Shown here in pieces: positions 1 to 64,000 of a DNA stretch of 64,000 nt (position 1 is its first letter; every line of letters starts with the position of its first letter). Source of the DNA: Candidatus Eiseniibacteriota bacterium. GTDB taxonomy: Bacteria > Arandabacterota > Arandabacteria > Arandabacterales > Arandabacteraceae. A program made the translations under genes and the position numbers. The stretch lies in NCBI GenBank assembly GCA_043810925.1, contig JBDRNT010000104.1:14242-78241 (forward strand), read 5' to 3'. Under the pieces are notes generated by a model, which saw nothing but the letters and a program-made list of their open reading frames with translations, did not search any database and was not told where the DNA came from.

Positions 1-627
1 GAGGCGCTTACCGAGGCCTTCAGCCGGGGAGACGATATCCATACGAGCACTGCATGTTTCATATTCAAGGTCGACCCTCCGGCGGTCACCACGGCCATGA
101 GGTCTATCGCGAAGAGCGTGAATTTCGGCATCGTCTACGGTATGGGAGTGCAGGGGCTTGCGAGGGCCGCGGGCTTAAGCCTTGAGGAGGCCGAGGGTTT
201 CCTTGCGGAGCACAGGCGGAATTACCCGGGGGTGTATGCCTACATCGACGGGATGCTTAAGACGGCACGCGAGAACGGTTATGTCGAGACTATCCTGGGA
301 CGGAAACGGTTCCTTCCCAACCTCGCAAGCAGCGAGCCATCACTCAGATCCGCGGCCGAGAGGATGGCGGTCAACACACCGGTCCAGGGATCGGCGGCCG
401 ACATAATCAAGGTGGCCATGCTCGGTGTATGTGACGAGATCGAAACGCGACGGCTCGAAGGCGGTATCGTGATACAGGTTCACGATGAGATCCTCATCGA
501 TTGCCCCGAAACCGAGCGGGAGCAGTTCGAGGAAATTCTTTCTGACAGGATGAGTGGCGCTTATATTCTCCGGGTACCACTGAAGGTTGACGTAAGCAGC
601 GGGCGGAACTGGTATGAAGCGCACTGA
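1..627 (+). CDS. polA: DNA polymerase I, C-terminal polymerase domain (5' end outside window)
   Basis: Frame is open from base 1 to the stop at 625-627. Translation carries family-A polymerase motifs RSIAKSVNFGIVYGM and VIQVHDEILIDC. Confidence 0.93.
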   Translation, partial: EALTEAFSRGDDIHTSTACFIFKVDPPAVTTAMRSIAKSVNFGIVYGMGVQGLARAAGLSLEEAEGFLAEHRRNYPGVYAYIDGMLKTARENGYVETILGRKRFLPNLASSEPSLRSAAERMAVNTPVQGSAADIIKVAMLGVCDEIETRRLEGGIVIQVHDEILIDCPETEREQFEEILSDRMSGAYILRVPLKVDVSSGRNWYEAH

Positions 628-1237
628 CAAGAAGAACATTGTCGTCGGCGTCAGCGGTATCATGGGCTCAGGAAAGACAACGGTCGCAAGGGTCTTTGAA
701 GAGTTGGGGGCCAGGCGGATTGATGCGGATGAGATCGGAAAGGAGCTCCTCAAGGAGCCCGGTATCCGCGAGGCACTAATCAATGCTTTCGGTGATGGTG
801 TCAAAGGCACCCGAGGCGGCATTGATACGGCGAGGCTCGCGGCTGCCGCCTTCAAGACGGAGAAACACGTGAGGATGCTCAATGAAATAACCCGGGATGC
901 GCTGATTTCGCGTATCAAAACGAAGATCGAACAGTTTGCCGATGCCGCCGATATCACCGTGGTGGATGCGGCGCTTCTGCCCGAGTGGGACTCCAAGGAG
1001 TGGCTTGATGTTCTCATTGTGGTCGATTCGTGCGAGGACGCCTCTGTTCGCCGCTCGTGTTCTGATTCCCGGTTCAAGCCGGCAAACGTGCGGGCACGGA
1101 TGAAGCACCAGTTCTCACGCCGGGAGAAAACGGATTGTGCTGACATTATAATACCGAACTACGGATCCCTGGAGGACCTGCGGGAAAGGGCCGCCAAGGT
1201 CTTCTCGACCCTGATGGGGATCGCACGAAAGGGGTGA
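614..1237 (+). CDS. coaE: dephospho-CoA kinase
   Basis: 207 aa with N-terminal P-loop GVSGIMGSGKTTV followed by IDADEIGKELL, typical of CoaE. Overlaps the polA end by 14 nt. Confidence 0.88.
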   Translation: MKRTDKKNIVVGVSGIMGSGKTTVARVFEELGARRIDADEIGKELLKEPGIREALINAFGDGVKGTRGGIDTARLAAAAFKTEKHVRMLNEITRDALISRIKTKIEQFADAADITVVDAALLPEWDSKEWLDVLIVVDSCEDASVRRSCSDSRFKPANVRARMKHQFSRREKTDCADIIIPNYGSLEDLRERAAKVFSTLMGIARKG

Positions 1238-1244
1238 TTCAACA

Positions 1245-2355
1245 ATGTTGCAGCAGGAACGGGAGCACCTGGCAGATCTCAAGGAGAGAATCGAAATGCT
1301 GGGTGCGCATCTTTGACGTAACGTCAAAGATGAAGAGGATACATAACCTCGAAGTCGAGATGGCAAAGTCGGAGTTCTGGCAGGACTCCCAGAAGGCCAA
1401 GGCTGTAATGCAGGAGGCCTCCTCCCACAGGAACGACGTAGAACGGTGGCAGAACTTCCAGAAGGAGCTGACGGACCTTGAGGACCTGATCGGTCTGTGT
1501 GACGAAGCACAGGACTCCGATCTATCGGCCGACATAGCCGAATCCCTAGTTGATCTGACAAGGGAAGTGGAGGCGATGGAGATGGAGTCGCTCATGGCCG
1601 GCGCGGATGACGAGAAGGATGCAATCCTTGCGATCCATCCCGGAGCCGGTGGAACCGAATCCCAGGATTGGGCACAGATGCTGATGCGTATGTATGTGCG
1701 GTGGGCGGAGCGACATGGCTTCGAAACCAATGTGATGGACATACTTGCCGGTGAGGAAGCGGGTATCAAGAGCGCGACCATAGAGATGAAAGGCCGGTAT
1801 GCCTACGGATACCTCAAGGCGGAAACCGGTGTTCACAGACTGGTGCGTATATCCCCGTTCGATGCTAATCACAGGCGGCATACTTCGTTTGCCTCGGTGT
1901 TCGTGTATTCCGTCGCGGATGAAGATCTTGAGGTTGAGATAAGCGAGTCCGACCTGAGGGTGGACACCTACAGGGCAAGCGGGGCGGGAGGCCAGCACGT
2001 GAACAAGACCGATTCTGCGGTGCGGATCACGCACGTGCCGACCAAGATAGTGGTACAGTGTCAGAGCGAGCGGTCGCAGCGCCGTAACAGGGAAAACGCG
2101 ATGAAGATTCTCAAGGCAAAACTCCATGCCCACCACCTCGAGGAGGAGAAGAAGAAAATGGAGGAGATCGAAAAGAATAAGATGGAGATTGCCTGGGGAA
2201 GTCAAATACGGTCTTATATACTCCAGCCTTATACACTTGTTAAGGACCATCGGACCGGTGTCGAGACGGGCAATGTCGTCAACGTACTCGACGGAGGCAT
2301 AGATGAGTTCATAGATAAGTTCTTGAGATCCTTGGAACGGGAACCAAAGGGGTAA
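1245..2355 (+). CDS. prfB: peptide chain release factor 2 (two frames joined by programmed +1 frameshift)
   Basis: ATG 1245 opens 23 codons (MLQQEREHLADLKERIEMLGAHL) that end at in-frame TGA 1314-1316. The +1 frame continues to 2355 and carries RF2 motifs SPF (RISPFDANHRRHTSF) and GGQ (SGAGGQHVNKTDSAV). Confidence 0.9.
1311..1317 (+). promoter_or_regulatory. programmed +1 ribosomal frameshift site CTT TGA C of prfB
   Basis: Exact CTT TGA C heptamer lies at the junction of the short frame-0 ORF and the long +1 RF2 frame. Confidence 0.85.
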
Positions 2356-2360
2356 GAGGG

Positions 2361-3833
2361 ATGAGACCACTAATTGAACAGAGGATCGCGAAACTTGAAG
2401 AGATCGCCCGGCGGGGGGCGAGTCCCTATCCCTACAGTTTCGAGGTCAGCCATCACTCCGCCGAGATCACAGAAAGGTTTGAGGACCTCTCCGCAAGCAA
2501 CGAGAAAGTCTCCGTCGCCGGGAGGCTTATGTCAATGCGACCTCACGGTAAGTCCGCCTTTGGCCATCTCAGGGATCTGCCCGGCGACATTCAGGTCTAC
2601 TTCAAGTTCGATGACCTCGGCAAAGAGAAATTCGAGTTTCTGGATCTCATTGACATCGGAGACACCGTAGGGGTTGTGGGCACGGTCTTTAAGACCCGGA
2701 CCGGGGAGATAACAATAAGGGTGAGCGACTACGAGTTGCTTGCCAAATCGATAAGACCCCTGCCGGAAAAATGGCACGGTCTGAAAGACAGGGAGACAAG
2801 GTACCGGCAGCGCTATGTGGACCTTTCCTTCAATCTGGAGATCCGGGAGCTCTTTCGCAAGCGAACGTCGATCATACGATCCATGCGGGCCTTTCTTGAT
2901 GAGAGAGGCTTTATCGAGGTCGAGACCCCGGTGCTCCAACCACTCTACGGTGGTGGAAACGCCGAACCCTTTACAACCCATCACAGCGCGCTGGATATGA
3001 AGCTCTATCTGCGGATCGCCGATGAGCTCTATCTCAAGAGGTTGCTTGTGGGCGGGCTCGAAAAGGTTTACGAGTTATCAAAGGACTTCCGAAATGAGGG
3101 GATTGATAGAACCCATAGCCCCGAGTTCACACAGCTTGAGATCTATCAAGCTTACACAGACTACCACGGCATGATGGATCTCTTTGAAGGGATGCTGGAG
3201 AGGGTCTGTCTCGACCTCCAGGGTAGTACCCGGTTCACCTACCAGGGACAGAAGGTTGACTTCAAGCGGCCGTGGAGAAGGATAAGCATTGAGGCAGCGC
3301 TCAAGGAATACGCCGGTGTCGATCTTGCCACGGTCACAGATGATGCTCTGCGCGAGGCCTGTTCGGAGATAGGGGATCAAGACTGGGCCGCAATGCCGCG
3401 TGGGGCATTGATAGACGAGATAGTCGGCCACTTTGTGGAGCCCAGACTCGTGGAGCCCACGCTGCTCTATGACTACCCCGTGGAGACGTCACCCCTGGCC
3501 AAGATATCGAGAAAGGACCGGAGGTTTGCCGAGAGATTCGAGCCCTTCGCATTCGGCATGGAGCTGGGCAATGCCTTCTCGGAGCTCAATGACCCGCTCG
3601 ACCAGCGCAACCGATTCGAGAGTCAGCGTGAGACCGGCCAGGCCGAGGGGCAGGAGATCGACCTTGACTTCATTCGCGCCCTTGAATACGGTATGCCGCC
3701 CGCCGGAGGACTGGGCGTGGGAGTAGACCGTCTGGTGATGCTCCTGACCGACAGCCATTCGATAAGAGATGTGATTCTGTTTCAGCAGATGAGGCATGAG
3801 GCCGATCTGGAAGAGGAATTCGATGGGATATAG
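2361..3833 (+). CDS. lysS: lysine--tRNA ligase (class II)
   Basis: 490 aa. Has an OB-type N-domain and class II motifs FRNEGIDRTHSPEFTQLEIYQAY and PPAGGLGVGVDRLVMLLT. Follows prfB, a common arrangement. Confidence 0.93.
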   Translation: MRPLIEQRIAKLEEIARRGASPYPYSFEVSHHSAEITERFEDLSASNEKVSVAGRLMSMRPHGKSAFGHLRDLPGDIQVYFKFDDLGKEKFEFLDLIDIGDTVGVVGTVFKTRTGEITIRVSDYELLAKSIRPLPEKWHGLKDRETRYRQRYVDLSFNLEIRELFRKRTSIIRSMRAFLDERGFIEVETPVLQPLYGGGNAEPFTTHHSALDMKLYLRIADELYLKRLLVGGLEKVYELSKDFRNEGIDRTHSPEFTQLEIYQAYTDYHGMMDLFEGMLERVCLDLQGSTRFTYQGQKVDFKRPWRRISIEAALKEYAGVDLATVTDDALREACSEIGDQDWAAMPRGALIDEIVGHFVEPRLVEPTLLYDYPVETSPLAKISRKDRRFAERFEPFAFGMELGNAFSELNDPLDQRNRFESQRETGQAEGQEIDLDFIRALEYGMPPAGGLGVGVDRLVMLLTDSHSIRDVILFQQMRHEADLEEEFDGI

Positions 3834-5046
3834 CCTTCTTGTCGCCAGGAAGTACATCGGTGCAGGCAGGAGAAGCGCGTTTATAACCGCTATCACGGTG
3901 ATATCCGTCGCCGGCGTTGCCCTGGGGGTGCTCGCGCTCATCATCGTTCTCGCAGTGATGAACGGCTTTGAAAGCGAGGTGATCGATCGGATCATAGGCA
4001 CCAATGCCCACGTCATCGTCCGGAACCATGCGGGCATAGAGGACTTCGAGGAGGTGGCGAAGAGGCTGCGCGGGATGCCCAGGGTGACCGGTGTGTCGCC
4101 CTTTGTCTTCTCGAAGGCCATGGTGATCTCGCGGGAGGCTACGGATGCGCTCTTTGTCAGGGGCATTGATCTTGAGCGCGAAGCCGAGGTCACGGATATC
4201 TCGAGCTATATCCGGCCGGCTGGCTTTGAGTTCGCGCGGGCGGGGACCGATGTTCCTGAGATCGTGATCGGCAAGGAAGTCGCCTATAGCCTCAAGACGG
4301 CGATCGGAGACACGCTTCTGCTTGCAAGGGGAGACATACAGGAGGGTTCACCGTTTGGAATCGAGCCACTGTTCAAGCGGTTCGTTGTTGCGGGCTACTT
4401 CGACTCGGGCATGTATGATTACGATGCATCCTTCGGGTTCATAGGCCTTGAGGATGCCCAGGCTTTCTATGCGTTGGATGAGAGGGTGTCCGGACTGAGT
4501 GTCCGGATTGAAGATATGTACGAAGCGCCGGCCATAGGCCAGGCGATCTCGCTTCTCCTGGGAAACGGCTATGTGGTCAGTGACTGGATCCATCTCAACA
4601 GGAACCTCTTTACCTGGATGAAAATGGAGAAGAAGGTGATGTTCATAATCCTCAACCTGATAATCCTGGTGGCGGCCTTCAATATCGCCAGCACGCTGAT
4701 CATGGTGGTCATGCAGCGAACCAGGGACATAGGCATACTCAAGTCGATGGGTGCCACGTCGAAGGCCGTGATGCGCATTTTCATGCTCCAGGGGTTGATC
4801 ATCGGTGTGATCGGGACCGCGTTCGGCACTGCGGGAGGTATCATCCTGGCTCGCATTCTCGATAGATACGAACTCATAAAACTCCCCGGCGATGTCTATT
4901 TCATAGAGACGGTACCGGTTCTACTTCGTGCGGCCGACATATCCGCGGTCGCGGCGGTTGCAGTGCTGGTATGTTTTGCGGCCACGCTCTACCCGGCATG
5001 GCAGGCCGCCCGGTTGGTTCCGGTGGAGGCGATAAGGTATGAATGA
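3823..5046 (+). CDS. lipoprotein-releasing ABC transporter permease (LolC/LolE family, FtsX/MacB-type)
   Basis: N-terminal TM (ITAITVISVAGVALGVLALIIVLAVMNGFE), a large periplasmic loop and three C-terminal TMs. Start taken at ATG 3823 (MGYSLLVARKY); the ORF-track start 3796 is the alternative. Confidence 0.85.
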   Translation: MGYSLLVARKYIGAGRRSAFITAITVISVAGVALGVLALIIVLAVMNGFESEVIDRIIGTNAHVIVRNHAGIEDFEEVAKRLRGMPRVTGVSPFVFSKAMVISREATDALFVRGIDLEREAEVTDISSYIRPAGFEFARAGTDVPEIVIGKEVAYSLKTAIGDTLLLARGDIQEGSPFGIEPLFKRFVVAGYFDSGMYDYDASFGFIGLEDAQAFYALDERVSGLSVRIEDMYEAPAIGQAISLLLGNGYVVSDWIHLNRNLFTWMKMEKKVMFIILNLIILVAAFNIASTLIMVVMQRTRDIGILKSMGATSKAVMRIFMLQGLIIGVIGTAFGTAGGIILARILDRYELIKLPGDVYFIETVPVLLRAADISAVAAVAVLVCFAATLYPAWQAARLVPVEAIRYE

Positions 5047-5740
5047 GTCACACGGGGAGATCGTGCTGGAGGGCCGGGAAATAACCAAGTCCTACGTCTC
5101 CGGCTCGGAGACCCTCCATGTACTCAAGGGTGCGAACATCACGATTCACAAGGGTGAGATCGTTGCCATCATCGGCCCTTCAGGAATCGGTAAGAGCACG
5201 CTTCTTCATATGCTCGGAGCCCTCGACAGGCCGGATTCAGGGAGCGTTATCGTCAACGGGGTTGATGTGTTCTCGCTTAAGGATGATGAGATCGCCGGAT
5301 TGAGGAACAGGGCGTTCGGCTTTGTATTCCAGTTCCACCACCTCCTGCCGGAGCTTACGGCGGCCGAGAACGTGATGATGCCCTGTGTGATAGCCGGCAT
5401 GGACGTCTCCGAGGCCGAGGCAAGGGCCGAGCAGGTCCTGAGCGAGGAAGTGGGGCTTAAGACCGGACTCACGCATCGTCCGAGGGAACTCTCAGGGGGT
5501 GAACAGCAGAGGGTCGCCGTGGCCAGGGCCCTGGTGATGAACCCTTCGGTGGTTCTTGCCGATGAGCCCTCGGGCAATCTCGATCCGGAGAGCAGTGAGT
5601 TACTTCACCAGTTGATCTGGAAACTCAGGGACCGTCACGGCCAGAGTTACGTTGTTGTAACCCATAACATCGAACTGGCAAGGAAGGCCGACCGCGTATT
5701 AAAACTATTTGACGGCGTCGTCCAGGACGTTAAGATATAG
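5039..5740 (+). CDS. lolD: lipoprotein-releasing ABC transporter ATP-binding protein
   Basis: Walker A GPSGIGKST, ABC signature LSGGEQQRV, Walker B VVLADEP. Overlaps the permease gene by 8 nt. Confidence 0.85.
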   Translation: MNESHGEIVLEGREITKSYVSGSETLHVLKGANITIHKGEIVAIIGPSGIGKSTLLHMLGALDRPDSGSVIVNGVDVFSLKDDEIAGLRNRAFGFVFQFHHLLPELTAAENVMMPCVIAGMDVSEAEARAEQVLSEEVGLKTGLTHRPRELSGGEQQRVAVARALVMNPSVVLADEPSGNLDPESSELLHQLIWKLRDRHGQSYVVVTHNIELARKADRVLKLFDGVVQDVKI

Positions 5741-5763
5741 TTGGGTAACGGAGGAGAATTAGG

Positions 5764-6261
5764 ATGCTATGTGACAACTGTGGCAAGGATCCTGCAAAGA
5801 TCCACTACAAGGAAGTCAAGGACAACGAGGTGACCGAGTTTCACCTCTGTGAGAAGTGTGCCATGGAAAAGGGAATCCAGGTGCCGCATAAGAAGCAGCC
5901 GTTCTCCATATCGAATATCTTTGCCGGGATGGCGGAGGAGGCCGTTTCAGGCCTTGAAAGCTGCAAGGGGTGTGGTTTGAGTTACAAGGAGTTCCGTGAC
6001 ACCGGCAGACTCGGGTGCTCCGAGTGCTACCAGGCATTCAGGGAGCAGCTGAAGCCGCTTTTGAGGAGAATTCACGGCTCCAATGCCCACATCGGCAAGA
6101 GCCCCCGGATGAGCCAGGGCGTCTATGAGAAGAGACGGGAAATAGAGGATCTCAAGGTTCAGCTGGGTCTGGCAATCGAGACCGAGGACTTCGAGAAGGC
6201 TGCGGAGTTACGTGACAGGATAAAGGAACTCGAGACGGAGCCGGAGGACATCTCATCATGA
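5764..6261 (+). CDS. mcsA: protein arginine kinase activator McsA-like (UvrB/UvrC-motif protein)
   Basis: 165 aa. Two Cys pairs x2 (CDNCG..CEKC and CKGCG..CSECY) and a C-terminal UVR motif FEKAAELRDRIKELE. Overlaps mcsB by 4 nt. Confidence 0.8.
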   Translation: MLCDNCGKDPAKIHYKEVKDNEVTEFHLCEKCAMEKGIQVPHKKQPFSISNIFAGMAEEAVSGLESCKGCGLSYKEFRDTGRLGCSECYQAFREQLKPLLRRIHGSNAHIGKSPRMSQGVYEKRREIEDLKVQLGLAIETEDFEKAAELRDRIKELETEPEDISS

Positions 6262-7331
6262 CGATCGAGCAGATGGCGGAAATTGCGAGCCCCTGGCTTG
6301 ACGGCCAGGACAACCATGCTGAATCGGTGGTCAGCAGCAGGGTCCGTCTTGCACGAAATCTATCCGGTGTTCCTTTTTCGCACAGGGCACGGTCCGAGGA
6401 CCTCGAACGCGCCCTCTCGATGGGCAGACAGGCCCTGTGTGGGTCAAACACGCTCAGGACAGGCACGTTCATGCTTATGAGCGAGCTCGATGAGCTCGAT
6501 CGGCAGTTTCTTGTCGAACGTCACTTGATAAGCCAGGAGCATTCCGAGAAGTCGTCCGCGCGGGCGGTAATCGTCGGTGACCGTGAGATGATAAGCGCGA
6601 TGGTCAATGAGGAGGATCATCTGAGACTGCAGTCGATACAAGCGGGCTTTCAGGTGATGGAAGCCTGGAGACTGGTCGACAGACTGGACGGTGAGATCGA
6701 TCAGAGTCTCGATTACGCCTTCTCGTATGAGTGGGGCTATCTCTCCGCCTGCCCGACCAATACAGGCACGGGGCTTCGAGCATCCATGCTTGTTCATCTT
6801 CCTGCGCTCGTGCTGACCGGCCAGATAGACAAGATTATTCACAGCATAAGCCAGATGGGCCTTGCTGTCAGAGGTTTTTATGGTGAGGGCAGTGATGTGA
6901 TGGGCAATCTATTCCAGGTGTCCAACAGGACCGCCCTGGGCACCTCAGAGATCGATATCATACAGAGTCTCGAGAAGGTCGTCACCCAGGTACTTGATTA
7001 TGAGGCACGGGCACGCGAGATTCTGCTAAGGGATGCACGCTCTCAGATCGAAGATAAGGTATGGAGGGCATATGGCATTCTGAAGTACTGTAGGAGGGTG
7101 ACATCAAAGGATGTGATGTCATTTGTCTCCGCAGTAAGGCTGGGGCTGTGCCTGAAGATGACTGACAACATATCCGTGGCCGGATTGAACAGGATGACTT
7201 TTATGAGCCAACCTGCCCACCTGCAGAAGCGTTTCGGAAAGGAGATGGGACCGACCGAGCGCGATGCAGTCAGAGCCGAGATGGTGAGAGGCATTCTGGC
7301 GGAAGAAGAAGCCAGAGCCAGTGCTGGGTAG
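6258..7331 (+). CDS. mcsB: protein arginine kinase (ATP:guanido phosphotransferase)
   Basis: 357 aa. Phosphagen-kinase catalytic-domain motifs EEDHLRLQS and SACPTNTGTGLRAS. Confidence 0.88.
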   Translation: MTIEQMAEIASPWLDGQDNHAESVVSSRVRLARNLSGVPFSHRARSEDLERALSMGRQALCGSNTLRTGTFMLMSELDELDRQFLVERHLISQEHSEKSSARAVIVGDREMISAMVNEEDHLRLQSIQAGFQVMEAWRLVDRLDGEIDQSLDYAFSYEWGYLSACPTNTGTGLRASMLVHLPALVLTGQIDKIIHSISQMGLAVRGFYGEGSDVMGNLFQVSNRTALGTSEIDIIQSLEKVVTQVLDYEARAREILLRDARSQIEDKVWRAYGILKYCRRVTSKDVMSFVSAVRLGLCLKMTDNISVAGLNRMTFMSQPAHLQKRFGKEMGPTERDAVRAEMVRGILAEEEARASAG

Positions 7332-7357
7332 GTAGCTCTTGCAAGGGAGACAATCTG

Positions 7358-9865
7358 ATGCAGGACAAGTTCACTGACAGAGTGAGACGTGTGATGTTCC
7401 TGGCTAGGGAAGAAGCGGCAAGACTTCATCACGACTATATCGGGACGGAGCACTTGCTTCTCGGAATAATCAGGGAGGGTGAGGGATTGGCCGCAACGAT
7501 TCTTACGAATCTCGGCCTGGACCTCGACGTGATCAGGCGGACAATTGAGAACATGGTGCCCGCCTCGAGCGGGAGCGTGACCATCGGCGAGATTCCGTTC
7601 ACACCCAGGGCCAAGCATGTTCTCGAGCTTTCGGTCGACGAGGCGAAACTGCTGGGTCACAGCTACGTCGGAACGGAGCATTTGCTGCTGGGTCTGATCA
7701 GAGAAGGTGATGGGATAGCGGCAAGGGTGCTGGTGGAGTTCGGTGCCGACAAGCGGCGTGTCAGGGAAGAGACGTTGAGGCTGCTTGGGAATACAAGCCG
7801 CGGCCAGAAGGGCAAGCACGAAGCAAAGACCGAGACGCCTGCACTCGATCAGTTCGGTAGGGATCTGACCGAGCTTGCGAGACAGGGAAAGCTGGATCCT
7901 GTGATCGGACGTGAGGTGGAAATTGAGCGCGTGGTGCAGGTGTTATGCCGGCGTAAGAAGAACAACCCGGTCATGATCGGTGAGCCGGGCGTCGGAAAGA
8001 CAGCGATCGTAGAGAGCCTCGCAACAAAGATCGTTGAAAGCAAGGTCCCCGAGATTCTCAGGCACATGAGAGTCGTGGCGCTCGATCTCGCTGCAATCGT
8101 TGCCGGTACCAAGTACAGGGGACAGTTCGAGGAGCGACTCAAATCGATCATAAACGAGATACGGGATTCACATAGCATCATCATTTTCATAGACGAGCTG
8201 CACACCATCGTCGGTGCGGGCGGGGCGGAGGGCGCTATAGATGCGTCCAATATGCTTAAACCCGCCCTCGCAAGGGGAGAACTCCAGTGCATCGGAGCGA
8301 CCACACTTGATGAATACCGCAAGCACATCGAGAAGGACGGTGCTCTTGAGAGACGCTTCCAGCCGATAATGGTCTCCCCGCCGACGGTTGAGGAGACCAT
8401 AGAGATAATCAAAGGTCTGCGTGACAAGTACGAGGCGCATCACCGCGTCCGCATCACCGACGGAGCGATCATTGAAGCAGCGCGGCTTTCCGACAGGTAT
8501 GTCAAGGACAGGTATCTGCCGGATAAGGCAATCGACGTAATCGACGAGGCCGGTGCGAGAGCCAGGCTGTCCGTTTCGGCAATACCGCCTGATATCAGGG
8601 AGATGGAAAAGAAGATCGACAAACTCGTCTCCGAAAAAGAGAGCTTCATAAGAAAGCAAGACTTCGAGAATGCGGCGCGTATCCGGGACAGGGAACGGGA
8701 ACTCCGGGCGAAACTGGAAGAGATAAAAGGTAACTGGAAACAGGCCGCCGACGGTGCAGACGTTGGGGTCGATGCGGATGACGTGGCGTATATCGTCTCA
8801 CGTATGACCGGTATACCTATGATGAAACTTGAGGAAGAGGAATCCAAGAAGCTCCTGAGGATGGAGGATGAGCTGCGTAAGCGGATCATCGGACAGGATG
8901 TGGCCCTTACAGCGGTATCAAAGGCGACCCGAAGAGGAAGGGCCGGGCTTAAGGACCCGAGACGGCCCATCGGTTCGTTCTTCTTCCTGGGCCCGACCGG
9001 TGTTGGTAAGACGGAGCTGGCACGGGCGCTTGCGGAATTCCTGTTCGGCGACGAAAACTCGATGGTCAGGATCGATATGTCGGAGTACATGGAGAAATTC
9101 GCCGTATCGCGTCTCGTCGGTGCACCTCCCGGCTATGTCGGCTATGAAGAGGGGGGCCAGCTCACCGAGAAGGTGAGGAGGAGGCCTTATTCAGTGGTAC
9201 TTCTTGACGAGATTGAGAAGGCGCATCCCGACGTCTTTAACATATTGCTCCAGGTGCTGGAGGACGGGCAGCTTACGGACAGTTTCGGAAGGGTTGTTGA
9301 CTTCAAGAACTGTGTTGTGATAATGACATCGAATGTGGGAACGAGACGCATCAAGGGAGGTACGTCACTCGGGTTCCAGCGGGAAGACGCCGAAGACACA
9401 CACGGACGGATGAGGGACAAGGTCCTTGATGAACTGAAGCGGACCTTCAATCCCGAGTTCCTCAACCGCGTTGACGAGATCATCGTCTTCCACTCGCTCG
9501 GCATACCCGAGATAGAGAAGATCGTCGAAATCCTGCTGAAGGAGGTCGAAGGCCGGCTGTCCAACTATGGACTCTCACTGGTCATGACCCCCGAGGCAAA
9601 ACAGCTTCTGATCGAGAAAGGGTACGATCCTGCGCTCGGGGCCAGACCGCTGAGAAGGACGATACAGAGGCTGCTCGAAGACCCGCTCGCCGAGGAAATG
9701 TTGCGGGGTACCTACAAAGCTGGTACCCTGATCAAGGCGTGCAGGAAAAAGGACGTACTGAGCTTCGATTGCAGATCAACGGACAAAAAGGAAAAGGTGT
9801 CCTGCACCAAGTCTAAGGAGAAGGAGCTTGAAAAGAAGGAGCTTGGAGAGAAGGAGCTCCAGTAG
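7358..9865 (+). CDS. clpC: ATP-dependent Clp protease ATP-binding subunit ClpC
   Basis: 835 aa. Duplicated Clp_N repeats ([15 protein letters not shown] / [15 protein letters not shown]), two AAA+ P-loops ([18 protein letters not shown]), and a UVR linker [20 protein letters not shown]. Has a K/E-rich C-terminal tail. Confidence 0.95.
9821..9865 (+). repeat. three tandem 15-bp units (AAGGAGCTTGAAAAG / AAGGAGCTTGGAGAG / AAGGAGCTCCAGTAG) at the clpC 3' end
   Basis: Read directly from the sequence. An extra AAGGAG sits at 9815-9820. The units encode the [14 protein letters not shown] tail and supply four SD-like AAGGAG copies ahead of bamA. Confidence 0.8.
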
Positions 9866-12224
9866 CTTATGTTCGGCCGGGCATGACTTCTTATCATTAA
9901 ACTCCCCTGTGGAGTCAGGCTTTGCAATCGCCGCCGTCTTTCTGGCGGTTGTCTTCGTCATATCCACTCCAGGATGGTCGGCACCCCAGGAAATTCTGGT
10001 TGAGTCGATCACCGTCACCGGTGCCGAGCGGACATCCGAGTCCGCGATCACGAATACCTTCGGCATAGTCGAGGGCCGGACCTACGCCTACGAAGACATC
10101 AGGAAAGGTCTCAGCCGTGTGTATGGAATGGGCTTCTTCAGTGACGTGAGGCTCCACACCGGGGATGTTGCGGGGGGGCAGAGGCTGAGCATCGAGGTGG
10201 TGGAGAGTCCTGTCATAGGTACGATAAGGATCAACGCCGGCAGGAAGATCGATAAGGGTGACATCAGAGAGAAACTCGAGCTCGGGGTCGGATCCTCACT
10301 GAATGAGCGGCTTCTCTTCCGCAGCCTGATGGCCGTGAGAGCTCTCTACCGGGAGAAGGGCTACTACATCGCCAAGGTCGACTACGAGATAGCGCCTATC
10401 GGTGAGGGGCTCGTCGACCTGATTTTCAACATCGATGAGGGTGTGAAGGTCAAGGTCGGGAAGATCAGTATCGACGGCAACAAGTCCCTGTCTGATAAGG
10501 CCATAAGGAAGAAGATGGAAACGAAGGAGAAGGGATGGCTGAAGCGCAAGGACTATAATCCCACCATCTTCGAAGAGGACATGGACAGGATCGTGGAGTT
10601 CTACAAGGATGAGGGTTTCATGCAGGCAGAGGTGATCTCTCATGAGGTCAAACTCACGGGGGATAATAAACTCGCTGACTTGAATGTAAATATCAAGGAG
10701 GGATCCCGTATTTACGTCAGGGCAATCGATATAGAATTGATGGGTGACGAGGAGTCCGAGAAGGTGCTGTCTAAGGAGGGCCTTGCCAGGCGAGTCAATC
10801 TCCGGAACGGCGATGCATACAGCCAGGCCGCCTACAGGAGAACACTCGAGAACCTCTACTCGGCTCTCGGCGATCAGGGCTATGTTTACGCCCGGATTGA
10901 TCCGGTTGAATCGATCGACGGCGACAGCGTCAGCCTGACCCTCAAGGTGGTGCCGGAGCGGGCCGTCCGTGTGAACAAAATAGTGATCGAGGGCAATGAG
11001 ACGACCCTGGAGAAGGTGATAAGACGGGAAATGGTCATAAGACCCGGAGACATTCTCAGGCGTTCAATGATCGAGAGGAGTCACAGGGAGATCTTCAATC
11101 TGGGGTATTTTGAGGACGTGCAGGTGGGATCCCAGGTGGCCAACGACATCGGTGACATCGACCTGGTGTTCAGGATCAAGGAACGCCAGACTGGTATCGG
11201 CAACGTGGGCGCCGGATACAGCGAAGAATTCGGCCTGACGGGATTCCTGGAGTTCTCCCACAACAACGTCGGATGGTATAATAAGTTCCCGTACCTGGGT
11301 CTGGGAAAGGGACAGAGTATCAATCTCCGGTGGGAATTCGGGAAGCTGACCCAGATAGACCTCAGTTTCAGAGACCCGTGGTTCAGGGACAGACCGATTC
11401 TGGTTGGATTCGACCTGTATGACACCAAGCGGGAATATGACTCCTACACCGACAAGCGGGACGGCTTCGGTCTTGTCGTAGGCAGGAGACTGCCGTACAT
11501 AGACTACTCGAAGGTGTACTGGAGGTACCGGCTCGAACGCAGGCAGATCGAGCCGGACGAGAACAGGGCCAGCGCTCTGGTGAAGAGCCAGGCCGGTACG
11601 AGAACCACATCGAGCACGGTGATTACCTTTCTGAGGAACAGCGTCGACAACCCGTTCTTTCCCAGGTCGGGGTCGAAGACGTCACTGACCTGTGAATGGG
11701 CCGGTGGCCTGCTGGGCGGAACCACGGCCTACCAGAGCTACATACTGGACAATTCAGGCTTTCTTGCGATGCCCTGGCTGGACGCCGCCGTGGTGTTCAA
11801 GGTGAGGACAGGTGTGGTTGACGGGCTCGGCAGCAAAGGTTACATTCCGGTCTATGAAAGGTTCCGGCTTGGCGGGACGACGACCGACGGGGTTAGAGGT
11901 TATTCCGAGCGGGAGATCGTACCCGACGGGAATGCAAGCGACGATGGCGGTAGATTCATGATGCTGGGTACTATCGAGTACAGGATTCCGGTCATCAAGA
12001 ACCGCGCCCACCTGCTGGCATTCCTGGATGCCGGCAACACCTGGAACAGCGTGAGGTCCTCCAGGCCCGGGTTCCTGAGACGGTCGGCGGGGGTCGGATT
12101 CCGGATCGAGATACCGATGATGGGACAGATGGGTCTTGATCTCGGCTATGGCTTCGACCGTGAGGACCGTTACGGTGGACCAAGCTGGGAGACGCATTTC
12201 CAGTTCGGGACGGCTGGATACTAG
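9828..12224 (+). CDS. bamA: outer membrane protein assembly factor BamA (Omp85 family)
   Basis: Signal-like segment AIAAVFLAVVFVISTPGWSA, POTRA-type repeats, then an Omp85 barrel ending HFQFGTAGY. Start is uncertain: TTG 9828 lies inside clpC, and in-frame GTG 9909 is the alternative. Confidence 0.9.
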   Translation: MKRRSLERRSSSSLCSAGHDFLSLNSPVESGFAIAAVFLAVVFVISTPGWSAPQEILVESITVTGAERTSESAITNTFGIVEGRTYAYEDIRKGLSRVYGMGFFSDVRLHTGDVAGGQRLSIEVVESPVIGTIRINAGRKIDKGDIREKLELGVGSSLNERLLFRSLMAVRALYREKGYYIAKVDYEIAPIGEGLVDLIFNIDEGVKVKVGKISIDGNKSLSDKAIRKKMETKEKGWLKRKDYNPTIFEEDMDRIVEFYKDEGFMQAEVISHEVKLTGDNKLADLNVNIKEGSRIYVRAIDIELMGDEESEKVLSKEGLARRVNLRNGDAYSQAAYRRTLENLYSALGDQGYVYARIDPVESIDGDSVSLTLKVVPERAVRVNKIVIEGNETTLEKVIRREMVIRPGDILRRSMIERSHREIFNLGYFEDVQVGSQVANDIGDIDLVFRIKERQTGIGNVGAGYSEEFGLTGFLEFSHNNVGWYNKFPYLGLGKGQSINLRWEFGKLTQIDLSFRDPWFRDRPILVGFDLYDTKREYDSYTDKRDGFGLVVGRRLPYIDYSKVYWRYRLERRQIEPDENRASALVKSQAGTRTTSSTVITFLRNSVDNPFFPRSGSKTSLTCEWAGGLLGGTTAYQSYILDNSGFLAMPWLDAAVVFKVRTGVVDGLGSKGYIPVYERFRLGGTTTDGVRGYSEREIVPDGNASDDGGRFMMLGTIEYRIPVIKNRAHLLAFLDAGNTWNSVRSSRPGFLRRSAGVGFRIEIPMMGQMGLDLGYGFDREDRYGGPSWETHFQFGTAGY

Positions 12225-12247
12225 ATTCCGAGGGAGGGTCAGGCCTG

Positions 12248-12772
12248 ATGAAGAACCTGAGTTTGGTAATGCTTGCAGTACTGATGCTGGTCCCGTTCTG
12301 TGCAAACGGGGAGGGACAGAAGATCGGTTTTGTGAACGCCAGCGTCCTGTTCCAGCAGTATTCGGTGGCTCGAGAGGCTGAGGAGGCCTACGGGAAGGAG
12401 CTCGAGGAGATCAACAAGCAGGTGGCCGAGATGGAAATTGTGCTGCGCTCTCTGGCCGATACACTTGAGGCGAGGAAGTACCTCTTCAGCGAAGAGCGTC
12501 TCAAGGAGAAGACCAAGGAACTGGAAAGGAAGCAGCAGGAGTACGTAAAATTCAGACAGGATGCCGAGATGACCGCGGCGAGGCGCAATGACGAGCTGTC
12601 GGGTCCCATAGTGGCGGCCATCGAAGAGGCGACCAAGCGGGTGGCGGAAAAGGAGGGTTTCGACTTAGTTCTGGACGCGGGGCCGGGAATTGTGGTTTAC
12701 TCGAAACCTGAACTGGACATTACCGATGAGGTGCTCGAGGATCTTGAGGTAAGCAGGGGATCGACCGAGTAG
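12248..12772 (+). CDS. skp: OmpH/Skp family periplasmic chaperone
   Basis: 174 aa. Signal peptide ([21 protein letters not shown]) and a K/E-rich coiled-coil body. Sits in the conserved position between bamA and lpxD. Confidence 0.78.
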
Positions 12773-12794
12773 GGGTCGCATAGGGTGGCCTGTC

Positions 12795-13829
12795 ATGCAA
12801 ATCACGCTCAGCGAGCTTGCCGATGTCGTCGGCGGCCGGATCTCCGGTGACGGCTCGGTGCTGATAAGTGGCGTAGCCGGTATAAAAGAGGCGAGGCAAG
12901 GTGATGTAACCTTCCTTGCGAACCCCCGTTATGGCAAGTTTCTCGAGACGACGGCTGCATCTGCGGTGATAGCCCCCACGGACACTGTGAGCCCGGACAG
13001 GGCCCTGATCCTTTGCGAAAACCCCTATCTCAGTTTTGTTAAGGCCGTTGAGTACTTCGTGCCCAACAAGAACATCTATCCCCGGACGATACACCCGTCA
13101 GCCGTGGTCGCGCCCGGTGTAAAGATGGGAAACGCCGTCGGGATAGGAGCTTGCGCGGTCATCGAGGACGGCGTCACGGTGGGGGACGACAGCTTGATCC
13201 TGGCTGGAGCCTTTGTGGGCCGTGGCAGCACAATAGGCAACCAGTGTCTTGTCTACCAGAATGTGACGATTCGCGAGGAAGTCACGTTAGGGGACAGGGT
13301 TATAGTCCACTGCGGGGCCGTCATTGGAAGCGATGGCTTCGGCTTTGCCCGGGATGGGGAGATCTACAGGAAGATCCCTCAGATCGGGAACGTGGTCATC
13401 GAGAGTGATGTCGAGATAGGTGCGAATGTGACCATTGACAGGGCTACAACCGGAACCACCCGCGTGGGAAAGGGGACCAAGATAGACAATCTGGTCCAGA
13501 TAGCCCACAATGTCGTGATAGGTGAAAACAGCGTACTGGTAGCCCAGGTCGGGATCGGCGGCAGTACAGAGATAGGCAAAGGCGTGAGTTTCGCAGGCCA
13601 GTCGGGCACCGTCGGCCACATCAAGATCGGTGATGGAGCCATGATTGGGGCGCAGACCGGTGTCACCCAATCGGTGCCGGCGAACACCATGGTTTCGGGT
13701 TATCCCGCAAGGGAGCACGGCCTTGCGAAACGGATCTATGCGAGTCTCAAGAAACTCCCCGATCTCTTGAAAAAAGTGTCGGATCTGGCTGAAAGGGTGG
13801 CCAGGCTGGAAGAAGGACGAAAGGAATGA
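12795..13829 (+). CDS. lpxD: UDP-3-O-acylglucosamine N-acyltransferase
   Basis: 344 aa. N-terminal LpxD-type domain ([18 protein letters not shown]), a long left-handed beta-helix of hexapeptide repeats, and a C-terminal helix. Confidence 0.9.
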
Positions 13830-15178
13830 CCGAGAACCAGAGAACCCTCGGCTCCGAAGTTACTTTCTCGGGTATCGGGTTGCACAGCGGCGCGAAGGTT
13901 ACGCTGGTATTTAAGCCTGCGCCTGCCGATTCAGGTATCAAGTTTGTGAGGACCGATCTCGAGGGCAGACCTGAGATCAAGGCGGATGTCAAGAACGCGG
14001 TGCCGACCGGGGACCATGTAAGAAGGACTGTCCTGGGCAGCGGTGACGTGACGATCAGCACGGTCGAACACGTGCTCGCCGCCATTCGCGGGCTGGGTAT
14101 AGACAACGTGGTCATCGAGCTGGATACGTCCGAGCCTGCCGAGCCGGATGGATCAAGCGCCCCGTTTGTGGAGATCCTCAAGCAAGGAGGCGTGCTGGAG
14201 CAGGACTCCCCCCGGCGTTACATGGAAGTCAAGTCTCCGGTGGCGCTGAGTGAGGACGGTGTGGAAATGGTGGCGCTGCCTCACCCGGGATTGAGAATCA
14301 GTTTCACCATCGACTACGACCATCCGTTGATAGGCACGCAGTACGCGTCGTTCGATATCTCCGAAGATGTGTTCATCAAAGAAGTTGCGCCGGCCAGGAC
14401 ATTCTCGCTTCTTAAGGACGTCGAGGATCTTCGCGGGAGAGGTCTGATAAAGGGCGGAAGCCTTGAGAATTCAATCGTGATCGGGGAAGAGCGGATCCTC
14501 AACGAACAGCCGCTGAGATTCCCTGATGAGTTTGTACGCCACAAGATCCTTGATCTATTCGGCGATCTGTGCCTGCTGGGTGCTCCTATCAGGACCCACA
14601 TAATATCGGTGAGAAGCGGGCATGCGACCAATCTGAAACTCGTGAGGCTTCTCCAGGAGCAATGCCGGCTGCCGAGCAGGAATTTCATAGGACGGCACGT
14701 GAGGGATGTTCCGGCGAGTCTGTCGATCGGCCAGATCCAGGAGATAATGCCTCACAGATATCCGTTTCTGCTCGTGGACAAGATCCTCTCGCTCGAAGAA
14801 GGTAAGCGGGTCGTCGGCATAAAGAATGTTACGATAAACGAGCCCTTCTTCCAGGGTCATTTCCCGGGACACCCGATCATGCCGGCGGTGCTGATAGTCG
14901 AGGCGATGGCCCAGGTCGGCGGGGTTCTCCTTCTAAGCATGGTTGAACGCCCCAGGACGAAGCTTGTCTATTTTATGGGTATCGATAAAGCCAGGTTCAG
15001 GAAACCTGTTCTTCCCGGGGACCAGGTCAGGTTTGAGCTTGAGTTGCTCAAAATGCGAATGAATGCCTGCAAGATGAAGGGAAACGCCTACGTGGGCAGT
15101 GACCTAGTGGCCGAAGCCGAGCTGTTGTCGGTCCTCAGGGATAGACAGGAAAGCGAGAACAGGAGCATAGATCAGTGA
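13826..15178 (+). CDS. lpxC/fabZ: bifunctional UDP-3-O-acyl-GlcNAc deacetylase / 3-hydroxyacyl-ACP dehydratase (LpxC-FabZ fusion)
   Basis: 450 aa. The N-terminal ~290 aa are LpxC-like ([19 protein letters not shown]...TVEHVLAA...[10 protein letters not shown]). The C-terminal ~150 aa are FabZ hot-dog ([11 protein letters not shown]...[25 protein letters not shown]). Confidence 0.9.
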
Positions 15179-15981
15179 TTCGAAATACACCAGGATCTCC
15201 CGCTGACGCCACGGGTGTCCATGCGGCCGCATTCGTCGATCCGGGAGCCCGTTTAGGCTCAGGCGTGTCGGTAGGGCCAAATACCGTTATTGGTCCGGAC
15301 GTCGTGATAGGTGACGACACCTGGATCGGCGCGAACTGTCTGATTGAAGGCTGGACATCGGTAGGCTCCAGGTGCCGGATATGTCATTGTGCGGTCATTG
15401 GATCCGATCCTCAGGATTTCAAGTACCGGGGAGAGAAGGCCTACGTGAGGATCGGGGATGATAACACAATACGTGAATTTGCGACAGTACATCGGGCGAC
15501 CGGAGAGGGCGCCGAAACTGTGATCGGTGATCGCAACTTCATGATGGCATATGCCCACATCGCCCATAACTGCCGGGTCGGCAATGATACGGTGCTTGCC
15601 AACGGGGTCAACATGGGTGGACATGTGACTATCGAGGATCATGCCTCGGTCAGTGGGCTCACGGTGATACACCAGTTCGTGCGGATCGGCAAGTACTCCT
15701 ACACCGGAGGCGGGTCGAGGATTCCCATGGACATAGTGCCTTACGTCAAGGCCGCCGGGAATCCTCCGGTCATCAACGGGCTCAACACTGTAGGCCTTCA
15801 GCGGCAGGGTTTCACGGCGGAGACAATCCGTGTTCTCAAGAAGGCATACACACTCATATTCCGTTCGAACCTGAACGTTTCGCAGGCCCTCGAGCGGATC
15901 AAGTCGGATTTACCGGGTACACCCGAGATCCAGCATCTGGTCGAGTTTATCGAGACGTCGGAGAGGGGAATCAGACTCTAG
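15175..15981 (+). CDS. lpxA: acyl-ACP--UDP-N-acetylglucosamine O-acyltransferase
   Basis: 268 aa. Hexapeptide beta-helix plus the LpxA C-terminal helical domain ([10 protein letters not shown]...IRVLKKAY). Confidence 0.9.
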
Positions 15982-16007
15982 ATATCCCCGACCGCGTGAA
16001 CGCTAAA

Positions 16008-16034
16008 GCCGCCCGCCGTTGGGGCGGCGTTTTG
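16008..16034 (+). terminator. intrinsic terminator after lpxA
   Basis: GCCGCCC (16008-16014) pairs with GGGCGGC (16022-16028) around a 7-nt loop, followed by GTTTTG. Lies in the 71-nt gap between lpxA and the next gene. Confidence 0.6.
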
Positions 16035-16052
16035 CTGAAAAGGGGATAGGCA

Positions 16053-17033
16053 ATGGAACGGCTGCCATGTGGTGTCGTTGGTGTTGGACACCTGGGCCAA
16101 CACCATGTCCGGATTTACAGAGAGCTCCCGCAGGCGGAACTCGTCGGCATTTATGACGTGGATAGCGAGCGGATGAAGGAGATTGCCGGCGCCCACGGCA
16201 CCAGAGCATATCAGTCGCTCGAGAGTCTTCTTGACGATGTCCAGGCCGTGAGTCTCGTCGTACCGACAAGCCTCCACTACGAGATCGGTAAGATAGTCCT
16301 TGGCGCAGGCAGGCATGTTCTGATTGAGAAACCGATCACCGAGGAGGTCGAACACGGCTGGGAACTTGTCGAGATGGCGCGGGCCAAGGGCGTAACGCTT
16401 TACGCAGGGCACACGGAGAGGTTTTCTCCTCCCTTGCGGAGTGCGCTCAAGTGGATCCGCAAACCCAGATTCATAGAAGCCCTGAGACTGGCTGGATTCG
16501 GTGTTCGAGGGACGGATGTTTCGGTCGTCCATGACCTCATGATCCATGACATAGATCTTGTCCTCAGCACCACCGAGTCGGAGATCGAAAAAGTCGAAGC
16601 TATCGGCGTCCCTGTTTTGACACCGAATGTCGATATAGCGAACGCGAGGTTGTCCTTCAGCGATGGGACGATCGCCTCACTGACCGCGAGCAGGGTCTCC
16701 ATAGAGAGGTTGAGAAAGCTCAGACTCTTCCAGCAGGACACGTACATATCCATAGACTTCCTCAAACGGGATGCAAAGATATATCACAGGAAAATGGACG
16801 TCAAGGATCTGCCACCGGGCCCGACATCGAATCTGGACATGCAGGATCTGGTCGAAATGGTGATGCCGCCTGTTAAGGATGAAGAGCCTTTGATGCTTGA
16901 AATATCTGATTTCATTGCCAGTGCACGGGGGGAGAAACAACCCGAGGTCCCGGGTGAAACCGGTGTGAGGGCTCTGGAGATAGCGACACAGATCGTCCGG
17001 GACATAGAGAGGCGCCTGGCGATGTGGAGATAG
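16053..17033 (+). CDS. Gfo/Idh/MocA family NAD-dependent oxidoreductase (GnnA/WbpB-like candidate)
   Basis: 326 aa. N-terminal Rossmann motif CGVVGVGHLGQHH and the EKP motif (LIEKPIT). Located between lpxA and lpxB. Confidence 0.8.
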   Translation: MERLPCGVVGVGHLGQHHVRIYRELPQAELVGIYDVDSERMKEIAGAHGTRAYQSLESLLDDVQAVSLVVPTSLHYEIGKIVLGAGRHVLIEKPITEEVEHGWELVEMARAKGVTLYAGHTERFSPPLRSALKWIRKPRFIEALRLAGFGVRGTDVSVVHDLMIHDIDLVLSTTESEIEKVEAIGVPVLTPNVDIANARLSFSDGTIASLTASRVSIERLRKLRLFQQDTYISIDFLKRDAKIYHRKMDVKDLPPGPTSNLDMQDLVEMVMPPVKDEEPLMLEISDFIASARGEKQPEVPGETGVRALEIATQIVRDIERRLAMWR

Positions 17034-17036
17034 CAG

Positions 17037-18170
17037 ATGGCAAGAACCATGATGATGATAACCGGTGAGGTATCCGGTGACCTTTACGGCTCTCTGCTTG
17101 CCGCCGAGATAACCTCCGTCGATGCGGATGTCCGGATCAGCGGGATAGGCGGGGACAGGATGAGGGAAGCCGGGGTGGAGACCTTCCTGGACAGCAATGA
17201 CCTGTCGGTCGTCGGCTTCTGGGAGGCCATCGTGCGTCTCAGGAAACTTCGCAGCGCGCTCAGCCAGGCGAAAGAGACCATCAGGCAGCGAAAACCGGAC
17301 GTACTGATCCTGATAGACTACCCGGGTATGAACCTGCGTCTGGCGGGATTCGCGAAGGAGAGAGGCATCAAGGTGTTGTACTATGTTTCGCCTCAAGTCT
17401 GGGCCTGGGGTCGAAACCGGCTCAAAGCGATCAGGAAGAACGTTGACAAGATGGCCGTCATTCTTCCCTTTGAGGTCGATCTGTACGAGAAGGAGGGGAT
17501 CGATGTCACCTACGTCGGCCATCCCCTGATAGACATCGTCAAGACCGGTCTTGATCAGGAAGCGTTCTTGAGCAAAATGGGATTGGGCGGGAACGGTAAC
17601 CTGGTGGCTCTCATGCCGGGCAGCCGTACCCAGGAGATAAAACAACACATCCAGCCGTTGATAAGAACGGCGTCACTGCTCAGGGAGCAGTTGCCTTCCG
17701 TCAGATTCATCCTTGTGAGCCTGCCGACCTTCCGCGAGATGCTCGAAAAGGAGATTGAGAAGGCCGGCGTGCCGATCTCGGTCACGACCGACTACAGGTA
17801 CGAGGCATTGCGGTACAGCCGGCTTGCGATTGCCTGCTCGGGCACGGCGACGCTTGAGGCCGCGTTGCTTGGGACGCCGATGATAGTGATATACAGGCTT
17901 GCGCTGTTCTCATGGCTGCTTGGCAAGTTGATCGTCGATGTTCCCTTTATCTCGCTTGCGAATCTCGTTGCTGGTGAGGAGGTTGTGCCCGAGTTTGTCC
18001 AGAGTGCGGTCAACCCGAAGACGCTTGCGGACGAGGCGGTGAAGATGCTGACGGATGACGTGAGACGCCGGAAGATAATAAGACAGCTCGAAACTGTCAG
18101 ACAGAGTCTTGGGCCCGGCGGGGCAACGGCCAGGACCGCCCGGCTGGCCCTGTCGCTGATGTCACGGTAA
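17037..18170 (+). CDS. lpxB: lipid-A-disaccharide synthase
   Basis: 377 aa. N-terminus ITGEVSGDLYGSLLAAE and LIDYPGMNLRLA are typical of LpxB (GT19). Confidence 0.9.
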   Translation: MARTMMMITGEVSGDLYGSLLAAEITSVDADVRISGIGGDRMREAGVETFLDSNDLSVVGFWEAIVRLRKLRSALSQAKETIRQRKPDVLILIDYPGMNLRLAGFAKERGIKVLYYVSPQVWAWGRNRLKAIRKNVDKMAVILPFEVDLYEKEGIDVTYVGHPLIDIVKTGLDQEAFLSKMGLGGNGNLVALMPGSRTQEIKQHIQPLIRTASLLREQLPSVRFILVSLPTFREMLEKEIEKAGVPISVTTDYRYEALRYSRLAIACSGTATLEAALLGTPMIVIYRLALFSWLLGKLIVDVPFISLANLVAGEEVVPEFVQSAVNPKTLADEAVKMLTDDVRRRKIIRQLETVRQSLGPGGATARTARLALSLMSR

Positions 18171-18174
18171 GGCG

Positions 18175-18852
18175 ATGTCGCTGGGATCTCGATTTGGGAA
18201 ACGCATTCTCGAATTACTGGCCCGGTGGGTGGGACCCCTGCTTATGAGATTGTTGGGGCTCACGCTCAGGATAGAAAAGTCGGGTGTTGAGAACATCGCG
18301 AAAGCGAGGTTGCTTTCCGGCAACCTGATATATGCGGTCTGGCACGGAAGGCTGTTGCTTCTGACGTACGTACACCGAAACGAGGGAATTGATGTCCTCG
18401 TGAGCACTCATCAGGACGGGGAGTACATCGCAAGGGTGATTACCGGACTGGGGTTCGGAACGGTGCGGGGATCCTCAACAAGGGGAGGTACAGGGGCCGT
18501 GTTTAGACTGACCGGCGCAGGAGCGGGAAGGCATGACATCGGTATTACGCCGGATGGGCCCGGTGGACCGAGGGAGGTCTGCCAGCCGGGCGTGGTCTAT
18601 CTCGCCAAGCGAAACCGGATGCCGGTGGTCCCCATCGGGGCTTCGCACAGGCCGAGCGTGCTCTTGTCCAGCTGGGACCGGTTCATGGTGCCGCTGCCTT
18701 TTGCCAGGTGCGCAGTCGTTTATGGTGAGCCCGTCCTGTATGATTCTTCCATGTCCGAGGAATCCATCGAGGATGCCACGCGAGATCTTGAGAAACGGAT
18801 CAGGACGGTAACGCAAGAGGCAGACAATGGCTGTGGAAGAACCACAGAATAA
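18175..18852 (+). CDS. DUF374 family protein (LpxJ-like lipid A late acyltransferase candidate)
   Basis: 225 aa. By-eye DUF374 motifs AVWHGRLLLL, LVSTHQDGEYIA, RGSSTRGG, ITPDGPGGP. Sits between lpxB and waaA. Confidence 0.65.
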   Translation: MSLGSRFGKRILELLARWVGPLLMRLLGLTLRIEKSGVENIAKARLLSGNLIYAVWHGRLLLLTYVHRNEGIDVLVSTHQDGEYIARVITGLGFGTVRGSSTRGGTGAVFRLTGAGAGRHDIGITPDGPGGPREVCQPGVVYLAKRNRMPVVPIGASHRPSVLLSSWDRFMVPLPFARCAVVYGEPVLYDSSMSEESIEDATRDLEKRIRTVTQEADNGCGRTTE

Positions 18853-20143
18853 GCGGTCCTGGCTTTCCCGGCTTCTCTTCGGGATCTACAGGTACGTGCC
18901 GCTCGGTGTCTACTTCGTTATTCTTGCGATCTACCATGTGTTTCCGCCTGCAAGAGCAAGACTGGCCGAACGGCTCGCAATGCGCCGCCCCTCAGACAGG
19001 GGAAGGCCCGTGATATGGTTTCACGCCTCGTCGATGGGTGAAATCTCAACGATAGCCCCCGTGGTTGCCGAGATCAGGAGGAAGCGTGAGGACTGCGCGG
19101 TTGTGGTGAGCACAATGACTGTCAGCGGTGGACGGAGAGCACGCGAGATTCTCAATCTGCATGATGTCTTTCTGCTGCCGATCGATTTCTACCCGTGTAT
19201 GAAGAGACTGATTCGGGGTTTGAAGCCCGCGACACTGATCATCGGTGAAACCGAGATCTGGCCCAACATGATCTCTGAGGCCCGTAAACAGGGTGTCCGG
19301 ATCGTCCTGCTGAACGGAAGGATATCGAGGAAGTCGTTTCCACGGTACCGATTGATCCGGCCACTCATCAAAGACGTGCTCTCCGGTTTCGATCTTCTTC
19401 TGATGCGTACGCAGACCGACGCGATACGAATAACCCACCTCGGCGCCGACCCCGGCCGGGTCGAGGTCGCGGGGAATACGAAATACGACATACTGCCGGG
19501 CCCGTCAAGCCCGGCGCACCGGAAGGACACGCGGCGCGGCCTGAAGATCCCTGAGGGACAGAAGGTGATCACGCTTGGGTCGGCCAGAGAAGGCGAGTGT
19601 GAAATCGTGCTGGGTGCGCTGGCGGAGGCCGGAATCGAGCCTCCCCCGATGCTGGTGATCGCCCCCCGCCATCTGGTGATGGTCGACCAGATCGAGCAGA
19701 TCTGCCGGGACTTCGGCCGGCGTTACAGGACGCTGTCGGGTGGAGGAGTCCCGGAGCGTGATGACGCCGCCGGCGCGAATGTAATCATAATAGCTGAAAT
19801 GGGACGCCTCCTTGATATGTATGCGATATCGGACATCGCCATAGTGGGGGGGACGTACAGACCCTTTGGCGGCCATAACCCCCTTGAGTCCGCATCTCAG
19901 GGAGTTGTAACGATTGTCGGTCCGCACACACAGAACATAGAGGACGACATCGAGTACCTCCGGTCAAGAGAGTGTGCCTTTATAGCGGGTGAGCACGATC
20001 TCGGACCGTTACTCCTGAAGATACTGTCGGATGATGCCAGGCGTGATCGAATGGGTCGGGACGCCGCAGAAGCTGTTGAGGCCATGAAGGGCATCGCGAA
20101 GAAGTGTGTGGAGATCATGGCACGGAAGAAACTGCTCCCCTAG
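18827..20143 (+). CDS. waaA: 3-deoxy-D-manno-octulosonic acid (Kdo) transferase
   Basis: 438 aa. N-terminal TM, then VIWFHASSMGEISTIAP (the WaaA HxxSxGE motif) and a C-terminal GT-B domain. Confidence 0.9.
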   Translation: MAVEEPQNKRSWLSRLLFGIYRYVPLGVYFVILAIYHVFPPARARLAERLAMRRPSDRGRPVIWFHASSMGEISTIAPVVAEIRRKREDCAVVVSTMTVSGGRRAREILNLHDVFLLPIDFYPCMKRLIRGLKPATLIIGETEIWPNMISEARKQGVRIVLLNGRISRKSFPRYRLIRPLIKDVLSGFDLLLMRTQTDAIRITHLGADPGRVEVAGNTKYDILPGPSSPAHRKDTRRGLKIPEGQKVITLGSAREGECEIVLGALAEAGIEPPPMLVIAPRHLVMVDQIEQICRDFGRRYRTLSGGGVPERDDAAGANVIIIAEMGRLLDMYAISDIAIVGGTYRPFGGHNPLESASQGVVTIVGPHTQNIEDDIEYLRSRECAFIAGEHDLGPLLLKILSDDARRDRMGRDAAEAVEAMKGIAKKCVEIMARKKLLP

Positions 20144-20151
20144 GCGGCGAC

Positions 20152-21219
20152 ATGGACATCATAGACCTCAGAAGAATCAAACCTCCGGATGAAATCGGTG
20201 CTCTCAAGAAAGGGGTTCTGTTCCCGGTACTCGCACCGCTTTCGGGTCTGTACGCCCTGGCTGCACGTGTGTGGCGCAGCACGACTCCGAAGGTAACCGA
20301 TCCCGGCGTGCCGGTCATAAGCATAGGCAGCATATCCGTCGGAGGCACCGGCAAGACACCGCTGTGCATGTATGTTGCGCGCAAGTTCGCGGACAGGGGG
20401 ACGCGCGTGTGTATTCTTTCAAGAGGCTACAGACGCAGGAGCAGGCGATCGCCGCTTGCCGTCAGTGACGGTGACCGTCTGCTGGCAACCGTCGAAGAGG
20501 CAGGAGACGAACCTTTCATGATGGCCCGACGTCTGCCCGGTGTCGCGGTGATGGTCGGCAAGAACCGGGTCGAGGGCGCGCTTGCCGCAAGGGACCTTTT
20601 CAGCCCGGAGCTCCTGGTGCTTGACGATGGGTTCCAGCAGAGACGTATCGCGAAGTCTGCTGAAGTCGTGTGTCTCGACCTGGCCTCGCTTAAGCCCGGT
20701 GCCGCGCTGTTGCCTCTCGGCCCGTTGCGTGAGAGGCTGTCATCGATCAGGGAGGACCACATTGTTGTGATCCTTCTCCGGCACGGGGACACGAGACCCC
20801 CGCCCGGGGACCTCAAGCGGCTCCCATCGCGTAATATCTTCTATGCCGCGCGTTCGAGGCCTGTATTTGTGGATGGTGGCGGCAAGACCCTCGATACCGG
20901 GATTCCGGCCGCTGACCGGGTCGCTATCGTGAGCGGCCTTGCGAGACCGGCCGGTTTTGAGAAAGCATGCATTGCGGCGGGTGTTAATGCAGTGGTAAGT
21001 ATCCGCTTCGAGGATCACCACTGGTATCGGCGCGAAGACATCGATAAGATAAAGTCGGTGATGGACGCCGGTGATTGCAGCAGCATCGCCACAACTGAGA
21101 AGGATATCTATAAGATGCCTGCGGAGCTTGCGGCGATGGCGGTTGTGATACGGGCAGATACCGAGATCGAGCAGGCCCAGAGTTTCTGGAACGTGCTTGA
21201 AGATAAGGTGAGGGGTTGA
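20152..21219 (+). CDS. lpxK: tetraacyldisaccharide 4'-kinase
   Basis: P-loop SIGSISVGGTGKTP and ILSRGYRR are typical of LpxK. Start taken at ATG 20152; the ORF-track start is 20104. Confidence 0.87.
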   Translation: MDIIDLRRIKPPDEIGALKKGVLFPVLAPLSGLYALAARVWRSTTPKVTDPGVPVISIGSISVGGTGKTPLCMYVARKFADRGTRVCILSRGYRRRSRRSPLAVSDGDRLLATVEEAGDEPFMMARRLPGVAVMVGKNRVEGALAARDLFSPELLVLDDGFQQRRIAKSAEVVCLDLASLKPGAALLPLGPLRERLSSIREDHIVVILLRHGDTRPPPGDLKRLPSRNIFYAARSRPVFVDGGGKTLDTGIPAADRVAIVSGLARPAGFEKACIAAGVNAVVSIRFEDHHWYRREDIDKIKSVMDAGDCSSIATTEKDIYKMPAELAAMAVVIRADTEIEQAQSFWNVLEDKVRG

Positions 21220-21222
21220 CCG

Positions 21223-22821
21223 ATGAACACAAACGGATCGGATTTCCTGGTAGTCGGAAGCGGTATCGCCGGCCTCCTGGCAGCGATCAAGCTCTCCCGC
21301 TCGGGCAGCGTCACCCTCGTGACAAAGAAGAAACGGAGCGACTCAAATACCAATTACGCCCAGGGAGGCATCGCGGTCCCCGTCGGCGAGCAGGATTCCG
21401 TGGCCCTTCATATCGAGGATACCCTGACCGCCGGGTGCGGGTTGGGTCACCGCGAGGTAGTTGAATTCGTTGTCAAGCATGGAAAGCCGTGTCTTGAGGA
21501 ACTGATTGAAATGGGAGTGACATTCACTGCCGATGAGGACACCGGAAGGACCGGTCTGGCTCTCGGACGGGAAGGCGGTCACACGGCGAGCAGGATAGTC
21601 CATTCAAGAGACCATACGGGACGTGAGATTGAAACAGTGCTGCTCGATAAGGTTCGTACCATACCGGGTATCACGCTTCTGGAGAATCACATTGCCGTTG
21701 ACCTCATTCTCGAGTCGAAACGCAGGGGATGCAAGGTCACACCAGACAGGTGCTGGGGGGCATACGTCATGGATGTGATTGAGGGGAGTATCGAGCTGTT
21801 CCTGGCGCGTGTTACTATCCTCGCAAGTGGTGGTGCAGGTAAGGTCTATCTTTATACGTCGAATCCCGATATCGCCACCGGGGACGGGATTGCGATGGCA
21901 TACCGGGCGGGGGCCCGGTGTGCGAACCTGGAATTCGTGCAGTTTCATCCTACGTGTCTGTACCATCCGCGTGCCAAGAGTTTTCTCATATCCGAGGCTG
22001 TCCGTGGAGAGGGTGCCATCTTGAGAACGCTTGAGGGCGAGGCCTTCATGGAAGGGTACGATCCGCGGGGTGAACTCGCCCCCCGGGATGTTGTCGCCAG
22101 GGCGGTCGATTCCGAGATGAAGCGCAAAGGTGACAAACACGTACTGCTTGACCTGAGCGCGATCGACGGGACACGTATAAGGAAGAGATTCCCGAACATC
22201 TACAGGACATGTCTGGACTTCGGAATCGACATAACGAGGCAGCCGATCCCCGTGGTCCCGGCGGCTCACTACATGTGCGGTGGCGTCGTCACCGACCTTG
22301 CGGCGAGAACAGACATAGAAGGACTGCTTTGTGCGGGCGAGGTCGCCGCCACAGGTCTCCATGGGGCCAACCGCCTGGCCTCCAACTCACTTCTGGAGGC
22401 ATTGGTGTTCGCCAGTGTATCCGCCTCGACGGCTGCAGGTATCAGGGACGAAATCGGGTCGCAGCTGCCGCGGATCGAACCCTGGCAGGACGAGGGCACG
22501 GCAGAGCTTGAGGAAGTGGTGTTCCTGGATCATGATTGGGATCAGGTGAGGACGCTGATGTGGGACTATGTCGGGATAGTACGGTCCGACCAGAGGCTGA
22601 AGATCGCCAAGAAGCGGATCCGCCTCTTGAGAGAACAGATCGAGACCTACTACTGGAACTATCGACTGACTCCCGATCTGGTGGAACTCAGAAACATCGC
22701 ACTTGTGGGTGAGCTGATAATCAGATGCGCGATGATGCGGAGGGAGAGCAGGGGGCTGCACTACAACATAGATTGCCCGGATACCGACGACTCCACGTGG
22801 AAACGAGATACCCTGCTGTAG
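21223..22821 (+). CDS. nadB: L-aspartate oxidase
   Basis: 532 aa. FAD motif VVGSGIAGL, plus HYMCGGV and RESRGLHYNIDCP of the succinate dehydrogenase/aspartate oxidase flavoprotein family. Confidence 0.9.
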   Translation: MNTNGSDFLVVGSGIAGLLAAIKLSRSGSVTLVTKKKRSDSNTNYAQGGIAVPVGEQDSVALHIEDTLTAGCGLGHREVVEFVVKHGKPCLEELIEMGVTFTADEDTGRTGLALGREGGHTASRIVHSRDHTGREIETVLLDKVRTIPGITLLENHIAVDLILESKRRGCKVTPDRCWGAYVMDVIEGSIELFLARVTILASGGAGKVYLYTSNPDIATGDGIAMAYRAGARCANLEFVQFHPTCLYHPRAKSFLISEAVRGEGAILRTLEGEAFMEGYDPRGELAPRDVVARAVDSEMKRKGDKHVLLDLSAIDGTRIRKRFPNIYRTCLDFGIDITRQPIPVVPAAHYMCGGVVTDLAARTDIEGLLCAGEVAATGLHGANRLASNSLLEALVFASVSASTAAGIRDEIGSQLPRIEPWQDEGTAELEEVVFLDHDWDQVRTLMWDYVGIVRSDQRLKIAKKRIRLLREQIETYYWNYRLTPDLVELRNIALVGELIIRCAMMRRESRGLHYNIDCPDTDDSTWKRDTLL

Positions 22822-22887
22822 TCCGGATTGCCCGCATACCTCAAGATCGAATTGCTTTCCGGGCGGTTCCGGGATATGATATTGACC

Positions 22888-24432
22888 ATGAAGACTCGGA
22901 TTCGGATCCTGAGATGTCCAATGATTGTTTACCTTCTGGTTGTGATCCCTTTCGTGGCGTGTTCAACGGGAGGGAATTCCCATGAGGGGGGGAGTGCTGA
23001 GATGGAGCCATCAGGAAAAGTCCGCGAACCGGCGGTCGCAGGCGCCTTCTATCCGGGAACTGAGGAAGCGTTGCGCGGTGCTGTCTTAAATATGCTTGCC
23101 GCGGTTGAGCCCGCGGAGATCAAGGGTGAAGTTGTAGGCCTGATATCGCCGCACGCGGGCTACGTTTACTCCGGCGATGTCGCCGCCCACGGCTACAAAC
23201 TTGTGGAAGGCAAAAGTTTCGACGCGGTCATCGTGGTTGCCCCGAGTCACCACGCTTACTTCGAGGGCAGCTCCGTATACACTCTCGGTCCTTACAGAAC
23301 ACCTCTCGGTCTTGTGGACATCCACAAGGAACTCGCGGAGGCGATCGTCGATTCGGATAAGTCAATCGGGTTCCATGCCCCGGCACACCAGCAAGAGCAC
23401 TCACTGGAAGTACAACTGCCGTTCCTCCAGGTGGCCACTGCCGACCTGAGGGTGGTCCCCATAGTAATGGGCGATCAGTCACTGGCCAATTGCATACGGC
23501 TGGGACAGGCGATCGCGTCCAGTGCCAAGAACATGGACGTCCTCCTCGTGGCGAGCAGCGATCTTTCGCATTTCCATCCGTATGACGAAGCTGTCGGGCT
23601 TGACAGGAGAATAATCGATCGGATCGAGCAGTACGACTACGAGGGTCTTGCAAGTGATCTCAAGGCGCGGAGGTCCGAGGCCTGCGGCGGTGGTCCGATG
23701 ATCACGGTTATGATTGCTTCGAAGGAGCTGGGGGCGTCCGATGCCGTTGTGCTCAAGTATGCCAACTCGGGTGATGTCACGAACGACAAGTCGGGTGTGG
23801 TCGGCTATCTTGCAGTTGCGCTCGTCAAGAAAACATCGGTCGGTGTGGATCTGGGGATAGGGCGGAGTGAAAAAGTGGAGTTACTGAACCTCGCGAGACG
23901 CACAATTGAGGCTAAGATCCTGGGCAAGCCGCTGCCCCCGTCGGACAGCGATTCGCCGTTACTGAACGAGAAGATGGGTGCCTTTGTTACGATCACCAAA
24001 CACGGGCAGCTCAGAGGATGTATCGGTCACCTGAGGGGGACCGAACCGCTTCACAGTACAATCTCAAAGATGGCAGTCGCCGCGGCGACTGAGGACCCGA
24101 GGTTCCCACCGCTCAGTGTCGGTGAGATTGAGGACATATCGCTTGAGATCTCGGTGCTGACGCCTTTCCGGAAGATTGTCAGTCCTGATGAAATCGAAGT
24201 CGGACGTGACGGCATCTATATCGAGAAGGGTCATAACCATGGCCTGCTTCTGCCCCAGGTGGCCACGGAGTACGGATGGGACAGAGATGAGTTCCTCAAG
24301 CACACATGCGGCAAAGCCGGCCTGCCGGGAGATGCCTGGCGCGAGGGGGCTGATATCTATATCTTCTCTGCCCAGGTTTTCAATGAGAAGGAGCTCTCAG
24401 AAGAAGCTTCCTCCCAAGCAGAATCGCAATGA
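22888..24432 (+). CDS. Memo-like (AmmeMemoRadiSam protein B) / AMMECR1 (protein A) fusion with lipoprotein-type signal peptide
   Basis: Signal MKTRIRILRCPMIVYLLVVIPFVAC. Memo motifs ISPHAGYVYSG and QEHSLEVQLPFLQ. AMMECR1 motifs GQLRGCIGH and HGLLLPQVA. Start is uncertain (22828, 22876 or 22888). Confidence 0.85.
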   Translation: MKTRIRILRCPMIVYLLVVIPFVACSTGGNSHEGGSAEMEPSGKVREPAVAGAFYPGTEEALRGAVLNMLAAVEPAEIKGEVVGLISPHAGYVYSGDVAAHGYKLVEGKSFDAVIVVAPSHHAYFEGSSVYTLGPYRTPLGLVDIHKELAEAIVDSDKSIGFHAPAHQQEHSLEVQLPFLQVATADLRVVPIVMGDQSLANCIRLGQAIASSAKNMDVLLVASSDLSHFHPYDEAVGLDRRIIDRIEQYDYEGLASDLKARRSEACGGGPMITVMIASKELGASDAVVLKYANSGDVTNDKSGVVGYLAVALVKKTSVGVDLGIGRSEKVELLNLARRTIEAKILGKPLPPSDSDSPLLNEKMGAFVTITKHGQLRGCIGHLRGTEPLHSTISKMAVAAATEDPRFPPLSVGEIEDISLEISVLTPFRKIVSPDEIEVGRDGIYIEKGHNHGLLLPQVATEYGWDRDEFLKHTCGKAGLPGDAWREGADIYIFSAQVFNEKELSEEASSQAESQ

Positions 24433-26656
24433 GTGCAATCCCGTTGAAGATCGTCACGGTGTAAGCCGACCGGGCAAGCCCCAGCGACGGTATGATAAGA
24501 AGGCCTGTCGTGAAGCCTGCGACGCAGGCTCCGGTCAGGTCCAGTGAATAGGAAATCGCCCCGGCATCGCTTGCTTTTCGGCCGGTTGATGACAGAGACT
24601 TTGAAGCGACCGCAAAGATAGTCCCGGCAAGTCCCCCGGTGATAAACGCCATTACCGCGAATATGACATCCGGCGCATGCTGCCAGGCCCCGGGGCCCGT
24701 GGTTCTGAGCACGTTGAGAACCGCCACCACCACGAGCGGCATAATCAAGAGACCGCAGTGCACGATGGGCAGCACCCGGGGCGCGAAGAGCCCCCCGGCT
24801 CGCGTCCCGGCCAGGCTTGATGCCAGACCCATGCCCAGCATGAACGCAGCAACAATCATGGCGATACCGACGTAGATGTAGCCGCTCACAATCTGAAACC
24901 CCAGTACTATCAGGATCTCGGTGAACATAGCGGTTAGCCCCATGGAGTAGATGGCCACGGCCGCAGAGAGACCGGACCTGGAGGCCGCAAATGCACGCAT
25001 GTGCGTGGCGGTTATCACCACCCCGGTCAGGACGAGCAGGAGCAGGCAGCTCTTCATGTTCAACCGGGAGACCATGAATGAGATTATCTTCCCGCTTCTG
25101 AAGTGCTTGGCCCATAGTGAAATCGAATATGAGAAGGAGATCGGCATCACATCCGTGTTGATTTTGCCGGTGTCGTGCGCGGCGATCACGCTGTCCAGGC
25201 GCGCCGCCCGGATCGGTGAGAGGCGGTCCCGGAGCACGTACTCCGTTGTGTATGATGTATCCAGGGCACGACGGGAAAGAGTCTCGAGAAGGAGATCTGT
25301 CCTTCCACCGATATCGAGCCCGGGAGAGGCCAGGAGATGGATGTACTCCCCGGGTACAAGCCCGACGAATTCGAATACCCGGCGGCAACTGTTTACGAGA
25401 GCCGAGAGCAGGGAGGCGAGTTCGGGGCCAAGGTAAGCTCCCTCGGAGGGGATCTTGAGTGCCATGACGCCGTTAGGGCCGACAACCGACTTCACACATT
25501 GGAAGAACTGAACGGTGTAATACCTGTTCAGTTGAAGAGTTACAGGTGTGCCTACATTGATTATGACCACGTCGTAGTGTCGGGGAGTCACTGCCATAAA
25601 GCGTCTTCCGTCGCCGTAGACAGGTGTCACAGTGATCCCATCACCTTCAAGCCAGCCCTCAGGTGCGAGAGGCGCCAGGATTTCCAGACCGGTCGAGTCG
25701 AGCTCGACATAGTCCAGCCGCACGACCGACGGGTGTTTCGCGACCTCCAGGACGATTCCTGAACCGGTTGCCCCGATCACAAGAACGCTCTTCGGGTTTG
25801 GATGATGGAGGAGCGGGATGTGGACACACTCCTCGGCATACATCGGGTCGGGAATAGTGAATGCGAGAACGCCGCTTTCGAAGAAGTCATACGCACCCGC
25901 CCGGTCGGTAACGACGATGTTGCCGTACCTGGTGTCGACTGTCTCGATGACCTTGAGAGGGGCCCACTGTGATTGCCGTGTGGCGAGATCAAGCCGGGGG
26001 CTGACTGCGAGCCCGAGCACGAGCAATGCGAGAATCACGGCGCCTGTTATGAGGCCGCGGCGCCGCCCGGACGGAGTGGTGCTCAAGAGCAGGTAGAGGC
26101 CGCTCAACATGCTCGTGATTCCCGCCAGCATGATGATTGCTACGGGATTTAAAGCCTCAAGCAGACGGAAACTCAGAAGCAGGCCGCCGGTACCCGAACC
26201 AAGTGCTTCTACCCCATAGACAATCGATATGGGCGCCCCTATTTGAGAGCGCTCCGCCAGGCCTACCATCGTCACAAATAGACCGCCGAGGCAAAGCGCA
26301 CAGGGCACGATTCCGACAGCCGAGAGCACGAGTATCATGGCGGGCCCCGGAATTTCACCGAGAGTGACAAGAAGAGGATGCAGCAGTCTGATCAGGACCA
26401 CCTGGGCCGGAGCGGTAACTGCAGCCATGACAAAGAGGACGCCCGCCGCGGACTGAGCCCTCGAGGATCCCACATGTCGCTTGAACACAAGACAACCGGC
26501 GGCAACAGCCAACAGCCACAGGGCCAGCGATGTGGCTATCGTCAACTCGTTTCCGGTGAAGGCAACGAGCAGCTCCCTGATTATCATGACCTGGGTGAAG
26601 ATGCTGACCAGACCAAGACACCAGGAAAGTAGTAAGAATCCTCTTTTAGAAGGCAT
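24380..26656 (-). CDS. fused MFS-like membrane domain / spermidine synthase-like protein
   Basis: 758 aa. Multiple TMs at both ends flank a SpeE-like SAM-fold core (VLVIGATGSGIVLEVAKHPSVVRLDYVELD). One of only two minus-strand genes. Confidence 0.78.
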   Translation of the reverse strand: MPSKRGFLLLSWCLGLVSIFTQVMIIRELLVAFTGNELTIATSLALWLLAVAAGCLVFKRHVGSSRAQSAAGVLFVMAAVTAPAQVVLIRLLHPLLVTLGEIPGPAMILVLSAVGIVPCALCLGGLFVTMVGLAERSQIGAPISIVYGVEALGSGTGGLLLSFRLLEALNPVAIIMLAGITSMLSGLYLLLSTTPSGRRRGLITGAVILALLVLGLAVSPRLDLATRQSQWAPLKVIETVDTRYGNIVVTDRAGAYDFFESGVLAFTIPDPMYAEECVHIPLLHHPNPKSVLVIGATGSGIVLEVAKHPSVVRLDYVELDSTGLEILAPLAPEGWLEGDGITVTPVYGDGRRFMAVTPRHYDVVIINVGTPVTLQLNRYYTVQFFQCVKSVVGPNGVMALKIPSEGAYLGPELASLLSALVNSCRRVFEFVGLVPGEYIHLLASPGLDIGGRTDLLLETLSRRALDTSYTTEYVLRDRLSPIRAARLDSVIAAHDTGKINTDVMPISFSYSISLWAKHFRSGKIISFMVSRLNMKSCLLLLVLTGVVITATHMRAFAASRSGLSAAVAIYSMGLTAMFTEILIVLGFQIVSGYIYVGIAMIVAAFMLGMGLASSLAGTRAGGLFAPRVLPIVHCGLLIMPLVVVAVLNVLRTTGPGAWQHAPDVIFAVMAFITGGLAGTIFAVASKSLSSTGRKASDAGAISYSLDLTGACVAGFTTGLLIIPSLGLARSAYTVTIFNGIALIAILLGRKLLLRAPSH

Positions 26657-26672
26657 GATCGAATTATCTTCC

Positions 26673-26701
26673 TTGATTTGTAGGCCATCTTAGCATAGTC
26701 T
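26673..26701 (+). promoter_or_regulatory. candidate sigma70 promoter TTGATT-17-TAGTCT
   Basis: Sits in the 59-nt divergent gap between the (-) gene start (26656) and GTG 26716. The AGGTGG SD follows. Weak -10. Confidence 0.3.
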
Positions 26702-26715
26702 ATAGGTGGATTCAA

Positions 26716-27126
26716 GTGGACCCTGACCGCAGAGGGAGCGACATGGGGCAAAGTGACTTGATGAGTGATCTGGAGGTACTGGCAGCCGACGATGCCCGGT
26801 ACAAACTGGAATCGTATATCTTTGTGATCAATGCAGTTGAGTTCACCATGCGGAGCTTGAGACGCAGGGGACACGTCAGCGGGCGTGAGCTGCTGGAAGG
26901 AATCAAAGGCCTGGCGAAGAGGGAATTCGGGCCGATGGCGAAGACGGTCTTTGAGAGTTGGGGTGTGGCCAAAACCGAGGACTTCGGCGAGATAGTCTTC
27001 AAACTGATCGGGGCCGGCATACTGGGCAAGACCGACAAGGACTCCCGGGAAGACTTCACCAACGTATTCGACTTCAACGATGTCTTCGAAAAGCAGTACG
27101 ATTGGAACATCGAGGGAGCGTTATGA
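26716..27126 (+). CDS. conserved hypothetical protein (resembles the Minf_1886 family from memory)
   Basis: 136 aa. AGGTGG SD lies 6 nt upstream of GTG 26716. Pattern YKLESYIFV...GHVSGRELLEGI...FGPMAKTVFESWGV.KTEDFGEIVF.LI..G...K...D..EDF..VFDF. Not verified by search. Confidence 0.55.
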   Translation: MDPDRRGSDMGQSDLMSDLEVLAADDARYKLESYIFVINAVEFTMRSLRRRGHVSGRELLEGIKGLAKREFGPMAKTVFESWGVAKTEDFGEIVFKLIGAGILGKTDKDSREDFTNVFDFNDVFEKQYDWNIEGAL

Positions 27127-27138
27127 CCTGGGGGGCGA

Positions 27139-27600
27139 GTGATGCATCCGCAGGATGACGATATTATCAGGGATATCAGGCACCTTCAGGAGACCATGGA
27201 ACGTTTGCTGTCGGATTTCTCAAGACTGCACACGCCCCTGTTGCTCGGTAAGGAATCGGTGTGGCGACCGCTGACCGATGTCTACGAGACCGACAAAGAG
27301 TACGTGATCAGGATGGAGATTGCAGGCATGGACCCGGATGATTTCAGCGTGACGCTGCACAACCGGGTTTTCAGGATCAAGGGTGTGAGACGCGATCCAC
27401 CGCCCGCCGGGCAGAGGCGTTTTCACAAAATGGAGATAAGTGTGGGACCGTTCGAGGGCAACGTGGAGATCCCGTCCAACGTGAGGACATCCTCCATGGA
27501 GGCCCACTACGACAACGGCTACCTTCTCATAAGGATCAGCAAGGGCGCAGACAATCTGAAGGGCGGAGAAAGGACAATCCCCGTAGAGAGAGGTTTGTAG
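27139..27600 (+). CDS. Hsp20/alpha-crystallin family small heat shock protein
   Basis: 153 aa. Alpha-crystallin domain (WRPLTDVYETDKEYVIRMEIAGMDPDDFSV...AHYDNGYLLIRISK). Confidence 0.9.
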   Translation: MMHPQDDDIIRDIRHLQETMERLLSDFSRLHTPLLLGKESVWRPLTDVYETDKEYVIRMEIAGMDPDDFSVTLHNRVFRIKGVRRDPPPAGQRRFHKMEISVGPFEGNVEIPSNVRTSSMEAHYDNGYLLIRISKGADNLKGGERTIPVERGL

Positions 27601-27601
27601 A

Positions 27602-28678
27602 TTGCCCACCTGGACAACCAAGGCACTGACTGACGTCGCGAGCAGACTCTTCGGCGGCAAGAGGGTGAACCAGCCTTTCTCGCTCGCCAAGCTCGCCCAG
27701 AGTGCCAGACGTGTGCTCATAGTCCCTCCGGATGGCATAGCCGAAATGCTGGTTCTCTACCCGGCACTCACCATGCTGAGATCCGCATTACCGGAATCGA
27801 GGATCATCTGTCTCGTGCAGAATGGGCAGGCGGAGATCTTCAGGGATCGGAGCGTGGTCGACGATCTGGTCGAGTTTCCGAAGCTCACCGGGGCTGGAGC
27901 GGTCTGGGGATACCGGTCATTTGTGAGCGAGATCAGAGAGCGCATGGTCGAAGCGGTGTTCTACTTCGATTACAGGCATGACTTTTATAGAGTGATACTG
28001 CCGCTCCTTAGCGGCGCACGTCTTAGACTCAAGGTCCGGGGTGAAATCGGTTATCCTCTCTTCAACATCGAGGTGGTGCCCGGCAGCAACGCAACGTACT
28101 TCCGTGATGTCAATCTGTGTCTTGTGAAGTTCCTCTCCTCCGGGGGAGGCAAATGGTCGGGATGGACGTTCCCTGAGAACGAAGCGAAGATCGCCAAGGA
28201 GATCATTGGGTTCAGGAAGCCTAACGCCTCGGATCTCCTGATCGGCGTCGATCTGAGTTACACAAAAGCGGGAGGGAGGCCGCCCTTCGATGCCGCGATC
28301 AGGCTGGCAAGAAGTTTCGCGGCACTCAAGCCCAGCAGGATTGCGCTCTTGTCCGACCCCAACCCGGCGATCAAGGCTGATGAGATAAAGCGCCTTGGAC
28401 CGTACGACTGGCTGGATATACCCGGGAAGAGTTTCCGGGATACCCTGGGAATCCTGTCGCAATGCGATCTCTTTATAAGCGGAAACACCGATCTCTTCCA
28501 TTTCGCGGTCTCGATGGGAATACCTTCATATGTGCTGTTCTCTGATGCGGACGACAGAAGGTGGATACCCAGCGACGGGATGTTCTGCCTGGTTGAGGAA
28601 GATACCTGGAAGACCACCCCACCCGCAAAGCTGGCGATGCAGATGCGTGATTTCGTCAGCGCCCCCTCAAGGATCTGA
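27602..28678 (+). CDS. glycosyltransferase family 9 (heptosyltransferase-like)
   Basis: 358 aa. GT9-type N-terminus RVLIVPPDGIAEMLVLYPALTMLRSALPESRI and a C-terminal GNTDLFHFAVSMGIP segment. TTG start lies 1 nt after the hsp20 stop. Confidence 0.72.
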   Translation: MPTWTTKALTDVASRLFGGKRVNQPFSLAKLAQSARRVLIVPPDGIAEMLVLYPALTMLRSALPESRIICLVQNGQAEIFRDRSVVDDLVEFPKLTGAGAVWGYRSFVSEIRERMVEAVFYFDYRHDFYRVILPLLSGARLRLKVRGEIGYPLFNIEVVPGSNATYFRDVNLCLVKFLSSGGGKWSGWTFPENEAKIAKEIIGFRKPNASDLLIGVDLSYTKAGGRPPFDAAIRLARSFAALKPSRIALLSDPNPAIKADEIKRLGPYDWLDIPGKSFRDTLGILSQCDLFISGNTDLFHFAVSMGIPSYVLFSDADDRRWIPSDGMFCLVEEDTWKTTPPAKLAMQMRDFVSAPSRI

Positions 28679-28680
28679 TC

Positions 28681-30564
28681 ATGGGTTCCTCCAGGCTGTA
28701 CTTCAGACTGATCTCATTCATGAAGCCCTACTGGAAGCGACTGACGTGTGCAGTGCTTCTTATGGTAATGGTAGCGATCTTCAGCGGCATCTCGATCGGT
28801 ATGATCCTCCCCTTTGTCAATGTGATATTCTCAGGTGGGAAGCTGGATCTGCCGGACACGACGCACGGTGAAACGGGCGGGATCATGGGTGTGGCGCCGC
28901 AGAGCCTCTCCTCGGCTCAGGAAACCGTGAGGCAGAAGGTGCTTACCTTCTATGCCTCGGATTCGCCGGTAGTCACCCTTGAGCGGATCTGTATTTCCAT
29001 CCTCCTCATATACTTCCTCAAAGGACTGTTTACCTATCTCCTTGCGGTCGTCAGCGCGTCCCTTGAGCAAAGGGTGATCCGTGACGTCCGGAACAATCTC
29101 TATGCGCATCTCCACAGGTTGACGCTATCGTTCTTTCACGCCAGCAGGACCGGACAGGTGATATCGAGGGTCACGAATGACGTGACTCTTATAAGGATGA
29201 GCCTTTCAGCCGGGTTCCTTGGCGCAATGCGCGATCTGCTTTTCGTGGCTGTTTACGCCTCGATCGTGATCTTGATCAGCTGGCGACTGGCTCTGGTCGC
29301 CTTCCTTGTGATTCCGCCGATAACTTTCGGCGTCACCAAGATCGGACACAAACTCCGGAGATACAGCACAAAAGCCCAGGAAAAGATGGCCGACATCACG
29401 AGCGTCCTGCAGGAGACCATATCCGGAATAAGAGTCGTCAAGGCGTTTGGGATGGAAGATTTCGAGACAAGCAAGTTCTACAGTCATACGAGAGGCTTCT
29501 TCTCCGCTTTCATGACGCAACAGCGTGCAGCGTCACTGGCTCCGCCCATGACCGAGTTCCTTGGAGCTGCAGGAGCACTGATCGTGCTGTGGTACGGTGG
29601 AACTCAGGTGCTTGAAGGACATCTCCTGACCCCCGACTGGTTTCTGATCTTCCTGGCAGCAATGCTTTCAATAATACACCCCGCAAAGAACCTGACCCAT
29701 GCCAACGCGAAAATACAGGAGGGAGTGGCTGCTGCACGGCGGATATTCGAATTACTGGATACGGTTCCGGAAATAACCGACGGCAAGGACGCTGTGGACA
29801 TCGACACAATCAATGAATGGCTCGAGTTTGAGAACGTCAGTTTCACCTATGGTGAACAGGAATGCGTTTTACGAGACATCACTTTCAAGGTCAAGAAAGG
29901 GCAGGTTGTGGCAATCGTAGGCCCCAGCGGCGCAGGCAAGTCCACGCTGGTGGATCTGATCCCACGCTTCTACGACCCCACCTCCGGGAGCGTGAAGATC
30001 GATGGTAAGGATATCAGGAAGGCCACCATCCGCTCACTGCGGAACCTGATGGGAATAGTCACCCAGGAGACAATACTCTTCAACGACACAGTGAGAAACA
30101 ACATAGCGTATGGTATGGGGGATATACCGCTGTCCAAGGTCACCGAGGCCGCCACGGCGGCAAACGCCCATGATTTCATAAGTAACCTGCCGGAGGGATA
30201 TGATACCGTCATCGGTGACAGGGGAGTGAGACTGTCCGGCGGTGAACGCCAGAGGATCGCGATTGCCAGGGCCATACTTAAGAATCCGCAGATCCTGATC
30301 TTCGATGAGGCGACCTCTTCGCTTGATTCTGAATCGGAGAAACTCGTCCAGGATGCCATTGAGCATTTGATTTCGAAACGGACCAACTTTGTGATTGCTC
30401 ACAGGCTGTCGACCGTAACGAATGCAGATTTGATTCTCGTTCTGGATGATGGAAGAATAGTCGAGTCCGGTCGTCATGAAGAGCTGCTTGCGGCCGGACA
30501 GGTCTATAGAAAACTCTATGACCTGCAGTTCAGGGATTATCCGCAGGCCGTCCGGGAAGGCTAG
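28681..30564 (+). CDS. msbA: lipid A export ABC transporter (permease/ATPase) MsbA
   Basis: 627 aa. Six-TM ABC exporter domain plus an NBD with Walker A GPSGAGKST, signature LSGGERQRI and Walker B ILIFDEATS. Embedded among LPS-core genes. Confidence 0.88.
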   Translation: MGSSRLYFRLISFMKPYWKRLTCAVLLMVMVAIFSGISIGMILPFVNVIFSGGKLDLPDTTHGETGGIMGVAPQSLSSAQETVRQKVLTFYASDSPVVTLERICISILLIYFLKGLFTYLLAVVSASLEQRVIRDVRNNLYAHLHRLTLSFFHASRTGQVISRVTNDVTLIRMSLSAGFLGAMRDLLFVAVYASIVILISWRLALVAFLVIPPITFGVTKIGHKLRRYSTKAQEKMADITSVLQETISGIRVVKAFGMEDFETSKFYSHTRGFFSAFMTQQRAASLAPPMTEFLGAAGALIVLWYGGTQVLEGHLLTPDWFLIFLAAMLSIIHPAKNLTHANAKIQEGVAAARRIFELLDTVPEITDGKDAVDIDTINEWLEFENVSFTYGEQECVLRDITFKVKKGQVVAIVGPSGAGKSTLVDLIPRFYDPTSGSVKIDGKDIRKATIRSLRNLMGIVTQETILFNDTVRNNIAYGMGDIPLSKVTEAATAANAHDFISNLPEGYDTVIGDRGVRLSGGERQRIAIARAILKNPQILIFDEATSSLDSESEKLVQDAIEHLISKRTNFVIAHRLSTVTNADLILVLDDGRIVESGRHEELLAAGQVYRKLYDLQFRDYPQAVREG

Positions 30565-30569
30565 CACGT

Positions 30570-31565
30570 GTGACAAACCTGTTGATCGTCAGGCTCAGCT
30601 CTTTCGGAGATATTGTTCTCACCGAACCTGTCACCCGGGCTGTGAAGCAGCAGTATCAGGACGCGAGACTGTGGTTCGTCACTTCCGCCCAGTACAGCGA
30701 GATACCGCTGCTTTTCTCATCGGTCGACTCTGTTATACCGTACTCAAAGGGCGGCACCAATCCCCAACTGGACGCGGTCGCAAGGGAGACGCAATTCGAT
30801 GCGGTTATCGATCTCCAGGGTAGCCTGCGGTCCCGGCGTATCACCGGCGAACTGAGAAGCGGGAAGACGGTCAGACACCGCAGGCCGCGGTTTCGCCGCT
30901 TCCTGAGCGTGTACATGCCCTGGCTCTGGAAGGGGTACCTCGACCACACCGTCCAGTCATACGCGGATGCGGCCCGCCGGGCCGGGATCGAGTCTCACGA
31001 TCTTGTGCCAAGAGTGACACCGCCTGAGGTGGACCTCAAGAAGGCCAGGGAGAGGTTCGGAGCCGGACCCTTTATCGGCGTCTGCCCGGGAGGCAGCAGC
31101 CCGCACAAGAGATGGAGTGAGGACCGCTTCGCGGAACTCGTACGTTGCCTGGTAGGCGACGGGAGGCAGGTCCTTATTATAGGCTCGGATGCGGACAGGG
31201 CCGTGGCAGAGTCCGTCGTCGGCGGTCTCAGTGGTGAGGAAGCTGGGCTCTACATCAGCAACAACATCGCCATGATTGCCGCCCTTCTTTCGTTGTGCGC
31301 CGCGACGGTCACGAATGACTCCGGTTTGATGCATCTGGCCGGTGCCGTGGGTTCAAGGGTAGTTTCGATCTTCGGACCGACGTCACCATTGCTCGGATTC
31401 GCTCCGATGGCCGAAGGGGCTGTCGTCGTAACGCGCGGCCTTTCATGCAGCCCGTGCTGTTTCCACGGCAACAGGCCTTGCAAGTATGAAACGAGGGAAT
31501 GTCTGGAGGAGACCGATCCGGGAGAGGTGGCCGGGATTGTCGCTGATACGCTCCGTGAAGGATAG
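30570..31565 (+). CDS. glycosyltransferase family 9 (LPS heptosyltransferase-like)
   Basis: 331 aa. LLIVRLSSFGDIVLTEPVTRAVKQQY N-terminus, KRWSEDRF, and TNDSGLMHLAGAVG, all typical of GT9. Confidence 0.8.
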   Translation: MTNLLIVRLSSFGDIVLTEPVTRAVKQQYQDARLWFVTSAQYSEIPLLFSSVDSVIPYSKGGTNPQLDAVARETQFDAVIDLQGSLRSRRITGELRSGKTVRHRRPRFRRFLSVYMPWLWKGYLDHTVQSYADAARRAGIESHDLVPRVTPPEVDLKKARERFGAGPFIGVCPGGSSPHKRWSEDRFAELVRCLVGDGRQVLIIGSDADRAVAESVVGGLSGEEAGLYISNNIAMIAALLSLCAATVTNDSGLMHLAGAVGSRVVSIFGPTSPLLGFAPMAEGAVVVTRGLSCSPCCFHGNRPCKYETRECLEETDPGEVAGIVADTLREG

Positions 31566-31593
31566 TCACAAACCGGGTGCTAAGAAGGTCAGT

Positions 31594-32607
31594 TTGGGGG
31601 TGAGAGCTCCCAACTGGCTTGGAGACGCGATTCTTGCCCTCCCTGCGGTCCAGGGGCTTGTCGAGTGCTCGCGCCGCGCACGTGTCATCGTCCTGGCATC
31701 GACGGCATCCTACGAAGTGTTTTCGAGGGTACGCGGCACACTCGTTTTCCCCATACGGCGCCCGGGTGCGGGTCCGGTGGATTCAATGAGAGCGACCTTT
31801 AAGGGAGCCTCGATTCTCCGCACGTTCAGGCCGGTCATCACCTTCAGCTTCACCAGGTCGTTTACGTCAGCGGCCATGTTCCTTGTCGGAGGATCAACCC
31901 GGAGGGTCGGCTTTTCCGACAGCTCATTTTCGTCTTTCTACACCGACCGGGTGGATGCTCCGGGGCGCGATCGCGAACATCTTACCGATACATACTGCAG
32001 GCTGGTTGAAAGCATGGGCATCAAGGTCATGAGCCGGATCCCCGAACTCAAGGCGGCTCAAGCCGACTTACGGGCGGGTCGCCGGGTGTTGGAGCATCAG
32101 GGCCTTGGCACGGAGGGTTACGTATGTGTGTTTCCGGGGGCGCGTTACGGTCCGGCCAAGCGCTGGGATACGGAACGATTCGCTTCGCTGGGAGACATCC
32201 TGGTTGATAGATTCAGCCTCAGGGTCTTGCTGCTCGGCACGACGGCCGACGAAGCCGCGTGCACGGCAGTCGAGGAGAGGATGACGAAGGAAAGCATAAA
32301 CCTGTGCGGCCGGCTCGATTTCTCTGAGCTCGTGGGTCTGCTCAGCGGGTCCAGTGCCGTCGTTTCAAACGACAGTGGCGGCATGCATCTTGCAGCCTCG
32401 CTTGGTGTTCCCACCGTGGGGCTCTTCTTCTCCACAGACCCCCGGTGGACACGCCCGCTGTCTCCAGGGTCCATTGCTCTTTATAACAGGATGAAGTGCT
32501 CCCCTTGTTTTGCAAGGGATTGCAGGCGGGGCACTCCGTGCACTCGGACCATCACAGTTGATGAGGTGACCGGCGCGCTTGCGAAGATCGGAGGGATACC
32601 GACTTGA
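31594..32607 (+). CDS. glycosyltransferase family 9 (WaaF-like heptosyltransferase)
   Basis: APNWLGDAILALPAVQGL, PAKRWDTERF and SNDSGGMHLAASLGVP. Start taken at TTG 31594 after AAGAAGG. ORF-track ATG 31486 would overlap the previous gene by 80 nt. Confidence 0.8.
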   Translation: MGVRAPNWLGDAILALPAVQGLVECSRRARVIVLASTASYEVFSRVRGTLVFPIRRPGAGPVDSMRATFKGASILRTFRPVITFSFTRSFTSAAMFLVGGSTRRVGFSDSSFSSFYTDRVDAPGRDREHLTDTYCRLVESMGIKVMSRIPELKAAQADLRAGRRVLEHQGLGTEGYVCVFPGARYGPAKRWDTERFASLGDILVDRFSLRVLLLGTTADEAACTAVEERMTKESINLCGRLDFSELVGLLSGSSAVVSNDSGGMHLAASLGVPTVGLFFSTDPRWTRPLSPGSIALYNRMKCSPCFARDCRRGTPCTRTITVDEVTGALAKIGGIPT

Positions 32608-33182
32608 AAAGAGCGATCTTTTTTGACAGGGACGGCACTCTTCTTGTAGAACTGGGCTACCTTGCCCATCCTTCACGAGTGGCCCCATATCACTTCGCGG
32701 CGGAAGCCCTGAGAAGGGCAAGGGAACACGGATACCTTCTGATAGGAATCACGAATCAGTCCGCAATTGCCAGAGGCTATCTCAGCGAAGCCGATCTGTC
32801 GGTGATTCACCGGAGAATGCAGGACGTGTTCAAGCAGACGCATGCGGAGCTCGACGCCATGTACTATTGTCCTCACCATCCGGATGGCACCGTCGAAACT
32901 TACAGAAAGAAGTGCAACTGCAGAAAGCCCGGGACCGAGCTGGGAGAGCAGGCGGCCCGGAGATTCGATATCGATCTTAAGAGGTCCTTCCTCGTCGGGG
33001 ACAAGGAAACGGATCTGCTTTTCGGCAGCCGTCTCGGTATGACTGCATGTTTGGTCCGCACGGGATTGGGTGCATCTGAGGAAGAGCGCCTGGGCAGTGA
33101 GGGCTTGAAAGACTCGATGGTTTTCGATAATGTGCTTGAAGCGGTGAACTGGATCACCGGGGAGGCTGGTCATTTAAGATGA
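32604..33182 (+). CDS. gmhB: D-glycero-D-manno-heptose 1,7-bisphosphate phosphatase
   Basis: 192 aa. HAD motif I FFDRDGTL, Zn-binding-loop pattern YYCPHHPDG...CNCRKP, and motif VGDKETD. Confidence 0.85.
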   Translation: MKRAIFFDRDGTLLVELGYLAHPSRVAPYHFAAEALRRAREHGYLLIGITNQSAIARGYLSEADLSVIHRRMQDVFKQTHAELDAMYYCPHHPDGTVETYRKKCNCRKPGTELGEQAARRFDIDLKRSFLVGDKETDLLFGSRLGMTACLVRTGLGASEEERLGSEGLKDSMVFDNVLEAVNWITGEAGHLR

Positions 33183-33904
33183 GAAGAACTTCGGTCGTTG
33201 CCGTCGTAGCCCTCTTGCTGTTCAGTGCCGCTGCCACGGCACTGCCGTTTAAAACCGGAGAGAAACTGACATTCGCCGTACGTTACGAGTTCATCAAGGC
33301 AGGTGTCGCCACAATGGAGGTTGCCGGGCGGGTGAAATGTGAAGGAGGGGAGTGTTTCCGGGTCGTCTCTGTCGCACGGTCGACGATGCCGTTTTCGCTC
33401 TTTTTCGAGGTGGAAGACCGGGTCGAATCCCTCCTGGACGCCGAAGAGCTCTATACGTGGCGTTATGAGAAGAACCTGAAGGAAGGGAACTACCTGCAGA
33501 GGGAGGTGGTAGTCTTCGACCAGCGGGGGCACACTGCCACCTACCCTGACGGCAGAGTGGTACCGGTGCCGGAGAAGGTCCAGGATGTCCTGACGTCACT
33601 GTATTACATCAGGACTCTGGATCTGGAGGTAGGGGGCAGCGTCTTCATCGAGAACCATGCAGATGAGAAGAACTACCCGCTTGAGGTCAAGGTGCTCGGG
33701 ATCGAGAAGATCAAGGTCCCTGCGGGTACATATGAATGCTTCGTCCTCGAACCGATTCTGAAGGCCTCGGGTATATTTCAGCACAAGGGTCGTCTGACCG
33801 TATGGATGTCCACCGACCCAGCTCACATTCCAGTGATGATGAAGAGCAAGGTTGCAATCGGTGCCATCAATGTGGTTCTGGTGGAGGCTGAAGCGGGTAA
33901 ATGA
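33179..33904 (+). CDS. secreted DUF3108-like protein
   Basis: 241 aa. Signal peptide MRRTSVVAVVALLLFSAAATA and an all-beta-looking body. Family assignment is from memory only. Confidence 0.5.
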   Translation: MRRTSVVAVVALLLFSAAATALPFKTGEKLTFAVRYEFIKAGVATMEVAGRVKCEGGECFRVVSVARSTMPFSLFFEVEDRVESLLDAEELYTWRYEKNLKEGNYLQREVVVFDQRGHTATYPDGRVVPVPEKVQDVLTSLYYIRTLDLEVGGSVFIENHADEKNYPLEVKVLGIEKIKVPAGTYECFVLEPILKASGIFQHKGRLTVWMSTDPAHIPVMMKSKVAIGAINVVLVEAEAGK

Positions 33905-33919
33905 ACAGGAGACCGGCAA

Positions 33920-34876
33920 ATGGGCAGCAAAGATAATCCGGGGAGCACCCCCGGCAACAAGGGCAAGAAGATATCGATAGAGCACCGGACGAGCAAGGTC
34001 GACATCACCGACTTCGCAAGCCTACCCGATGGTTTCTCCTGGTATGAGAGCTTCAGGAAGATGATCCCGCGAATCCTGAGGGGAAAGGACCTCGAGGATC
34101 TGAGTGAAAGAGTGGTGCGTGCGAGACGCCGTAACCGGCCGGTCATTATCATGATGGGCGCGCATGTGGTCAAGTGCGGTCTTGGCGGTCTCATTTGTGA
34201 ATTGATGAGGAAGGGTGTGGTGACGGCGCTTGCGATGAATGGAGCCTGCGCCATCCACGATGTGGAGATCGCGATGTGGGGTAGGACATCCGAGGATGTG
34301 GAAGCCGGTCTCGAGGACGGGACTTTCGGGACGACCGAAGAAACCAGCGTGCTGTTCAATGATGCCGCTTCAGGTTGTCTCGGTGAGGAGATCGGGCTGG
34401 GGAACGCCATCGGAGAGCGGCTCTGTCGGGCCCAGCCCCGCAATCCGGAGGTCAGTGTGATTGCAACGGCGCACAAACTGGGCATCCCTGTGACTGTGCA
34501 TGTGGCCATCGGCACCGACGTCGTACACCAGCACGACGAGGCCGACGGGAAGGCAATCGGATCGGGCACTATGCGGGACTTCCGCACGTTTGCTTCGATG
34601 ATAGCGAATCTCAGCGGAGGAGTGATCCTCAATCTCGGCTCGGCTGTCATAATGCCCGAGGTGTTCCTCAAGGCCCTGGCGAAGGCGCGCAGTGCCGGTT
34701 CCGTTCTCGGGGAGTTCACGACGGCCAATTTCGATATGTTTTCTCTATACAGGCCCACGACCAGTGTTGTCAGGCGGCCGAAATCAATGGGAGCAACCAC
34801 CTTCAATTTCCTAGGTCACCACGAGATTCTCCTGCCTGTATTAGTCGCTTCAGTGCTGTCCAAAACACGCATCTGA
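33920..34876 (+). CDS. deoxyhypusine synthase-like family protein (tentative)
   Basis: 318 aa. By-eye resemblance to the DHS fold order: IIMMGAHVVKCGLGG..KGVVTALAMNGACAIHD...HKLGIPVTVHVAIGTDVVHQH...ILNLGSAVIMPEVF. Not verified. Confidence 0.4.
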   Translation: MGSKDNPGSTPGNKGKKISIEHRTSKVDITDFASLPDGFSWYESFRKMIPRILRGKDLEDLSERVVRARRRNRPVIIMMGAHVVKCGLGGLICELMRKGVVTALAMNGACAIHDVEIAMWGRTSEDVEAGLEDGTFGTTEETSVLFNDAASGCLGEEIGLGNAIGERLCRAQPRNPEVSVIATAHKLGIPVTVHVAIGTDVVHQHDEADGKAIGSGTMRDFRTFASMIANLSGGVILNLGSAVIMPEVFLKALAKARSAGSVLGEFTTANFDMFSLYRPTTSVVRRPKSMGATTFNFLGHHEILLPVLVASVLSKTRI

Positions 34877-34877
34877 G

Positions 34878-34893
34878 TGGCACGCAAATTGCC
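34878..34893 (+). promoter_or_regulatory. candidate sigma54 (RpoN) -24/-12 promoter TGGCACG-CAAA-TTGC
   Basis: Matches consensus TGGCACG-N4-TTGCW at 15 of 16 positions with correct GG/GC spacing. Begins 2 nt after the stop of the upstream gene and points toward the EPS locus. Confidence 0.55.
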
Positions 34894-34995
34894 CTGTTTT
34901 GAGTATATACGGGCCTTGACACATGCGTCCGTAGACAGTTGACGTGGAGGAGTGTGCTTTAGTGACCCCCTGTGTGACAGCGGGATTGGCGGCTA

Positions 34996-35028
34996 TTGCA
35001 ATATGCAAACACGAGTTGCAATCTGCAG
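34996..35028. promoter_or_regulatory. two copies of inverted repeat TTGCA-N3-TGCA(A/G), 20 bp apart (candidate regulator binding sites)
   Basis: TTGCAATATGCAA at 34996-35008 (perfect arms) and TTGCAATCTGCAG at 35016-35028. Centred about -75 and -55 relative to the predicted sigma70 start site. Confidence 0.45.
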
Positions 35029-35040
35029 CATTGTTGTTGC

Positions 35041-35069
35041 TTGACTTAGCAGAACATATGTGCTATACT
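35041..35069 (+). promoter_or_regulatory. near-consensus sigma70 promoter TTGACT-17-(TGc)TATACT
   Basis: -35 at 35041-35046, 17-nt spacer, extended -10 TG at 35061-35062, -10 at 35064-35069. Confidence 0.6.
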
Positions 35070-35075
35070 ACAAAA

Positions 35076-35244
35076 GCAATTAGGAATGGAAGGAGTGATT
35101 TAAGAGGTAAGCTTGCTACAGACAGATTATTGAGATTGGTTGGAACCGGATTGTCTGACAGGTGTCTGAAAGCAGGTTTACCGTGCACAGAAACAGATCA
35201 ACACTCTTACGGGATGATGCTCATGCGTCGTTCCGCTTTTTTTT
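35076..35244 (+). ncRNA. ~170-nt leader RNA or sRNA (unknown class) between the sigma70 promoter and the intrinsic terminator
   Basis: Bounded by the promoter above and a terminator at 35210-35244. Has no credible ORF. Contains repeated TGTCTG / CAGACA segments that allow alternative pairings. Confidence 0.35.
35210..35244 (+). terminator. intrinsic terminator / attenuator upstream of the wza-like gene
   Basis: 11-bp stem (CGGGATGATGC / GCGTCGTTCCG, 3 G-U pairs), loop TCAT, then a T8 tract at 35237-35244. It ends a few nt before the AGGAGG RBS of the GTG 35261 start. Confidence 0.6.
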
Positions 35245-35260
35245 GATCAGGAGGCCTGCA

Positions 35261-35998
35261 GTGAAACAATCGATTGCCATCTTACTCGCCTGCCTGGCAC
35301 TGGCCGCCGGCTGCGGTGGATCCAAACCTGAGCCTGTCCTGGATGCGCCGGTTGAGCGGGCTGAAATCGAAGTGGGAGTATTGGAGCGCGAGCCTTACAC
35401 TATCGTGGCCGGTGATGTTCTTACCCTGAGGTTTTTCTATTACCCGCAGCACAATGTCGAAGTCATGGTGCGACCGGACGGGATAGTCACGATTCCCCTC
35501 GTGGGAGAAGTGATGGCTGAGGGTATGAAGCCACTGGAGATCGAGGCCATCGTCAGAGCTCGCTACGCCGAGATTCTGGCGGAGCCGGAGGTGACGGTAC
35601 TGGTTTCCGAGTTCGCAGATCAGACCGTTTTTGTATTGGGCGAGGTCTCAAAGCCGGGGGCATATCCCCTCAAAGGCAGTATGACCCTGGTTGACGCAAT
35701 TGCAAGAGCCGGCGGTTTCACCGTGAACGGGAAGGCCGGAAGCGTGATCCTTATGAGAAGGAACGGGTCCGGGGAGTACAGCGGCCGGAAAGTGGATCTG
35801 AACTCGGTTATAAGCGCCGAAGGCACTGAGCGGATCCACCTTATGGCGAGAGACGTGGTCTTCGTACCTATGACGGCGATTGCCAAAGTCGATCTTTTCG
35901 TGGAGCAGTACTTCAAGAAGTTGTCTCCGGCACTGCTGTTCTATTTGTACGGGTACGATGTGTGGGCGAGAAAAGGCGGTGTGATCGTCAGGGATTAG
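35261..35998 (+). CDS. polysaccharide export outer-membrane lipoprotein (Wza-like, short form)
   Basis: AGGAGG-N6-GTG start. Lipobox LALAAGC. Poly_export-type segment (YTIVAGDVLTLRFF...PDGIVTIPLVGEVMAEGM) and SLBB-type segment (VFVLGEVSKPGAYPL). Confidence 0.85.
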   Translation: MKQSIAILLACLALAAGCGGSKPEPVLDAPVERAEIEVGVLEREPYTIVAGDVLTLRFFYYPQHNVEVMVRPDGIVTIPLVGEVMAEGMKPLEIEAIVRARYAEILAEPEVTVLVSEFADQTVFVLGEVSKPGAYPLKGSMTLVDAIARAGGFTVNGKAGSVILMRRNGSGEYSGRKVDLNSVISAEGTERIHLMARDVVFVPMTAIAKVDLFVEQYFKKLSPALLFYLYGYDVWARKGGVIVRD

Positions 35999-36032
35999 CG
36001 GCCAACGCAGCAATCAAACATGGAGTGACGTC

Positions 36033-37466
36033 ATGACAGGAAACGGTGCAGGTGGGAGTCAGATTTCGGCACGAGAGATACTTACCGTCATCTTCAGACG
36101 GAAGATCCCTATCATTCTCTGTGCAGTCGTGGTGGCGGCGGCCGCGCTCAGCGCGGCATCTCGCACAACATCCGTCTATCAGGCAACAGCCAAGGTGTTG
36201 CTGAGAAGGACCGGTGCGCACCCGCTCGCGACCACATGGACACCGTTCTACGGACTCGAGGAGGAGATGAACACCGAGGTCGAGTTGGTCAACACCACAA
36301 CCGTGCTGGAGCGTGCCCTGGAGATCCTCAGTGAAAGAAAGGTATATCTGCATGTAGCGGTAGGTGACAGCCAGATTGCGAAGGCCCCGACTGTGGGCGA
36401 TCTCCGGGCCGGTATCGCCGCCTACCCTGTCGAGATGTCAAACGTGATGCTGATCCGTTACACGGGAGCCGACCCGGACTTCGTCGGCGAGGCAGCCAAC
36501 GCGATTGCCAGCGCGTACGTCGAGTATCGCGTACATGTGAGGAAATCGGGCGACATGAAAGACTTCTTTGAGGACCAGCTGGCCCTGGTTCAAGCCAGGC
36601 TTATGGACCTTACAGAAAACGAGCTCGCGCTGAGGAAACAGGGGGGGATCTACGACCTTGAGTGGCAGTACCAGACTGCGATTGCCCGGAGCAGTGAACT
36701 TAAGGAGACGTGGGCCGGGGTTAAGAGCCAGAGGATCGCCGAGGAGCAGAAACTCCGTCTGATAAGGGACCGACTCAAGAAAGAACCGGATCTCATGGTG
36801 CCGTTTTCCGACATTCTCAAGACCGGGTTTGGCGTACAGATGATGTCGGAGTACTGGGGACTGATGAGACAGCGTGACGAGAAAGCCACATATCTGACCG
36901 AGTCAAACCCTGAGGTTAAGATGCTGGACACCCGGATTGCGAAGATGAGAGAAAGGTTCCGGGAGGAGGTCGAACGCAGGATCAAGGAGAAGGAGTTCCT
37001 GGTAGAGGATCTCAAGGCTGAGGAAAAGGGATTTGAAGCATCCGTACAGGAGATCGACGACGCGCTGAGACAGACTCCCAACGAGGTTGTCCAGATTCAA
37101 CACCTGGAAAAGGAGATACATTTCACCTACACCCACTACGACAAAGTCCTCGACAAGATGTTGGACGCAGTAGCTGCCGAGGCCGACGACATAAGAACTT
37201 CCACTGCGAAGGTCATAAGTCCTGCGATTGCCCAGTCCACCAGGGCCGGCCAGATGCAGGGCGTATACGTTGCATTCTCGATCATGCTCGGGATAACGCT
37301 GGGCATAGGTTTCGGGTTCCTGCTTGAGAACCTCGATCACTCGGTGAAGTCAGCAGCCGACGTGGAAGACAACATCGGGGTCCCGCTTCTGGGTTCAATA
37401 CCCCAGAGCAGGAAGATGGCCGGGTTGACGAACAGGGTCGACAGGACATTTCGACGGAACTCGTAA
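36033..37466 (+). CDS. polysaccharide chain-length determinant (Wzz/GumC family)
   Basis: 477 aa. N-terminal TM (IPIILCAVVVAAAALSAA), a long coiled-coil periplasmic region, and a C-terminal TM (VYVAFSIMLGITLGIGFGFLL). Confidence 0.8.
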   Translation: MTGNGAGGSQISAREILTVIFRRKIPIILCAVVVAAAALSAASRTTSVYQATAKVLLRRTGAHPLATTWTPFYGLEEEMNTEVELVNTTTVLERALEILSERKVYLHVAVGDSQIAKAPTVGDLRAGIAAYPVEMSNVMLIRYTGADPDFVGEAANAIASAYVEYRVHVRKSGDMKDFFEDQLALVQARLMDLTENELALRKQGGIYDLEWQYQTAIARSSELKETWAGVKSQRIAEEQKLRLIRDRLKKEPDLMVPFSDILKTGFGVQMMSEYWGLMRQRDEKATYLTESNPEVKMLDTRIAKMRERFREEVERRIKEKEFLVEDLKAEEKGFEASVQEIDDALRQTPNEVVQIQHLEKEIHFTYTHYDKVLDKMLDAVAAEADDIRTSTAKVISPAIAQSTRAGQMQGVYVAFSIMLGITLGIGFGFLLENLDHSVKSAADVEDNIGVPLLGSIPQSRKMAGLTNRVDRTFRRNS

Positions 37467-37478
37467 CGAGGAATCCAA

Positions 37479-38171
37479 ATGGGAGACGGGAAGAAGAAAA
37501 GAGTTACACCGGACAAGAGGTCGGAGGAAGCGGCCGGCCGGATCTTGTCGACGGAGGCTTTCTCCTATTACAGGGGACTGATCGGACAGATCGAAATCGC
37601 ACTGCCCCGGCAGTCCTCGCGGGTCTTGCTCGTTTCGAGCTCGATCGCAGGTGAGGGAACCACGGAGACGGTAGTCGGTCTGGGTCTTACGCTTGCCGTG
37701 GTGCTGGGCAGGAAGACAGCCATAGTCGACTGCAATTCTCATCATCCGGACCTGCACACGAGGTTCGGGACGCCGAAAGAGGGGCTGAACGAGTACCTCC
37801 AGGGTGAGATCCCTATCGAACGGGCTCTGGTGAATACAACCGTCCCCAACCTGCATGTAATGCCGCTCGGCGAGAACTTCGACACTCTCACTTCATATGA
37901 CGAAGGAGATCTTGAGAAATTCGTCACAGCACTTCGGGAGAAGTTCGACTATGTGCTCGTGGATTCCGCCCCGGTGGGCGTCAACCCAGAGTCGGTTGCT
38001 CTGTGCGACAAAGTCGATGCAGTAGTCCTGGTCGTCAAACACGGCAAAACCAGACGTGAAGTGGTCATGAGAACCAGAGAGATAATCGAGAGGGCCGGCG
38101 GCAAACTGCTCGGAGTAGTGTTCAACAAGAGGACTTTTCCCATACCGGATTTCGTGTACCGAAGACTATAG
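37479..38171 (+). CDS. BY-kinase (CpsD/Wzc C-terminal)-like P-loop protein with degenerate Walker A
   Basis: 230 aa. Walker A position reads SSIAGEGTTET (Thr where the Lys is expected; ACC at 37659-37661). A'-like IVDCNSHHP and B-like DYVLVDSAP are retained. Only one Tyr in the C-terminal tail (FVYRRL). Confidence 0.7.
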   Translation: MGDGKKKRVTPDKRSEEAAGRILSTEAFSYYRGLIGQIEIALPRQSSRVLLVSSSIAGEGTTETVVGLGLTLAVVLGRKTAIVDCNSHHPDLHTRFGTPKEGLNEYLQGEIPIERALVNTTVPNLHVMPLGENFDTLTSYDEGDLEKFVTALREKFDYVLVDSAPVGVNPESVALCDKVDAVVLVVKHGKTRREVVMRTREIIERAGGKLLGVVFNKRTFPIPDFVYRRL

Positions 38172-38173
38172 CT

Positions 38174-39715
38174 GTGCTCCTGCAGGGGGGGGAGGGGCAT
38201 TTCTTGATACATGGATTGAGTCATAGGAGCGTTGAGGCACCCCTGAAAGTGTTTCTGGCTGCGTCCGTTGTGATCGGCGTGGTGTTGCGCTACGTGCACT
38301 TGGGAGGGCAGAGTCTCTGGGTCGATGAGATGCTGACAATTGTGAACTCACACATTGGGACGGCGATGTCCGCGTCGGATGTGTTCCGGAATCTTCAGGG
38401 TCCCCTGATTTCCCTGATGATGCACGTTTGGGGCGCAATAGGGTCCGGCGAAGCGTTCCTGCGCCTGCCTTTCGCACTGGCCGGCGGTCTCACCGTCGTG
38501 GCGGTATTTTACCTGGCCAGGTATCTCACAGGCACCTGGGCGGCCCTGCACACAACATTCTTCGTAGCGATCTCGCCCATGCTGCTGTGGTATTCGCAGG
38601 AGGTGAGAGGCTACGTGTTCGTGGTTCTCTTCGGCGTATTGATGACATACTTCCTTGTCAGATGGATGGCCAGACCGTCGGCAAGAGATATTGTTCTCTA
38701 CGGAGTTTTCCTGTTTGCAGCACTCGTCTCGAACCTGAGCGCGGCTTTCATTGCGTTTGCTCACTTCCTCTACCTCTTGCTGGCACCGTCGAGGAGGAGG
38801 CTGCTTGGCAAGTGGATAGTTGCGATCTTCGTCGTACTGCTTGTCTTCTCGCCGTGGGTTCGTGAGATAATGGTAAGGGTGCATCCCGAAAAGGTAGTCA
38901 CCGGTGATACGGGAACACCTTTGAGGGGGGGGGCCGAGCTTTCCGCCATGGCTGTGCCGTACTCCTTCTTCGCATACAGCGTAGGTTATTCCCTCGGCCC
39001 GTCACTCAGGGATCTCAAGACGAGAAGAGCCGAAGCCGTCAGGGAGAACGTCCACTGGATCGTACTGGCCGCTGCCGTGTTTGCCGTACCGGGAATCGCA
39101 GGTTTCAGAAGCATGCTGCGCGCCAGGCCGAATCTCCTGCTGCTGCTTGTTCTGTGGCTGGTTGTGCCGTTTCTGGCTGTGATCGCCCTGGTGGCCGGGA
39201 ACGTTAAGGTTTTTACCCCGCGCTATGCGCTTGTGGCTTTCCCCGCATACGCTCTTATCATAGGGCAGGGGCTTTCCGTCATCTCAAGGAGTCGGTTTTG
39301 GGTCATCACCGTGGTCCTGGCCGGTCTCTTGAGCATATCGATATACAACTATTTCTCTTCACCCGCATACGGTAAGGATGACGCGAGGTCGGCGGCGCAG
39401 TTTATCGCCGAGGATCTGAGGGAGAAGGATGTGGTCGCAGGCGTATACACCGCGGAGCCGCTGGCACACTATCTTGAAGGTACGGTTGAGGTGGAGACTT
39501 TTGGTGCGGGTGATGTGAGTTCTCCTGAGAACATGGCCGCACGCTGCCGTTCGATTTCCGAAGGTGCCGGCCGGGTCTGGCTCAGCCTGTGCGGTGAGTG
39601 GCTTGTCGACCCGGGGGGGAACATCAGGCGCTGGTTCGATGTCAACATGGATCTCGTGGCATTACATGAGTTCCCGGGTATTCAAGTCTGTCTTTATGAA
39701 ACACGGAGTGAGTAG
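38174..39715 (+). CDS. GT-C fold membrane glycosyltransferase (GT39/ArnT-PMT-like)
   Basis: 513 aa, ~10 TMs. First-loop motif GGQSLWVDEMLT, plus RLPFALAGGLTVV and SQEVRGY. Alternative start TTG 38204 follows GGGAGGGG. Confidence 0.72.
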   Translation: MLLQGGEGHFLIHGLSHRSVEAPLKVFLAASVVIGVVLRYVHLGGQSLWVDEMLTIVNSHIGTAMSASDVFRNLQGPLISLMMHVWGAIGSGEAFLRLPFALAGGLTVVAVFYLARYLTGTWAALHTTFFVAISPMLLWYSQEVRGYVFVVLFGVLMTYFLVRWMARPSARDIVLYGVFLFAALVSNLSAAFIAFAHFLYLLLAPSRRRLLGKWIVAIFVVLLVFSPWVREIMVRVHPEKVVTGDTGTPLRGGAELSAMAVPYSFFAYSVGYSLGPSLRDLKTRRAEAVRENVHWIVLAAAVFAVPGIAGFRSMLRARPNLLLLLVLWLVVPFLAVIALVAGNVKVFTPRYALVAFPAYALIIGQGLSVISRSRFWVITVVLAGLLSISIYNYFSSPAYGKDDARSAAQFIAEDLREKDVVAGVYTAEPLAHYLEGTVEVETFGAGDVSSPENMAARCRSISEGAGRVWLSLCGEWLVDPGGNIRRWFDVNMDLVALHEFPGIQVCLYETRSE

Positions 39716-39718
39716 GAA

Positions 39719-41230
39719 TTGAGAGCGTTAGCACAGAGAGCAGAGGCCTTCAAGGCGCCGGGGATGTTTGTGGTCCTTGCGGTGCTTTCGGTGGTCATAG
39801 GCGTGACGGCCGGCTCTCGTGCGAGTTTTGACTTCAAGACCTTCTTTTACACCGTGGTGCTCTCCAACGTACTCGTGATTGCTTATCTACTACTGATCAA
39901 GAACATGGCGTACGGGGTACTTATATACCTCTATTCGCTGGTCTTCCTGAACTACTACTGGCGGATCGTGATTCCGGGTATCTGGCCCGACATAGACATC
40001 CCGCGGCTGGTATTTGTTTTTATCTGGATTATCTTCCTGCTTGAGGTCGGGGTGGGGGGTAGGCGTTTGCTGCCCCGAACCAGGATCGAACCGGCGATGA
40101 TGGCCATGTTGGCCGCAATACTGATCTCGATGAACACCAACGGTCAGGTCTTCATCAGGCAGATGTTGAACGGGTTCGCCGTTCCTTATGCGATGTTCAT
40201 AATCGCCAAGAACGTGTTTGTCAGCCAGGATGGGCTGATCAAGTTCATTCGCTGGCTTGCCATCCCGTTGTCAATATACTTCCCCGTCAATCATATGTTC
40301 GAACACTACAGAATCACACAGCTGGTCTTTCCCAAGTTCATTCTCAATCCGGCGATTGCCGGCCGTGAGGTGTTCTGGGGCGAAAGGACCATGGGTGTTT
40401 TCCTTCAGCCCTCCGTGACAGGGATGGTGATGGTTTCGATGTTTGTCCTCAGCCTCTACAGCCTTTCAAAAATAAGGGGTACCCTGTCGAAGCTTCTGTC
40501 ATGGTTTCTGACCGGGCTGACACCAGTCGCCGTCTTCTTCAGCTATACGAGATCGGTTTACCTTGGTTTCTTCCTGGCTATGATGACGCTCCTGATCTTC
40601 TCGCGAAAACTGAAGATCTACGCACTTGTCATACTTGTGGGCATGGCGCTGGGTATCATGGGTAACTGGTCGAATGTTACCAGTGAGGATCGAAGCGCCG
40701 GAGGCGTCGGGACAAAGTCTACCGCTGTGGGCAGACTCACGCTTCTCCAGGCATCCATGTCGATGTTTGTCGATCGCCCGCTTTTCGGCGTGGGATTTCA
40801 GAACTTCAGGAAGTACGCGGAGCCGTATGTCCGGCAGGTGCGGACAACGCTTCTCGGGTACCGCGAAACATGGATCGGCAAAGATGTCAGCCAGCACAAT
40901 CACTTCTTGCATATTCTGACTGAGACGGGATTGATGGGCTTCATCCCGCTGATACTGGTCTGGTTCTTCGTGTTGCGGGCCATAATACGCGCACGATCGG
41001 TAGCCGCAAGCCTCTACGATTCCGACTTCGTCGTGGTGGTCTGGGCGGTGTTCGCGCAGTATCTCACCAACTCCATGTTCATGGAGCCGAGATGGTTTGA
41101 GTTTATGAATGCTCTACCATATCTTCTTGCCGGCATCGTGGTCGGCGGATACCAGAGAGCAACGCTGCCCGGACTTAACGGCAGCATGGCAGTTGAAAGG
41201 AGTGTACCACGTGAAGGTCCCGTTCGTTGA
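39719..41230 (+). CDS. O-antigen ligase / Wzy-like polymerase family membrane protein
   Basis: 503 aa, polytopic. Wzy_C-type segment SYTRSVYLGFFLAMMTLLIF and the periplasmic-loop motif SQHNHFLHILTETGLMGF. Confidence 0.75.
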   Translation: MRALAQRAEAFKAPGMFVVLAVLSVVIGVTAGSRASFDFKTFFYTVVLSNVLVIAYLLLIKNMAYGVLIYLYSLVFLNYYWRIVIPGIWPDIDIPRLVFVFIWIIFLLEVGVGGRRLLPRTRIEPAMMAMLAAILISMNTNGQVFIRQMLNGFAVPYAMFIIAKNVFVSQDGLIKFIRWLAIPLSIYFPVNHMFEHYRITQLVFPKFILNPAIAGREVFWGERTMGVFLQPSVTGMVMVSMFVLSLYSLSKIRGTLSKLLSWFLTGLTPVAVFFSYTRSVYLGFFLAMMTLLIFSRKLKIYALVILVGMALGIMGNWSNVTSEDRSAGGVGTKSTAVGRLTLLQASMSMFVDRPLFGVGFQNFRKYAEPYVRQVRTTLLGYRETWIGKDVSQHNHFLHILTETGLMGFIPLILVWFFVLRAIIRARSVAASLYDSDFVVVVWAVFAQYLTNSMFMEPRWFEFMNALPYLLAGIVVGGYQRATLPGLNGSMAVERSVPREGPVR

Positions 41231-42320
41231 CCTCAAGGCGCAGTATGCGGCCATGAAAGAGGAAGTCAACGCGTCGATCATGGAGGTTGTCGAAAACACG
41301 GCATTTGTGGGCGGCAAGTACGTTGATCAGTTTGAGAAAGAGTTCGCGGCGTTTTGCGGGCGTAAGTACGCCGTCGGCATGAGCTCGGGTACCACAGCCC
41401 TGCAGCTTGCGCTTCTCGGGTTGGGTGTAGAACCCGGTGACGAGGTAATAACCGCGGCCAATACGTTCATAGCCACAACGGAAGCCATAACCCATGCAAG
41501 GTGTTCCGTCAGGCTTGTTGATGCCGATGCACGGAGCTTCAATATCGATCCGACATTGATTGAGGCCGCTATCACTGAGCGGACCAGGGTTCTTATCCCG
41601 GTTCACCTGTACGGTCAGACAGCGGATATGGATGCAATCATGGAGATCGCAAAGAGACACGACCTCCTGGTGTTGGAGGACGCAGCCCAGGCCCAGGGTG
41701 CCGGGTACAAGGGTAAGATGGCGGGCTCGCTGGGGGATGCCGGTTCGTTCAGCTTCTACCCGGCCAAAAACCTGGGTGCCTACGGCGATGCGGGCATCGT
41801 GGTCACCGACGATAAGGCGGTTGCGGACCGGATACGGCTGCTGTCCAATCACGGCAGACGGAGTGCCACAGATCACTCGGTCGAGGGTTTCAATGAGCGG
41901 CTTGACGGAATCCAGGCGGCGGTCTTGAGCACCAAGCTGCCCAGGCTCAAGAAGTGGAACGACATGAGACGGGAGGCTGCGGGGCGTTACAACAAGCTCC
42001 TGAGCGATCTTGACGTCGTCACTCCTGAGGAGATGCCTTATGCAAAGCATATTTACCACCTCTATGTGATCAGAGTCCGTGAGCGAGACAGGGTGAGGGA
42101 GGCCATGGCCGAGAAGGGAGTAGGCTGCGGCATGCACTACCCCATACCCATACACCTGCTTGATGCATACAAGCGCCTCGGTAAGGGCGCGGGTTCATAT
42201 CCTGTGACCGAGAAGGTTGCCTCTGAGATCCTCTCGCTGCCGATGTTCCCTGAGATTACGGCGGAGCAGCAGGAGTATGTTGCACAGTCGTTGGCTGAGG
42301 TACTTAAGAAGGTAGGATAG
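41211..42320 (+). CDS. DegT/DnrJ/EryC1/StrS family PLP-dependent sugar aminotransferase (WbpE/GnnB-like)
   Basis: AAAGGAG-N8-GTG start (VKVPFVDLKAQY). Motifs GDEVITAANTFIAT, SFSFYPAKNLGAYGDAG and LSLPMFPE. Confidence 0.9.
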   Translation: MKVPFVDLKAQYAAMKEEVNASIMEVVENTAFVGGKYVDQFEKEFAAFCGRKYAVGMSSGTTALQLALLGLGVEPGDEVITAANTFIATTEAITHARCSVRLVDADARSFNIDPTLIEAAITERTRVLIPVHLYGQTADMDAIMEIAKRHDLLVLEDAAQAQGAGYKGKMAGSLGDAGSFSFYPAKNLGAYGDAGIVVTDDKAVADRIRLLSNHGRRSATDHSVEGFNERLDGIQAAVLSTKLPRLKKWNDMRREAAGRYNKLLSDLDVVTPEEMPYAKHIYHLYVIRVRERDRVREAMAEKGVGCGMHYPIPIHLLDAYKRLGKGAGSYPVTEKVASEILSLPMFPEITAEQQEYVAQSLAEVLKKVG

Positions 42321-43841
42321 ATGCACGTAATCCAGAACAGAAACACCGGCCCGAAGAGCACCCGGAGCGCTGCGCCTTCGCAGCCGGGCCGGCGTAGCAT
42401 CCTTACCAGGGGTTACTTCCTGTGGATGCTTGATGTTGGTTGCCTGTGTCTTTCCCTTTACCTGGCGTACTGGGTGAGGATCGGTTCGGGTCTGTTCGGG
42501 GCCAGGGGCGACTTCGATGTCGATCAGGGACTTGCCCTCATCGTGATCAACCTGGCCTGGACCGCCATATTCGCCGTAGAGGGTCTCTACAGACGTGCAA
42601 AGTTGATAGCCGGTCTCGACCAGGTGATCTCGATCGGGAAGAGCATCACACTCGGGTTCCTGCTCCTTCTGGCGCTTTCTTTTGTCTGGAAGCGCTATTA
42701 CTTCGTAGAAACACGCTTGATCCTTGCCGTTGGGTGGGGGCTGAGCATAGCTCTCCTCACGCTTGTCAGGGTGGGCATAGTCAGAGGTTTTCTGCGGACA
42801 CGGATGAGACACGCCGATGGTGTGAGAAGAGCGGCCGTGGTCGGAGCTATCCCTTTTGCCAGGAGATTCATAGGCAAGAACATGTCCCCCGACAACGGCT
42901 ACCGGGTTGTGGGGTTCGTGGAAACCCATGACGGCGAGATCTCCTCGGATCTTGGCCCGGAACACGTCCTCGGCAGAATAAGTGCTCTGGACGATATCGT
43001 CAACGAGCATGAGATCGAGGAGATATTCCTGCCCATTGCGCTGCTTGAGAACAGGTACTGTTTCGACATAGTCTCCAAGTGTTCCAGAACCGGATTGCCG
43101 GTCAGACTGGTCTCAGACATCTTCGAGATCCTGATGCCGGAGGAACCCAAGGAAAAGGTCGACGGCGTCCCGAGAACCGGCTTCGGCGAACCTGCCCTTA
43201 AGGGGGCAGGGGTAGTTACCAAGAGGATCATGGATCTCGGCATGTCGCTGCTGGCGCTGGTGGTTTTCCTGCCGCTCTTCGTCCTGATCGCATTCCTGGT
43301 CAAGGCGTTCTCCCCCGGACCTGTTCTCTTCAGACAGATCAGAGCGGGTAAGGACGGACGCCCCTTCACATTCTACAAGTTCAGGACAATGCGGCATGAC
43401 ATCGACGATACACTTCACAGGGAATATGCAACCAACTTTATAGGCGGCAAGGAACTGCGCCTGAGAGATGAGGCAAGCGACAAGAAGATTTACAAGATGC
43501 CTGATGATCCTCGTATCACGACTATTGGGAAGATCCTCAGGAAGACAAGTCTTGACGAGATGCCCCAGGTGTTTAACGTTATAAGAGGTGATATGAGCCT
43601 CGTCGGCCCAAGACCGCCCATTGCGTATGAGTTGACGATATACAAGGAGTGGCATAAGCGGAGATTGCGTGCTAAGCCCGGGATCACCGGCTTATGGCAG
43701 GTTAGCGGCAGGTCCAGCGTTCCGTTTCATGACATGGTACTGCTTGACTTGTACTACATCAATCGCTGGAGCCTGCCTCTTGACATTGAGATAATCGTCA
43801 AGACGGTTCCCGTGATACTGTCTGGGAAAGGAGCATACTAG
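42321..43841 (+). CDS. exopolysaccharide priming polyprenyl-phosphate glycosyl-1-phosphate transferase (WbaP/EpsB type)
   Basis: 506 aa. Four N-terminal TMs, a linker domain, and the bacterial sugar transferase domain KRIMDLGMSLLALVVFLPLF...FRQIRAGKDGRPFTFYKFRTM...LVGPRPP. Confidence 0.9.
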   Translation: MHVIQNRNTGPKSTRSAAPSQPGRRSILTRGYFLWMLDVGCLCLSLYLAYWVRIGSGLFGARGDFDVDQGLALIVINLAWTAIFAVEGLYRRAKLIAGLDQVISIGKSITLGFLLLLALSFVWKRYYFVETRLILAVGWGLSIALLTLVRVGIVRGFLRTRMRHADGVRRAAVVGAIPFARRFIGKNMSPDNGYRVVGFVETHDGEISSDLGPEHVLGRISALDDIVNEHEIEEIFLPIALLENRYCFDIVSKCSRTGLPVRLVSDIFEILMPEEPKEKVDGVPRTGFGEPALKGAGVVTKRIMDLGMSLLALVVFLPLFVLIAFLVKAFSPGPVLFRQIRAGKDGRPFTFYKFRTMRHDIDDTLHREYATNFIGGKELRLRDEASDKKIYKMPDDPRITTIGKILRKTSLDEMPQVFNVIRGDMSLVGPRPPIAYELTIYKEWHKRRLRAKPGITGLWQVSGRSSVPFHDMVLLDLYYINRWSLPLDIEIIVKTVPVILSGKGAY

Positions 43842-44909
43842 ATGCCACAGCGTAAGACACCTCCAGCTAACAACAAGGTCGCTACGATAGGAGTGATTGG
43901 GTGTGGATACTGGGGTCCGAACCTCGTGAGGAACTTCAACCAGCTGCCTATCTCGAAGGTGAAGTACTGCAGTGACCTTGACGCCTCACGGCTTAAGCAC
44001 ATGAAGGCCTTGTATCCCAATGTGACTACTACAAACCGGTTCGAGGACCTGATCGATGACCCGGAGGTGGATGCTGTTGCCATCGCAACGCCTGTCTCAA
44101 CTCACCATCCGATTGCCAAGGCATGTCTCGAAGGCGGCAAGCACGTGCTGCTCGAGAAACCTCTCGCTGCAAGCATTGCCGAGGCGGAGAGCCTCATTGA
44201 GACTGCCGACCGGAACAAGAGGGTCCTCTTCACGGGCCATACGTTTGTCTACAATGCTGCAGTACAGAAGATGAGGGATCTGGTTGAAGCGGGCGAGCTG
44301 GGTGAGACCTTTTACATCAGCAGCATCCGTGTCAATCTCGGTTTGTTCCAGGAGGACATAAACGTCATCTGGGATCTGGCCCCCCATGACATCTCCATAC
44401 TCAACCACATTCTCGGCTGTGAACCGGTGACGGTGTCGACTTTTGCAAAGTCCTACATCAGGCCGGGGATAGAAGACGTGGCCTTTATAGCACTCCAGTA
44501 CCCGCGCGGGATCGTGGGCCACATTCATGTAAGCTGGCTCGATCCCTGCAAGATACGAAGGACAACACTCGTCGGAAGCAAGAAGATGCTGGTGTATGAC
44601 GACACGTCGCCGCTTGAGAAGATAAGGGTATACGACAAGGGCGTTACGATTCAACCGCACTATGATACCTTCGGCGAGTTTCAGCTGGCCTACAGATTCG
44701 GTGACATCATCGTACCCAAGATAAACGAGGTAGAACCGCTTAAGTCGGAATGCACTCACTTCATCGAGTGCATCGGCAACGGTGTATGCCCCAAGACCGA
44801 TGGAAGAGCAGGGCTCGCGGTCGTGAAGGTCGTAGAGCGGGCGTGCGAATCGGCGAAGCTCGGTGGAGCACCGCTTTCGCTCGAACGGTCCAAAGGGGGG
44901 AGTAAGTGA
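43842..44909 (+). CDS. Gfo/Idh/MocA family nucleotide-sugar oxidoreductase (WbpB-like)
   Basis: 355 aa. Rossmann motif IGVIGCGYWGPNLVRNF and EKP motif LLEKPLA. Confidence 0.8.
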   Translation: MPQRKTPPANNKVATIGVIGCGYWGPNLVRNFNQLPISKVKYCSDLDASRLKHMKALYPNVTTTNRFEDLIDDPEVDAVAIATPVSTHHPIAKACLEGGKHVLLEKPLAASIAEAESLIETADRNKRVLFTGHTFVYNAAVQKMRDLVEAGELGETFYISSIRVNLGLFQEDINVIWDLAPHDISILNHILGCEPVTVSTFAKSYIRPGIEDVAFIALQYPRGIVGHIHVSWLDPCKIRRTTLVGSKKMLVYDDTSPLEKIRVYDKGVTIQPHYDTFGEFQLAYRFGDIIVPKINEVEPLKSECTHFIECIGNGVCPKTDGRAGLAVVKVVERACESAKLGGAPLSLERSKGGSK

Positions 44910-45538
44910 TGCCGGAGGTCAAACCTGTTGTGAGGCTCGGAAAAGGCTGTGTAGTAGACGTGGGAGTCTTGCTGGGCTATCCCGCATCGCGCGGTGAGAA
45001 CATCGACACGGTTACGATCGGAGACGGCGCACGGATAAGGTCCGGTACTGTGATCTACGGCGGCGTCAAGGTGGGCGACAATCTCCAGACCGGTCACAAT
45101 GTCGTAATCCGCGAGGAGAACGAGATCGGTGATGGTCTGTCCATCTGGAATAATTCGGTCATCGACTACGGCTGTAAGATCGGAAACGGTGTCAAGATAC
45201 ACTGCAACTGCTATATAGCCCAATTCACGGTCATAGAGGATTGTGCCTTCCTTGCTCCAGGGGTGATGGTCACAAACGACTACCACCCGGGATGCAAGTT
45301 CTCTCTTGAGTGCATGCACGGGCCCCGGATAGGCAAACGGGCGCAAATCGGAGCCAACGTCACCATCATTCCCTTCATAGATATAGGCGAGCACTGTCTT
45401 GTCGGCGGTGGGAGCACGGTTACGAAGGATCTACCACCCTATTCACTGGCTTATGGCAATCCGGCGAAGGTGGTTGGCGATGTCAGGGACCTCACGTGTG
45501 CCACGGGGCGGACTGACAAGCCGTACGGGAAGCTATAG
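44906..45538 (+). CDS. hexapeptide-repeat acetyltransferase (WbpD-like sugar N-acetyltransferase)
   Basis: 210 aa, left-handed beta-helix repeats throughout. Overlaps the dehydrogenase gene by 4 nt. Confidence 0.78.
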   Translation: MMPEVKPVVRLGKGCVVDVGVLLGYPASRGENIDTVTIGDGARIRSGTVIYGGVKVGDNLQTGHNVVIREENEIGDGLSIWNNSVIDYGCKIGNGVKIHCNCYIAQFTVIEDCAFLAPGVMVTNDYHPGCKFSLECMHGPRIGKRAQIGANVTIIPFIDIGEHCLVGGGSTVTKDLPPYSLAYGNPAKVVGDVRDLTCATGRTDKPYGKL

Positions 45539-45552
45539 AAAGAGGATAGGCC

Positions 45553-46536
45553 ATGCCGGTGAGTCCTACCCACGCAATCGTGGCCGTTACCGACCGATGT
45601 AACGCCCGATGCCTCATGTGCGATATCTGGAAAAAGGGTCGCACCGATGAGATGGCCGTGGGGGACTACGCCAGACTACCGTCGTCACTGAGAGAGATCA
45701 ACGTGACCGGCGGAGAGCCGCTCCTGAGAGACGACCTCGCGCAGGTCATCGAGACTATGCGCCGGCAATGCCCGCAGGCGCGAATAGTGCTCTCCACAAA
45801 CGGACTTCTGCCCTCAAGACTGGAAGACCTGTTGTCCAGGATCAGCGGGATCGCCGTCCGGGTTTCGCTTGACGGTATCGGCGATCTCCATGACCGTATT
45901 CGCGGCACCAAGGGTGCATACGAGAAAGCGGTCTGCAGTCTTCAGACGGCGAAGGAGGCAGGTATCCGCGATCTTGGTGTGTGCGCCACAATGACCGGGT
46001 CCAACGCCGGTCTGGTAAAGGACATCCAGGAGTTCGCCAGATCCCGGGGTATTCAATTTACGTTCACGGTCGTCCACAGCTCCCCGGTGTTTTTCGGAGA
46101 CCAGAGCGCCGAACTGCCTGACCCCGGCGTTGCGGCCGCAGACATGGACACAATACGTACGCGCCTGTTCGCCTCTGCCAATCCCAAGGACTGGTTCAAG
46201 GCCTATTATGTGTCGGGGCTTATCGATGTCGTCACGGACCGTCCCAGACCCATTGAGTGCCGGGCGGGCACTGATTTCTTCTACCTTGACCCGCAGGGTA
46301 ACGTCTATCCGTGTCATCTGTGGGAAAAGAGCATGGGGAACATACTTCAGAAATCATATGAAGCGATCACAGCCGAGAGCGAGGGGGTTCTCCGTTCGGT
46401 CGGGAAGTGTGGGAAGCGCTGCTGGATGACATGCACGGTCGCCCCTGAGATGCGAAGGAAGCTGGCATACTATGCCGTCAGAGTCGGTTGGGCGAAGCTT
46501 CTGCATCATCTGCGACCGGTCTTCGGAGCAAGATGA
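45553..46536 (+). CDS. radical SAM protein with C-terminal SPASM/twitch-like Cys cluster
   Basis: CNARCLMC (CX3CX2C, 45598-45621) near the N-terminus. C-terminal C..GNVYPC (GX4C) and KCGKRCWMTC. Confidence 0.8.
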   Translation: MPVSPTHAIVAVTDRCNARCLMCDIWKKGRTDEMAVGDYARLPSSLREINVTGGEPLLRDDLAQVIETMRRQCPQARIVLSTNGLLPSRLEDLLSRISGIAVRVSLDGIGDLHDRIRGTKGAYEKAVCSLQTAKEAGIRDLGVCATMTGSNAGLVKDIQEFARSRGIQFTFTVVHSSPVFFGDQSAELPDPGVAAADMDTIRTRLFASANPKDWFKAYYVSGLIDVVTDRPRPIECRAGTDFFYLDPQGNVYPCHLWEKSMGNILQKSYEAITAESEGVLRSVGKCGKRCWMTCTVAPEMRRKLAYYAVRVGWAKLLHHLRPVFGAR

Positions 46537-47747
46537 AAGTACTCCAGGTAAATAAGTTCTTCTATGTTCGCGGAGGGTCCGAGCGTTACTTCTTTGATCT
46601 CTGCGGCCTCCTGAAGGATCACGGTCATGATGTGGCGCACTTCTCAATGACGCACCCGCGAAATCAAGATTCCGGGCAGCAGGCTCACTTTGTCAGCGAG
46701 ATCGACCTGAATGCCGCCATGGGGTTGGGCGGGCGGGCCCGGGCCGCGCTGCGCGTGCTTTATTCATCAGAGGCGAGGGCCAGGATGGCGGCGCTGCTGG
46801 ATGAGGTGAGGCCCGACATCGTGCATTTCCATAACATAACGAGACAACTTTCTCCATCGATAATCGATGCCGTCGAGAGCCGGGGCATACCCATGGTGCA
46901 GACCATGCACGACCTCAGTCTGGTCTGCCCGGCGCACTCATTTTTCGTCAACGGACATGCCTGTGAGAAGTGTGCAGGTGGGGCCTACCGGAATGCGGCG
47001 GCGCTGAAGTGTATCGACGGATCTCTTACCTCAAGCCTTCTCGGCTCATTTGAGGCCTACCTCCACACGTGGATGGGTCTTTATAAGAAGATAAAGATGT
47101 TCATTGCGCCGAGTCTCTTTCTCAAGGGGAAGGTGTCGAGCCTGGGCTGGATAAGAGACAGTATCATACACCTGCCCTACTTCATTCCGCCCGGCCCCGA
47201 CTACACGCAGGCCAATGACGGTTTTGTCTTTTTCGCCGGCAGGATTTCGAAGGAGAAGGGCGTGGACACCCTGCTCGAGGCCGCGGAGAGACTCAAGAGC
47301 ACACGGTTTGTAATCGCGGGGGAAGGCCCGCCGCTTGAGGCTTACAGAAAACTCACCAGGGACAAAGGACTATCGAATGTAGAGTTCACCGGGTACGTAA
47401 AGGGAGACGACCTCGAGAACCTGCTCAGGGGTTCGAGCTGCGTCGTGGTTCCATCTGTCTCATATGAGAACCTGCCTTTGAGCATCCTTGAAGCGTTCGC
47501 CATTGGCAAGCCGGTCGTAGGGTCCGACCATGGTGGTATCCCGGAGCTTGTGATCGACAACGTTACGGGTCATCTGTTCCGGAGCGGTGATGCCGGGTCG
47601 CTTGCATCGGCAATCGAAAGTACCGTGGCGGATGAAACCAAGCGTCTGGCTATGGGCAGGGGAGCGAGGAGCATGGTGAGTAGCGACTATTCACCGCAAT
47701 CCCACTATGAGAAGATGACCGGCATATACGAGGACCTGCTGCGATGA
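46533..47747 (+). CDS. glycosyltransferase family 4 (type A1, with Cys4 insert)
   Basis: ATGA overlap with the rSAM stop. EX7E region LSILEAFAIGKPVVGSDHGGIPE. Cys-X11-Cys-X2-Cys-X12-Cys at 46926-47012. Confidence 0.85.
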   Translation: MKVLQVNKFFYVRGGSERYFFDLCGLLKDHGHDVAHFSMTHPRNQDSGQQAHFVSEIDLNAAMGLGGRARAALRVLYSSEARARMAALLDEVRPDIVHFHNITRQLSPSIIDAVESRGIPMVQTMHDLSLVCPAHSFFVNGHACEKCAGGAYRNAAALKCIDGSLTSSLLGSFEAYLHTWMGLYKKIKMFIAPSLFLKGKVSSLGWIRDSIIHLPYFIPPGPDYTQANDGFVFFAGRISKEKGVDTLLEAAERLKSTRFVIAGEGPPLEAYRKLTRDKGLSNVEFTGYVKGDDLENLLRGSSCVVVPSVSYENLPLSILEAFAIGKPVVGSDHGGIPELVIDNVTGHLFRSGDAGSLASAIESTVADETKRLAMGRGARSMVSSDYSPQSHYEKMTGIYEDLLR

Positions 47748-48829
47748 GAATAGCGATGATAGGTCAGAAGGGAATACCCGCCCGCTACGGGGGCATAGAG
47801 ACCCATGTGGAAGCGATTTCGACGCGTCTGACCGAGCGTGGACACACCGTCTTCGTCTATTGCAGACCTTACTACACGCTTGTCGACGGACCCTACAAAG
47901 GAGTAGATCTGGTCAAAGTCCCCACGATAAAGAACAGGCATCTCGATTGCGCCGTCCATACAGTGGTATCGACTGCACACGTGCTTTCGATGAAACCGGA
48001 TGTCGTCCACTATCACGCGCTCGGGCCCTCTGCACTTTCGTTCATTCCACGGCTTACCGGCGCGCGTACGGTGGCGACCGTTCACGGCCTTGACTGGCGC
48101 GGCGGCAAGTGGGGTACGGCGGCAACGATGCTGCTTAAGGCGTGCGAATACACAGCATGTCATTTTCCGAGCCGCACGGTCGTGGTATCACCGGTTCTCA
48201 AGCGGTACTTCAAGGAGAAATACAAGAAGGATGTGATCTATATTCCCAACGGGGTAAAACTGGGTGAGTCACGGCCGCCGCTCAATATCGGCAGGTTCGG
48301 TCTGACACAGGATGATTACTATCTCTTCGTCGGTCGTCTGGGGCCGGAGAAGGGTTGCCACGTGATGATAGATGCCTTCTCGAGGGTCAAGACCGGAAAG
48401 AAACTGGTCGTAGTAGGCAGCCCCCATCTCAATGTCGCATATGAGGAGAAGCTGAGAAAGATGGCCGATGACCGGGTGGTCTTTACCGGGGCGATATACG
48501 GAGATCTCCTCACCGAGCTCTGGAACGGCGCCTATGCCGTCATACATCCGTCGATCACCGAGGGGATGTCGCTTTCACTTCTTGAGGCGATGGCCCACGG
48601 CAAGTGCGTGATTGTAAGCGGTATCCCTGAGAACCTGGAGGTTGTGGGGGATGGAGCTCTCCCGTTTGAGGTCGGCGATGTCGATGATCTGGCGAGAGTG
48701 ATCTCCGGGGTCGAGGTCGACGCGGATACAGTCAGAGCGTTCGGTGCAAGGTCCGTTGCCAGGGTAAAGGAGACGTTCGACTGGCGGAAGGTCGTGGACA
48801 GCCTTGAGAGGGTCTACCTTGAAGCATAG
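47744..48829 (+). CDS. glycosyltransferase family 4 (type B1)
   Basis: 361 aa. N-terminus MRIAMIGQKGIPARYGGIETHVE and the EX7E region SLLEAMAHGKCVIVSGIPE. Confidence 0.85.
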   Translation: MRIAMIGQKGIPARYGGIETHVEAISTRLTERGHTVFVYCRPYYTLVDGPYKGVDLVKVPTIKNRHLDCAVHTVVSTAHVLSMKPDVVHYHALGPSALSFIPRLTGARTVATVHGLDWRGGKWGTAATMLLKACEYTACHFPSRTVVVSPVLKRYFKEKYKKDVIYIPNGVKLGESRPPLNIGRFGLTQDDYYLFVGRLGPEKGCHVMIDAFSRVKTGKKLVVVGSPHLNVAYEEKLRKMADDRVVFTGAIYGDLLTELWNGAYAVIHPSITEGMSLSLLEAMAHGKCVIVSGIPENLEVVGDGALPFEVGDVDDLARVISGVEVDADTVRAFGARSVARVKETFDWRKVVDSLERVYLEA

Positions 48830-49748
48830 AGCTGATGCGGTGTGTCGGGCAAGGGCCGGACAGCCGTCGTTTTCGGATCAGCTTCACAGGCAGGGTGCAT
48901 ACAGATGGATTGCGCTGATTGCGGCGCTGGCTCTTCTGGCATGGCTCTGGATGTTCGCCGGAGAGGCCAGACACCCTGAGGGCGTGAAACGCCAGTGGGC
49001 TGTCATGGCGTCGCGCATCCTCGCCGTGGCGGGCGGCTTGTTTCTTGTAAGACTGCTCCTCTTTTCGCATGAGGAGCGCATACCTGTGATCTTTATCGCC
49101 AGCTGCGGGGCGGGCGCGGTGGATGGGACGATCGGGGACCGCATAAAGACCGTCACCGCTCTTCGGCACAAAGGCCATGAAGTGATTCCCCTCCGGGACG
49201 TCGTGATGTTCATCCGTGCACACCGGTTTCTGCCCGGAAGGTGTTTTGGGCTTGTGGTCGAAGGTGGTTCCCCTGAAGAATTCGGCGAGATACTCTCAGC
49301 GGCTGGAGACACAGCCATTACCATCCTACTTGCCCCGGAAGTGTTGAAACGATGTGAGGATCGGCCGGTGCGGCGGGATCTGCCGGAGACCGTCACCCTT
49401 GGCACAGTCCTCACGGGTCACGAGAAGACTGAAGAGGAGCTGGTCTCCTTCGCCGATCTCGCAGGGAAGGTAGTCGGAAAGAAGGCTGAGTATGCCGTCG
49501 TGCAGGAGGGGGCCGACGCTCCCCTCAGGACCGTTCTCAAGTCGACCGGATACACCTCTTTCCTAGGCGGTGGGGGTTACAACCGTTTCCACGATGAGAG
49601 CCAATTCATCCGCGTGCTGGACGTATCGCATGTTCTGGGCTCGAGGTCGGCGGGGAGGCTGAGGACCTCGCTTGAAATCGCCTTATTCAAAGGCAGGTAC
49701 ATCGTGTGGCCGCTGGCTGCGGTTTGCCGCATGGCGTGTGCGCGGTGA
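48804..49748 (+). CDS. hypothetical membrane protein (possibly a degenerate polysaccharide-deacetylase-like fold)
   Basis: Two N-terminal TMs (YRWIALIAALALLAWLWMF, ILAVAGGLFLVRLLLF). The soluble part has LVVEGG where CE4 enzymes have TFDDG. Start uncertain. Confidence 0.35.
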   Translation: MRGSTLKHRADAVCRARAGQPSFSDQLHRQGAYRWIALIAALALLAWLWMFAGEARHPEGVKRQWAVMASRILAVAGGLFLVRLLLFSHEERIPVIFIASCGAGAVDGTIGDRIKTVTALRHKGHEVIPLRDVVMFIRAHRFLPGRCFGLVVEGGSPEEFGEILSAAGDTAITILLAPEVLKRCEDRPVRRDLPETVTLGTVLTGHEKTEEELVSFADLAGKVVGKKAEYAVVQEGADAPLRTVLKSTGYTSFLGGGGYNRFHDESQFIRVLDVSHVLGSRSAGRLRTSLEIALFKGRYIVWPLAAVCRMACAR

Positions 49749-49777
49749 GTAAGGAGAGTAGTGTGACCCCGGCCGGA

Positions 49778-50479
49778 TCAATCAAAAAGCCGGTACCTGA
49801 ACAGGTTCCAGAGGGCTGTAAACCCGTCCCGCCAGGTTATCTTCTTGCCCTCATGAAACTCCCTGCCTGCGTAGGAGATCGGGACCTCATATATCCTGTG
49901 TTTGCGTTTGAGCAGTTTCGCGGTTATCTCCACCTCGAACTCGAAGCGGTAGGATCTCAGCGGGATAGCCTTGACGATTTCGGACCGGAACATCTTGTAG
50001 CAGGTCTCCATATCCGATAGTGTGGTGTCGAACATGATGTTGGTTACAAGCGTAAGGAAGCGATTTCCCACCCAGTGCCAGAAATGCATGTTCTTGCGCT
50101 CACCCGTGAACCTGGATCCGTACACGATGTCGGCCTTACCGTCCTCGATGGGCTTTAAGAGTTTGAAGAAATCATTGGGATCGTACTCGAGGTCGGCATC
50201 CTGGATAACAACGACGTCTCCTGTAACGGAGGGAAGCGCGGCCCTTACGGCGGCTCCCTTGCCGAGGTTGGTCTCGTGGACAATGACCTTTGCCCGTTCG
50301 GGCGGAAAGCCGCTTAAAATCTCGCTCGATCCGTCGGTCGATCCGTCATCGACGATGATGATCTCCTTATCGATGGGGAGACGTTCGACCCGTGAGATGA
50401 TCTCATTCAGAGTGGCCTTTTCATTGTACACGGGTATTATTACCGAGAGGCGGAATTCGCTCCTGACCTGGCTGTCCAT
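49778..50479 (-). CDS. glycosyltransferase family 2 (DPM1/ALG5-like polyprenyl-phosphate glycosyltransferase type)
   Basis: LSVIIPVYNE, IIIVDDGSTDGS, VIQDADLEYDP. Start taken at ATG (50479-50477); upstream TTG 50515 is the ORF-track alternative. Second minus-strand gene in the window. Confidence 0.85.
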   Translation of the reverse strand: MDSQVRSEFRLSVIIPVYNEKATLNEIISRVERLPIDKEIIIVDDGSTDGSSEILSGFPPERAKVIVHETNLGKGAAVRAALPSVTGDVVVIQDADLEYDPNDFFKLLKPIEDGKADIVYGSRFTGERKNMHFWHWVGNRFLTLVTNIMFDTTLSDMETCYKMFRSEIVKAIPLRSYRFEFEVEITAKLLKRKHRIYEVPISYAGREFHEGKKITWRDGFTALWNLFRYRLFD

Positions 50480-50536
50480 GGTCTGGATTATGACCGTGGC
50501 GGGTGTGTGTGTCAACTCAATACGGTGGAGGAGAGA

Positions 50537-51793
50537 TTGGATAGACTTGGCTTCGTTCTAAGCTCCAGAGGCATCAGAAACTCCATCGCCCGGGCCTTTC
50601 AGGTGGCTACCCGGTTCGGCGTTACCGCGGCCAGAATGGAGAAGCAGCTCGGCGCATATGCCGACGTGGTGAGCCGCTACGGCGCGTGTCCGTCGCTGCC
50701 CATCACCGCTGCGGTTCTTGACAGGAACCCCCGGGTGGCGCGCGGCCTCGTTGATCGCGGGGTCGAGTTGTGTGTGCACGGTCTTGTCCATAACGACCTG
50801 TCGGAGCTCTCACCGCAAATGCAGAGGGACCAGATCGAACAGGCCATCGCGATATTCAAAAAACATGATATCCCGTTTCAAGGCTTCAGAAGCCCGTATC
50901 TGCGATACGACGGTGGGACCCTGAGTGCAGTCAGCGCACTGGAGTTCGAATACGACAGCAACATGCCGTTCTACTGGGAGCCCGGGAGCTTGCTTGAGGG
51001 TCTCGTCGCCTCAGAGAGCGATGGGCTTCGCAGGGGTCTTCGTTTCTACAACCCGGTAAAGTTCCCGGATGAACGGTCGCTTCCCAGACATATCGATCGG
51101 CTGGTTGAAATCCCCGTATCGCTTCCCGATGATGAGATCCTGCTCGACAGGATGGGCCTGCCGCCGGAGAAGATAGGGGATACGTGGGAGGAAATGGCAA
51201 GACTCGCACTCGACCGGGGCGAACTCCTGACGATCCAGCTTCACCCGGAGCGTATAGAGCTGCTCCGCGAAAGTCTCAGCCGCGTACTTGACTTCGCCGA
51301 GACCGATGGCGGGTTCTGGATCACGACCATGGCCAAGATCGCCTCATGGTGGAAGGAGCGGACACGGCTTGAGGTCGATGTCGCTCAGACAGGGCAGGGG
51401 AAATACCGGGTTCTGACTCCGCCCGGTATTAGGTCTCAACTCGAGATCGCCATTCCGGCGACGGGGGTGAGGGTAGGCATCACACCGGGAAGCGAAGTCG
51501 CTTCGCCGAAGAAACCCGTTATCGGGGTGCACCCGAAGACCGGTGATGATCTAAGACATAAGATTAGAGATATGGGGTATCTCATTGAAACTTCAGAGAA
51601 TAACGCGCTGTATGCATGTCACTTCGCTGGCCGTGACGGGCCGGACGAGATCGATAAACGCATACCAGATCTTGACCATCCTCTGCTTGTCGACACCTTC
51701 TGGCCGCGGCCGTTTAAGGCCGCACTGACTGTCACGGGCGATATCGACTGCCTGACACTGGGCGATTTCATCCGACGCTTCAGAGAGGGGTAG
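50537..51793 (+). CDS. polysaccharide deacetylase (CE4)-like protein with extra C-terminal domain
   Basis: GGAGG-N5-TTG start. CE4 motifs HGLVH (HxxxH) and FRSPYL (RxPY) are present, but the TFDD position reads VLSSRG. Confidence 0.7.
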   Translation: MDRLGFVLSSRGIRNSIARAFQVATRFGVTAARMEKQLGAYADVVSRYGACPSLPITAAVLDRNPRVARGLVDRGVELCVHGLVHNDLSELSPQMQRDQIEQAIAIFKKHDIPFQGFRSPYLRYDGGTLSAVSALEFEYDSNMPFYWEPGSLLEGLVASESDGLRRGLRFYNPVKFPDERSLPRHIDRLVEIPVSLPDDEILLDRMGLPPEKIGDTWEEMARLALDRGELLTIQLHPERIELLRESLSRVLDFAETDGGFWITTMAKIASWWKERTRLEVDVAQTGQGKYRVLTPPGIRSQLEIAIPATGVRVGITPGSEVASPKKPVIGVHPKTGDDLRHKIRDMGYLIETSENNALYACHFAGRDGPDEIDKRIPDLDHPLLVDTFWPRPFKAALTVTGDIDCLTLGDFIRRFREG

Positions 51794-51797
51794 ACCG

Positions 51798-53021
51798 TTG
51801 CGTATCTGTCTCGTGAACACCTACCACTACCGCCGTGGCGGGGATTCGACCTATACGTTCGATCTCGCCGGTCTGCTCGAGGCCAGGGGCCACGAGGTGG
51901 TCCACTTCGCGATGAGTCATCCCAGGAACATCAGATCCGAGTACGAGGCCAATTTCGTTGATGAGATCGATTACGGCCGGATCTTCCGGGCGGCGAACCC
52001 GTTTGCCAAGATGCGTGCGTTCTTACGCTCGCTTTACTCCTTTGAGGCCCGGGCGAAGTTCGGATCGTTTCTGGATAAGACCCGTCCGGACATCGTCCAC
52101 TTCCAGAACTTCCGGCGGCACCTGACTTTTTCGGTCGTTCAGGAAGCGAAGAAGAGGAACATCCCTGCGGTGTTCACAGCCCACGACTATGATCCCATCT
52201 GCCCGAATTCGCTGCTCTTCGCCGCCGGCAGCGTGTGTGAGGTGTGTCGCGGCACGGGCTACCACAAGGCGTTTGCGGTGAAGTGTAAGGAGCAATCCCT
52301 GCCGGGTACCCTGTCGGTCGTGCTTGAAGGCAGTTTCGTCAAGGTCAAGCATTACTATGATCTTTTCGATCTCATCATCACACCAAGTGAGTTCGCAAGA
52401 TCCAAACTCATCGAGTACGGCTTCGATGCGGGGTCGGTTGAGACCGTCCACAACTTTATCGACGCCAAAGCGTACGAACCCGCGTACGGCGGTGAAGGCG
52501 TGATCTATGTCGGCAGACTGGCTGCGGAGAAGGGGCTGGATACGCTCATAGAGGCGGCCGCAAGTCTCAAACACACCAGATTCATGATTGCGGGGGACGG
52601 CCCGCAGCGGCAGCATCTTGAGAACTTATGCGTGAAGTTGGGCTGCCGAAGTGTCGATTTCCTAGGATACGTGGAGAGGGATCAACTCCTGAAAATAGTG
52701 CGGCGGGCGATGTGCGTCGTCATGCCTTCTATATGGTTTGAGAACTTCCCGTATTCGATTCTGGAATCGTTTGCCCTGGGTACGCCCGTGGTCGCCTCAA
52801 ACATCGGGGGAATGCCCGAGAGCGTGAAGCATGAGAAGACCGGGCTGTTGTTTCCGCCGGGTGACGCGCTTGCCCTTTCGAAGCGGATCGAATACCTTCA
52901 GGAGAAGCCATCCCTGGCTGAGGAGATGGGAAGGACGGCCCGGACCCTGGTCGAAACACGGTTCGACCCGGAGACCCACTACCGCAAGATCAGTGAGGTC
53001 TACGGCAGGTTCGTGCATTAG
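51798..53021 (+). CDS. glycosyltransferase family 4 (type A2, paralog of 46533-47747)
   Basis: Same N-terminus pattern as A1 (MRICLVNTYHYRRGGDSTYTFDL). Identical Cys-X11-Cys-X2-Cys-X12-Cys spacing at 52200-52286. EX7E region SILESFALGTPVVASNIGGMPE. Confidence 0.85.
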   Translation: MRICLVNTYHYRRGGDSTYTFDLAGLLEARGHEVVHFAMSHPRNIRSEYEANFVDEIDYGRIFRAANPFAKMRAFLRSLYSFEARAKFGSFLDKTRPDIVHFQNFRRHLTFSVVQEAKKRNIPAVFTAHDYDPICPNSLLFAAGSVCEVCRGTGYHKAFAVKCKEQSLPGTLSVVLEGSFVKVKHYYDLFDLIITPSEFARSKLIEYGFDAGSVETVHNFIDAKAYEPAYGGEGVIYVGRLAAEKGLDTLIEAAASLKHTRFMIAGDGPQRQHLENLCVKLGCRSVDFLGYVERDQLLKIVRRAMCVVMPSIWFENFPYSILESFALGTPVVASNIGGMPESVKHEKTGLLFPPGDALALSKRIEYLQEKPSLAEEMGRTARTLVETRFDPETHYRKISEVYGRFVH

Positions 53022-53033
53022 AGAGCAGGGAAG

Positions 53034-54143
53034 ATGAAGATCGCGATGATTGGAATAAAAGGAGTGCCTGCCACCTGGGGAGGCATGGACAGAATAGTCG
53101 AGGCCATGGGCCAGGAACTGGTCAACAGGGGGCATGAGGTCACGGTCTATTGCAGGTCCTACTATGTGCCGGACGAAATCTCGGAGCATAAGGGGATCAA
53201 ACTGATCCGGACCCCTACGATCAACTCAAAGCACCTCGATGTCGCTGTTCACTCCTTTACTTCAGTTATGGACTGCCTCCGGCGGGATTTCGACATAATC
53301 CACTTCCATTCGATCCCACCGGCGATCTTCTGTGGGATTCCCCGTCTCTTCGGGAAGAAGACCATTGTGCAGGTGCATGGCCTGGGTTGGACGGACGTGA
53401 CCTGGGGACCCGTCGTCAGGTTCCTTATGAAAGCCTTTGAGTACCCGGCGATACACTGGTCCAATGCATTTGCCACGGTGTCGGAGCCGGCGGTCAAGTA
53501 CTTCGAGGAAACCTACGGCAAACGGGTGGAATATGTAACATCCACGACCGAGTTCCACGAGCCGAGGAAGCCTGATAAGATGAAGGAGCTCGGGCTGGAA
53601 AGGGATGGTTATATCCTCTTTGTCGCGAGACTCACACCACAGAAAGGACTCCATTATCTGCTTGAAGCCTTCAAGCATGTCAAGACCGACAAGAAACTCG
53701 TGATCGCCGGCGACGTCGATCCCGGTGACGGACTCGCCGATTACGTCGCCGACTTAAGAGCGATGGCCGACTCGAGAACGCAGTTCCTCGGCTGGGTCTA
53801 TGAGGACCTGCTTGATGAGCTCTACACCAACGCATTTCTCTTCGTGTTGCCCTCCGAAACCGAAGGGCTTTCGGTCTCACTTATAGAGGCAATCAATTTC
53901 GGATGCGGCGTGCTCGTGAGCGATATCCCCGAGAACCTCGATGCTCTCAAGGACTATGGATTCTCCTTTAAGAATATGGATGTTGCCGACCTGACAAGAA
54001 CACTCCAGCATCTGGTCGATAACCCGGCCCTCGTACTTGCCAAGAGAGACAAGGGACGCGAATACGTAAGACAGAGATACGGCATCGGCCCCGTGGTTGA
54101 CAGTCTCGAACGGGTCTACGGGCAGATGCTTAAGTCCAGGTGA
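53034..54143 (+). CDS. glycosyltransferase family 4 (type B2, paralog of 47744-48829)
   Basis: MKIAMIGIKGVPATWGGMDRIVE parallels B1. EX7E region SLIEAINFGCGVLVSDIPE. Confidence 0.85.
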   Translation: MKIAMIGIKGVPATWGGMDRIVEAMGQELVNRGHEVTVYCRSYYVPDEISEHKGIKLIRTPTINSKHLDVAVHSFTSVMDCLRRDFDIIHFHSIPPAIFCGIPRLFGKKTIVQVHGLGWTDVTWGPVVRFLMKAFEYPAIHWSNAFATVSEPAVKYFEETYGKRVEYVTSTTEFHEPRKPDKMKELGLERDGYILFVARLTPQKGLHYLLEAFKHVKTDKKLVIAGDVDPGDGLADYVADLRAMADSRTQFLGWVYEDLLDELYTNAFLFVLPSETEGLSVSLIEAINFGCGVLVSDIPENLDALKDYGFSFKNMDVADLTRTLQHLVDNPALVLAKRDKGREYVRQRYGIGPVVDSLERVYGQMLKSR

Positions 54144-54147
54144 GAAT

Positions 54148-55197
54148 ATGGGACATGTGAACCTGCTGCAGAGCACTGATGATGCAGCCCTAAGAGATCT
54201 GCTCAGGACCTCTGAGAAGGCGACAGTCTATCACACGCCCGAGTGGAGAGATGTTCTCATCTCCACATACGGTTACGAGCCTTTCTATATCGGCTACTTT
54301 GAAGATGACGTATTGACGGCGCTCCTGCCGGTGATGCTGGTCAGGAGCCGGCTTACGGGTACGAGGCTGGTGTCGCTGCCGTTCTCGAACACGTGCGGCC
54401 CCGTGGGGCGTGAGGACCACTTCGGGCAATTGCTTGAGAGAGCGCTGGAGCTGTACGAGGAGCAGGGGGCGACGGCGCTTGAGATCCGTACACAGACCGA
54501 TCTCAGCCGGGTGGGTGATGAGAGATTCAAGGGTCTGAGCTACTTTCTGACATCGGTCGTAGATCTCGACGAGGACCCCACCCGGGTGTGGAAGAGTTTT
54601 AAGGACCGGAACGTGAGGACCGAGGTGAGACAAGCGGAGAAGAAGGGCGTGGAAGTGCATGCGGCCGGCGATGAGAGCGATCTCAAGCGGTTCTATTCGC
54701 TGTTTGCCGCGACCAGGCTCGGGCACGGCGTACCCCCGGCACCTTACAAGTTTTTCCGGAACCTGTGGCGGCATCTCCGGACCGACAAACTGGATCTCTT
54801 TATGGCGACACACAAAGGCCGGACCGTCGGTGCCCTGATTACGCTCAACCTCGGAAAGACCTTGTCCGCCGCATACATCGGGTCCGATGTCGCATACAGG
54901 TCATACAGGGTCCACCAGATCCTCTTCTGGAGGGCCATGGAGATGGGTTGTTCCCGTGGACTCAAGATCTTTGACTTTCTCAGAACCCCTAAGTCAAGTG
55001 AGACCCTGCGCTATTTCAAGCAGCGATGGGGCGCCCGGGAGATCGATCTCGATTACCTCTATTATCCGGAGGTTCGCGGCACCGCGTCGACGGTGGAGGA
55101 TACGGCCAAGTATCGTCTGATGACCGCGGTTCTGAGGCGCTCACCCGTTCTATTCGGCAGACTGCTTGGCAGAGCGCTTTACAGGCATCTGGGATAA
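54148..55197 (+). CDS. FemAB-family / GNAT-fold acyl(aminoacyl)transferase-like protein
   Basis: Start ATG 54148. TVYHTPEWRDVL...LPVMLVRSRLTGTRLVSLPFSNTCGP and ...RYFKQRWGA are typical of EPS-locus FemAB-related proteins (from memory). Confidence 0.72.
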   Translation: MGHVNLLQSTDDAALRDLLRTSEKATVYHTPEWRDVLISTYGYEPFYIGYFEDDVLTALLPVMLVRSRLTGTRLVSLPFSNTCGPVGREDHFGQLLERALELYEEQGATALEIRTQTDLSRVGDERFKGLSYFLTSVVDLDEDPTRVWKSFKDRNVRTEVRQAEKKGVEVHAAGDESDLKRFYSLFAATRLGHGVPPAPYKFFRNLWRHLRTDKLDLFMATHKGRTVGALITLNLGKTLSAAYIGSDVAYRSYRVHQILFWRAMEMGCSRGLKIFDFLRTPKSSETLRYFKQRWGAREIDLDYLYYPEVRGTASTVEDTAKYRLMTAVLRRSPVLFGRLLGRALYRHLG

Positions 55198-55216
55198 GGG
55201 GTGGAGCATTTAGGTA

Positions 55217-55252
55217 TTGACATAGAGCCTTCCCGGTCACTTAAATAGTGAC
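55217..55252 (+). promoter_or_regulatory. candidate sigma70 promoter TTGACA-18-TTAAAT overlapped by palindrome GTCAC-N7-GTGAC
   Basis: -35 at 55217-55222 and -10 at 55241-55246. The inverted repeat at 55236-55252 spans the -10. Lies in the 83-nt gap upstream of the galT-like gene. Confidence 0.5.
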
Positions 55253-55280
55253 ACGGCTTTGACGAGGAGAAGTAAAGATT

Positions 55281-56294
55281 ATGCCCGAACTCAGGAAAGA
55301 TCCGATAATCGGCAGGTGGGTCATCATCTCGACCGAGAGAGGGAAGCGACCAACCGATTTCACCTCTGTTCCTCAGGCGAAATCCAGCAGTTTCTGCCCC
55401 TTCTGCGCAGGCAACGAATCCAAGACGCCCCCCGAGGTCTATGCCCTGAGGGAGCCCGGATCGCCAAAAGACGGGCCGGGATGGAAGGTGAGGGTGGTGT
55501 CGAACAAGTTCCCGGCACTCCAGATAGAAGGCGACCTCAACAGGCAGGGTGAGGGAATCTACGACAAGATGAACGGTGTGGGTGCGCACGAGGTTATCAT
55601 AGAGACCCCCGAGCACGACTTGACGCTCAGCGATCTGGATGAGGATCGCATATTTGATGTGCTCACGTGCTGGCAGCAACGGATAATCGATCTTAAGAAA
55701 GATGCGCGCTTCAAGTACATAGTCGTATTCAAGAACCACGGGGAGGCCGCAGGCGCTTCGCTCGAGCACACCCATACACAGCTGGTCGCCATGCCCATCA
55801 TACCTAAACGTGTGGTCGAGGAGATCGAAGGCGGCAGGAAGTACTATGAGTTCAAGGAACGCTGCATATTCTGTGACATTGTCTCGCAGGAGGTCAATGA
55901 GGACGTGAGGGTCGTGTCGGCGAACCAGACCTTTCTTGCGATTGAGCCGTTTGCGGCCAGATTCCCATTTGAGACCTGGATTCTGCCGAAGACGCATATG
56001 TCGGCCTACGAGGAGTTGGAACCGAACGGTGTCCGGCGCTTCGCGCGTATTCTCAAGGAGGTTCTTTTCAAGATCAACACTGCGCTCAACAGCCCGCCTT
56101 ATAACTTCATACTTCACACGCTGCCGCTTCAGGGAGATAACAGGGGCTGGTGCCACTGGCACCTCGAGATCATGCCAAAACTGACCAAGGTCGCCGGATT
56201 CGAATGGGGTTCGGGCTTCTACATAAACCCTACGGCTCCAGAGGAAGCAGCCAGATACCTGAGGGAAATCGCGGTAACAAGCAACAGGAAATGA
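55281..56294 (+). CDS. galT: galactose-1-phosphate uridylyltransferase-like (GalT/HIT-superfamily nucleotidyltransferase)
   Basis: 337 aa. Zn motif CPFCAGNE and the active-site HTHTQLVAMP (HxHxQ). Confidence 0.82.
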   Translation: MPELRKDPIIGRWVIISTERGKRPTDFTSVPQAKSSSFCPFCAGNESKTPPEVYALREPGSPKDGPGWKVRVVSNKFPALQIEGDLNRQGEGIYDKMNGVGAHEVIIETPEHDLTLSDLDEDRIFDVLTCWQQRIIDLKKDARFKYIVVFKNHGEAAGASLEHTHTQLVAMPIIPKRVVEEIEGGRKYYEFKERCIFCDIVSQEVNEDVRVVSANQTFLAIEPFAARFPFETWILPKTHMSAYEELEPNGVRRFARILKEVLFKINTALNSPPYNFILHTLPLQGDNRGWCHWHLEIMPKLTKVAGFEWGSGFYINPTAPEEAARYLREIAVTSNRK

Positions 56295-56297
56295 GGT

Positions 56298-57797
56298 TTG
56301 ACGATGGAAAGGAATCTATCTGTTTTGATGGTGTCGGCAGAGGCACATCCGCTGGCAAAGGTCGGTGGTCTTGCGGATGTAATGGGCGCACTGCCCAGAG
56401 CGCTGGCGAAACGCGGCCACAACGTCAGGATAGCGCTGCCCTTCTATAAGACCGTCAAAGACACGGGAATTTCCGTAAGCAGGCTTAAGGGAATCGACGT
56501 TCTCGACGTCACCATGGGAGATGTTGCGGTCCCTGCGGAGATCTGGGTGGGGAAGCTTCCCGGCAGCAAGATCGAGGTCTTGCTCATTGGAAACGATGAC
56601 TTCTTCGGAAGGGACGGGATCTATACGGACCCGAAGACGGGTGAGGCATACAACGATAACGCCGAGCGCTTCATATTCTTCTCACGGGCTGTTTTCCAGC
56701 TGATCAATTTCCTGAAACGCCGTCCGAACCTGATCCACTGTCACGATCACCAGACGGGATTCATCCCTGCCTGGATAAGATACGCGCCCGGACAGGCCGG
56801 TCTCCCGGAGGATCTCAGGACGGTCTTTACAATTCACAACCTCGCCTACCAGGGCTCCTATCCCAAGGAAGTCGGGTACAAGGCAGGCTTCGGGGAGGAC
56901 GTCTTGAAGCCCATGGGTGCCGTAGAGTTTCACGGCGAGGTGAACCTGATGAAGGCCGGTATAAGCTTCGCTGATACCATAACCACCGTCAGCCCGACCT
57001 ACGGCAAGGAGATTCAGACCGCCGAGTTCGGTTACGGGCTTGAAGGTATCCTCAAAGCCAGGTCGGAGCACCTCTTCGGTATCTTAAACGGAGCCGATTA
57101 CAGTGTCTGGGACCCCGACAGTGACAAACTGATACCGCACACATACAATCGCAGTAAACCAGAGGGCAAACGCAAGTGCCGCCAGCATCTCATCGAGCGG
57201 TTCGCTCTTGATACCGGCGAGGAAACGCCGCTTATCGGTATTGTGTCAAGACTTGTCGCACAGAAGGGTTTCGACATCCTGAGCGAGGTCTTCGATAAGA
57301 TCATGGCCCTCGACACGGGCATCGTGATTCTCGGTCTTGGGGACAAGCACTATCATGACCTGCTGACCGCGGCCGCGAAGCGCTTTCCGGGGAAGGTATC
57401 GGTCAACCTCGATTTCAATGAGGAGCTGGCACACCAGATCGAGGCGGGATGTGACATGTTCTTGATGCCGTCCAAGTATGAACCCTGCGGTCTTAACCAG
57501 ATGTACAGCATGAAATACGGCACCGTGCCCATAGTCAGGAAGACCGGAGGCCTTGCGGACACCGTAATCGACTTCGATGCGTCCGATGAATCGACGGGAT
57601 TCGTATTCGACGAGTACACCTCCGGCGCGCTGCTCGAGGCGGTCCGCCGGGCCCGCCAGGTTTTTGCCGACCGGGCACAGTGGGACCGGCTTGTGGACAG
57701 GGCTATGGCACAGGACTTCTCGTGGGAGCGGTCTGCAGAGAGCTACGAAGACGTCTACCGGGCGACCATGAGAAGAAGGGTGGTGACTGCGAGTTAG
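56298..57797 (+). CDS. glgA: glycogen/starch synthase (GT5)
   Basis: 499 aa. N-terminal AEAHPLAKVGGLADVMGALP (KxGGL motif), HCHDHQTG, and the C-terminal PSKYEPCGLNQMY. Confidence 0.9.
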   Translation: MTMERNLSVLMVSAEAHPLAKVGGLADVMGALPRALAKRGHNVRIALPFYKTVKDTGISVSRLKGIDVLDVTMGDVAVPAEIWVGKLPGSKIEVLLIGNDDFFGRDGIYTDPKTGEAYNDNAERFIFFSRAVFQLINFLKRRPNLIHCHDHQTGFIPAWIRYAPGQAGLPEDLRTVFTIHNLAYQGSYPKEVGYKAGFGEDVLKPMGAVEFHGEVNLMKAGISFADTITTVSPTYGKEIQTAEFGYGLEGILKARSEHLFGILNGADYSVWDPDSDKLIPHTYNRSKPEGKRKCRQHLIERFALDTGEETPLIGIVSRLVAQKGFDILSEVFDKIMALDTGIVILGLGDKHYHDLLTAAAKRFPGKVSVNLDFNEELAHQIEAGCDMFLMPSKYEPCGLNQMYSMKYGTVPIVRKTGGLADTVIDFDASDESTGFVFDEYTSGALLEAVRRARQVFADRAQWDRLVDRAMAQDFSWERSAESYEDVYRATMRRRVVTAS

Positions 57798-58536
57798 CTA
57801 CGACCTCGTTTCAGTCGTTATCCCCGCCTACAATGAGGAAAGCAGGATCGGAGAGTCCCTCGGCAAGATCAAGACTTACCTCGAGGGGGGGGACTTCGAT
57901 TTCGAGATCATCGTCGTGGATGACGGGAGCCGGGACGGGACCTCCCGCATAGTGACTGATGCGGCCTCAGCGGACTCCCGTATCAGACTGCTCAGAAACG
58001 AAAGCAACAAGGGTAAGGGCTACTCGGTGAGACGGGGCGTGCTGGAATCGGCCGGTGACCTCGTCCTTTTCTCCGACGCCGATCTTTCAACACCCATTGA
58101 CGAGTTGGACGGTCTTCTCAGGTCAGTCGGTGACTTCGATATCGTGATCGCATCCAGAAGCCTTCCCGATTCGCAGGTGGTTATCCACCAGCCGTTTTAC
58201 AGGGAGTTCATGGGAAAGATCTTCAACCTCTTCGTACAGATGATGCTCGTCCGGGGGATAATAGACACCCAGTGCGGGTTTAAACTCATGACAAGAAAAG
58301 CCGCGGATACCGTATTCAGATCGGCGAGGATCGACTCATTCAGTTTCGATGTCGAGATGATCCTGATTGCCAGGAGGTGCGGGTTGGGCGTGAAGGACAT
58401 GCCCGTGAGGTGGATCGACTCGCGGGCGTCCAAGGTTCATCCGGTACGTGATTCGGCCCATATGCTTCTTGACCTGTTCCGGATAAAGCTATATGATATT
58501 TTAGGTCTTTACAAAAGACAGGTCGAGCGGGAATAG
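57787..58536 (+). CDS. glycosyltransferase family 2 (DPM1/ALG5-like), apparent non-canonical CTG start
   Basis: Conserved N-terminus LVSVVIPAYNEE...IIVVDDGSRDGT lies upstream of the first ATG (57916). The only in-frame start-like codon after stop 57784-57786 is CTG 57787. Also carries the DADL motif. Confidence 0.78.
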   Translation: MRVSYDLVSVVIPAYNEESRIGESLGKIKTYLEGGDFDFEIIVVDDGSRDGTSRIVTDAASADSRIRLLRNESNKGKGYSVRRGVLESAGDLVLFSDADLSTPIDELDGLLRSVGDFDIVIASRSLPDSQVVIHQPFYREFMGKIFNLFVQMMLVRGIIDTQCGFKLMTRKAADTVFRSARIDSFSFDVEMILIARRCGLGVKDMPVRWIDSRASKVHPVRDSAHMLLDLFRIKLYDILGLYKRQVERE

Positions 58537-58601
58537 CTCAGTGGTAGAGCGCCACCTTGCCAAGGTGGATGTCGCGGGTTCAAATCCCGTTTCCCGCTCC
58601 A
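58527..58601 (+). tRNA. tRNA-Gly (anticodon GCC)
   Basis: Cloverleaf read by hand: acceptor GCGGGAA/TTCCCGC, D arm GCTC-AGTGGTA-GAGC, anticodon arm CCACC-TTGCCAA-GGTGG, T arm GCGGG-TTCAAAT-CCCGT, encoded CCA. Its 5' end overlaps the GT2 stop by 10 nt. Confidence 0.92.
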
Positions 58602-58829
58602 TTTTTCTATACACCCCTCGGGGTCAGGTCTTGCCCTCGGGGTTCCATCCCCGAAGGTCCCCTCGCCGGGACCGCAGACCCGGTACTACAGGGAAACACA
58701 AGGTTGGCGAAAGGGCTGGATTGACCGCAACCTGTGTTATATATTCTGACTGGGTGTGGTTTCGCTGCTAAGTGTCTGTGTGTACTGTACCGATTTATAT
58801 ATAGATAAGCTGATTGAGGAGGTACCGGC

Positions 58830-60152
58830 TTGAAAAAGGTGTACGTGGCACTGAGCGCGGATTTTATCCATCCGGGGCATTTGAATGTGATCGATACGGC
58901 CCGAAAACTCGGTGAGCTCACAATCGGGCTTCTGACCGACAAGGCGATAGCAAGCTATAAGAACCTCCCGATGCTCAGTTATGATCAGCGCAGGGTGGTC
59001 GTAGAGAACCTCAAGGGTGTTGCCCGGGTCGTCCCACAGGACACGCTCGATTACACCGGGAATCTGAAAGAGCTTCGTCCCGACTTCGTGGTTCACGGTA
59101 CCGACTGGCAGACGGGTCCTCAAAAGCACGCACGAGAGCGTGTGATCGAGGTTCTGAAGGAGTGGGGAGGGGAACTGGTTGAGCCTGCATACAGCGAGGG
59201 TTTCTCCGCGCGTGATATGAACAGGTATGTCTCCGGTGTCTCGACGACCGGCGAACTTCGCAGGGCGAGGCTGCGCCGCCTGATCGATGCCTGCCCGGTT
59301 GTCCGCATCCTCGAGGTCCACAATGGTCTTTCTGCGCTCATAGCGGAGAAAACCGAGATCGAGCAGGATGGAGTCACCCGGAGCTTTCATGGCATGTGGA
59401 TCAGCAGCCTGACCGACTCGACCGCAAAGGGTAAGCCTGATATCGAACTTGTCGATCTCACCTCACGCCTCAATACGATACATGATGTGCTTGAGGTCAC
59501 AACGAAGCCCGTGATTCTTGACGGCGACACGGGGGGACAGCCCGAGCATTTCTACTTCATGGTCAAGACGCTTGAACGGCTCGGGGTATCCGCGGTTATA
59601 ATCGAGGATAAGAAGGGGCTCAAGAAGAACTCGCTCTTCGGTACCGACGTTGCGCAGACCCAGTGCTCCATCGAGGAGTTTTCCGAGAAGATAAAGATCG
59701 GGAGACAGGCCCGTGCGACGGACGATTTCATGATTGTTGCCAGGATAGAGAGCCTTATCCTCAAGGCGGGCCTTGAGGATGCGCTGGCCAGGGCGCTGGC
59801 ATACACCGAGGCCGGGGCCGACGCCATAATGATTCACAGCAAACAGCCGGAGCCGGATGAAATCCTCGAGTTCTGTGCCGGCTACCGGGACTCCAAGAGG
59901 AGAGTCCCGCTGGTCGTGGTCCCCACAACCTACAATTCGATCACCGAGGAAGAGCTTGCAGATGCCGGTGTCAGCGTGGTCATTTACGCCAACCACATGC
60001 TGAGGAGCGCATATCCATCAATGCTCAGATCGGCGCAGGTGATTCTGAAGCACCATAGATCCCTCGAGACCGACCAATACTGCATGCCGATCAAAGAGAT
60101 CCTGACACTGATACCGGATGGCACCGAGGGGCGTGGTGACCCACGGGCATAG
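58830..60152 (+). CDS. pepM: bifunctional cytidylyltransferase-like domain / phosphoenolpyruvate mutase (Fom1-like architecture)
   Basis: GAGGAGG-N7-TTG start. The N-terminal ~130 aa carry HxGH (FIHPGH, 58869-58880) and VHGTDW, as in TagD-type cytidylyltransferases. The C-terminal domain has the PepM-diagnostic EDKX5NS ([10 protein letters not shown], 59604-59633). Confidence 0.88.
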
Positions 60153-60160
60153 GAGAAAAC

Positions 60161-61279
60161 ATGATCGGCCCAGATGAATTCTACCAGGCTCTGCTTGACC
60201 GGGAGATTGACTTCTTCACCGGGGTTCCCGACTCACTCCTGAAGAACTTCTGTGCATATATACAGGATGCTGTGGCAGGAGGCAGCAACATCATCGCCGC
60301 CAACGAGGGAGGAGCAATAGCTCTTGCTGCCGGCCACTACCTGGCGTCCGGTAAACCGGCGCTGGTGTATCTTCAGAACTCAGGCATAGGCAACGCTATA
60401 AATCCGCTGATCTCGCTGTGCGATCCAGCGGTCTACAGTATTCCGGTCTTGCTTCTCATAGGCTGGCGCGGCGAGCCGGGTGTAAAGGATGAGCCGCAGC
60501 ATGTCAGGCAGGGCGAGATTACTCCCGGTCTCCTGGACACGCTCGGTATCGGCTATTCCATCGTTACCGGAGATACCGACATCGGGGAGGTCCTGGATCT
60601 TGCCGTATCCGAGATGAAGGCCAGGGAGATGCCCTATGCCGTCGTGGTGAGGAAGGGGTCCTTTGAGCCCTATACCTTGAAGAACGCGACGGCCTGTGAG
60701 GCCACGATGGAGCGGGAAAGCGCCATAAAGATCGCGGCTTCACGCATAGGCCCGGATGCGGTGATCGTCTCCACAACGGGTAAGATCTCGCGTGAGCTCT
60801 ATGAGTATCGTGTCGGCGAGGGTCTTTCGATCGATCGCGACTTTCTTACCGTCGGCTCGATGGGACACTGCTCACAGATTGCGGCGGGTATAGCAATAAC
60901 CAGGAGCGATAAACAGGTATACTGCTTCGATGGGGACGGGGCGGTGATAATGCACATGGGAAGCCTTTGCATAAACGCCTCGCTGGGTCTGAAGAACTTC
61001 AGGCATATCGTCTTCAATAACGCCTGTCATGATTCGGTGGGCGGACAGCCGACTGCCGGTGATGTTGTGGACTTCACCGGTGTGGCACTCGCCTGTGGCT
61101 ACAGGACGGTTCTGCGAGCTGAAACCGAGGACGAGCTGAACGAGGCTCTTGGCAGGCTGATCGACGCCGATGGGCCTGCACTGCTTGAGATCAGGGTGAA
61201 GAAGGGTGCGAGGGGTGATCTCGGCCGGCCAAAGGCCACCCCTGTGGAGATGAAGAAGAAGTTCATGGCAGCGTTATGA
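60161..61279 (+). CDS. ppd: phosphonopyruvate decarboxylase (ThDP-dependent)
   Basis: 372 aa. ThDP-binding motif GDGAVIMHMGSLCINASLGLKNFRHIVFNN. Size and position immediately after pepM are typical. Confidence 0.87.
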   Translation: MIGPDEFYQALLDREIDFFTGVPDSLLKNFCAYIQDAVAGGSNIIAANEGGAIALAAGHYLASGKPALVYLQNSGIGNAINPLISLCDPAVYSIPVLLLIGWRGEPGVKDEPQHVRQGEITPGLLDTLGIGYSIVTGDTDIGEVLDLAVSEMKAREMPYAVVVRKGSFEPYTLKNATACEATMERESAIKIAASRIGPDAVIVSTTGKISRELYEYRVGEGLSIDRDFLTVGSMGHCSQIAAGIAITRSDKQVYCFDGDGAVIMHMGSLCINASLGLKNFRHIVFNNACHDSVGGQPTAGDVVDFTGVALACGYRTVLRAETEDELNEALGRLIDADGPALLEIRVKKGARGDLGRPKATPVEMKKKFMAAL

Positions 61280-61989
61280 AAGCAGTGATTCTTAACTCCG
61301 GAACCGGCTCCCGGATGGGAGACCTGACACGGTCCAGACCCAAGTGCCTTGTTGATCTTTCAACCGGCGAGACCATCCTGTCAAGACAGATCGGCCAGAT
61401 CAGAAGCTGCGGCATCACGGATTTCATCATAACGACAGGGCCGTTTGAGCACATGATCGAAGAGTATGTGAACGCGACTTTTCCAGGTGTCACCGTGAGT
61501 TACATCCACAACCCGGATTACAGGGAAACCAACTACATAGTCTCGATGCACCTGGCCGGCGGACTGCTAAGGGATGAGATCCTTCTCCTCCACGGGGATA
61601 TCGTGACCACGGAAGATATGGTGAGGGACGTCATCGAATTTGCAGAGCCCAATGCGGCCGTCATAGACTCCACCGCGGGGCTACCGGCGGATGATTTTAA
61701 GGCCCGGCTGGTAGATGGGCTGATAACGGAGATCGGGGTGGATGTCGCCGGTTCCCACTGCGTGGCCTTGCTTCCCGTATACAGCCTCTCACGAGACTTC
61801 ATGAATGTCTGGATGGATGAGATCGCTCTGCTTGTCGAGGCCGGTGAGCTCGGTGTTTACGCCGAAGAGGCGTTCAACAGGAGATCGGCCGATCTGCCGC
61901 TGAGTCCGGTCGATTGCGCCCGGAGACTTTGCATGGAAGTCGACACGCCTGAGGATCTCGAAAAGGCAATGAAGTCGATCGGACTGTGA
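61276..61989 (+). CDS. LicC/PntC-like nucleotidyltransferase
   Basis: 237 aa. N-terminal MKAVILNSGTGSRMG...PKCLV (GxGxR NTP-transferase motif). ATGA overlap with ppd. Confidence 0.78.
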   Translation: MKAVILNSGTGSRMGDLTRSRPKCLVDLSTGETILSRQIGQIRSCGITDFIITTGPFEHMIEEYVNATFPGVTVSYIHNPDYRETNYIVSMHLAGGLLRDEILLLHGDIVTTEDMVRDVIEFAEPNAAVIDSTAGLPADDFKARLVDGLITEIGVDVAGSHCVALLPVYSLSRDFMNVWMDEIALLVEAGELGVYAEEAFNRRSADLPLSPVDCARRLCMEVDTPEDLEKAMKSIGL

Positions 61990-61993
61990 CAGT

Positions 61994-63127
61994 ATGAAAC
62001 AAGTTGAAATGGAAGGTTGGGGAAGTCTCGGTGAGTTGCCCGGTGTGCTTGAGAGCATCGGGGCAAAGAAGATCTTCCTCGTCACGGGGAAAACCTCTTA
62101 TGCCGGCAGCGGTGCCCGGAAAATCCTGGACGAACTCCTCCATCCATACGTTGTCACGAGGTTCTGTGATTTCAGCGCGGAACGTGATCCCGATGAGATC
62201 GCCAGGGGTGCGGAGCTCCTGAGAAGCATCGAGTTTGATGCGGTCGTCGCTGTAGGTGGTGGTACGGTCATCGACACGGCCAAGCTGATCTCTATTCTGA
62301 CCGCAAACAAGGGTGATGTCAGGAAGTACATCAAGCGAGATCTGCCGCTTGAAAGCAAAGGGCTGCCGCTTGTGGCCGTGCCGACCACGGCGGGCTCCGG
62401 CAGTGAAAGCACTCACTTTGCAGTGGTCTACATGGACAAGATAAAATACTCCGTGGCTCATGAATACATGTTGCCGGATTACTGCATAGTCGATCCGTCC
62501 CTGACGATGACCCTTCCGGCTGATGTGACGGCCTCAACCGGGCTGGATGCTCTGGCCCAGGCCGTTGAGTCATACTGGTCCATAAACTCGACCGCTGAAT
62601 CAAGAGGCTACTCAAGAAGGGCCCTCGAACTGGCCGCCGGGCACCTTAGGAGCGCCGCCACGAGGCCGGACAAGAAGTCACGCCAGGCGATGGCGGAGGC
62701 ATCTCACCTTTCCGGTAAGGCCATAAACATCGCCAAGACAACGGTCGCCCACGCTGTATCCTATTACTTCACGGCCCATCACAACGTTCCGCACGGTCAT
62801 GCGGTAGCGCTCACACTCGGCAGCTTCATAAGGTTTAACAGCATGGTCGGCGCCGAAGATGTGGCCGACGAACGCGGTCTCGACCACGTCAAAGGCTGTA
62901 TCGGTGAAATCCTGAGGATTCTCGGTGCCGAAAGCGGTGATGAGGGCGCCGGTGTGATTGAGAATCTTATGCAGGAATTGGGCCTTGAGACCGACATCGG
63001 GAAGTTGGGTCTGAGTGGAAAGGAGGAGGTCGATCGTCTTGTAGGCAGTATCAACGTCGAGCGTCTGAAGAACAACCCGCGGAAGATTGAACCGCAGGAC
63101 ATCCCCGGGATAATTGGCGCACGATGA
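61994..63127 (+). CDS. group III iron-containing alcohol dehydrogenase (phosphonoacetaldehyde reductase candidate, PhpC/FomC-like)
   Basis: 377 aa. Motifs AVGGGTVIDTAK, VAVPTTAGSGSE and the His cluster HAVSYYFTAHHNVPHGHAVAL. Confidence 0.8.
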   Translation: MKQVEMEGWGSLGELPGVLESIGAKKIFLVTGKTSYAGSGARKILDELLHPYVVTRFCDFSAERDPDEIARGAELLRSIEFDAVVAVGGGTVIDTAKLISILTANKGDVRKYIKRDLPLESKGLPLVAVPTTAGSGSESTHFAVVYMDKIKYSVAHEYMLPDYCIVDPSLTMTLPADVTASTGLDALAQAVESYWSINSTAESRGYSRRALELAAGHLRSAATRPDKKSRQAMAEASHLSGKAINIAKTTVAHAVSYYFTAHHNVPHGHAVALTLGSFIRFNSMVGAEDVADERGLDHVKGCIGEILRILGAESGDEGAGVIENLMQELGLETDIGKLGLSGKEEVDRLVGSINVERLKNNPRKIEPQDIPGIIGAR

Positions 63128-63156
63128 GGTGGTGCTCTGACTGAGATCGGCCGGGC

Positions 63157-63948
63157 ATGGGAGTGATGAGGGAGTTTCTCAAAGGAATCGGACCGCTCAG
63201 GCGGTCTGTCAGACGATCCAAGAGGTTTACGAAGGCCCTCGGATACAGGCTGCACAGAGTCGTCAATGTCTTCGATCCCCAGCGACGAACCGAATGCACA
63301 CGCAACACCACGCGATGCGGGGATGACATTCACAGCGCCCATTACGGTTACTGGTATCTGGGAGAGAACACACCCGTGTGCTGCACGAGCAATCTCGTCG
63401 GGGTATTTTTCTGGCTGGTCGACATCCTCGACGCAAACGAGATACCGTATTTCATTCTCTGGGGTACCCACTTGGGAGCCGTCAGGCACAAGGGCCTGAT
63501 CCCGTGGGATTTCGATATCGATATCGGTATTGAGGCCACGCATGAGCGCAAGTTGATGGACCTGATAGGAGAGAGAGGCCAGGAAAAAGGGTATCACATA
63601 GTAAGAGATGACGACTATGTGATAAGGATAGCCTATAGCAGGATGAACCGCCAGCACGTGGATATCGAACTCTGGTACGATGATGACATGGCCGACGGAA
63701 GTCTCTTCACGCACACTTTCTATGGCAGGATCAGCATACCCCGTAGCGAGGTCTATCCTCTTGCGGCCTACACCTTCCATGGCAGGACCGTGACAGGGCC
63801 GAAGGAAGACACCTACCTGAGGAAGATCTTCGGGGACACCATATATACGCACGGGTACCGGAGTTCGGATCTGACGGATGACAGCGAGTTTCCCTTAAAC
63901 AACCCCGAACCCGCTCGGATAAGAGAATCTGACTTGACCTCGCCGTGA
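63157..63948 (+). CDS. LicD family phospho(no)-headgroup transferase
   Basis: 263 aa. LicD core YFILWGTHLGAVRHKGLIPWDFDIDIGI. Cys-rich ~85-aa N-terminal extension. Confidence 0.8.
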   Translation: MGVMREFLKGIGPLRRSVRRSKRFTKALGYRLHRVVNVFDPQRRTECTRNTTRCGDDIHSAHYGYWYLGENTPVCCTSNLVGVFFWLVDILDANEIPYFILWGTHLGAVRHKGLIPWDFDIDIGIEATHERKLMDLIGERGQEKGYHIVRDDDYVIRIAYSRMNRQHVDIELWYDDDMADGSLFTHTFYGRISIPRSEVYPLAAYTFHGRTVTGPKEDTYLRKIFGDTIYTHGYRSSDLTDDSEFPLNNPEPARIRESDLTSP

Positions 63949-64000
63949 CAACACGGTATCATAGAAAGTGATCATTGTTTTGACCCTGAGTGTGGCGGCA

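Follow-up and report, generated by a model that had tools for sequence, protein, structure and literature searches.

Five genes at positions 58830–63948 of the analysed DNA probably constitute a self-sufficient module for "phosphonyl tailoring" that belongs to the 2-hydroxyethylphosphonate (HEP) branch and would make CMP-HEP and decorate a surface glycan with it (probability roughly 0.7, as judged from sequence). The whole stretch analysed, 64 kb in length, is called the window. In the proposed pathway, the PEP mutase (PepM) domain would isomerise PEP to phosphonopyruvate, phosphonopyruvate decarboxylase (Ppd) would convert this irreversibly to phosphonoacetaldehyde, and a PhpC-like alcohol dehydrogenase (ADH) would reduce the aldehyde to 2-HEP. 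A Fom1-type cytidylyltransferase (CyTase) domain, a stand-alone PntC-like nucleotidyltransferase (NTase), or both would form CMP-HEP, from which LicD would transfer the HEP-phosphonyl group to a glycan hydroxyl and release CMP. LicD would most likely act at the cytoplasmic face on the undecaprenyl-diphosphate (Und-PP)-linked repeat unit of the Wzy-dependent polysaccharide encoded next to the cassette. The decorated unit would next be flipped by Wzx, whose gene lies just downstream in relatives, before polymerisation by Wzy and export through Wza. The prediction that CMP-2-HEP is made and passed to a glycan is supported, having come through every in-silico test that was run.

Earlier publications already describe the HEP branch, Ppm-cytidylyltransferase fusions, two-NTase clusters and HEP-glycans, and the cassette can be regarded as a sound example of a recognised pathway type with little experimental study. 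The details new here are an ADH-linked NTase subfamily (Glu to His), an NTase-ADH fusion in one relative, an FKRP-type LicD, the end of the cassette and its glycan-locus setting.

Layout and conservation of the cassette

All five ORFs are co-directional on the + strand and lie where the original prediction had placed them. Its family and motif assignments were borne out by Pfam, NCBIfam and sequence reading, and the profile HMM check matched PF01467, PF13714, PF12804, PF00465 and PF04991. The source organism belongs to an uncultured MAG lineage. The features are listed below.

35162–58536, +, Wzy-dependent polysaccharide locus (Pfam scans), likely acceptor pathway
58527–58601, +, tRNA-Gly(GCC) (ARAGORN), upstream boundary of the cassette
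58733–58754, +, AT-rich leader element TGTGTTATATATTCTGACTGGG, possible promoter, from conservation in tRNA-to-pepM spacers
58816–58822, +, Shine-Dalgarno GAGGAGG, read from sequence, 7 nt 5' of the TTG start
58830–60152, +, CyTase-PEP mutase fusion, 440 aa, TTG start (PF01467 + PF13714)
58830–59225, +, Fom1-type cytidylyltransferase domain, aa 1–132 (PF01467, 5X3D match), predicted CTP:2-HEP cytidylyltransferase
59262–60152, +, PEP mutase domain, aa ~145–440 (TIGR02320), predicted PEP to phosphonopyruvate
60161–61279, +, ThDP-dependent phosphonopyruvate decarboxylase (TIGR03297, PF02776, PF02775), predicted phosphonopyruvate to phosphonoacetaldehyde
61276–61989, +, NTP_transf_3 (LicC/PntC-like) nucleotidyltransferase of the "HGD" subfamily (PF12804, PF00483)
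61994–63127, +, PhpC/FomC-like group III (Fe/Zn) ADH (PF00465, PF25137), predicted phosphonoacetaldehyde to 2-HEP
63157–63948, +, FKRP-type LicD phosphotransferase (PF04991), predicted HEP-phosphonyl transfer from CMP-HEP to a glycan hydroxyl
63994–64000, +, first 7 nt of a putative tRNA-Cys(GCA) cut by the window end (synteny only)

The tRNA-Gly lies 228 nt upstream of gene 1, and the following spacings are 8 nt, a 4-nt ATGA overlap, 4 nt and 29 nt. The 228-nt gap, the overlap and the 52 nt between the end of licD and the window end had been described correctly; the limit of 28 nt given for the gaps was trivially wrong for the last one. It had also been suggested that the cassette may continue past the window, and this was not upheld. 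The window tail aligns with comparison locus L001, in which ARAGORN called a tRNA-Cys 22 nt 3' of licD. By this synteny, the cassette would end at licD, with a tRNA-Cys about 45 nt further on as its downstream boundary.

L001, L035 and L037 likewise have the tRNA-Gly(GCC) 5' of the cassette. In the spacers that follow it, the leader element is kept in the window, L001 and L037 and more loosely in L035; the rest is divergent. The element was not called by a sigma-70 consensus scan, and from its conservation it is a possible cassette promoter. The Shine-Dalgarno sequence is kept in 4/4 relatives, in support of TTG at 58830 as the start codon.

Three more contigs (L001, L035 and L036) carry the identical gene set and order, with 80–93% identity in the fusion protein, and the four-gene core was found again in Spirochaetales, Thermoplasmatales and other lineages. 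Therefore, the five-gene arrangement is not due to chance. The position of the block relative to the tRNA pair differs between relatives.

Within the fusion protein, Pfam placed PF01467 (CTP_transf_like) at aa 11–101 and PF13714 (PEP_mutase) at aa 149–405, and the motifs HPGH (aa 14–17), VHGTDW (aa 88–93) and EDKX5NS (aa 259–268) are present. The PEP mutase domain scored 407.8 bits with NCBIfam TIGR02320 (cut-off 319.55) and matched PDB 5UNC and 1M1B at E 1e-40 to 1e-46. Ppd scored 471 bits with TIGR03297 (cut-off 312.5). Because both lie above their equivalog cut-offs, the claimed commitment of the cassette to phosphonates is supported at the level of sequence.

LicD and the likely glycan acceptor

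LicD scored 55.6 bits with Pfam PF04991 (cut-off 22.6) and aligned over aa 45–217 with human FKRP, a CDP-alcohol phosphotransferase (6KAJ, E 1.2e-15). The protein has every catalytic Asp of FKRP as well as the zinc loop, and these features are kept in L001 and L035. The DFDID motif (118–122) matches FKRP Asp360/362/364, Asp169 matches Asp416, and Cys47/54/75/76 correspond to the zinc ligands of the Cys4 zinc-finger loop. Arg53 matches Arg295, the acceptor-phosphate Arg of FKRP. No strongly hydrophobic segment was found in the LicD sequence, and the enzyme is proposed to be soluble or peripheral. Its donor is not fixed by the family, because L043 carries an FKRP-type LicD but no phosphonate genes. 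Other HEP cores are paired with TagF-like CDP-alcohol transferases, which is consistent with a nucleotide-activated donor.

The diderm setting and the adjacent glycan locus of the original prediction were both recovered. The window encodes the diderm LPS markers BamA, LpxA/B/C/D/K, KdtA and two heptosyltransferases. The glycan locus includes Wza, Wzz, a BY-kinase-like ATPase, a PMT_2 glycosyltransferase (GT), Wzy, DegT and a Bac_transf initiating transferase, together with an oxidoreductase, acetyltransferases, a radical SAM-SPASM protein, five GT4, two GT2, a deacetylase, a GalT-like protein and GlgA. Pfam scans detected no Wzx in the 64-kb window; in relatives, it is encoded 346 nt past licD (L001) or three genes downstream (L035). 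The tie between the cassette and the neighbouring polysaccharide is circumstantial, because GalT-like, GlgA, one GT2 and tRNA genes stand between the cassette and the core glycan genes, and the position of the block relative to the tRNA pair shifts.

CMP-HEP might also be made as proposed and be used by LicD to decorate the LPS core or lipid A, a glycolipid or a glycoprotein. The full lipid A/core gene set in the window favours such an acceptor, as do the glycogen genes and tRNAs that stand between the cassette and the glycan genes, the shifting position of the cassette, and the sole NCBIfam match of LicD, which is Mf1, a LicD-family enzyme acting on a glycolipid. However, LicD adjoins Wzx or lies within three genes of it in six loci (L001, L035, L039, L040, L041 and L043), which points to an Und-PP-linked oligosaccharide. 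The order in L041 is ADH, Wzx, LicD. In L039, where the cassette sits between Wzz and Wzx/EpsG, the genes for CyTase-PepM, Ppd and ADH are again followed by an FKRP-type LicD, a distant one (35% identity), with Wzx after it. An LPS, glycolipid or glycoprotein acceptor is judged unlikely, though less so than the other rival readings.

HEP as the predicted transferred group

Under the main reading, HEP itself would be attached to the polysaccharide. HEP could instead be an intermediate, with MpnS, HEPD, a hydroxylase or a methyltransferase encoded elsewhere giving an attached or released product, for example methylphosphonate or 1,2-dihydroxyethylphosphonate. HEP is a known precursor of methylphosphonate and several natural products (PMC8931226, PMC8942020), and L030 and similar relatives join the core to B12 radical-SAM enzymes, the gene in L030 lying directly 3' of ADH. 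However, the conserved surroundings of the cassette in the window, L001 and L035 contain neither a B12 radical-SAM gene nor any other tailoring gene, and no Fom3-like enzyme was found in the window or the flanks of these two syntenic relatives. The sole radical-SAM gene in the window (45553–46536) is SPASM-type, without a B12 domain. Given the B12 radical-SAM gene of L030 and similar relatives, the lack of one here is a genuine difference, and the earlier view that this is not an antibiotic route held. Moreover, the cassette is tRNA-bounded and conserved as exactly five genes, and a Fom1-type domain with LicD would complete the activation and transfer logic with no extra steps. A further conversion of HEP is judged quite improbable.

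2-Aminoethylphosphonate (AEP) would be the product if an unlinked AEP transaminase (AEPT) were used and the ADH were accessory or served salvage. AEP accounts for 56% of ppm neighbourhoods, more than any other product, and PF01467-Ppm fusions occur in AEPT clusters too (PMC8942020), as was also seen among the loci compared here. The HEP branch makes up 8.5% of these neighbourhoods, and polysaccharides bearing HEP are already known from isolation (PMC8942020); the contrast with the common AEP route stands, and the HEP route is not as rare as once implied. Against AEP, tblastn (best E 0.2–0.6) and Pfam scans found no AEPT-like class-V aminotransferase, whether in the 64-kb window or in the 10 kb on each side of the cassette in L001 and L035; the sole nearby aminotransferase is a DegT-type sugar aminotransferase. 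The comparison set of 38 CyTase-PepM loci contained Fe-ADH in 21 and AEPT in 8, and the two together in none.

The CyTase domain also argues against AEP. It matched the Fom1 CyTase domain (PDB 5X3D) over aa 4–132 with 66% identity (E 2.2e-54), and Fom1 CyTase forms CMP-HEP (Cho 2017, as cited in PMC6697681). Mean identity to Fom1 was 64% in ADH-context loci versus 52% in AEPT-context loci. In the domain tree, Fom1 was nested in the ADH-context clade and the window domain grouped with it, in agreement with the predicted CMP activation.

The stand-alone NTase carries the signature GTGSR...RPK. Glu104 of Tde-PntC contacts the AEP amine, whereas the NTase here has His106 at the equivalent position, which speaks against an AEP substrate. 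This His was found in 10/10 ADH-linked homologs versus Glu in 5/5 AEPT-linked homologs, and HGD was present in 108/120 top homologs. In L022, the NTase domain is fused to ADH, resembling the known PntC-AEPT fusion. Similarity to characterised PntC and LicC is weak (~30 bits), and the enzyme is predicted to be a second HEP cytidylyltransferase. Taken together, AEP as the product is very improbable.

Two NTases for the single product CMP-HEP count against the main reading.

The alcohol dehydrogenase

The ADH has Tyr257 at the PhpC-diagnostic position, common to 120/120 homologs. At the equivalent site, PhpC enzymes are reported to have a strictly conserved Tyr, and sulfoacetaldehyde reductase a Phe (PMC13576164). 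Tyr257, the AEPT search and the 38-locus comparison agree with the earlier claim of HEP rather than AEP. The top NCBIfam model was the phosphonate-linked Fe-ADH TIGR03405, at 192 bits and under its cut-off of 423.7, and the top PDB match was the sulfoacetaldehyde reductase 6JKO. At the second metal ligand, the ADH shares Gln with sulfoacetaldehyde reductase, whereas the characterised P. fungorum PhpC has His. The low TIGR03405 score and this Gln count against the main reading.

The NTase, ADH and LicD could form a separate teichoic-acid-type CDP-alcohol pathway merely beside PepM and Ppd, as TarI/TarJ-type reductase/cytidylyltransferase pairs with LicD-family transferases are known, FKRP uses CDP-ribitol (PMC6965139) and L043 has its LicD outside any phosphonate context, but this is hardly credible, since the ADH carries the PhpC Tyr, belongs to the PhpC/sulfoacetaldehyde-reductase type rather than to the sugar-phosphate reductases, matches glycerol-1-phosphate dehydrogenase at just 33 bits and follows Ppd in >20 loci across phyla, and PepM and Ppd alone would leave reactive phosphonoacetaldehyde without a consumer. 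The ADH gene adjoins the Ppd gene in both bacteria and archaea, and its 46–49% homologs are labelled "phosphonoacetaldehyde reductase" by NCBI.

Gene content and limits of the phosphonate cassette

To define the cassette, its five genes were examined with Pfam and NCBIfam profiles. All five open reading frames of the original prediction were confirmed on the + strand, and the profiles agreed with the families named for them.

Genes of the cassette and the tRNA gene upstream (window positions)
58527-58601, tRNA-Gly(GCC)
58830-60152, +, cytidylyltransferase (CyTase)-PEP mutase (PepM) fusion; PF01467 at aa 11-101, PF13714 at aa 149-405, TIGR02320 at 407.8 bits (cut-off 319.55)
60161-61279, +, phosphonopyruvate decarboxylase (Ppd); TIGR03297 at 471 bits (cut-off 312.5)
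61276-61989, +, MobA/LicC-type nucleotidyltransferase (NTase); PF12804 and PF00483
61994-63127, +, group III alcohol dehydrogenase (Fe-ADH); PF00465 and PF25137
63157-63948, +, LicD; PF04991 at 55.6 bits (cut-off 22.6)

The PEP mutase domain passed its equivalog cut-off and carried EDKX5NS at aa 259-268, the motif separating PEP mutases (Ppm) from isocitrate-lyase relatives. The other motifs quoted for the fusion protein, HPGH (aa 14-17) and VHGTDW, were also found. Ppd passed its equivalog cut-off, with both ThDP-binding domains (PF02776 and PF02775) detected. The first gene starts with TTG, and the GAGGAGG upstream of it is kept in relatives. The intergenic distances were 228 (tRNA-Gly to gene 1), 8, -4 (an ATGA overlap), 4 and 29 nt. 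Tight packing with an ATGA overlap and short gaps was therefore upheld, but the proposed limit of 28 nt was one base short for the last gap.

A scan for sigma-70 promoters and intrinsic terminators gave nothing interpretable in the 228-nt leader or within the cassette. An AT-rich element (TGTGTTATATATTCTGACTGGG) at 58733-58754 of this leader, not called in the sigma-70 scan, is kept in four relatives despite the divergent spacer around it, and may be a promoter or regulatory site.

Two close syntenic relatives on other contigs, L001 and L035, served as proxies for the sequence downstream of the window end. L001 (MAG 'bacterium M3-30_Bin_374') is collinear with window positions 48766-64000 at about 84% nucleotide identity, and L035 carries all five genes in unchanged order, with a fusion protein that is 80% identical. 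In L001, tRNA-Cys(GCA) (15152-15227) begins 22 nt past licD, a Wzx/MOP flippase gene (489 aa) lies 346 nt past licD, and unrelated genes come after it. Alignment with L001 indicates that the final 7 nt of the window (63994-64000) are the start of the corresponding tRNA-Cys. In L035, tRNA-Gly and tRNA-Cys (9737-9812) adjoin each other upstream of the cassette, and downstream of it lie a deacetylase and a CapK-like gene on the opposite strand, then a Wzx flippase. The flanks of the cassette in L001 and L035 contained no aminotransferase, B12 radical-SAM enzyme or other recognisable phosphonate-tailoring gene. On this evidence, the cassette is a discrete five-gene module terminating at licD, and the suggestion that it might continue past the window end was not borne out.

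In the window and L001, tRNA-Gly and tRNA-Cys flank the five-gene block; in L035, the block lies downstream of both. Its differing position indicates that all five genes were relocated together with respect to a conserved tRNA pair. A recently acquired island was rejected, since GC content was flat (0.55-0.58) across 30-64 kb and neither flanking direct repeats nor an integrase were found there; the shifted tRNA position in L035 shows modular rearrangement, not recent transfer.

Relatives of the cassette were found in Spirochaetales, Bacteroidales, Cloacimonadota, WOR-3, Marinimicrobia and DPANN/Thermoplasmatales archaea. Their downstream module varied as follows.

Downstream modules in the window and related loci
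LicD: window clade, L011, L039
Paired TagF-like CDP-alcohol phosphotransferases: L013, L014, L032
Sulfatase or alkaline-phosphatase-superfamily enzymes: L003, L010
B12-binding radical-SAM enzymes: L030

Proposed branch to 2-hydroxyethylphosphonate and CMP activation

From this gene content, we infer the chemical steps of the route. PepM would convert PEP to phosphonopyruvate, Ppd would convert this to phosphonoacetaldehyde, and the ADH would yield 2-hydroxyethylphosphonate (HEP). CMP-HEP would then be made by the Fom1-type CyTase domain and/or a His-type PntC-like enzyme, and LicD would use it to form an HEP phosphonate ester on a glycan. HEP formation is very probable on the sequence evidence (about 0.9).

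The branch enzyme of this route is the Fe-ADH, which matched PF00465 at 138 bits and has the metal ligands Asp185, His253 and His267. Its best NCBIfam model was TIGR03405, for phosphonate-cluster Fe-ADHs, at 192.3 bits, under the cut-off of 423.7. The best PDB match was 6JKO/6JKP, the Bifidobacterium sulfoacetaldehyde reductase that serves as structural reference for PhpC (Piazza et al. 2026, PMC13576164). Four residues past the first His ligand, a Tyr (PhpC Tyr264) is strictly conserved in PhpC, whereas sulfoacetaldehyde reductase has Phe (PMC13576164, section 2.8). The window ADH has Tyr257 at this position, in HAVSY aligned to HACSF of 6JKO, and Tyr was also present in 120 of its 120 closest homologs and in the ADHs of the related loci L022 and L041. 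In PhpC, Lys157 and Arg349 clamp the phosphonate through salt bridges. Lys151 aligns with the PhpC Lys157 equivalent in 6JKO, via an assumed one-residue numbering offset. The C-terminal NNP motif is flanked by Arg/Lys (ERLKNNPRK), with at most a tentative correspondence to Arg349. At the second metal-ligand position, the window ADH has Gln189 (DALAQ) and so agrees with sulfoacetaldehyde reductase; PhpC of P. fungorum has His there, and Gln was found in at least 100 of the 120 homologs. The score below the TIGR03405 cut-off and the Gln ligand together indicate that the ADH falls in a clade sister to the characterised PhpC enzymes. Homologs at 46-49% identity are named 'phosphonoacetaldehyde reductase' by NCBI, and the assignment uses these names and the Tyr264 criterion in place of a tree with authentic PhpC, FomC and DhpG.

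Two other roles for the ADH were rejected. Identity as glycerol-1-phosphate dehydrogenase or another polyol-phosphate reductase was opposed by the scores (33 versus 192 bits). A catabolic role in HEP oxidation (PMC13576164) was opposed by the gene position between Ppd and the biosynthetic transferases, with no PhnX, PhnY-PhnA or transporter found.

The alternative branch leads to 2-aminoethylphosphonate (AEP) through AEP transaminase (AEPT), which the original prediction had reported as missing. Using two AEPT proteins as tblastn queries (from loci L012 and L016, the latter verified as Aminotran_5), the best E values were 0.2-0.6 in the window, L001 and L035, in agreement with that claim and with the flanks of the two relatives. 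Of 38 loci with a CyTase-PepM fusion, 21 carried an Fe-ADH behind Ppd and eight carried AEPT; no locus combined the two. The DegT aminotransferase at 41109-42320 was rejected as an AEPT, since its Aminotran_5 match was weak against 389 bits for DegT; it is a sugar aminotransferase.

An antibiotic-type route had likewise been set aside for lack of tailoring genes. Neither a Fom3-like B12 radical-SAM methyltransferase nor an HppE-type epoxidase was found in the cassette or within 10 kb on either side in L001 and L035, and the radical-SAM protein of the window is of the SPASM type, so this claim also stood. As a positive control, the Pseudomonadales MAG locus L030 carries a B12-binding radical-SAM gene after its ADH; because relatives such as L030 have these enzymes, their absence is a real difference from some relatives. 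In L030, CyTase-PepM, Ppd and ADH are immediately followed by two radical-SAM paralogs, at 9865-11235 (confirmed as B12-binding) and 12967-14493, which enclose a GT2 gene. The pair suggests that CMP-HEP undergoes a Fom3-type methylation in a glycan, not antibiotic, context, in which case the product might be a hydroxypropylphosphonate decoration.

Activation of HEP with CMP is highly likely, judging from the two nucleotidyltransferase domains. The CyTase domain matched PDB 5X3D at E 2.2e-54 and 66% identity. This 160-aa construct carries the PDB label 'phosphoenolpyruvate phosphomutase', aligns to the N-terminal domain only, and is presumably the Fom1 CyTase domain of Cho et al. 2017. The features of a Fom1-type domain were all found: PF01467 at aa 11-101, HPGH, N-terminal fusion to PepM and the close match to 5X3D. 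Mean identity to Fom1 was 64% for CyTase domains in ADH context versus 52% in AEPT context (Mann-Whitney p = 3e-4, for sequences that are phylogenetically non-independent). In a neighbour-joining tree, Fom1 fell inside the ADH-context clade, and six of seven AEPT-context domains fell outside it. JGI labels homologs as 'PEP phosphomutase / 2-HEP cytidylyltransferase'. The identity values and the tree give indirect support to the predicted reaction CTP + 2-HEP -> CMP-HEP + PPi for the fused domain. Only one alignment column, fusion aa 74 (nt ~59049-59051), separated ADH/Fom1-context from AEPT-context domains; it is Asp (TLDY) in 19 of 21 of the former and Ser in 6 of 7 of the latter, and is a candidate position for HEP/AEP specificity.

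The stand-alone NTase has the GXG(T/S)RX4-8PK signature of LicC and PntC, with GTGSR at aa 9-13 and RPK at aa 21-23, and is distant from the solved PntC and LicC structures (~30 bits, 6PD1 included). Three kinds of JGI label occur among its homologs: the PEP-mutase KO (the PntC domain is joined to Ppm in other proteins), 'choline kinase' (LicC-type) and Cj1416-like. Its alignment with the NTases of related loci was anchored by L018, whose PntC-AEPT fusion matches PntC of Treponema denticola (Tde-PntC, 6PD1) at E 1.5e-69. In Tde-PntC, Glu104 (and Glu196) contact the AEP amine (PMC6697681). At the Glu104 position, five of five AEPT-linked NTases have LLLESD, ten of ten ADH-linked NTases have His (LLHGD), and the window enzyme has His106 (LLLHGD); HGD was present in 108 of the 120 top homologs. 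The Glu196 region reads YAEE, with an alignment ambiguous by one column. Locus L022 encodes at 10373-12202 a continuous 609-aa NTase-Fe-ADH fusion, the counterpart of the known PntC-AEPT fusions, of which no mention was found in the literature examined. The His-for-Glu signature and this fusion tie the stand-alone NTase to HEP, the product of the ADH; the enzyme is PntC-like in predicted action and outside the AEP-specific group. Clusters with two NTases, and even triple fusions, have been recorded without explanation (Rice et al. 2019, PMC6697681), and the HEP core of L039, which has an FKRP-type LicD, dispenses with the second NTase.

LicD and the predicted glycan acceptor

In LicD, the Pfam domain covers only aa 93-153, and the phmmer match to the human FKRP catalytic domain extends over aa 45-217 (E 1.2e-15). 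The protein has exactly four Cys (47, 54, 75 and 76), spaced as the FKRP zinc ligands Cys289/296/317/318 (7/21/1). By alignment, Arg53 corresponds to Arg295 of FKRP, DFDID (118-122) to Asp360/362/364, and Asp169 to Asp416. In FKRP, Arg295 binds the phosphate of the acceptor ribitol-phosphate, and the zinc-finger loop was described as conserved only in FKRP orthologues (PMC6965139). These features are kept in the LicD orthologs of L001 (14332-15129) and L035 (14460-15251), and the ordinary LicD of L011 lacks them. The relationship to FKRP was drawn from sequence alignment; the single-sequence AlphaFold2 model had a mean pLDDT of 34.

A search of 1.84 billion representatives with LicD gave 206 proteins at E <= 1e-10. 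Among the best 150 of these, the Cys4 pattern was present in 70, of which 50 were short stand-alone proteins, and in 50 of the 70 the residue before the second Cys was Arg. The LicD proteins of the window, L001 and L035 and four sampled members are located on prokaryote-type contigs. A short (~250 aa) bacterial LicD subfamily thus carries the C4 zinc-finger loop with the acceptor-phosphate Arg, and includes the L039 protein at 4601-5377. The gene contexts of distant members were sampled.

Contexts of FKRP-type LicD in related loci
L039: Wzz, CyTase-PepM, Ppd, Fe-ADH, LicD, Wzx, LicD, EpsG
L041: Fe-ADH, Wzx, LicD
L043: capsule locus with dTDP-rhamnose, TagF-like and Stealth genes; LicD beside Wzx; no phosphonate genes

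These contexts indicate that FKRP-type LicD is often, not always, phosphonate-linked. In every informative context, it adjoins a flippase or lies at most three genes from one.

The window genes for the envelope bore out the predicted setting of a diderm lineage with a large adjacent glycan locus.

Envelope and glycan genes in the window
9828-12224, BamA
Lipid A/core set: LpxD, LpxC-FabZ fusion, LpxA, LpxB, KdtA, LpxK, MsbA-like ABC transporter, two GT9 heptosyltransferases
From 35162, polysaccharide locus, export and assembly: Wza-type exporter, Wzz, BY-kinase-like ATPase, PMT_2 glycosyltransferase, Wzy
Polysaccharide locus, further genes: DegT aminotransferase, Bac_transf initiating transferase, oxidoreductase, acetyltransferases, radical SAM-SPASM protein, five GT4, two GT2, deacetylase
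55281-57797, GalT-like gene (GalP_UDP_transf/DUF4921) and glycogen synthase GlgA

PGT, Wzy_C, Wzz and Poly_export were all found at 35-44 kb. No Wzx flippase was found in the 64-kb window; in relatives it is present downstream of licD, beyond where the window ends, and the flippase required by the polysaccharide locus would be this one.

Transfer of HEP to a glycan by LicD is likely. The most likely acceptor would be the neighbouring Wzy-dependent polysaccharide, modified as its Und-PP-linked repeat unit ahead of flipping by Wzx; the odds lean slightly toward this specific acceptor. Action at the cytoplasmic face would fit the lack of any strongly hydrophobic segment in LicD. The claim that CMP-2-HEP is made and transferred to a glycan is thus supported in silico by the Fom1-like CyTase, the PhpC-type Tyr, the absence of AEPT, and LicD.

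In being bifunctional, with a hydroxyl and a phosphonate, HEP differs from AEP and resembles ribitol phosphate and glycerol phosphate. FKRP extends a first ribitol phosphate by a second. By analogy, FKRP-type LicD might go beyond a single terminal HEP and form HEP units in tandem or as a polymer, in the manner of a teichoic-acid-like poly(2-hydroxyethylphosphonate), or it might add HEP to a sugar that is already phosph(on)orylated. This reading draws on the bifunctional HEP, the elongation by FKRP and the kept Arg295 equivalent (Arg53), as well as on the TagF-like pairs of sister HEP cassettes (L013, L014, L032) and the two LicD genes of L039; two NTases could then supply priming and extension donors. 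It is nevertheless improbable.

Three side observations concern these envelope genes. The GalT-like gene and GlgA separate the surface-glycan genes from the cassette, an odd place for storage-glycan genes, and the arrangement is kept in L001, L035 and L037. The LpxC-FabZ fusion (450 aa, 13826-15178) lies inside a compact cluster of BamA, LpxD, LpxC/FabZ, LpxA, LpxB, KdtA and LpxK. Such fusions are typical of some FCB-group and related lineages; this one may help the taxonomic placement of the MAG. The radical SAM-SPASM protein (45553-46536) is encoded among glycosyltransferase genes and has no B12 domain.

Comparison with known systems

The early fosfomycin pathway of Streptomyces wedmorensis (Fom1, Fom2, FomC) shares its first four chemical steps with the proposed route, and likewise has PF01467 fused N-terminally to PepM and an Fe-ADH following Ppd. 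It continues with Fom3, FomD and Fom4/HppE, which the cassette lacks; LicD, an extra PntC-like NTase and a glycan-export context are found instead. With LicD and glycan export present and Fom3, FomD and HppE absent, CMP-HEP is predicted to be a donor here, not a transient intermediate.

The Pnt pathway (Rice et al. 2019, PMC6697681), found in Treponema denticola, Atopobium rimae and Bacteroides fragilis, makes AEP-decorated glycans. Both it and the cassette have an NTase fused to Ppm, another LicC-like NTase at a distance of one or two genes, a transferase resembling LicD, a surface-glycan context and a cytidylyl-activation logic modelled on the Lic pathway. The branch enzyme is AEPT, giving AEP, in the Pnt pathway and Fe-ADH, giving HEP, in the cassette; correspondingly, Pnt has a PntC-AEPT fusion and a relative of the cassette an NTase-ADH fusion.

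The Lic pathway of Streptococcus pneumoniae (LicC, LicD1/2, TacF) also has an NTP_transf_3 cytidylyltransferase, a LicD-family transferase and a MOP-family flippase beside the transferase, and decorates on the cytoplasmic face before flipping, as predicted for the cassette. Its headgroup is phosphocholine, taken up and phosphorylated via LicB and LicA, whereas the cassette has no kinase or transporter and would supply a phosphonate de novo. Human FKRP (PDB 6KAJ; PMC6965139) shares the LicD-type catalytic domain with the window LicD, which has no stem domain or signal anchor (263 versus 495 aa) and whose donor is presumably CMP-HEP rather than CDP-ribitol.

Phosphonoglycans with the same end product as predicted here, an HEP-esterified polysaccharide, are known from Glycomyces sp. 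and from Stackebrandtia nassauensis (Yu et al. 2014, cited through PMC8942020 and PMC13576164), and HEP esters in polysaccharide of marine dissolved organic matter (DOM) belong to the same product class. Because these compounds are known, as reported in those sources, the product class exists in nature. The likeness to the two organisms is by end product, as they are monoderm actinomycetes and the cassette host belongs to an LPS-producing diderm MAG lineage.

In an earlier survey, 23.6% of Ppm proteins carried the PF01467 fusion, two-thirds of clusters encoded NTases with LicD-like transferases alongside, and a Lic-like 'Pnt' logic was proposed (Rice et al. 2019, PMC6697681). PhpC/HEP-type neighbourhoods made up 8.5% of ppm neighbourhoods in another, which also noted an HEP conjugate from Stackebrandtia exopolysaccharide (Li and Horsman 2022, PMC8942020). 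HEP-bearing compounds are thought to occur in amounts that sustain specialised catabolism in at least eight phyla (PMC13576164), and HEP-glycans have been isolated from only two actinomycetes, according to the accounts in PMC8942020 and PMC13576164. The cassette therefore belongs to an already known HEP branch of phosphonyl tailoring and overturns no current view. In the searchable literature, neither CMP-HEP outside the fosfomycin context nor an enzyme attaching HEP to a glycan was found. Literature searches also gave no earlier description of the His-type PntC-like subfamily and NTase-ADH fusion, of an FKRP-type LicD with a zinc loop and its association with a flippase, or of the tRNA-bounded modularity of the cassette.

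The cassette and its relatives provide a compact tRNA-bounded five-gene unit for testing the whole route from PEP to glycan-bound HEP. The His-for-Glu signature separates HEP-linked from AEP-linked PntC-like enzymes, and the NTase-ADH fusion serves as a Rosetta-stone handle. The bacterial FKRP-type LicD keeps a zinc-finger loop hitherto described only for FKRP orthologues. If borne out, these three features would improve the annotation of a widespread class of surface modification and offer a bacterial model for FKRP-type catalysis.

Unrelated to the cassette, a Memo-AMMECR1 fusion (534 aa, 22828-24432) adjoins a 758-aa spermine/spermidine-synthase-domain protein on the opposite strand (24380-26656, -).
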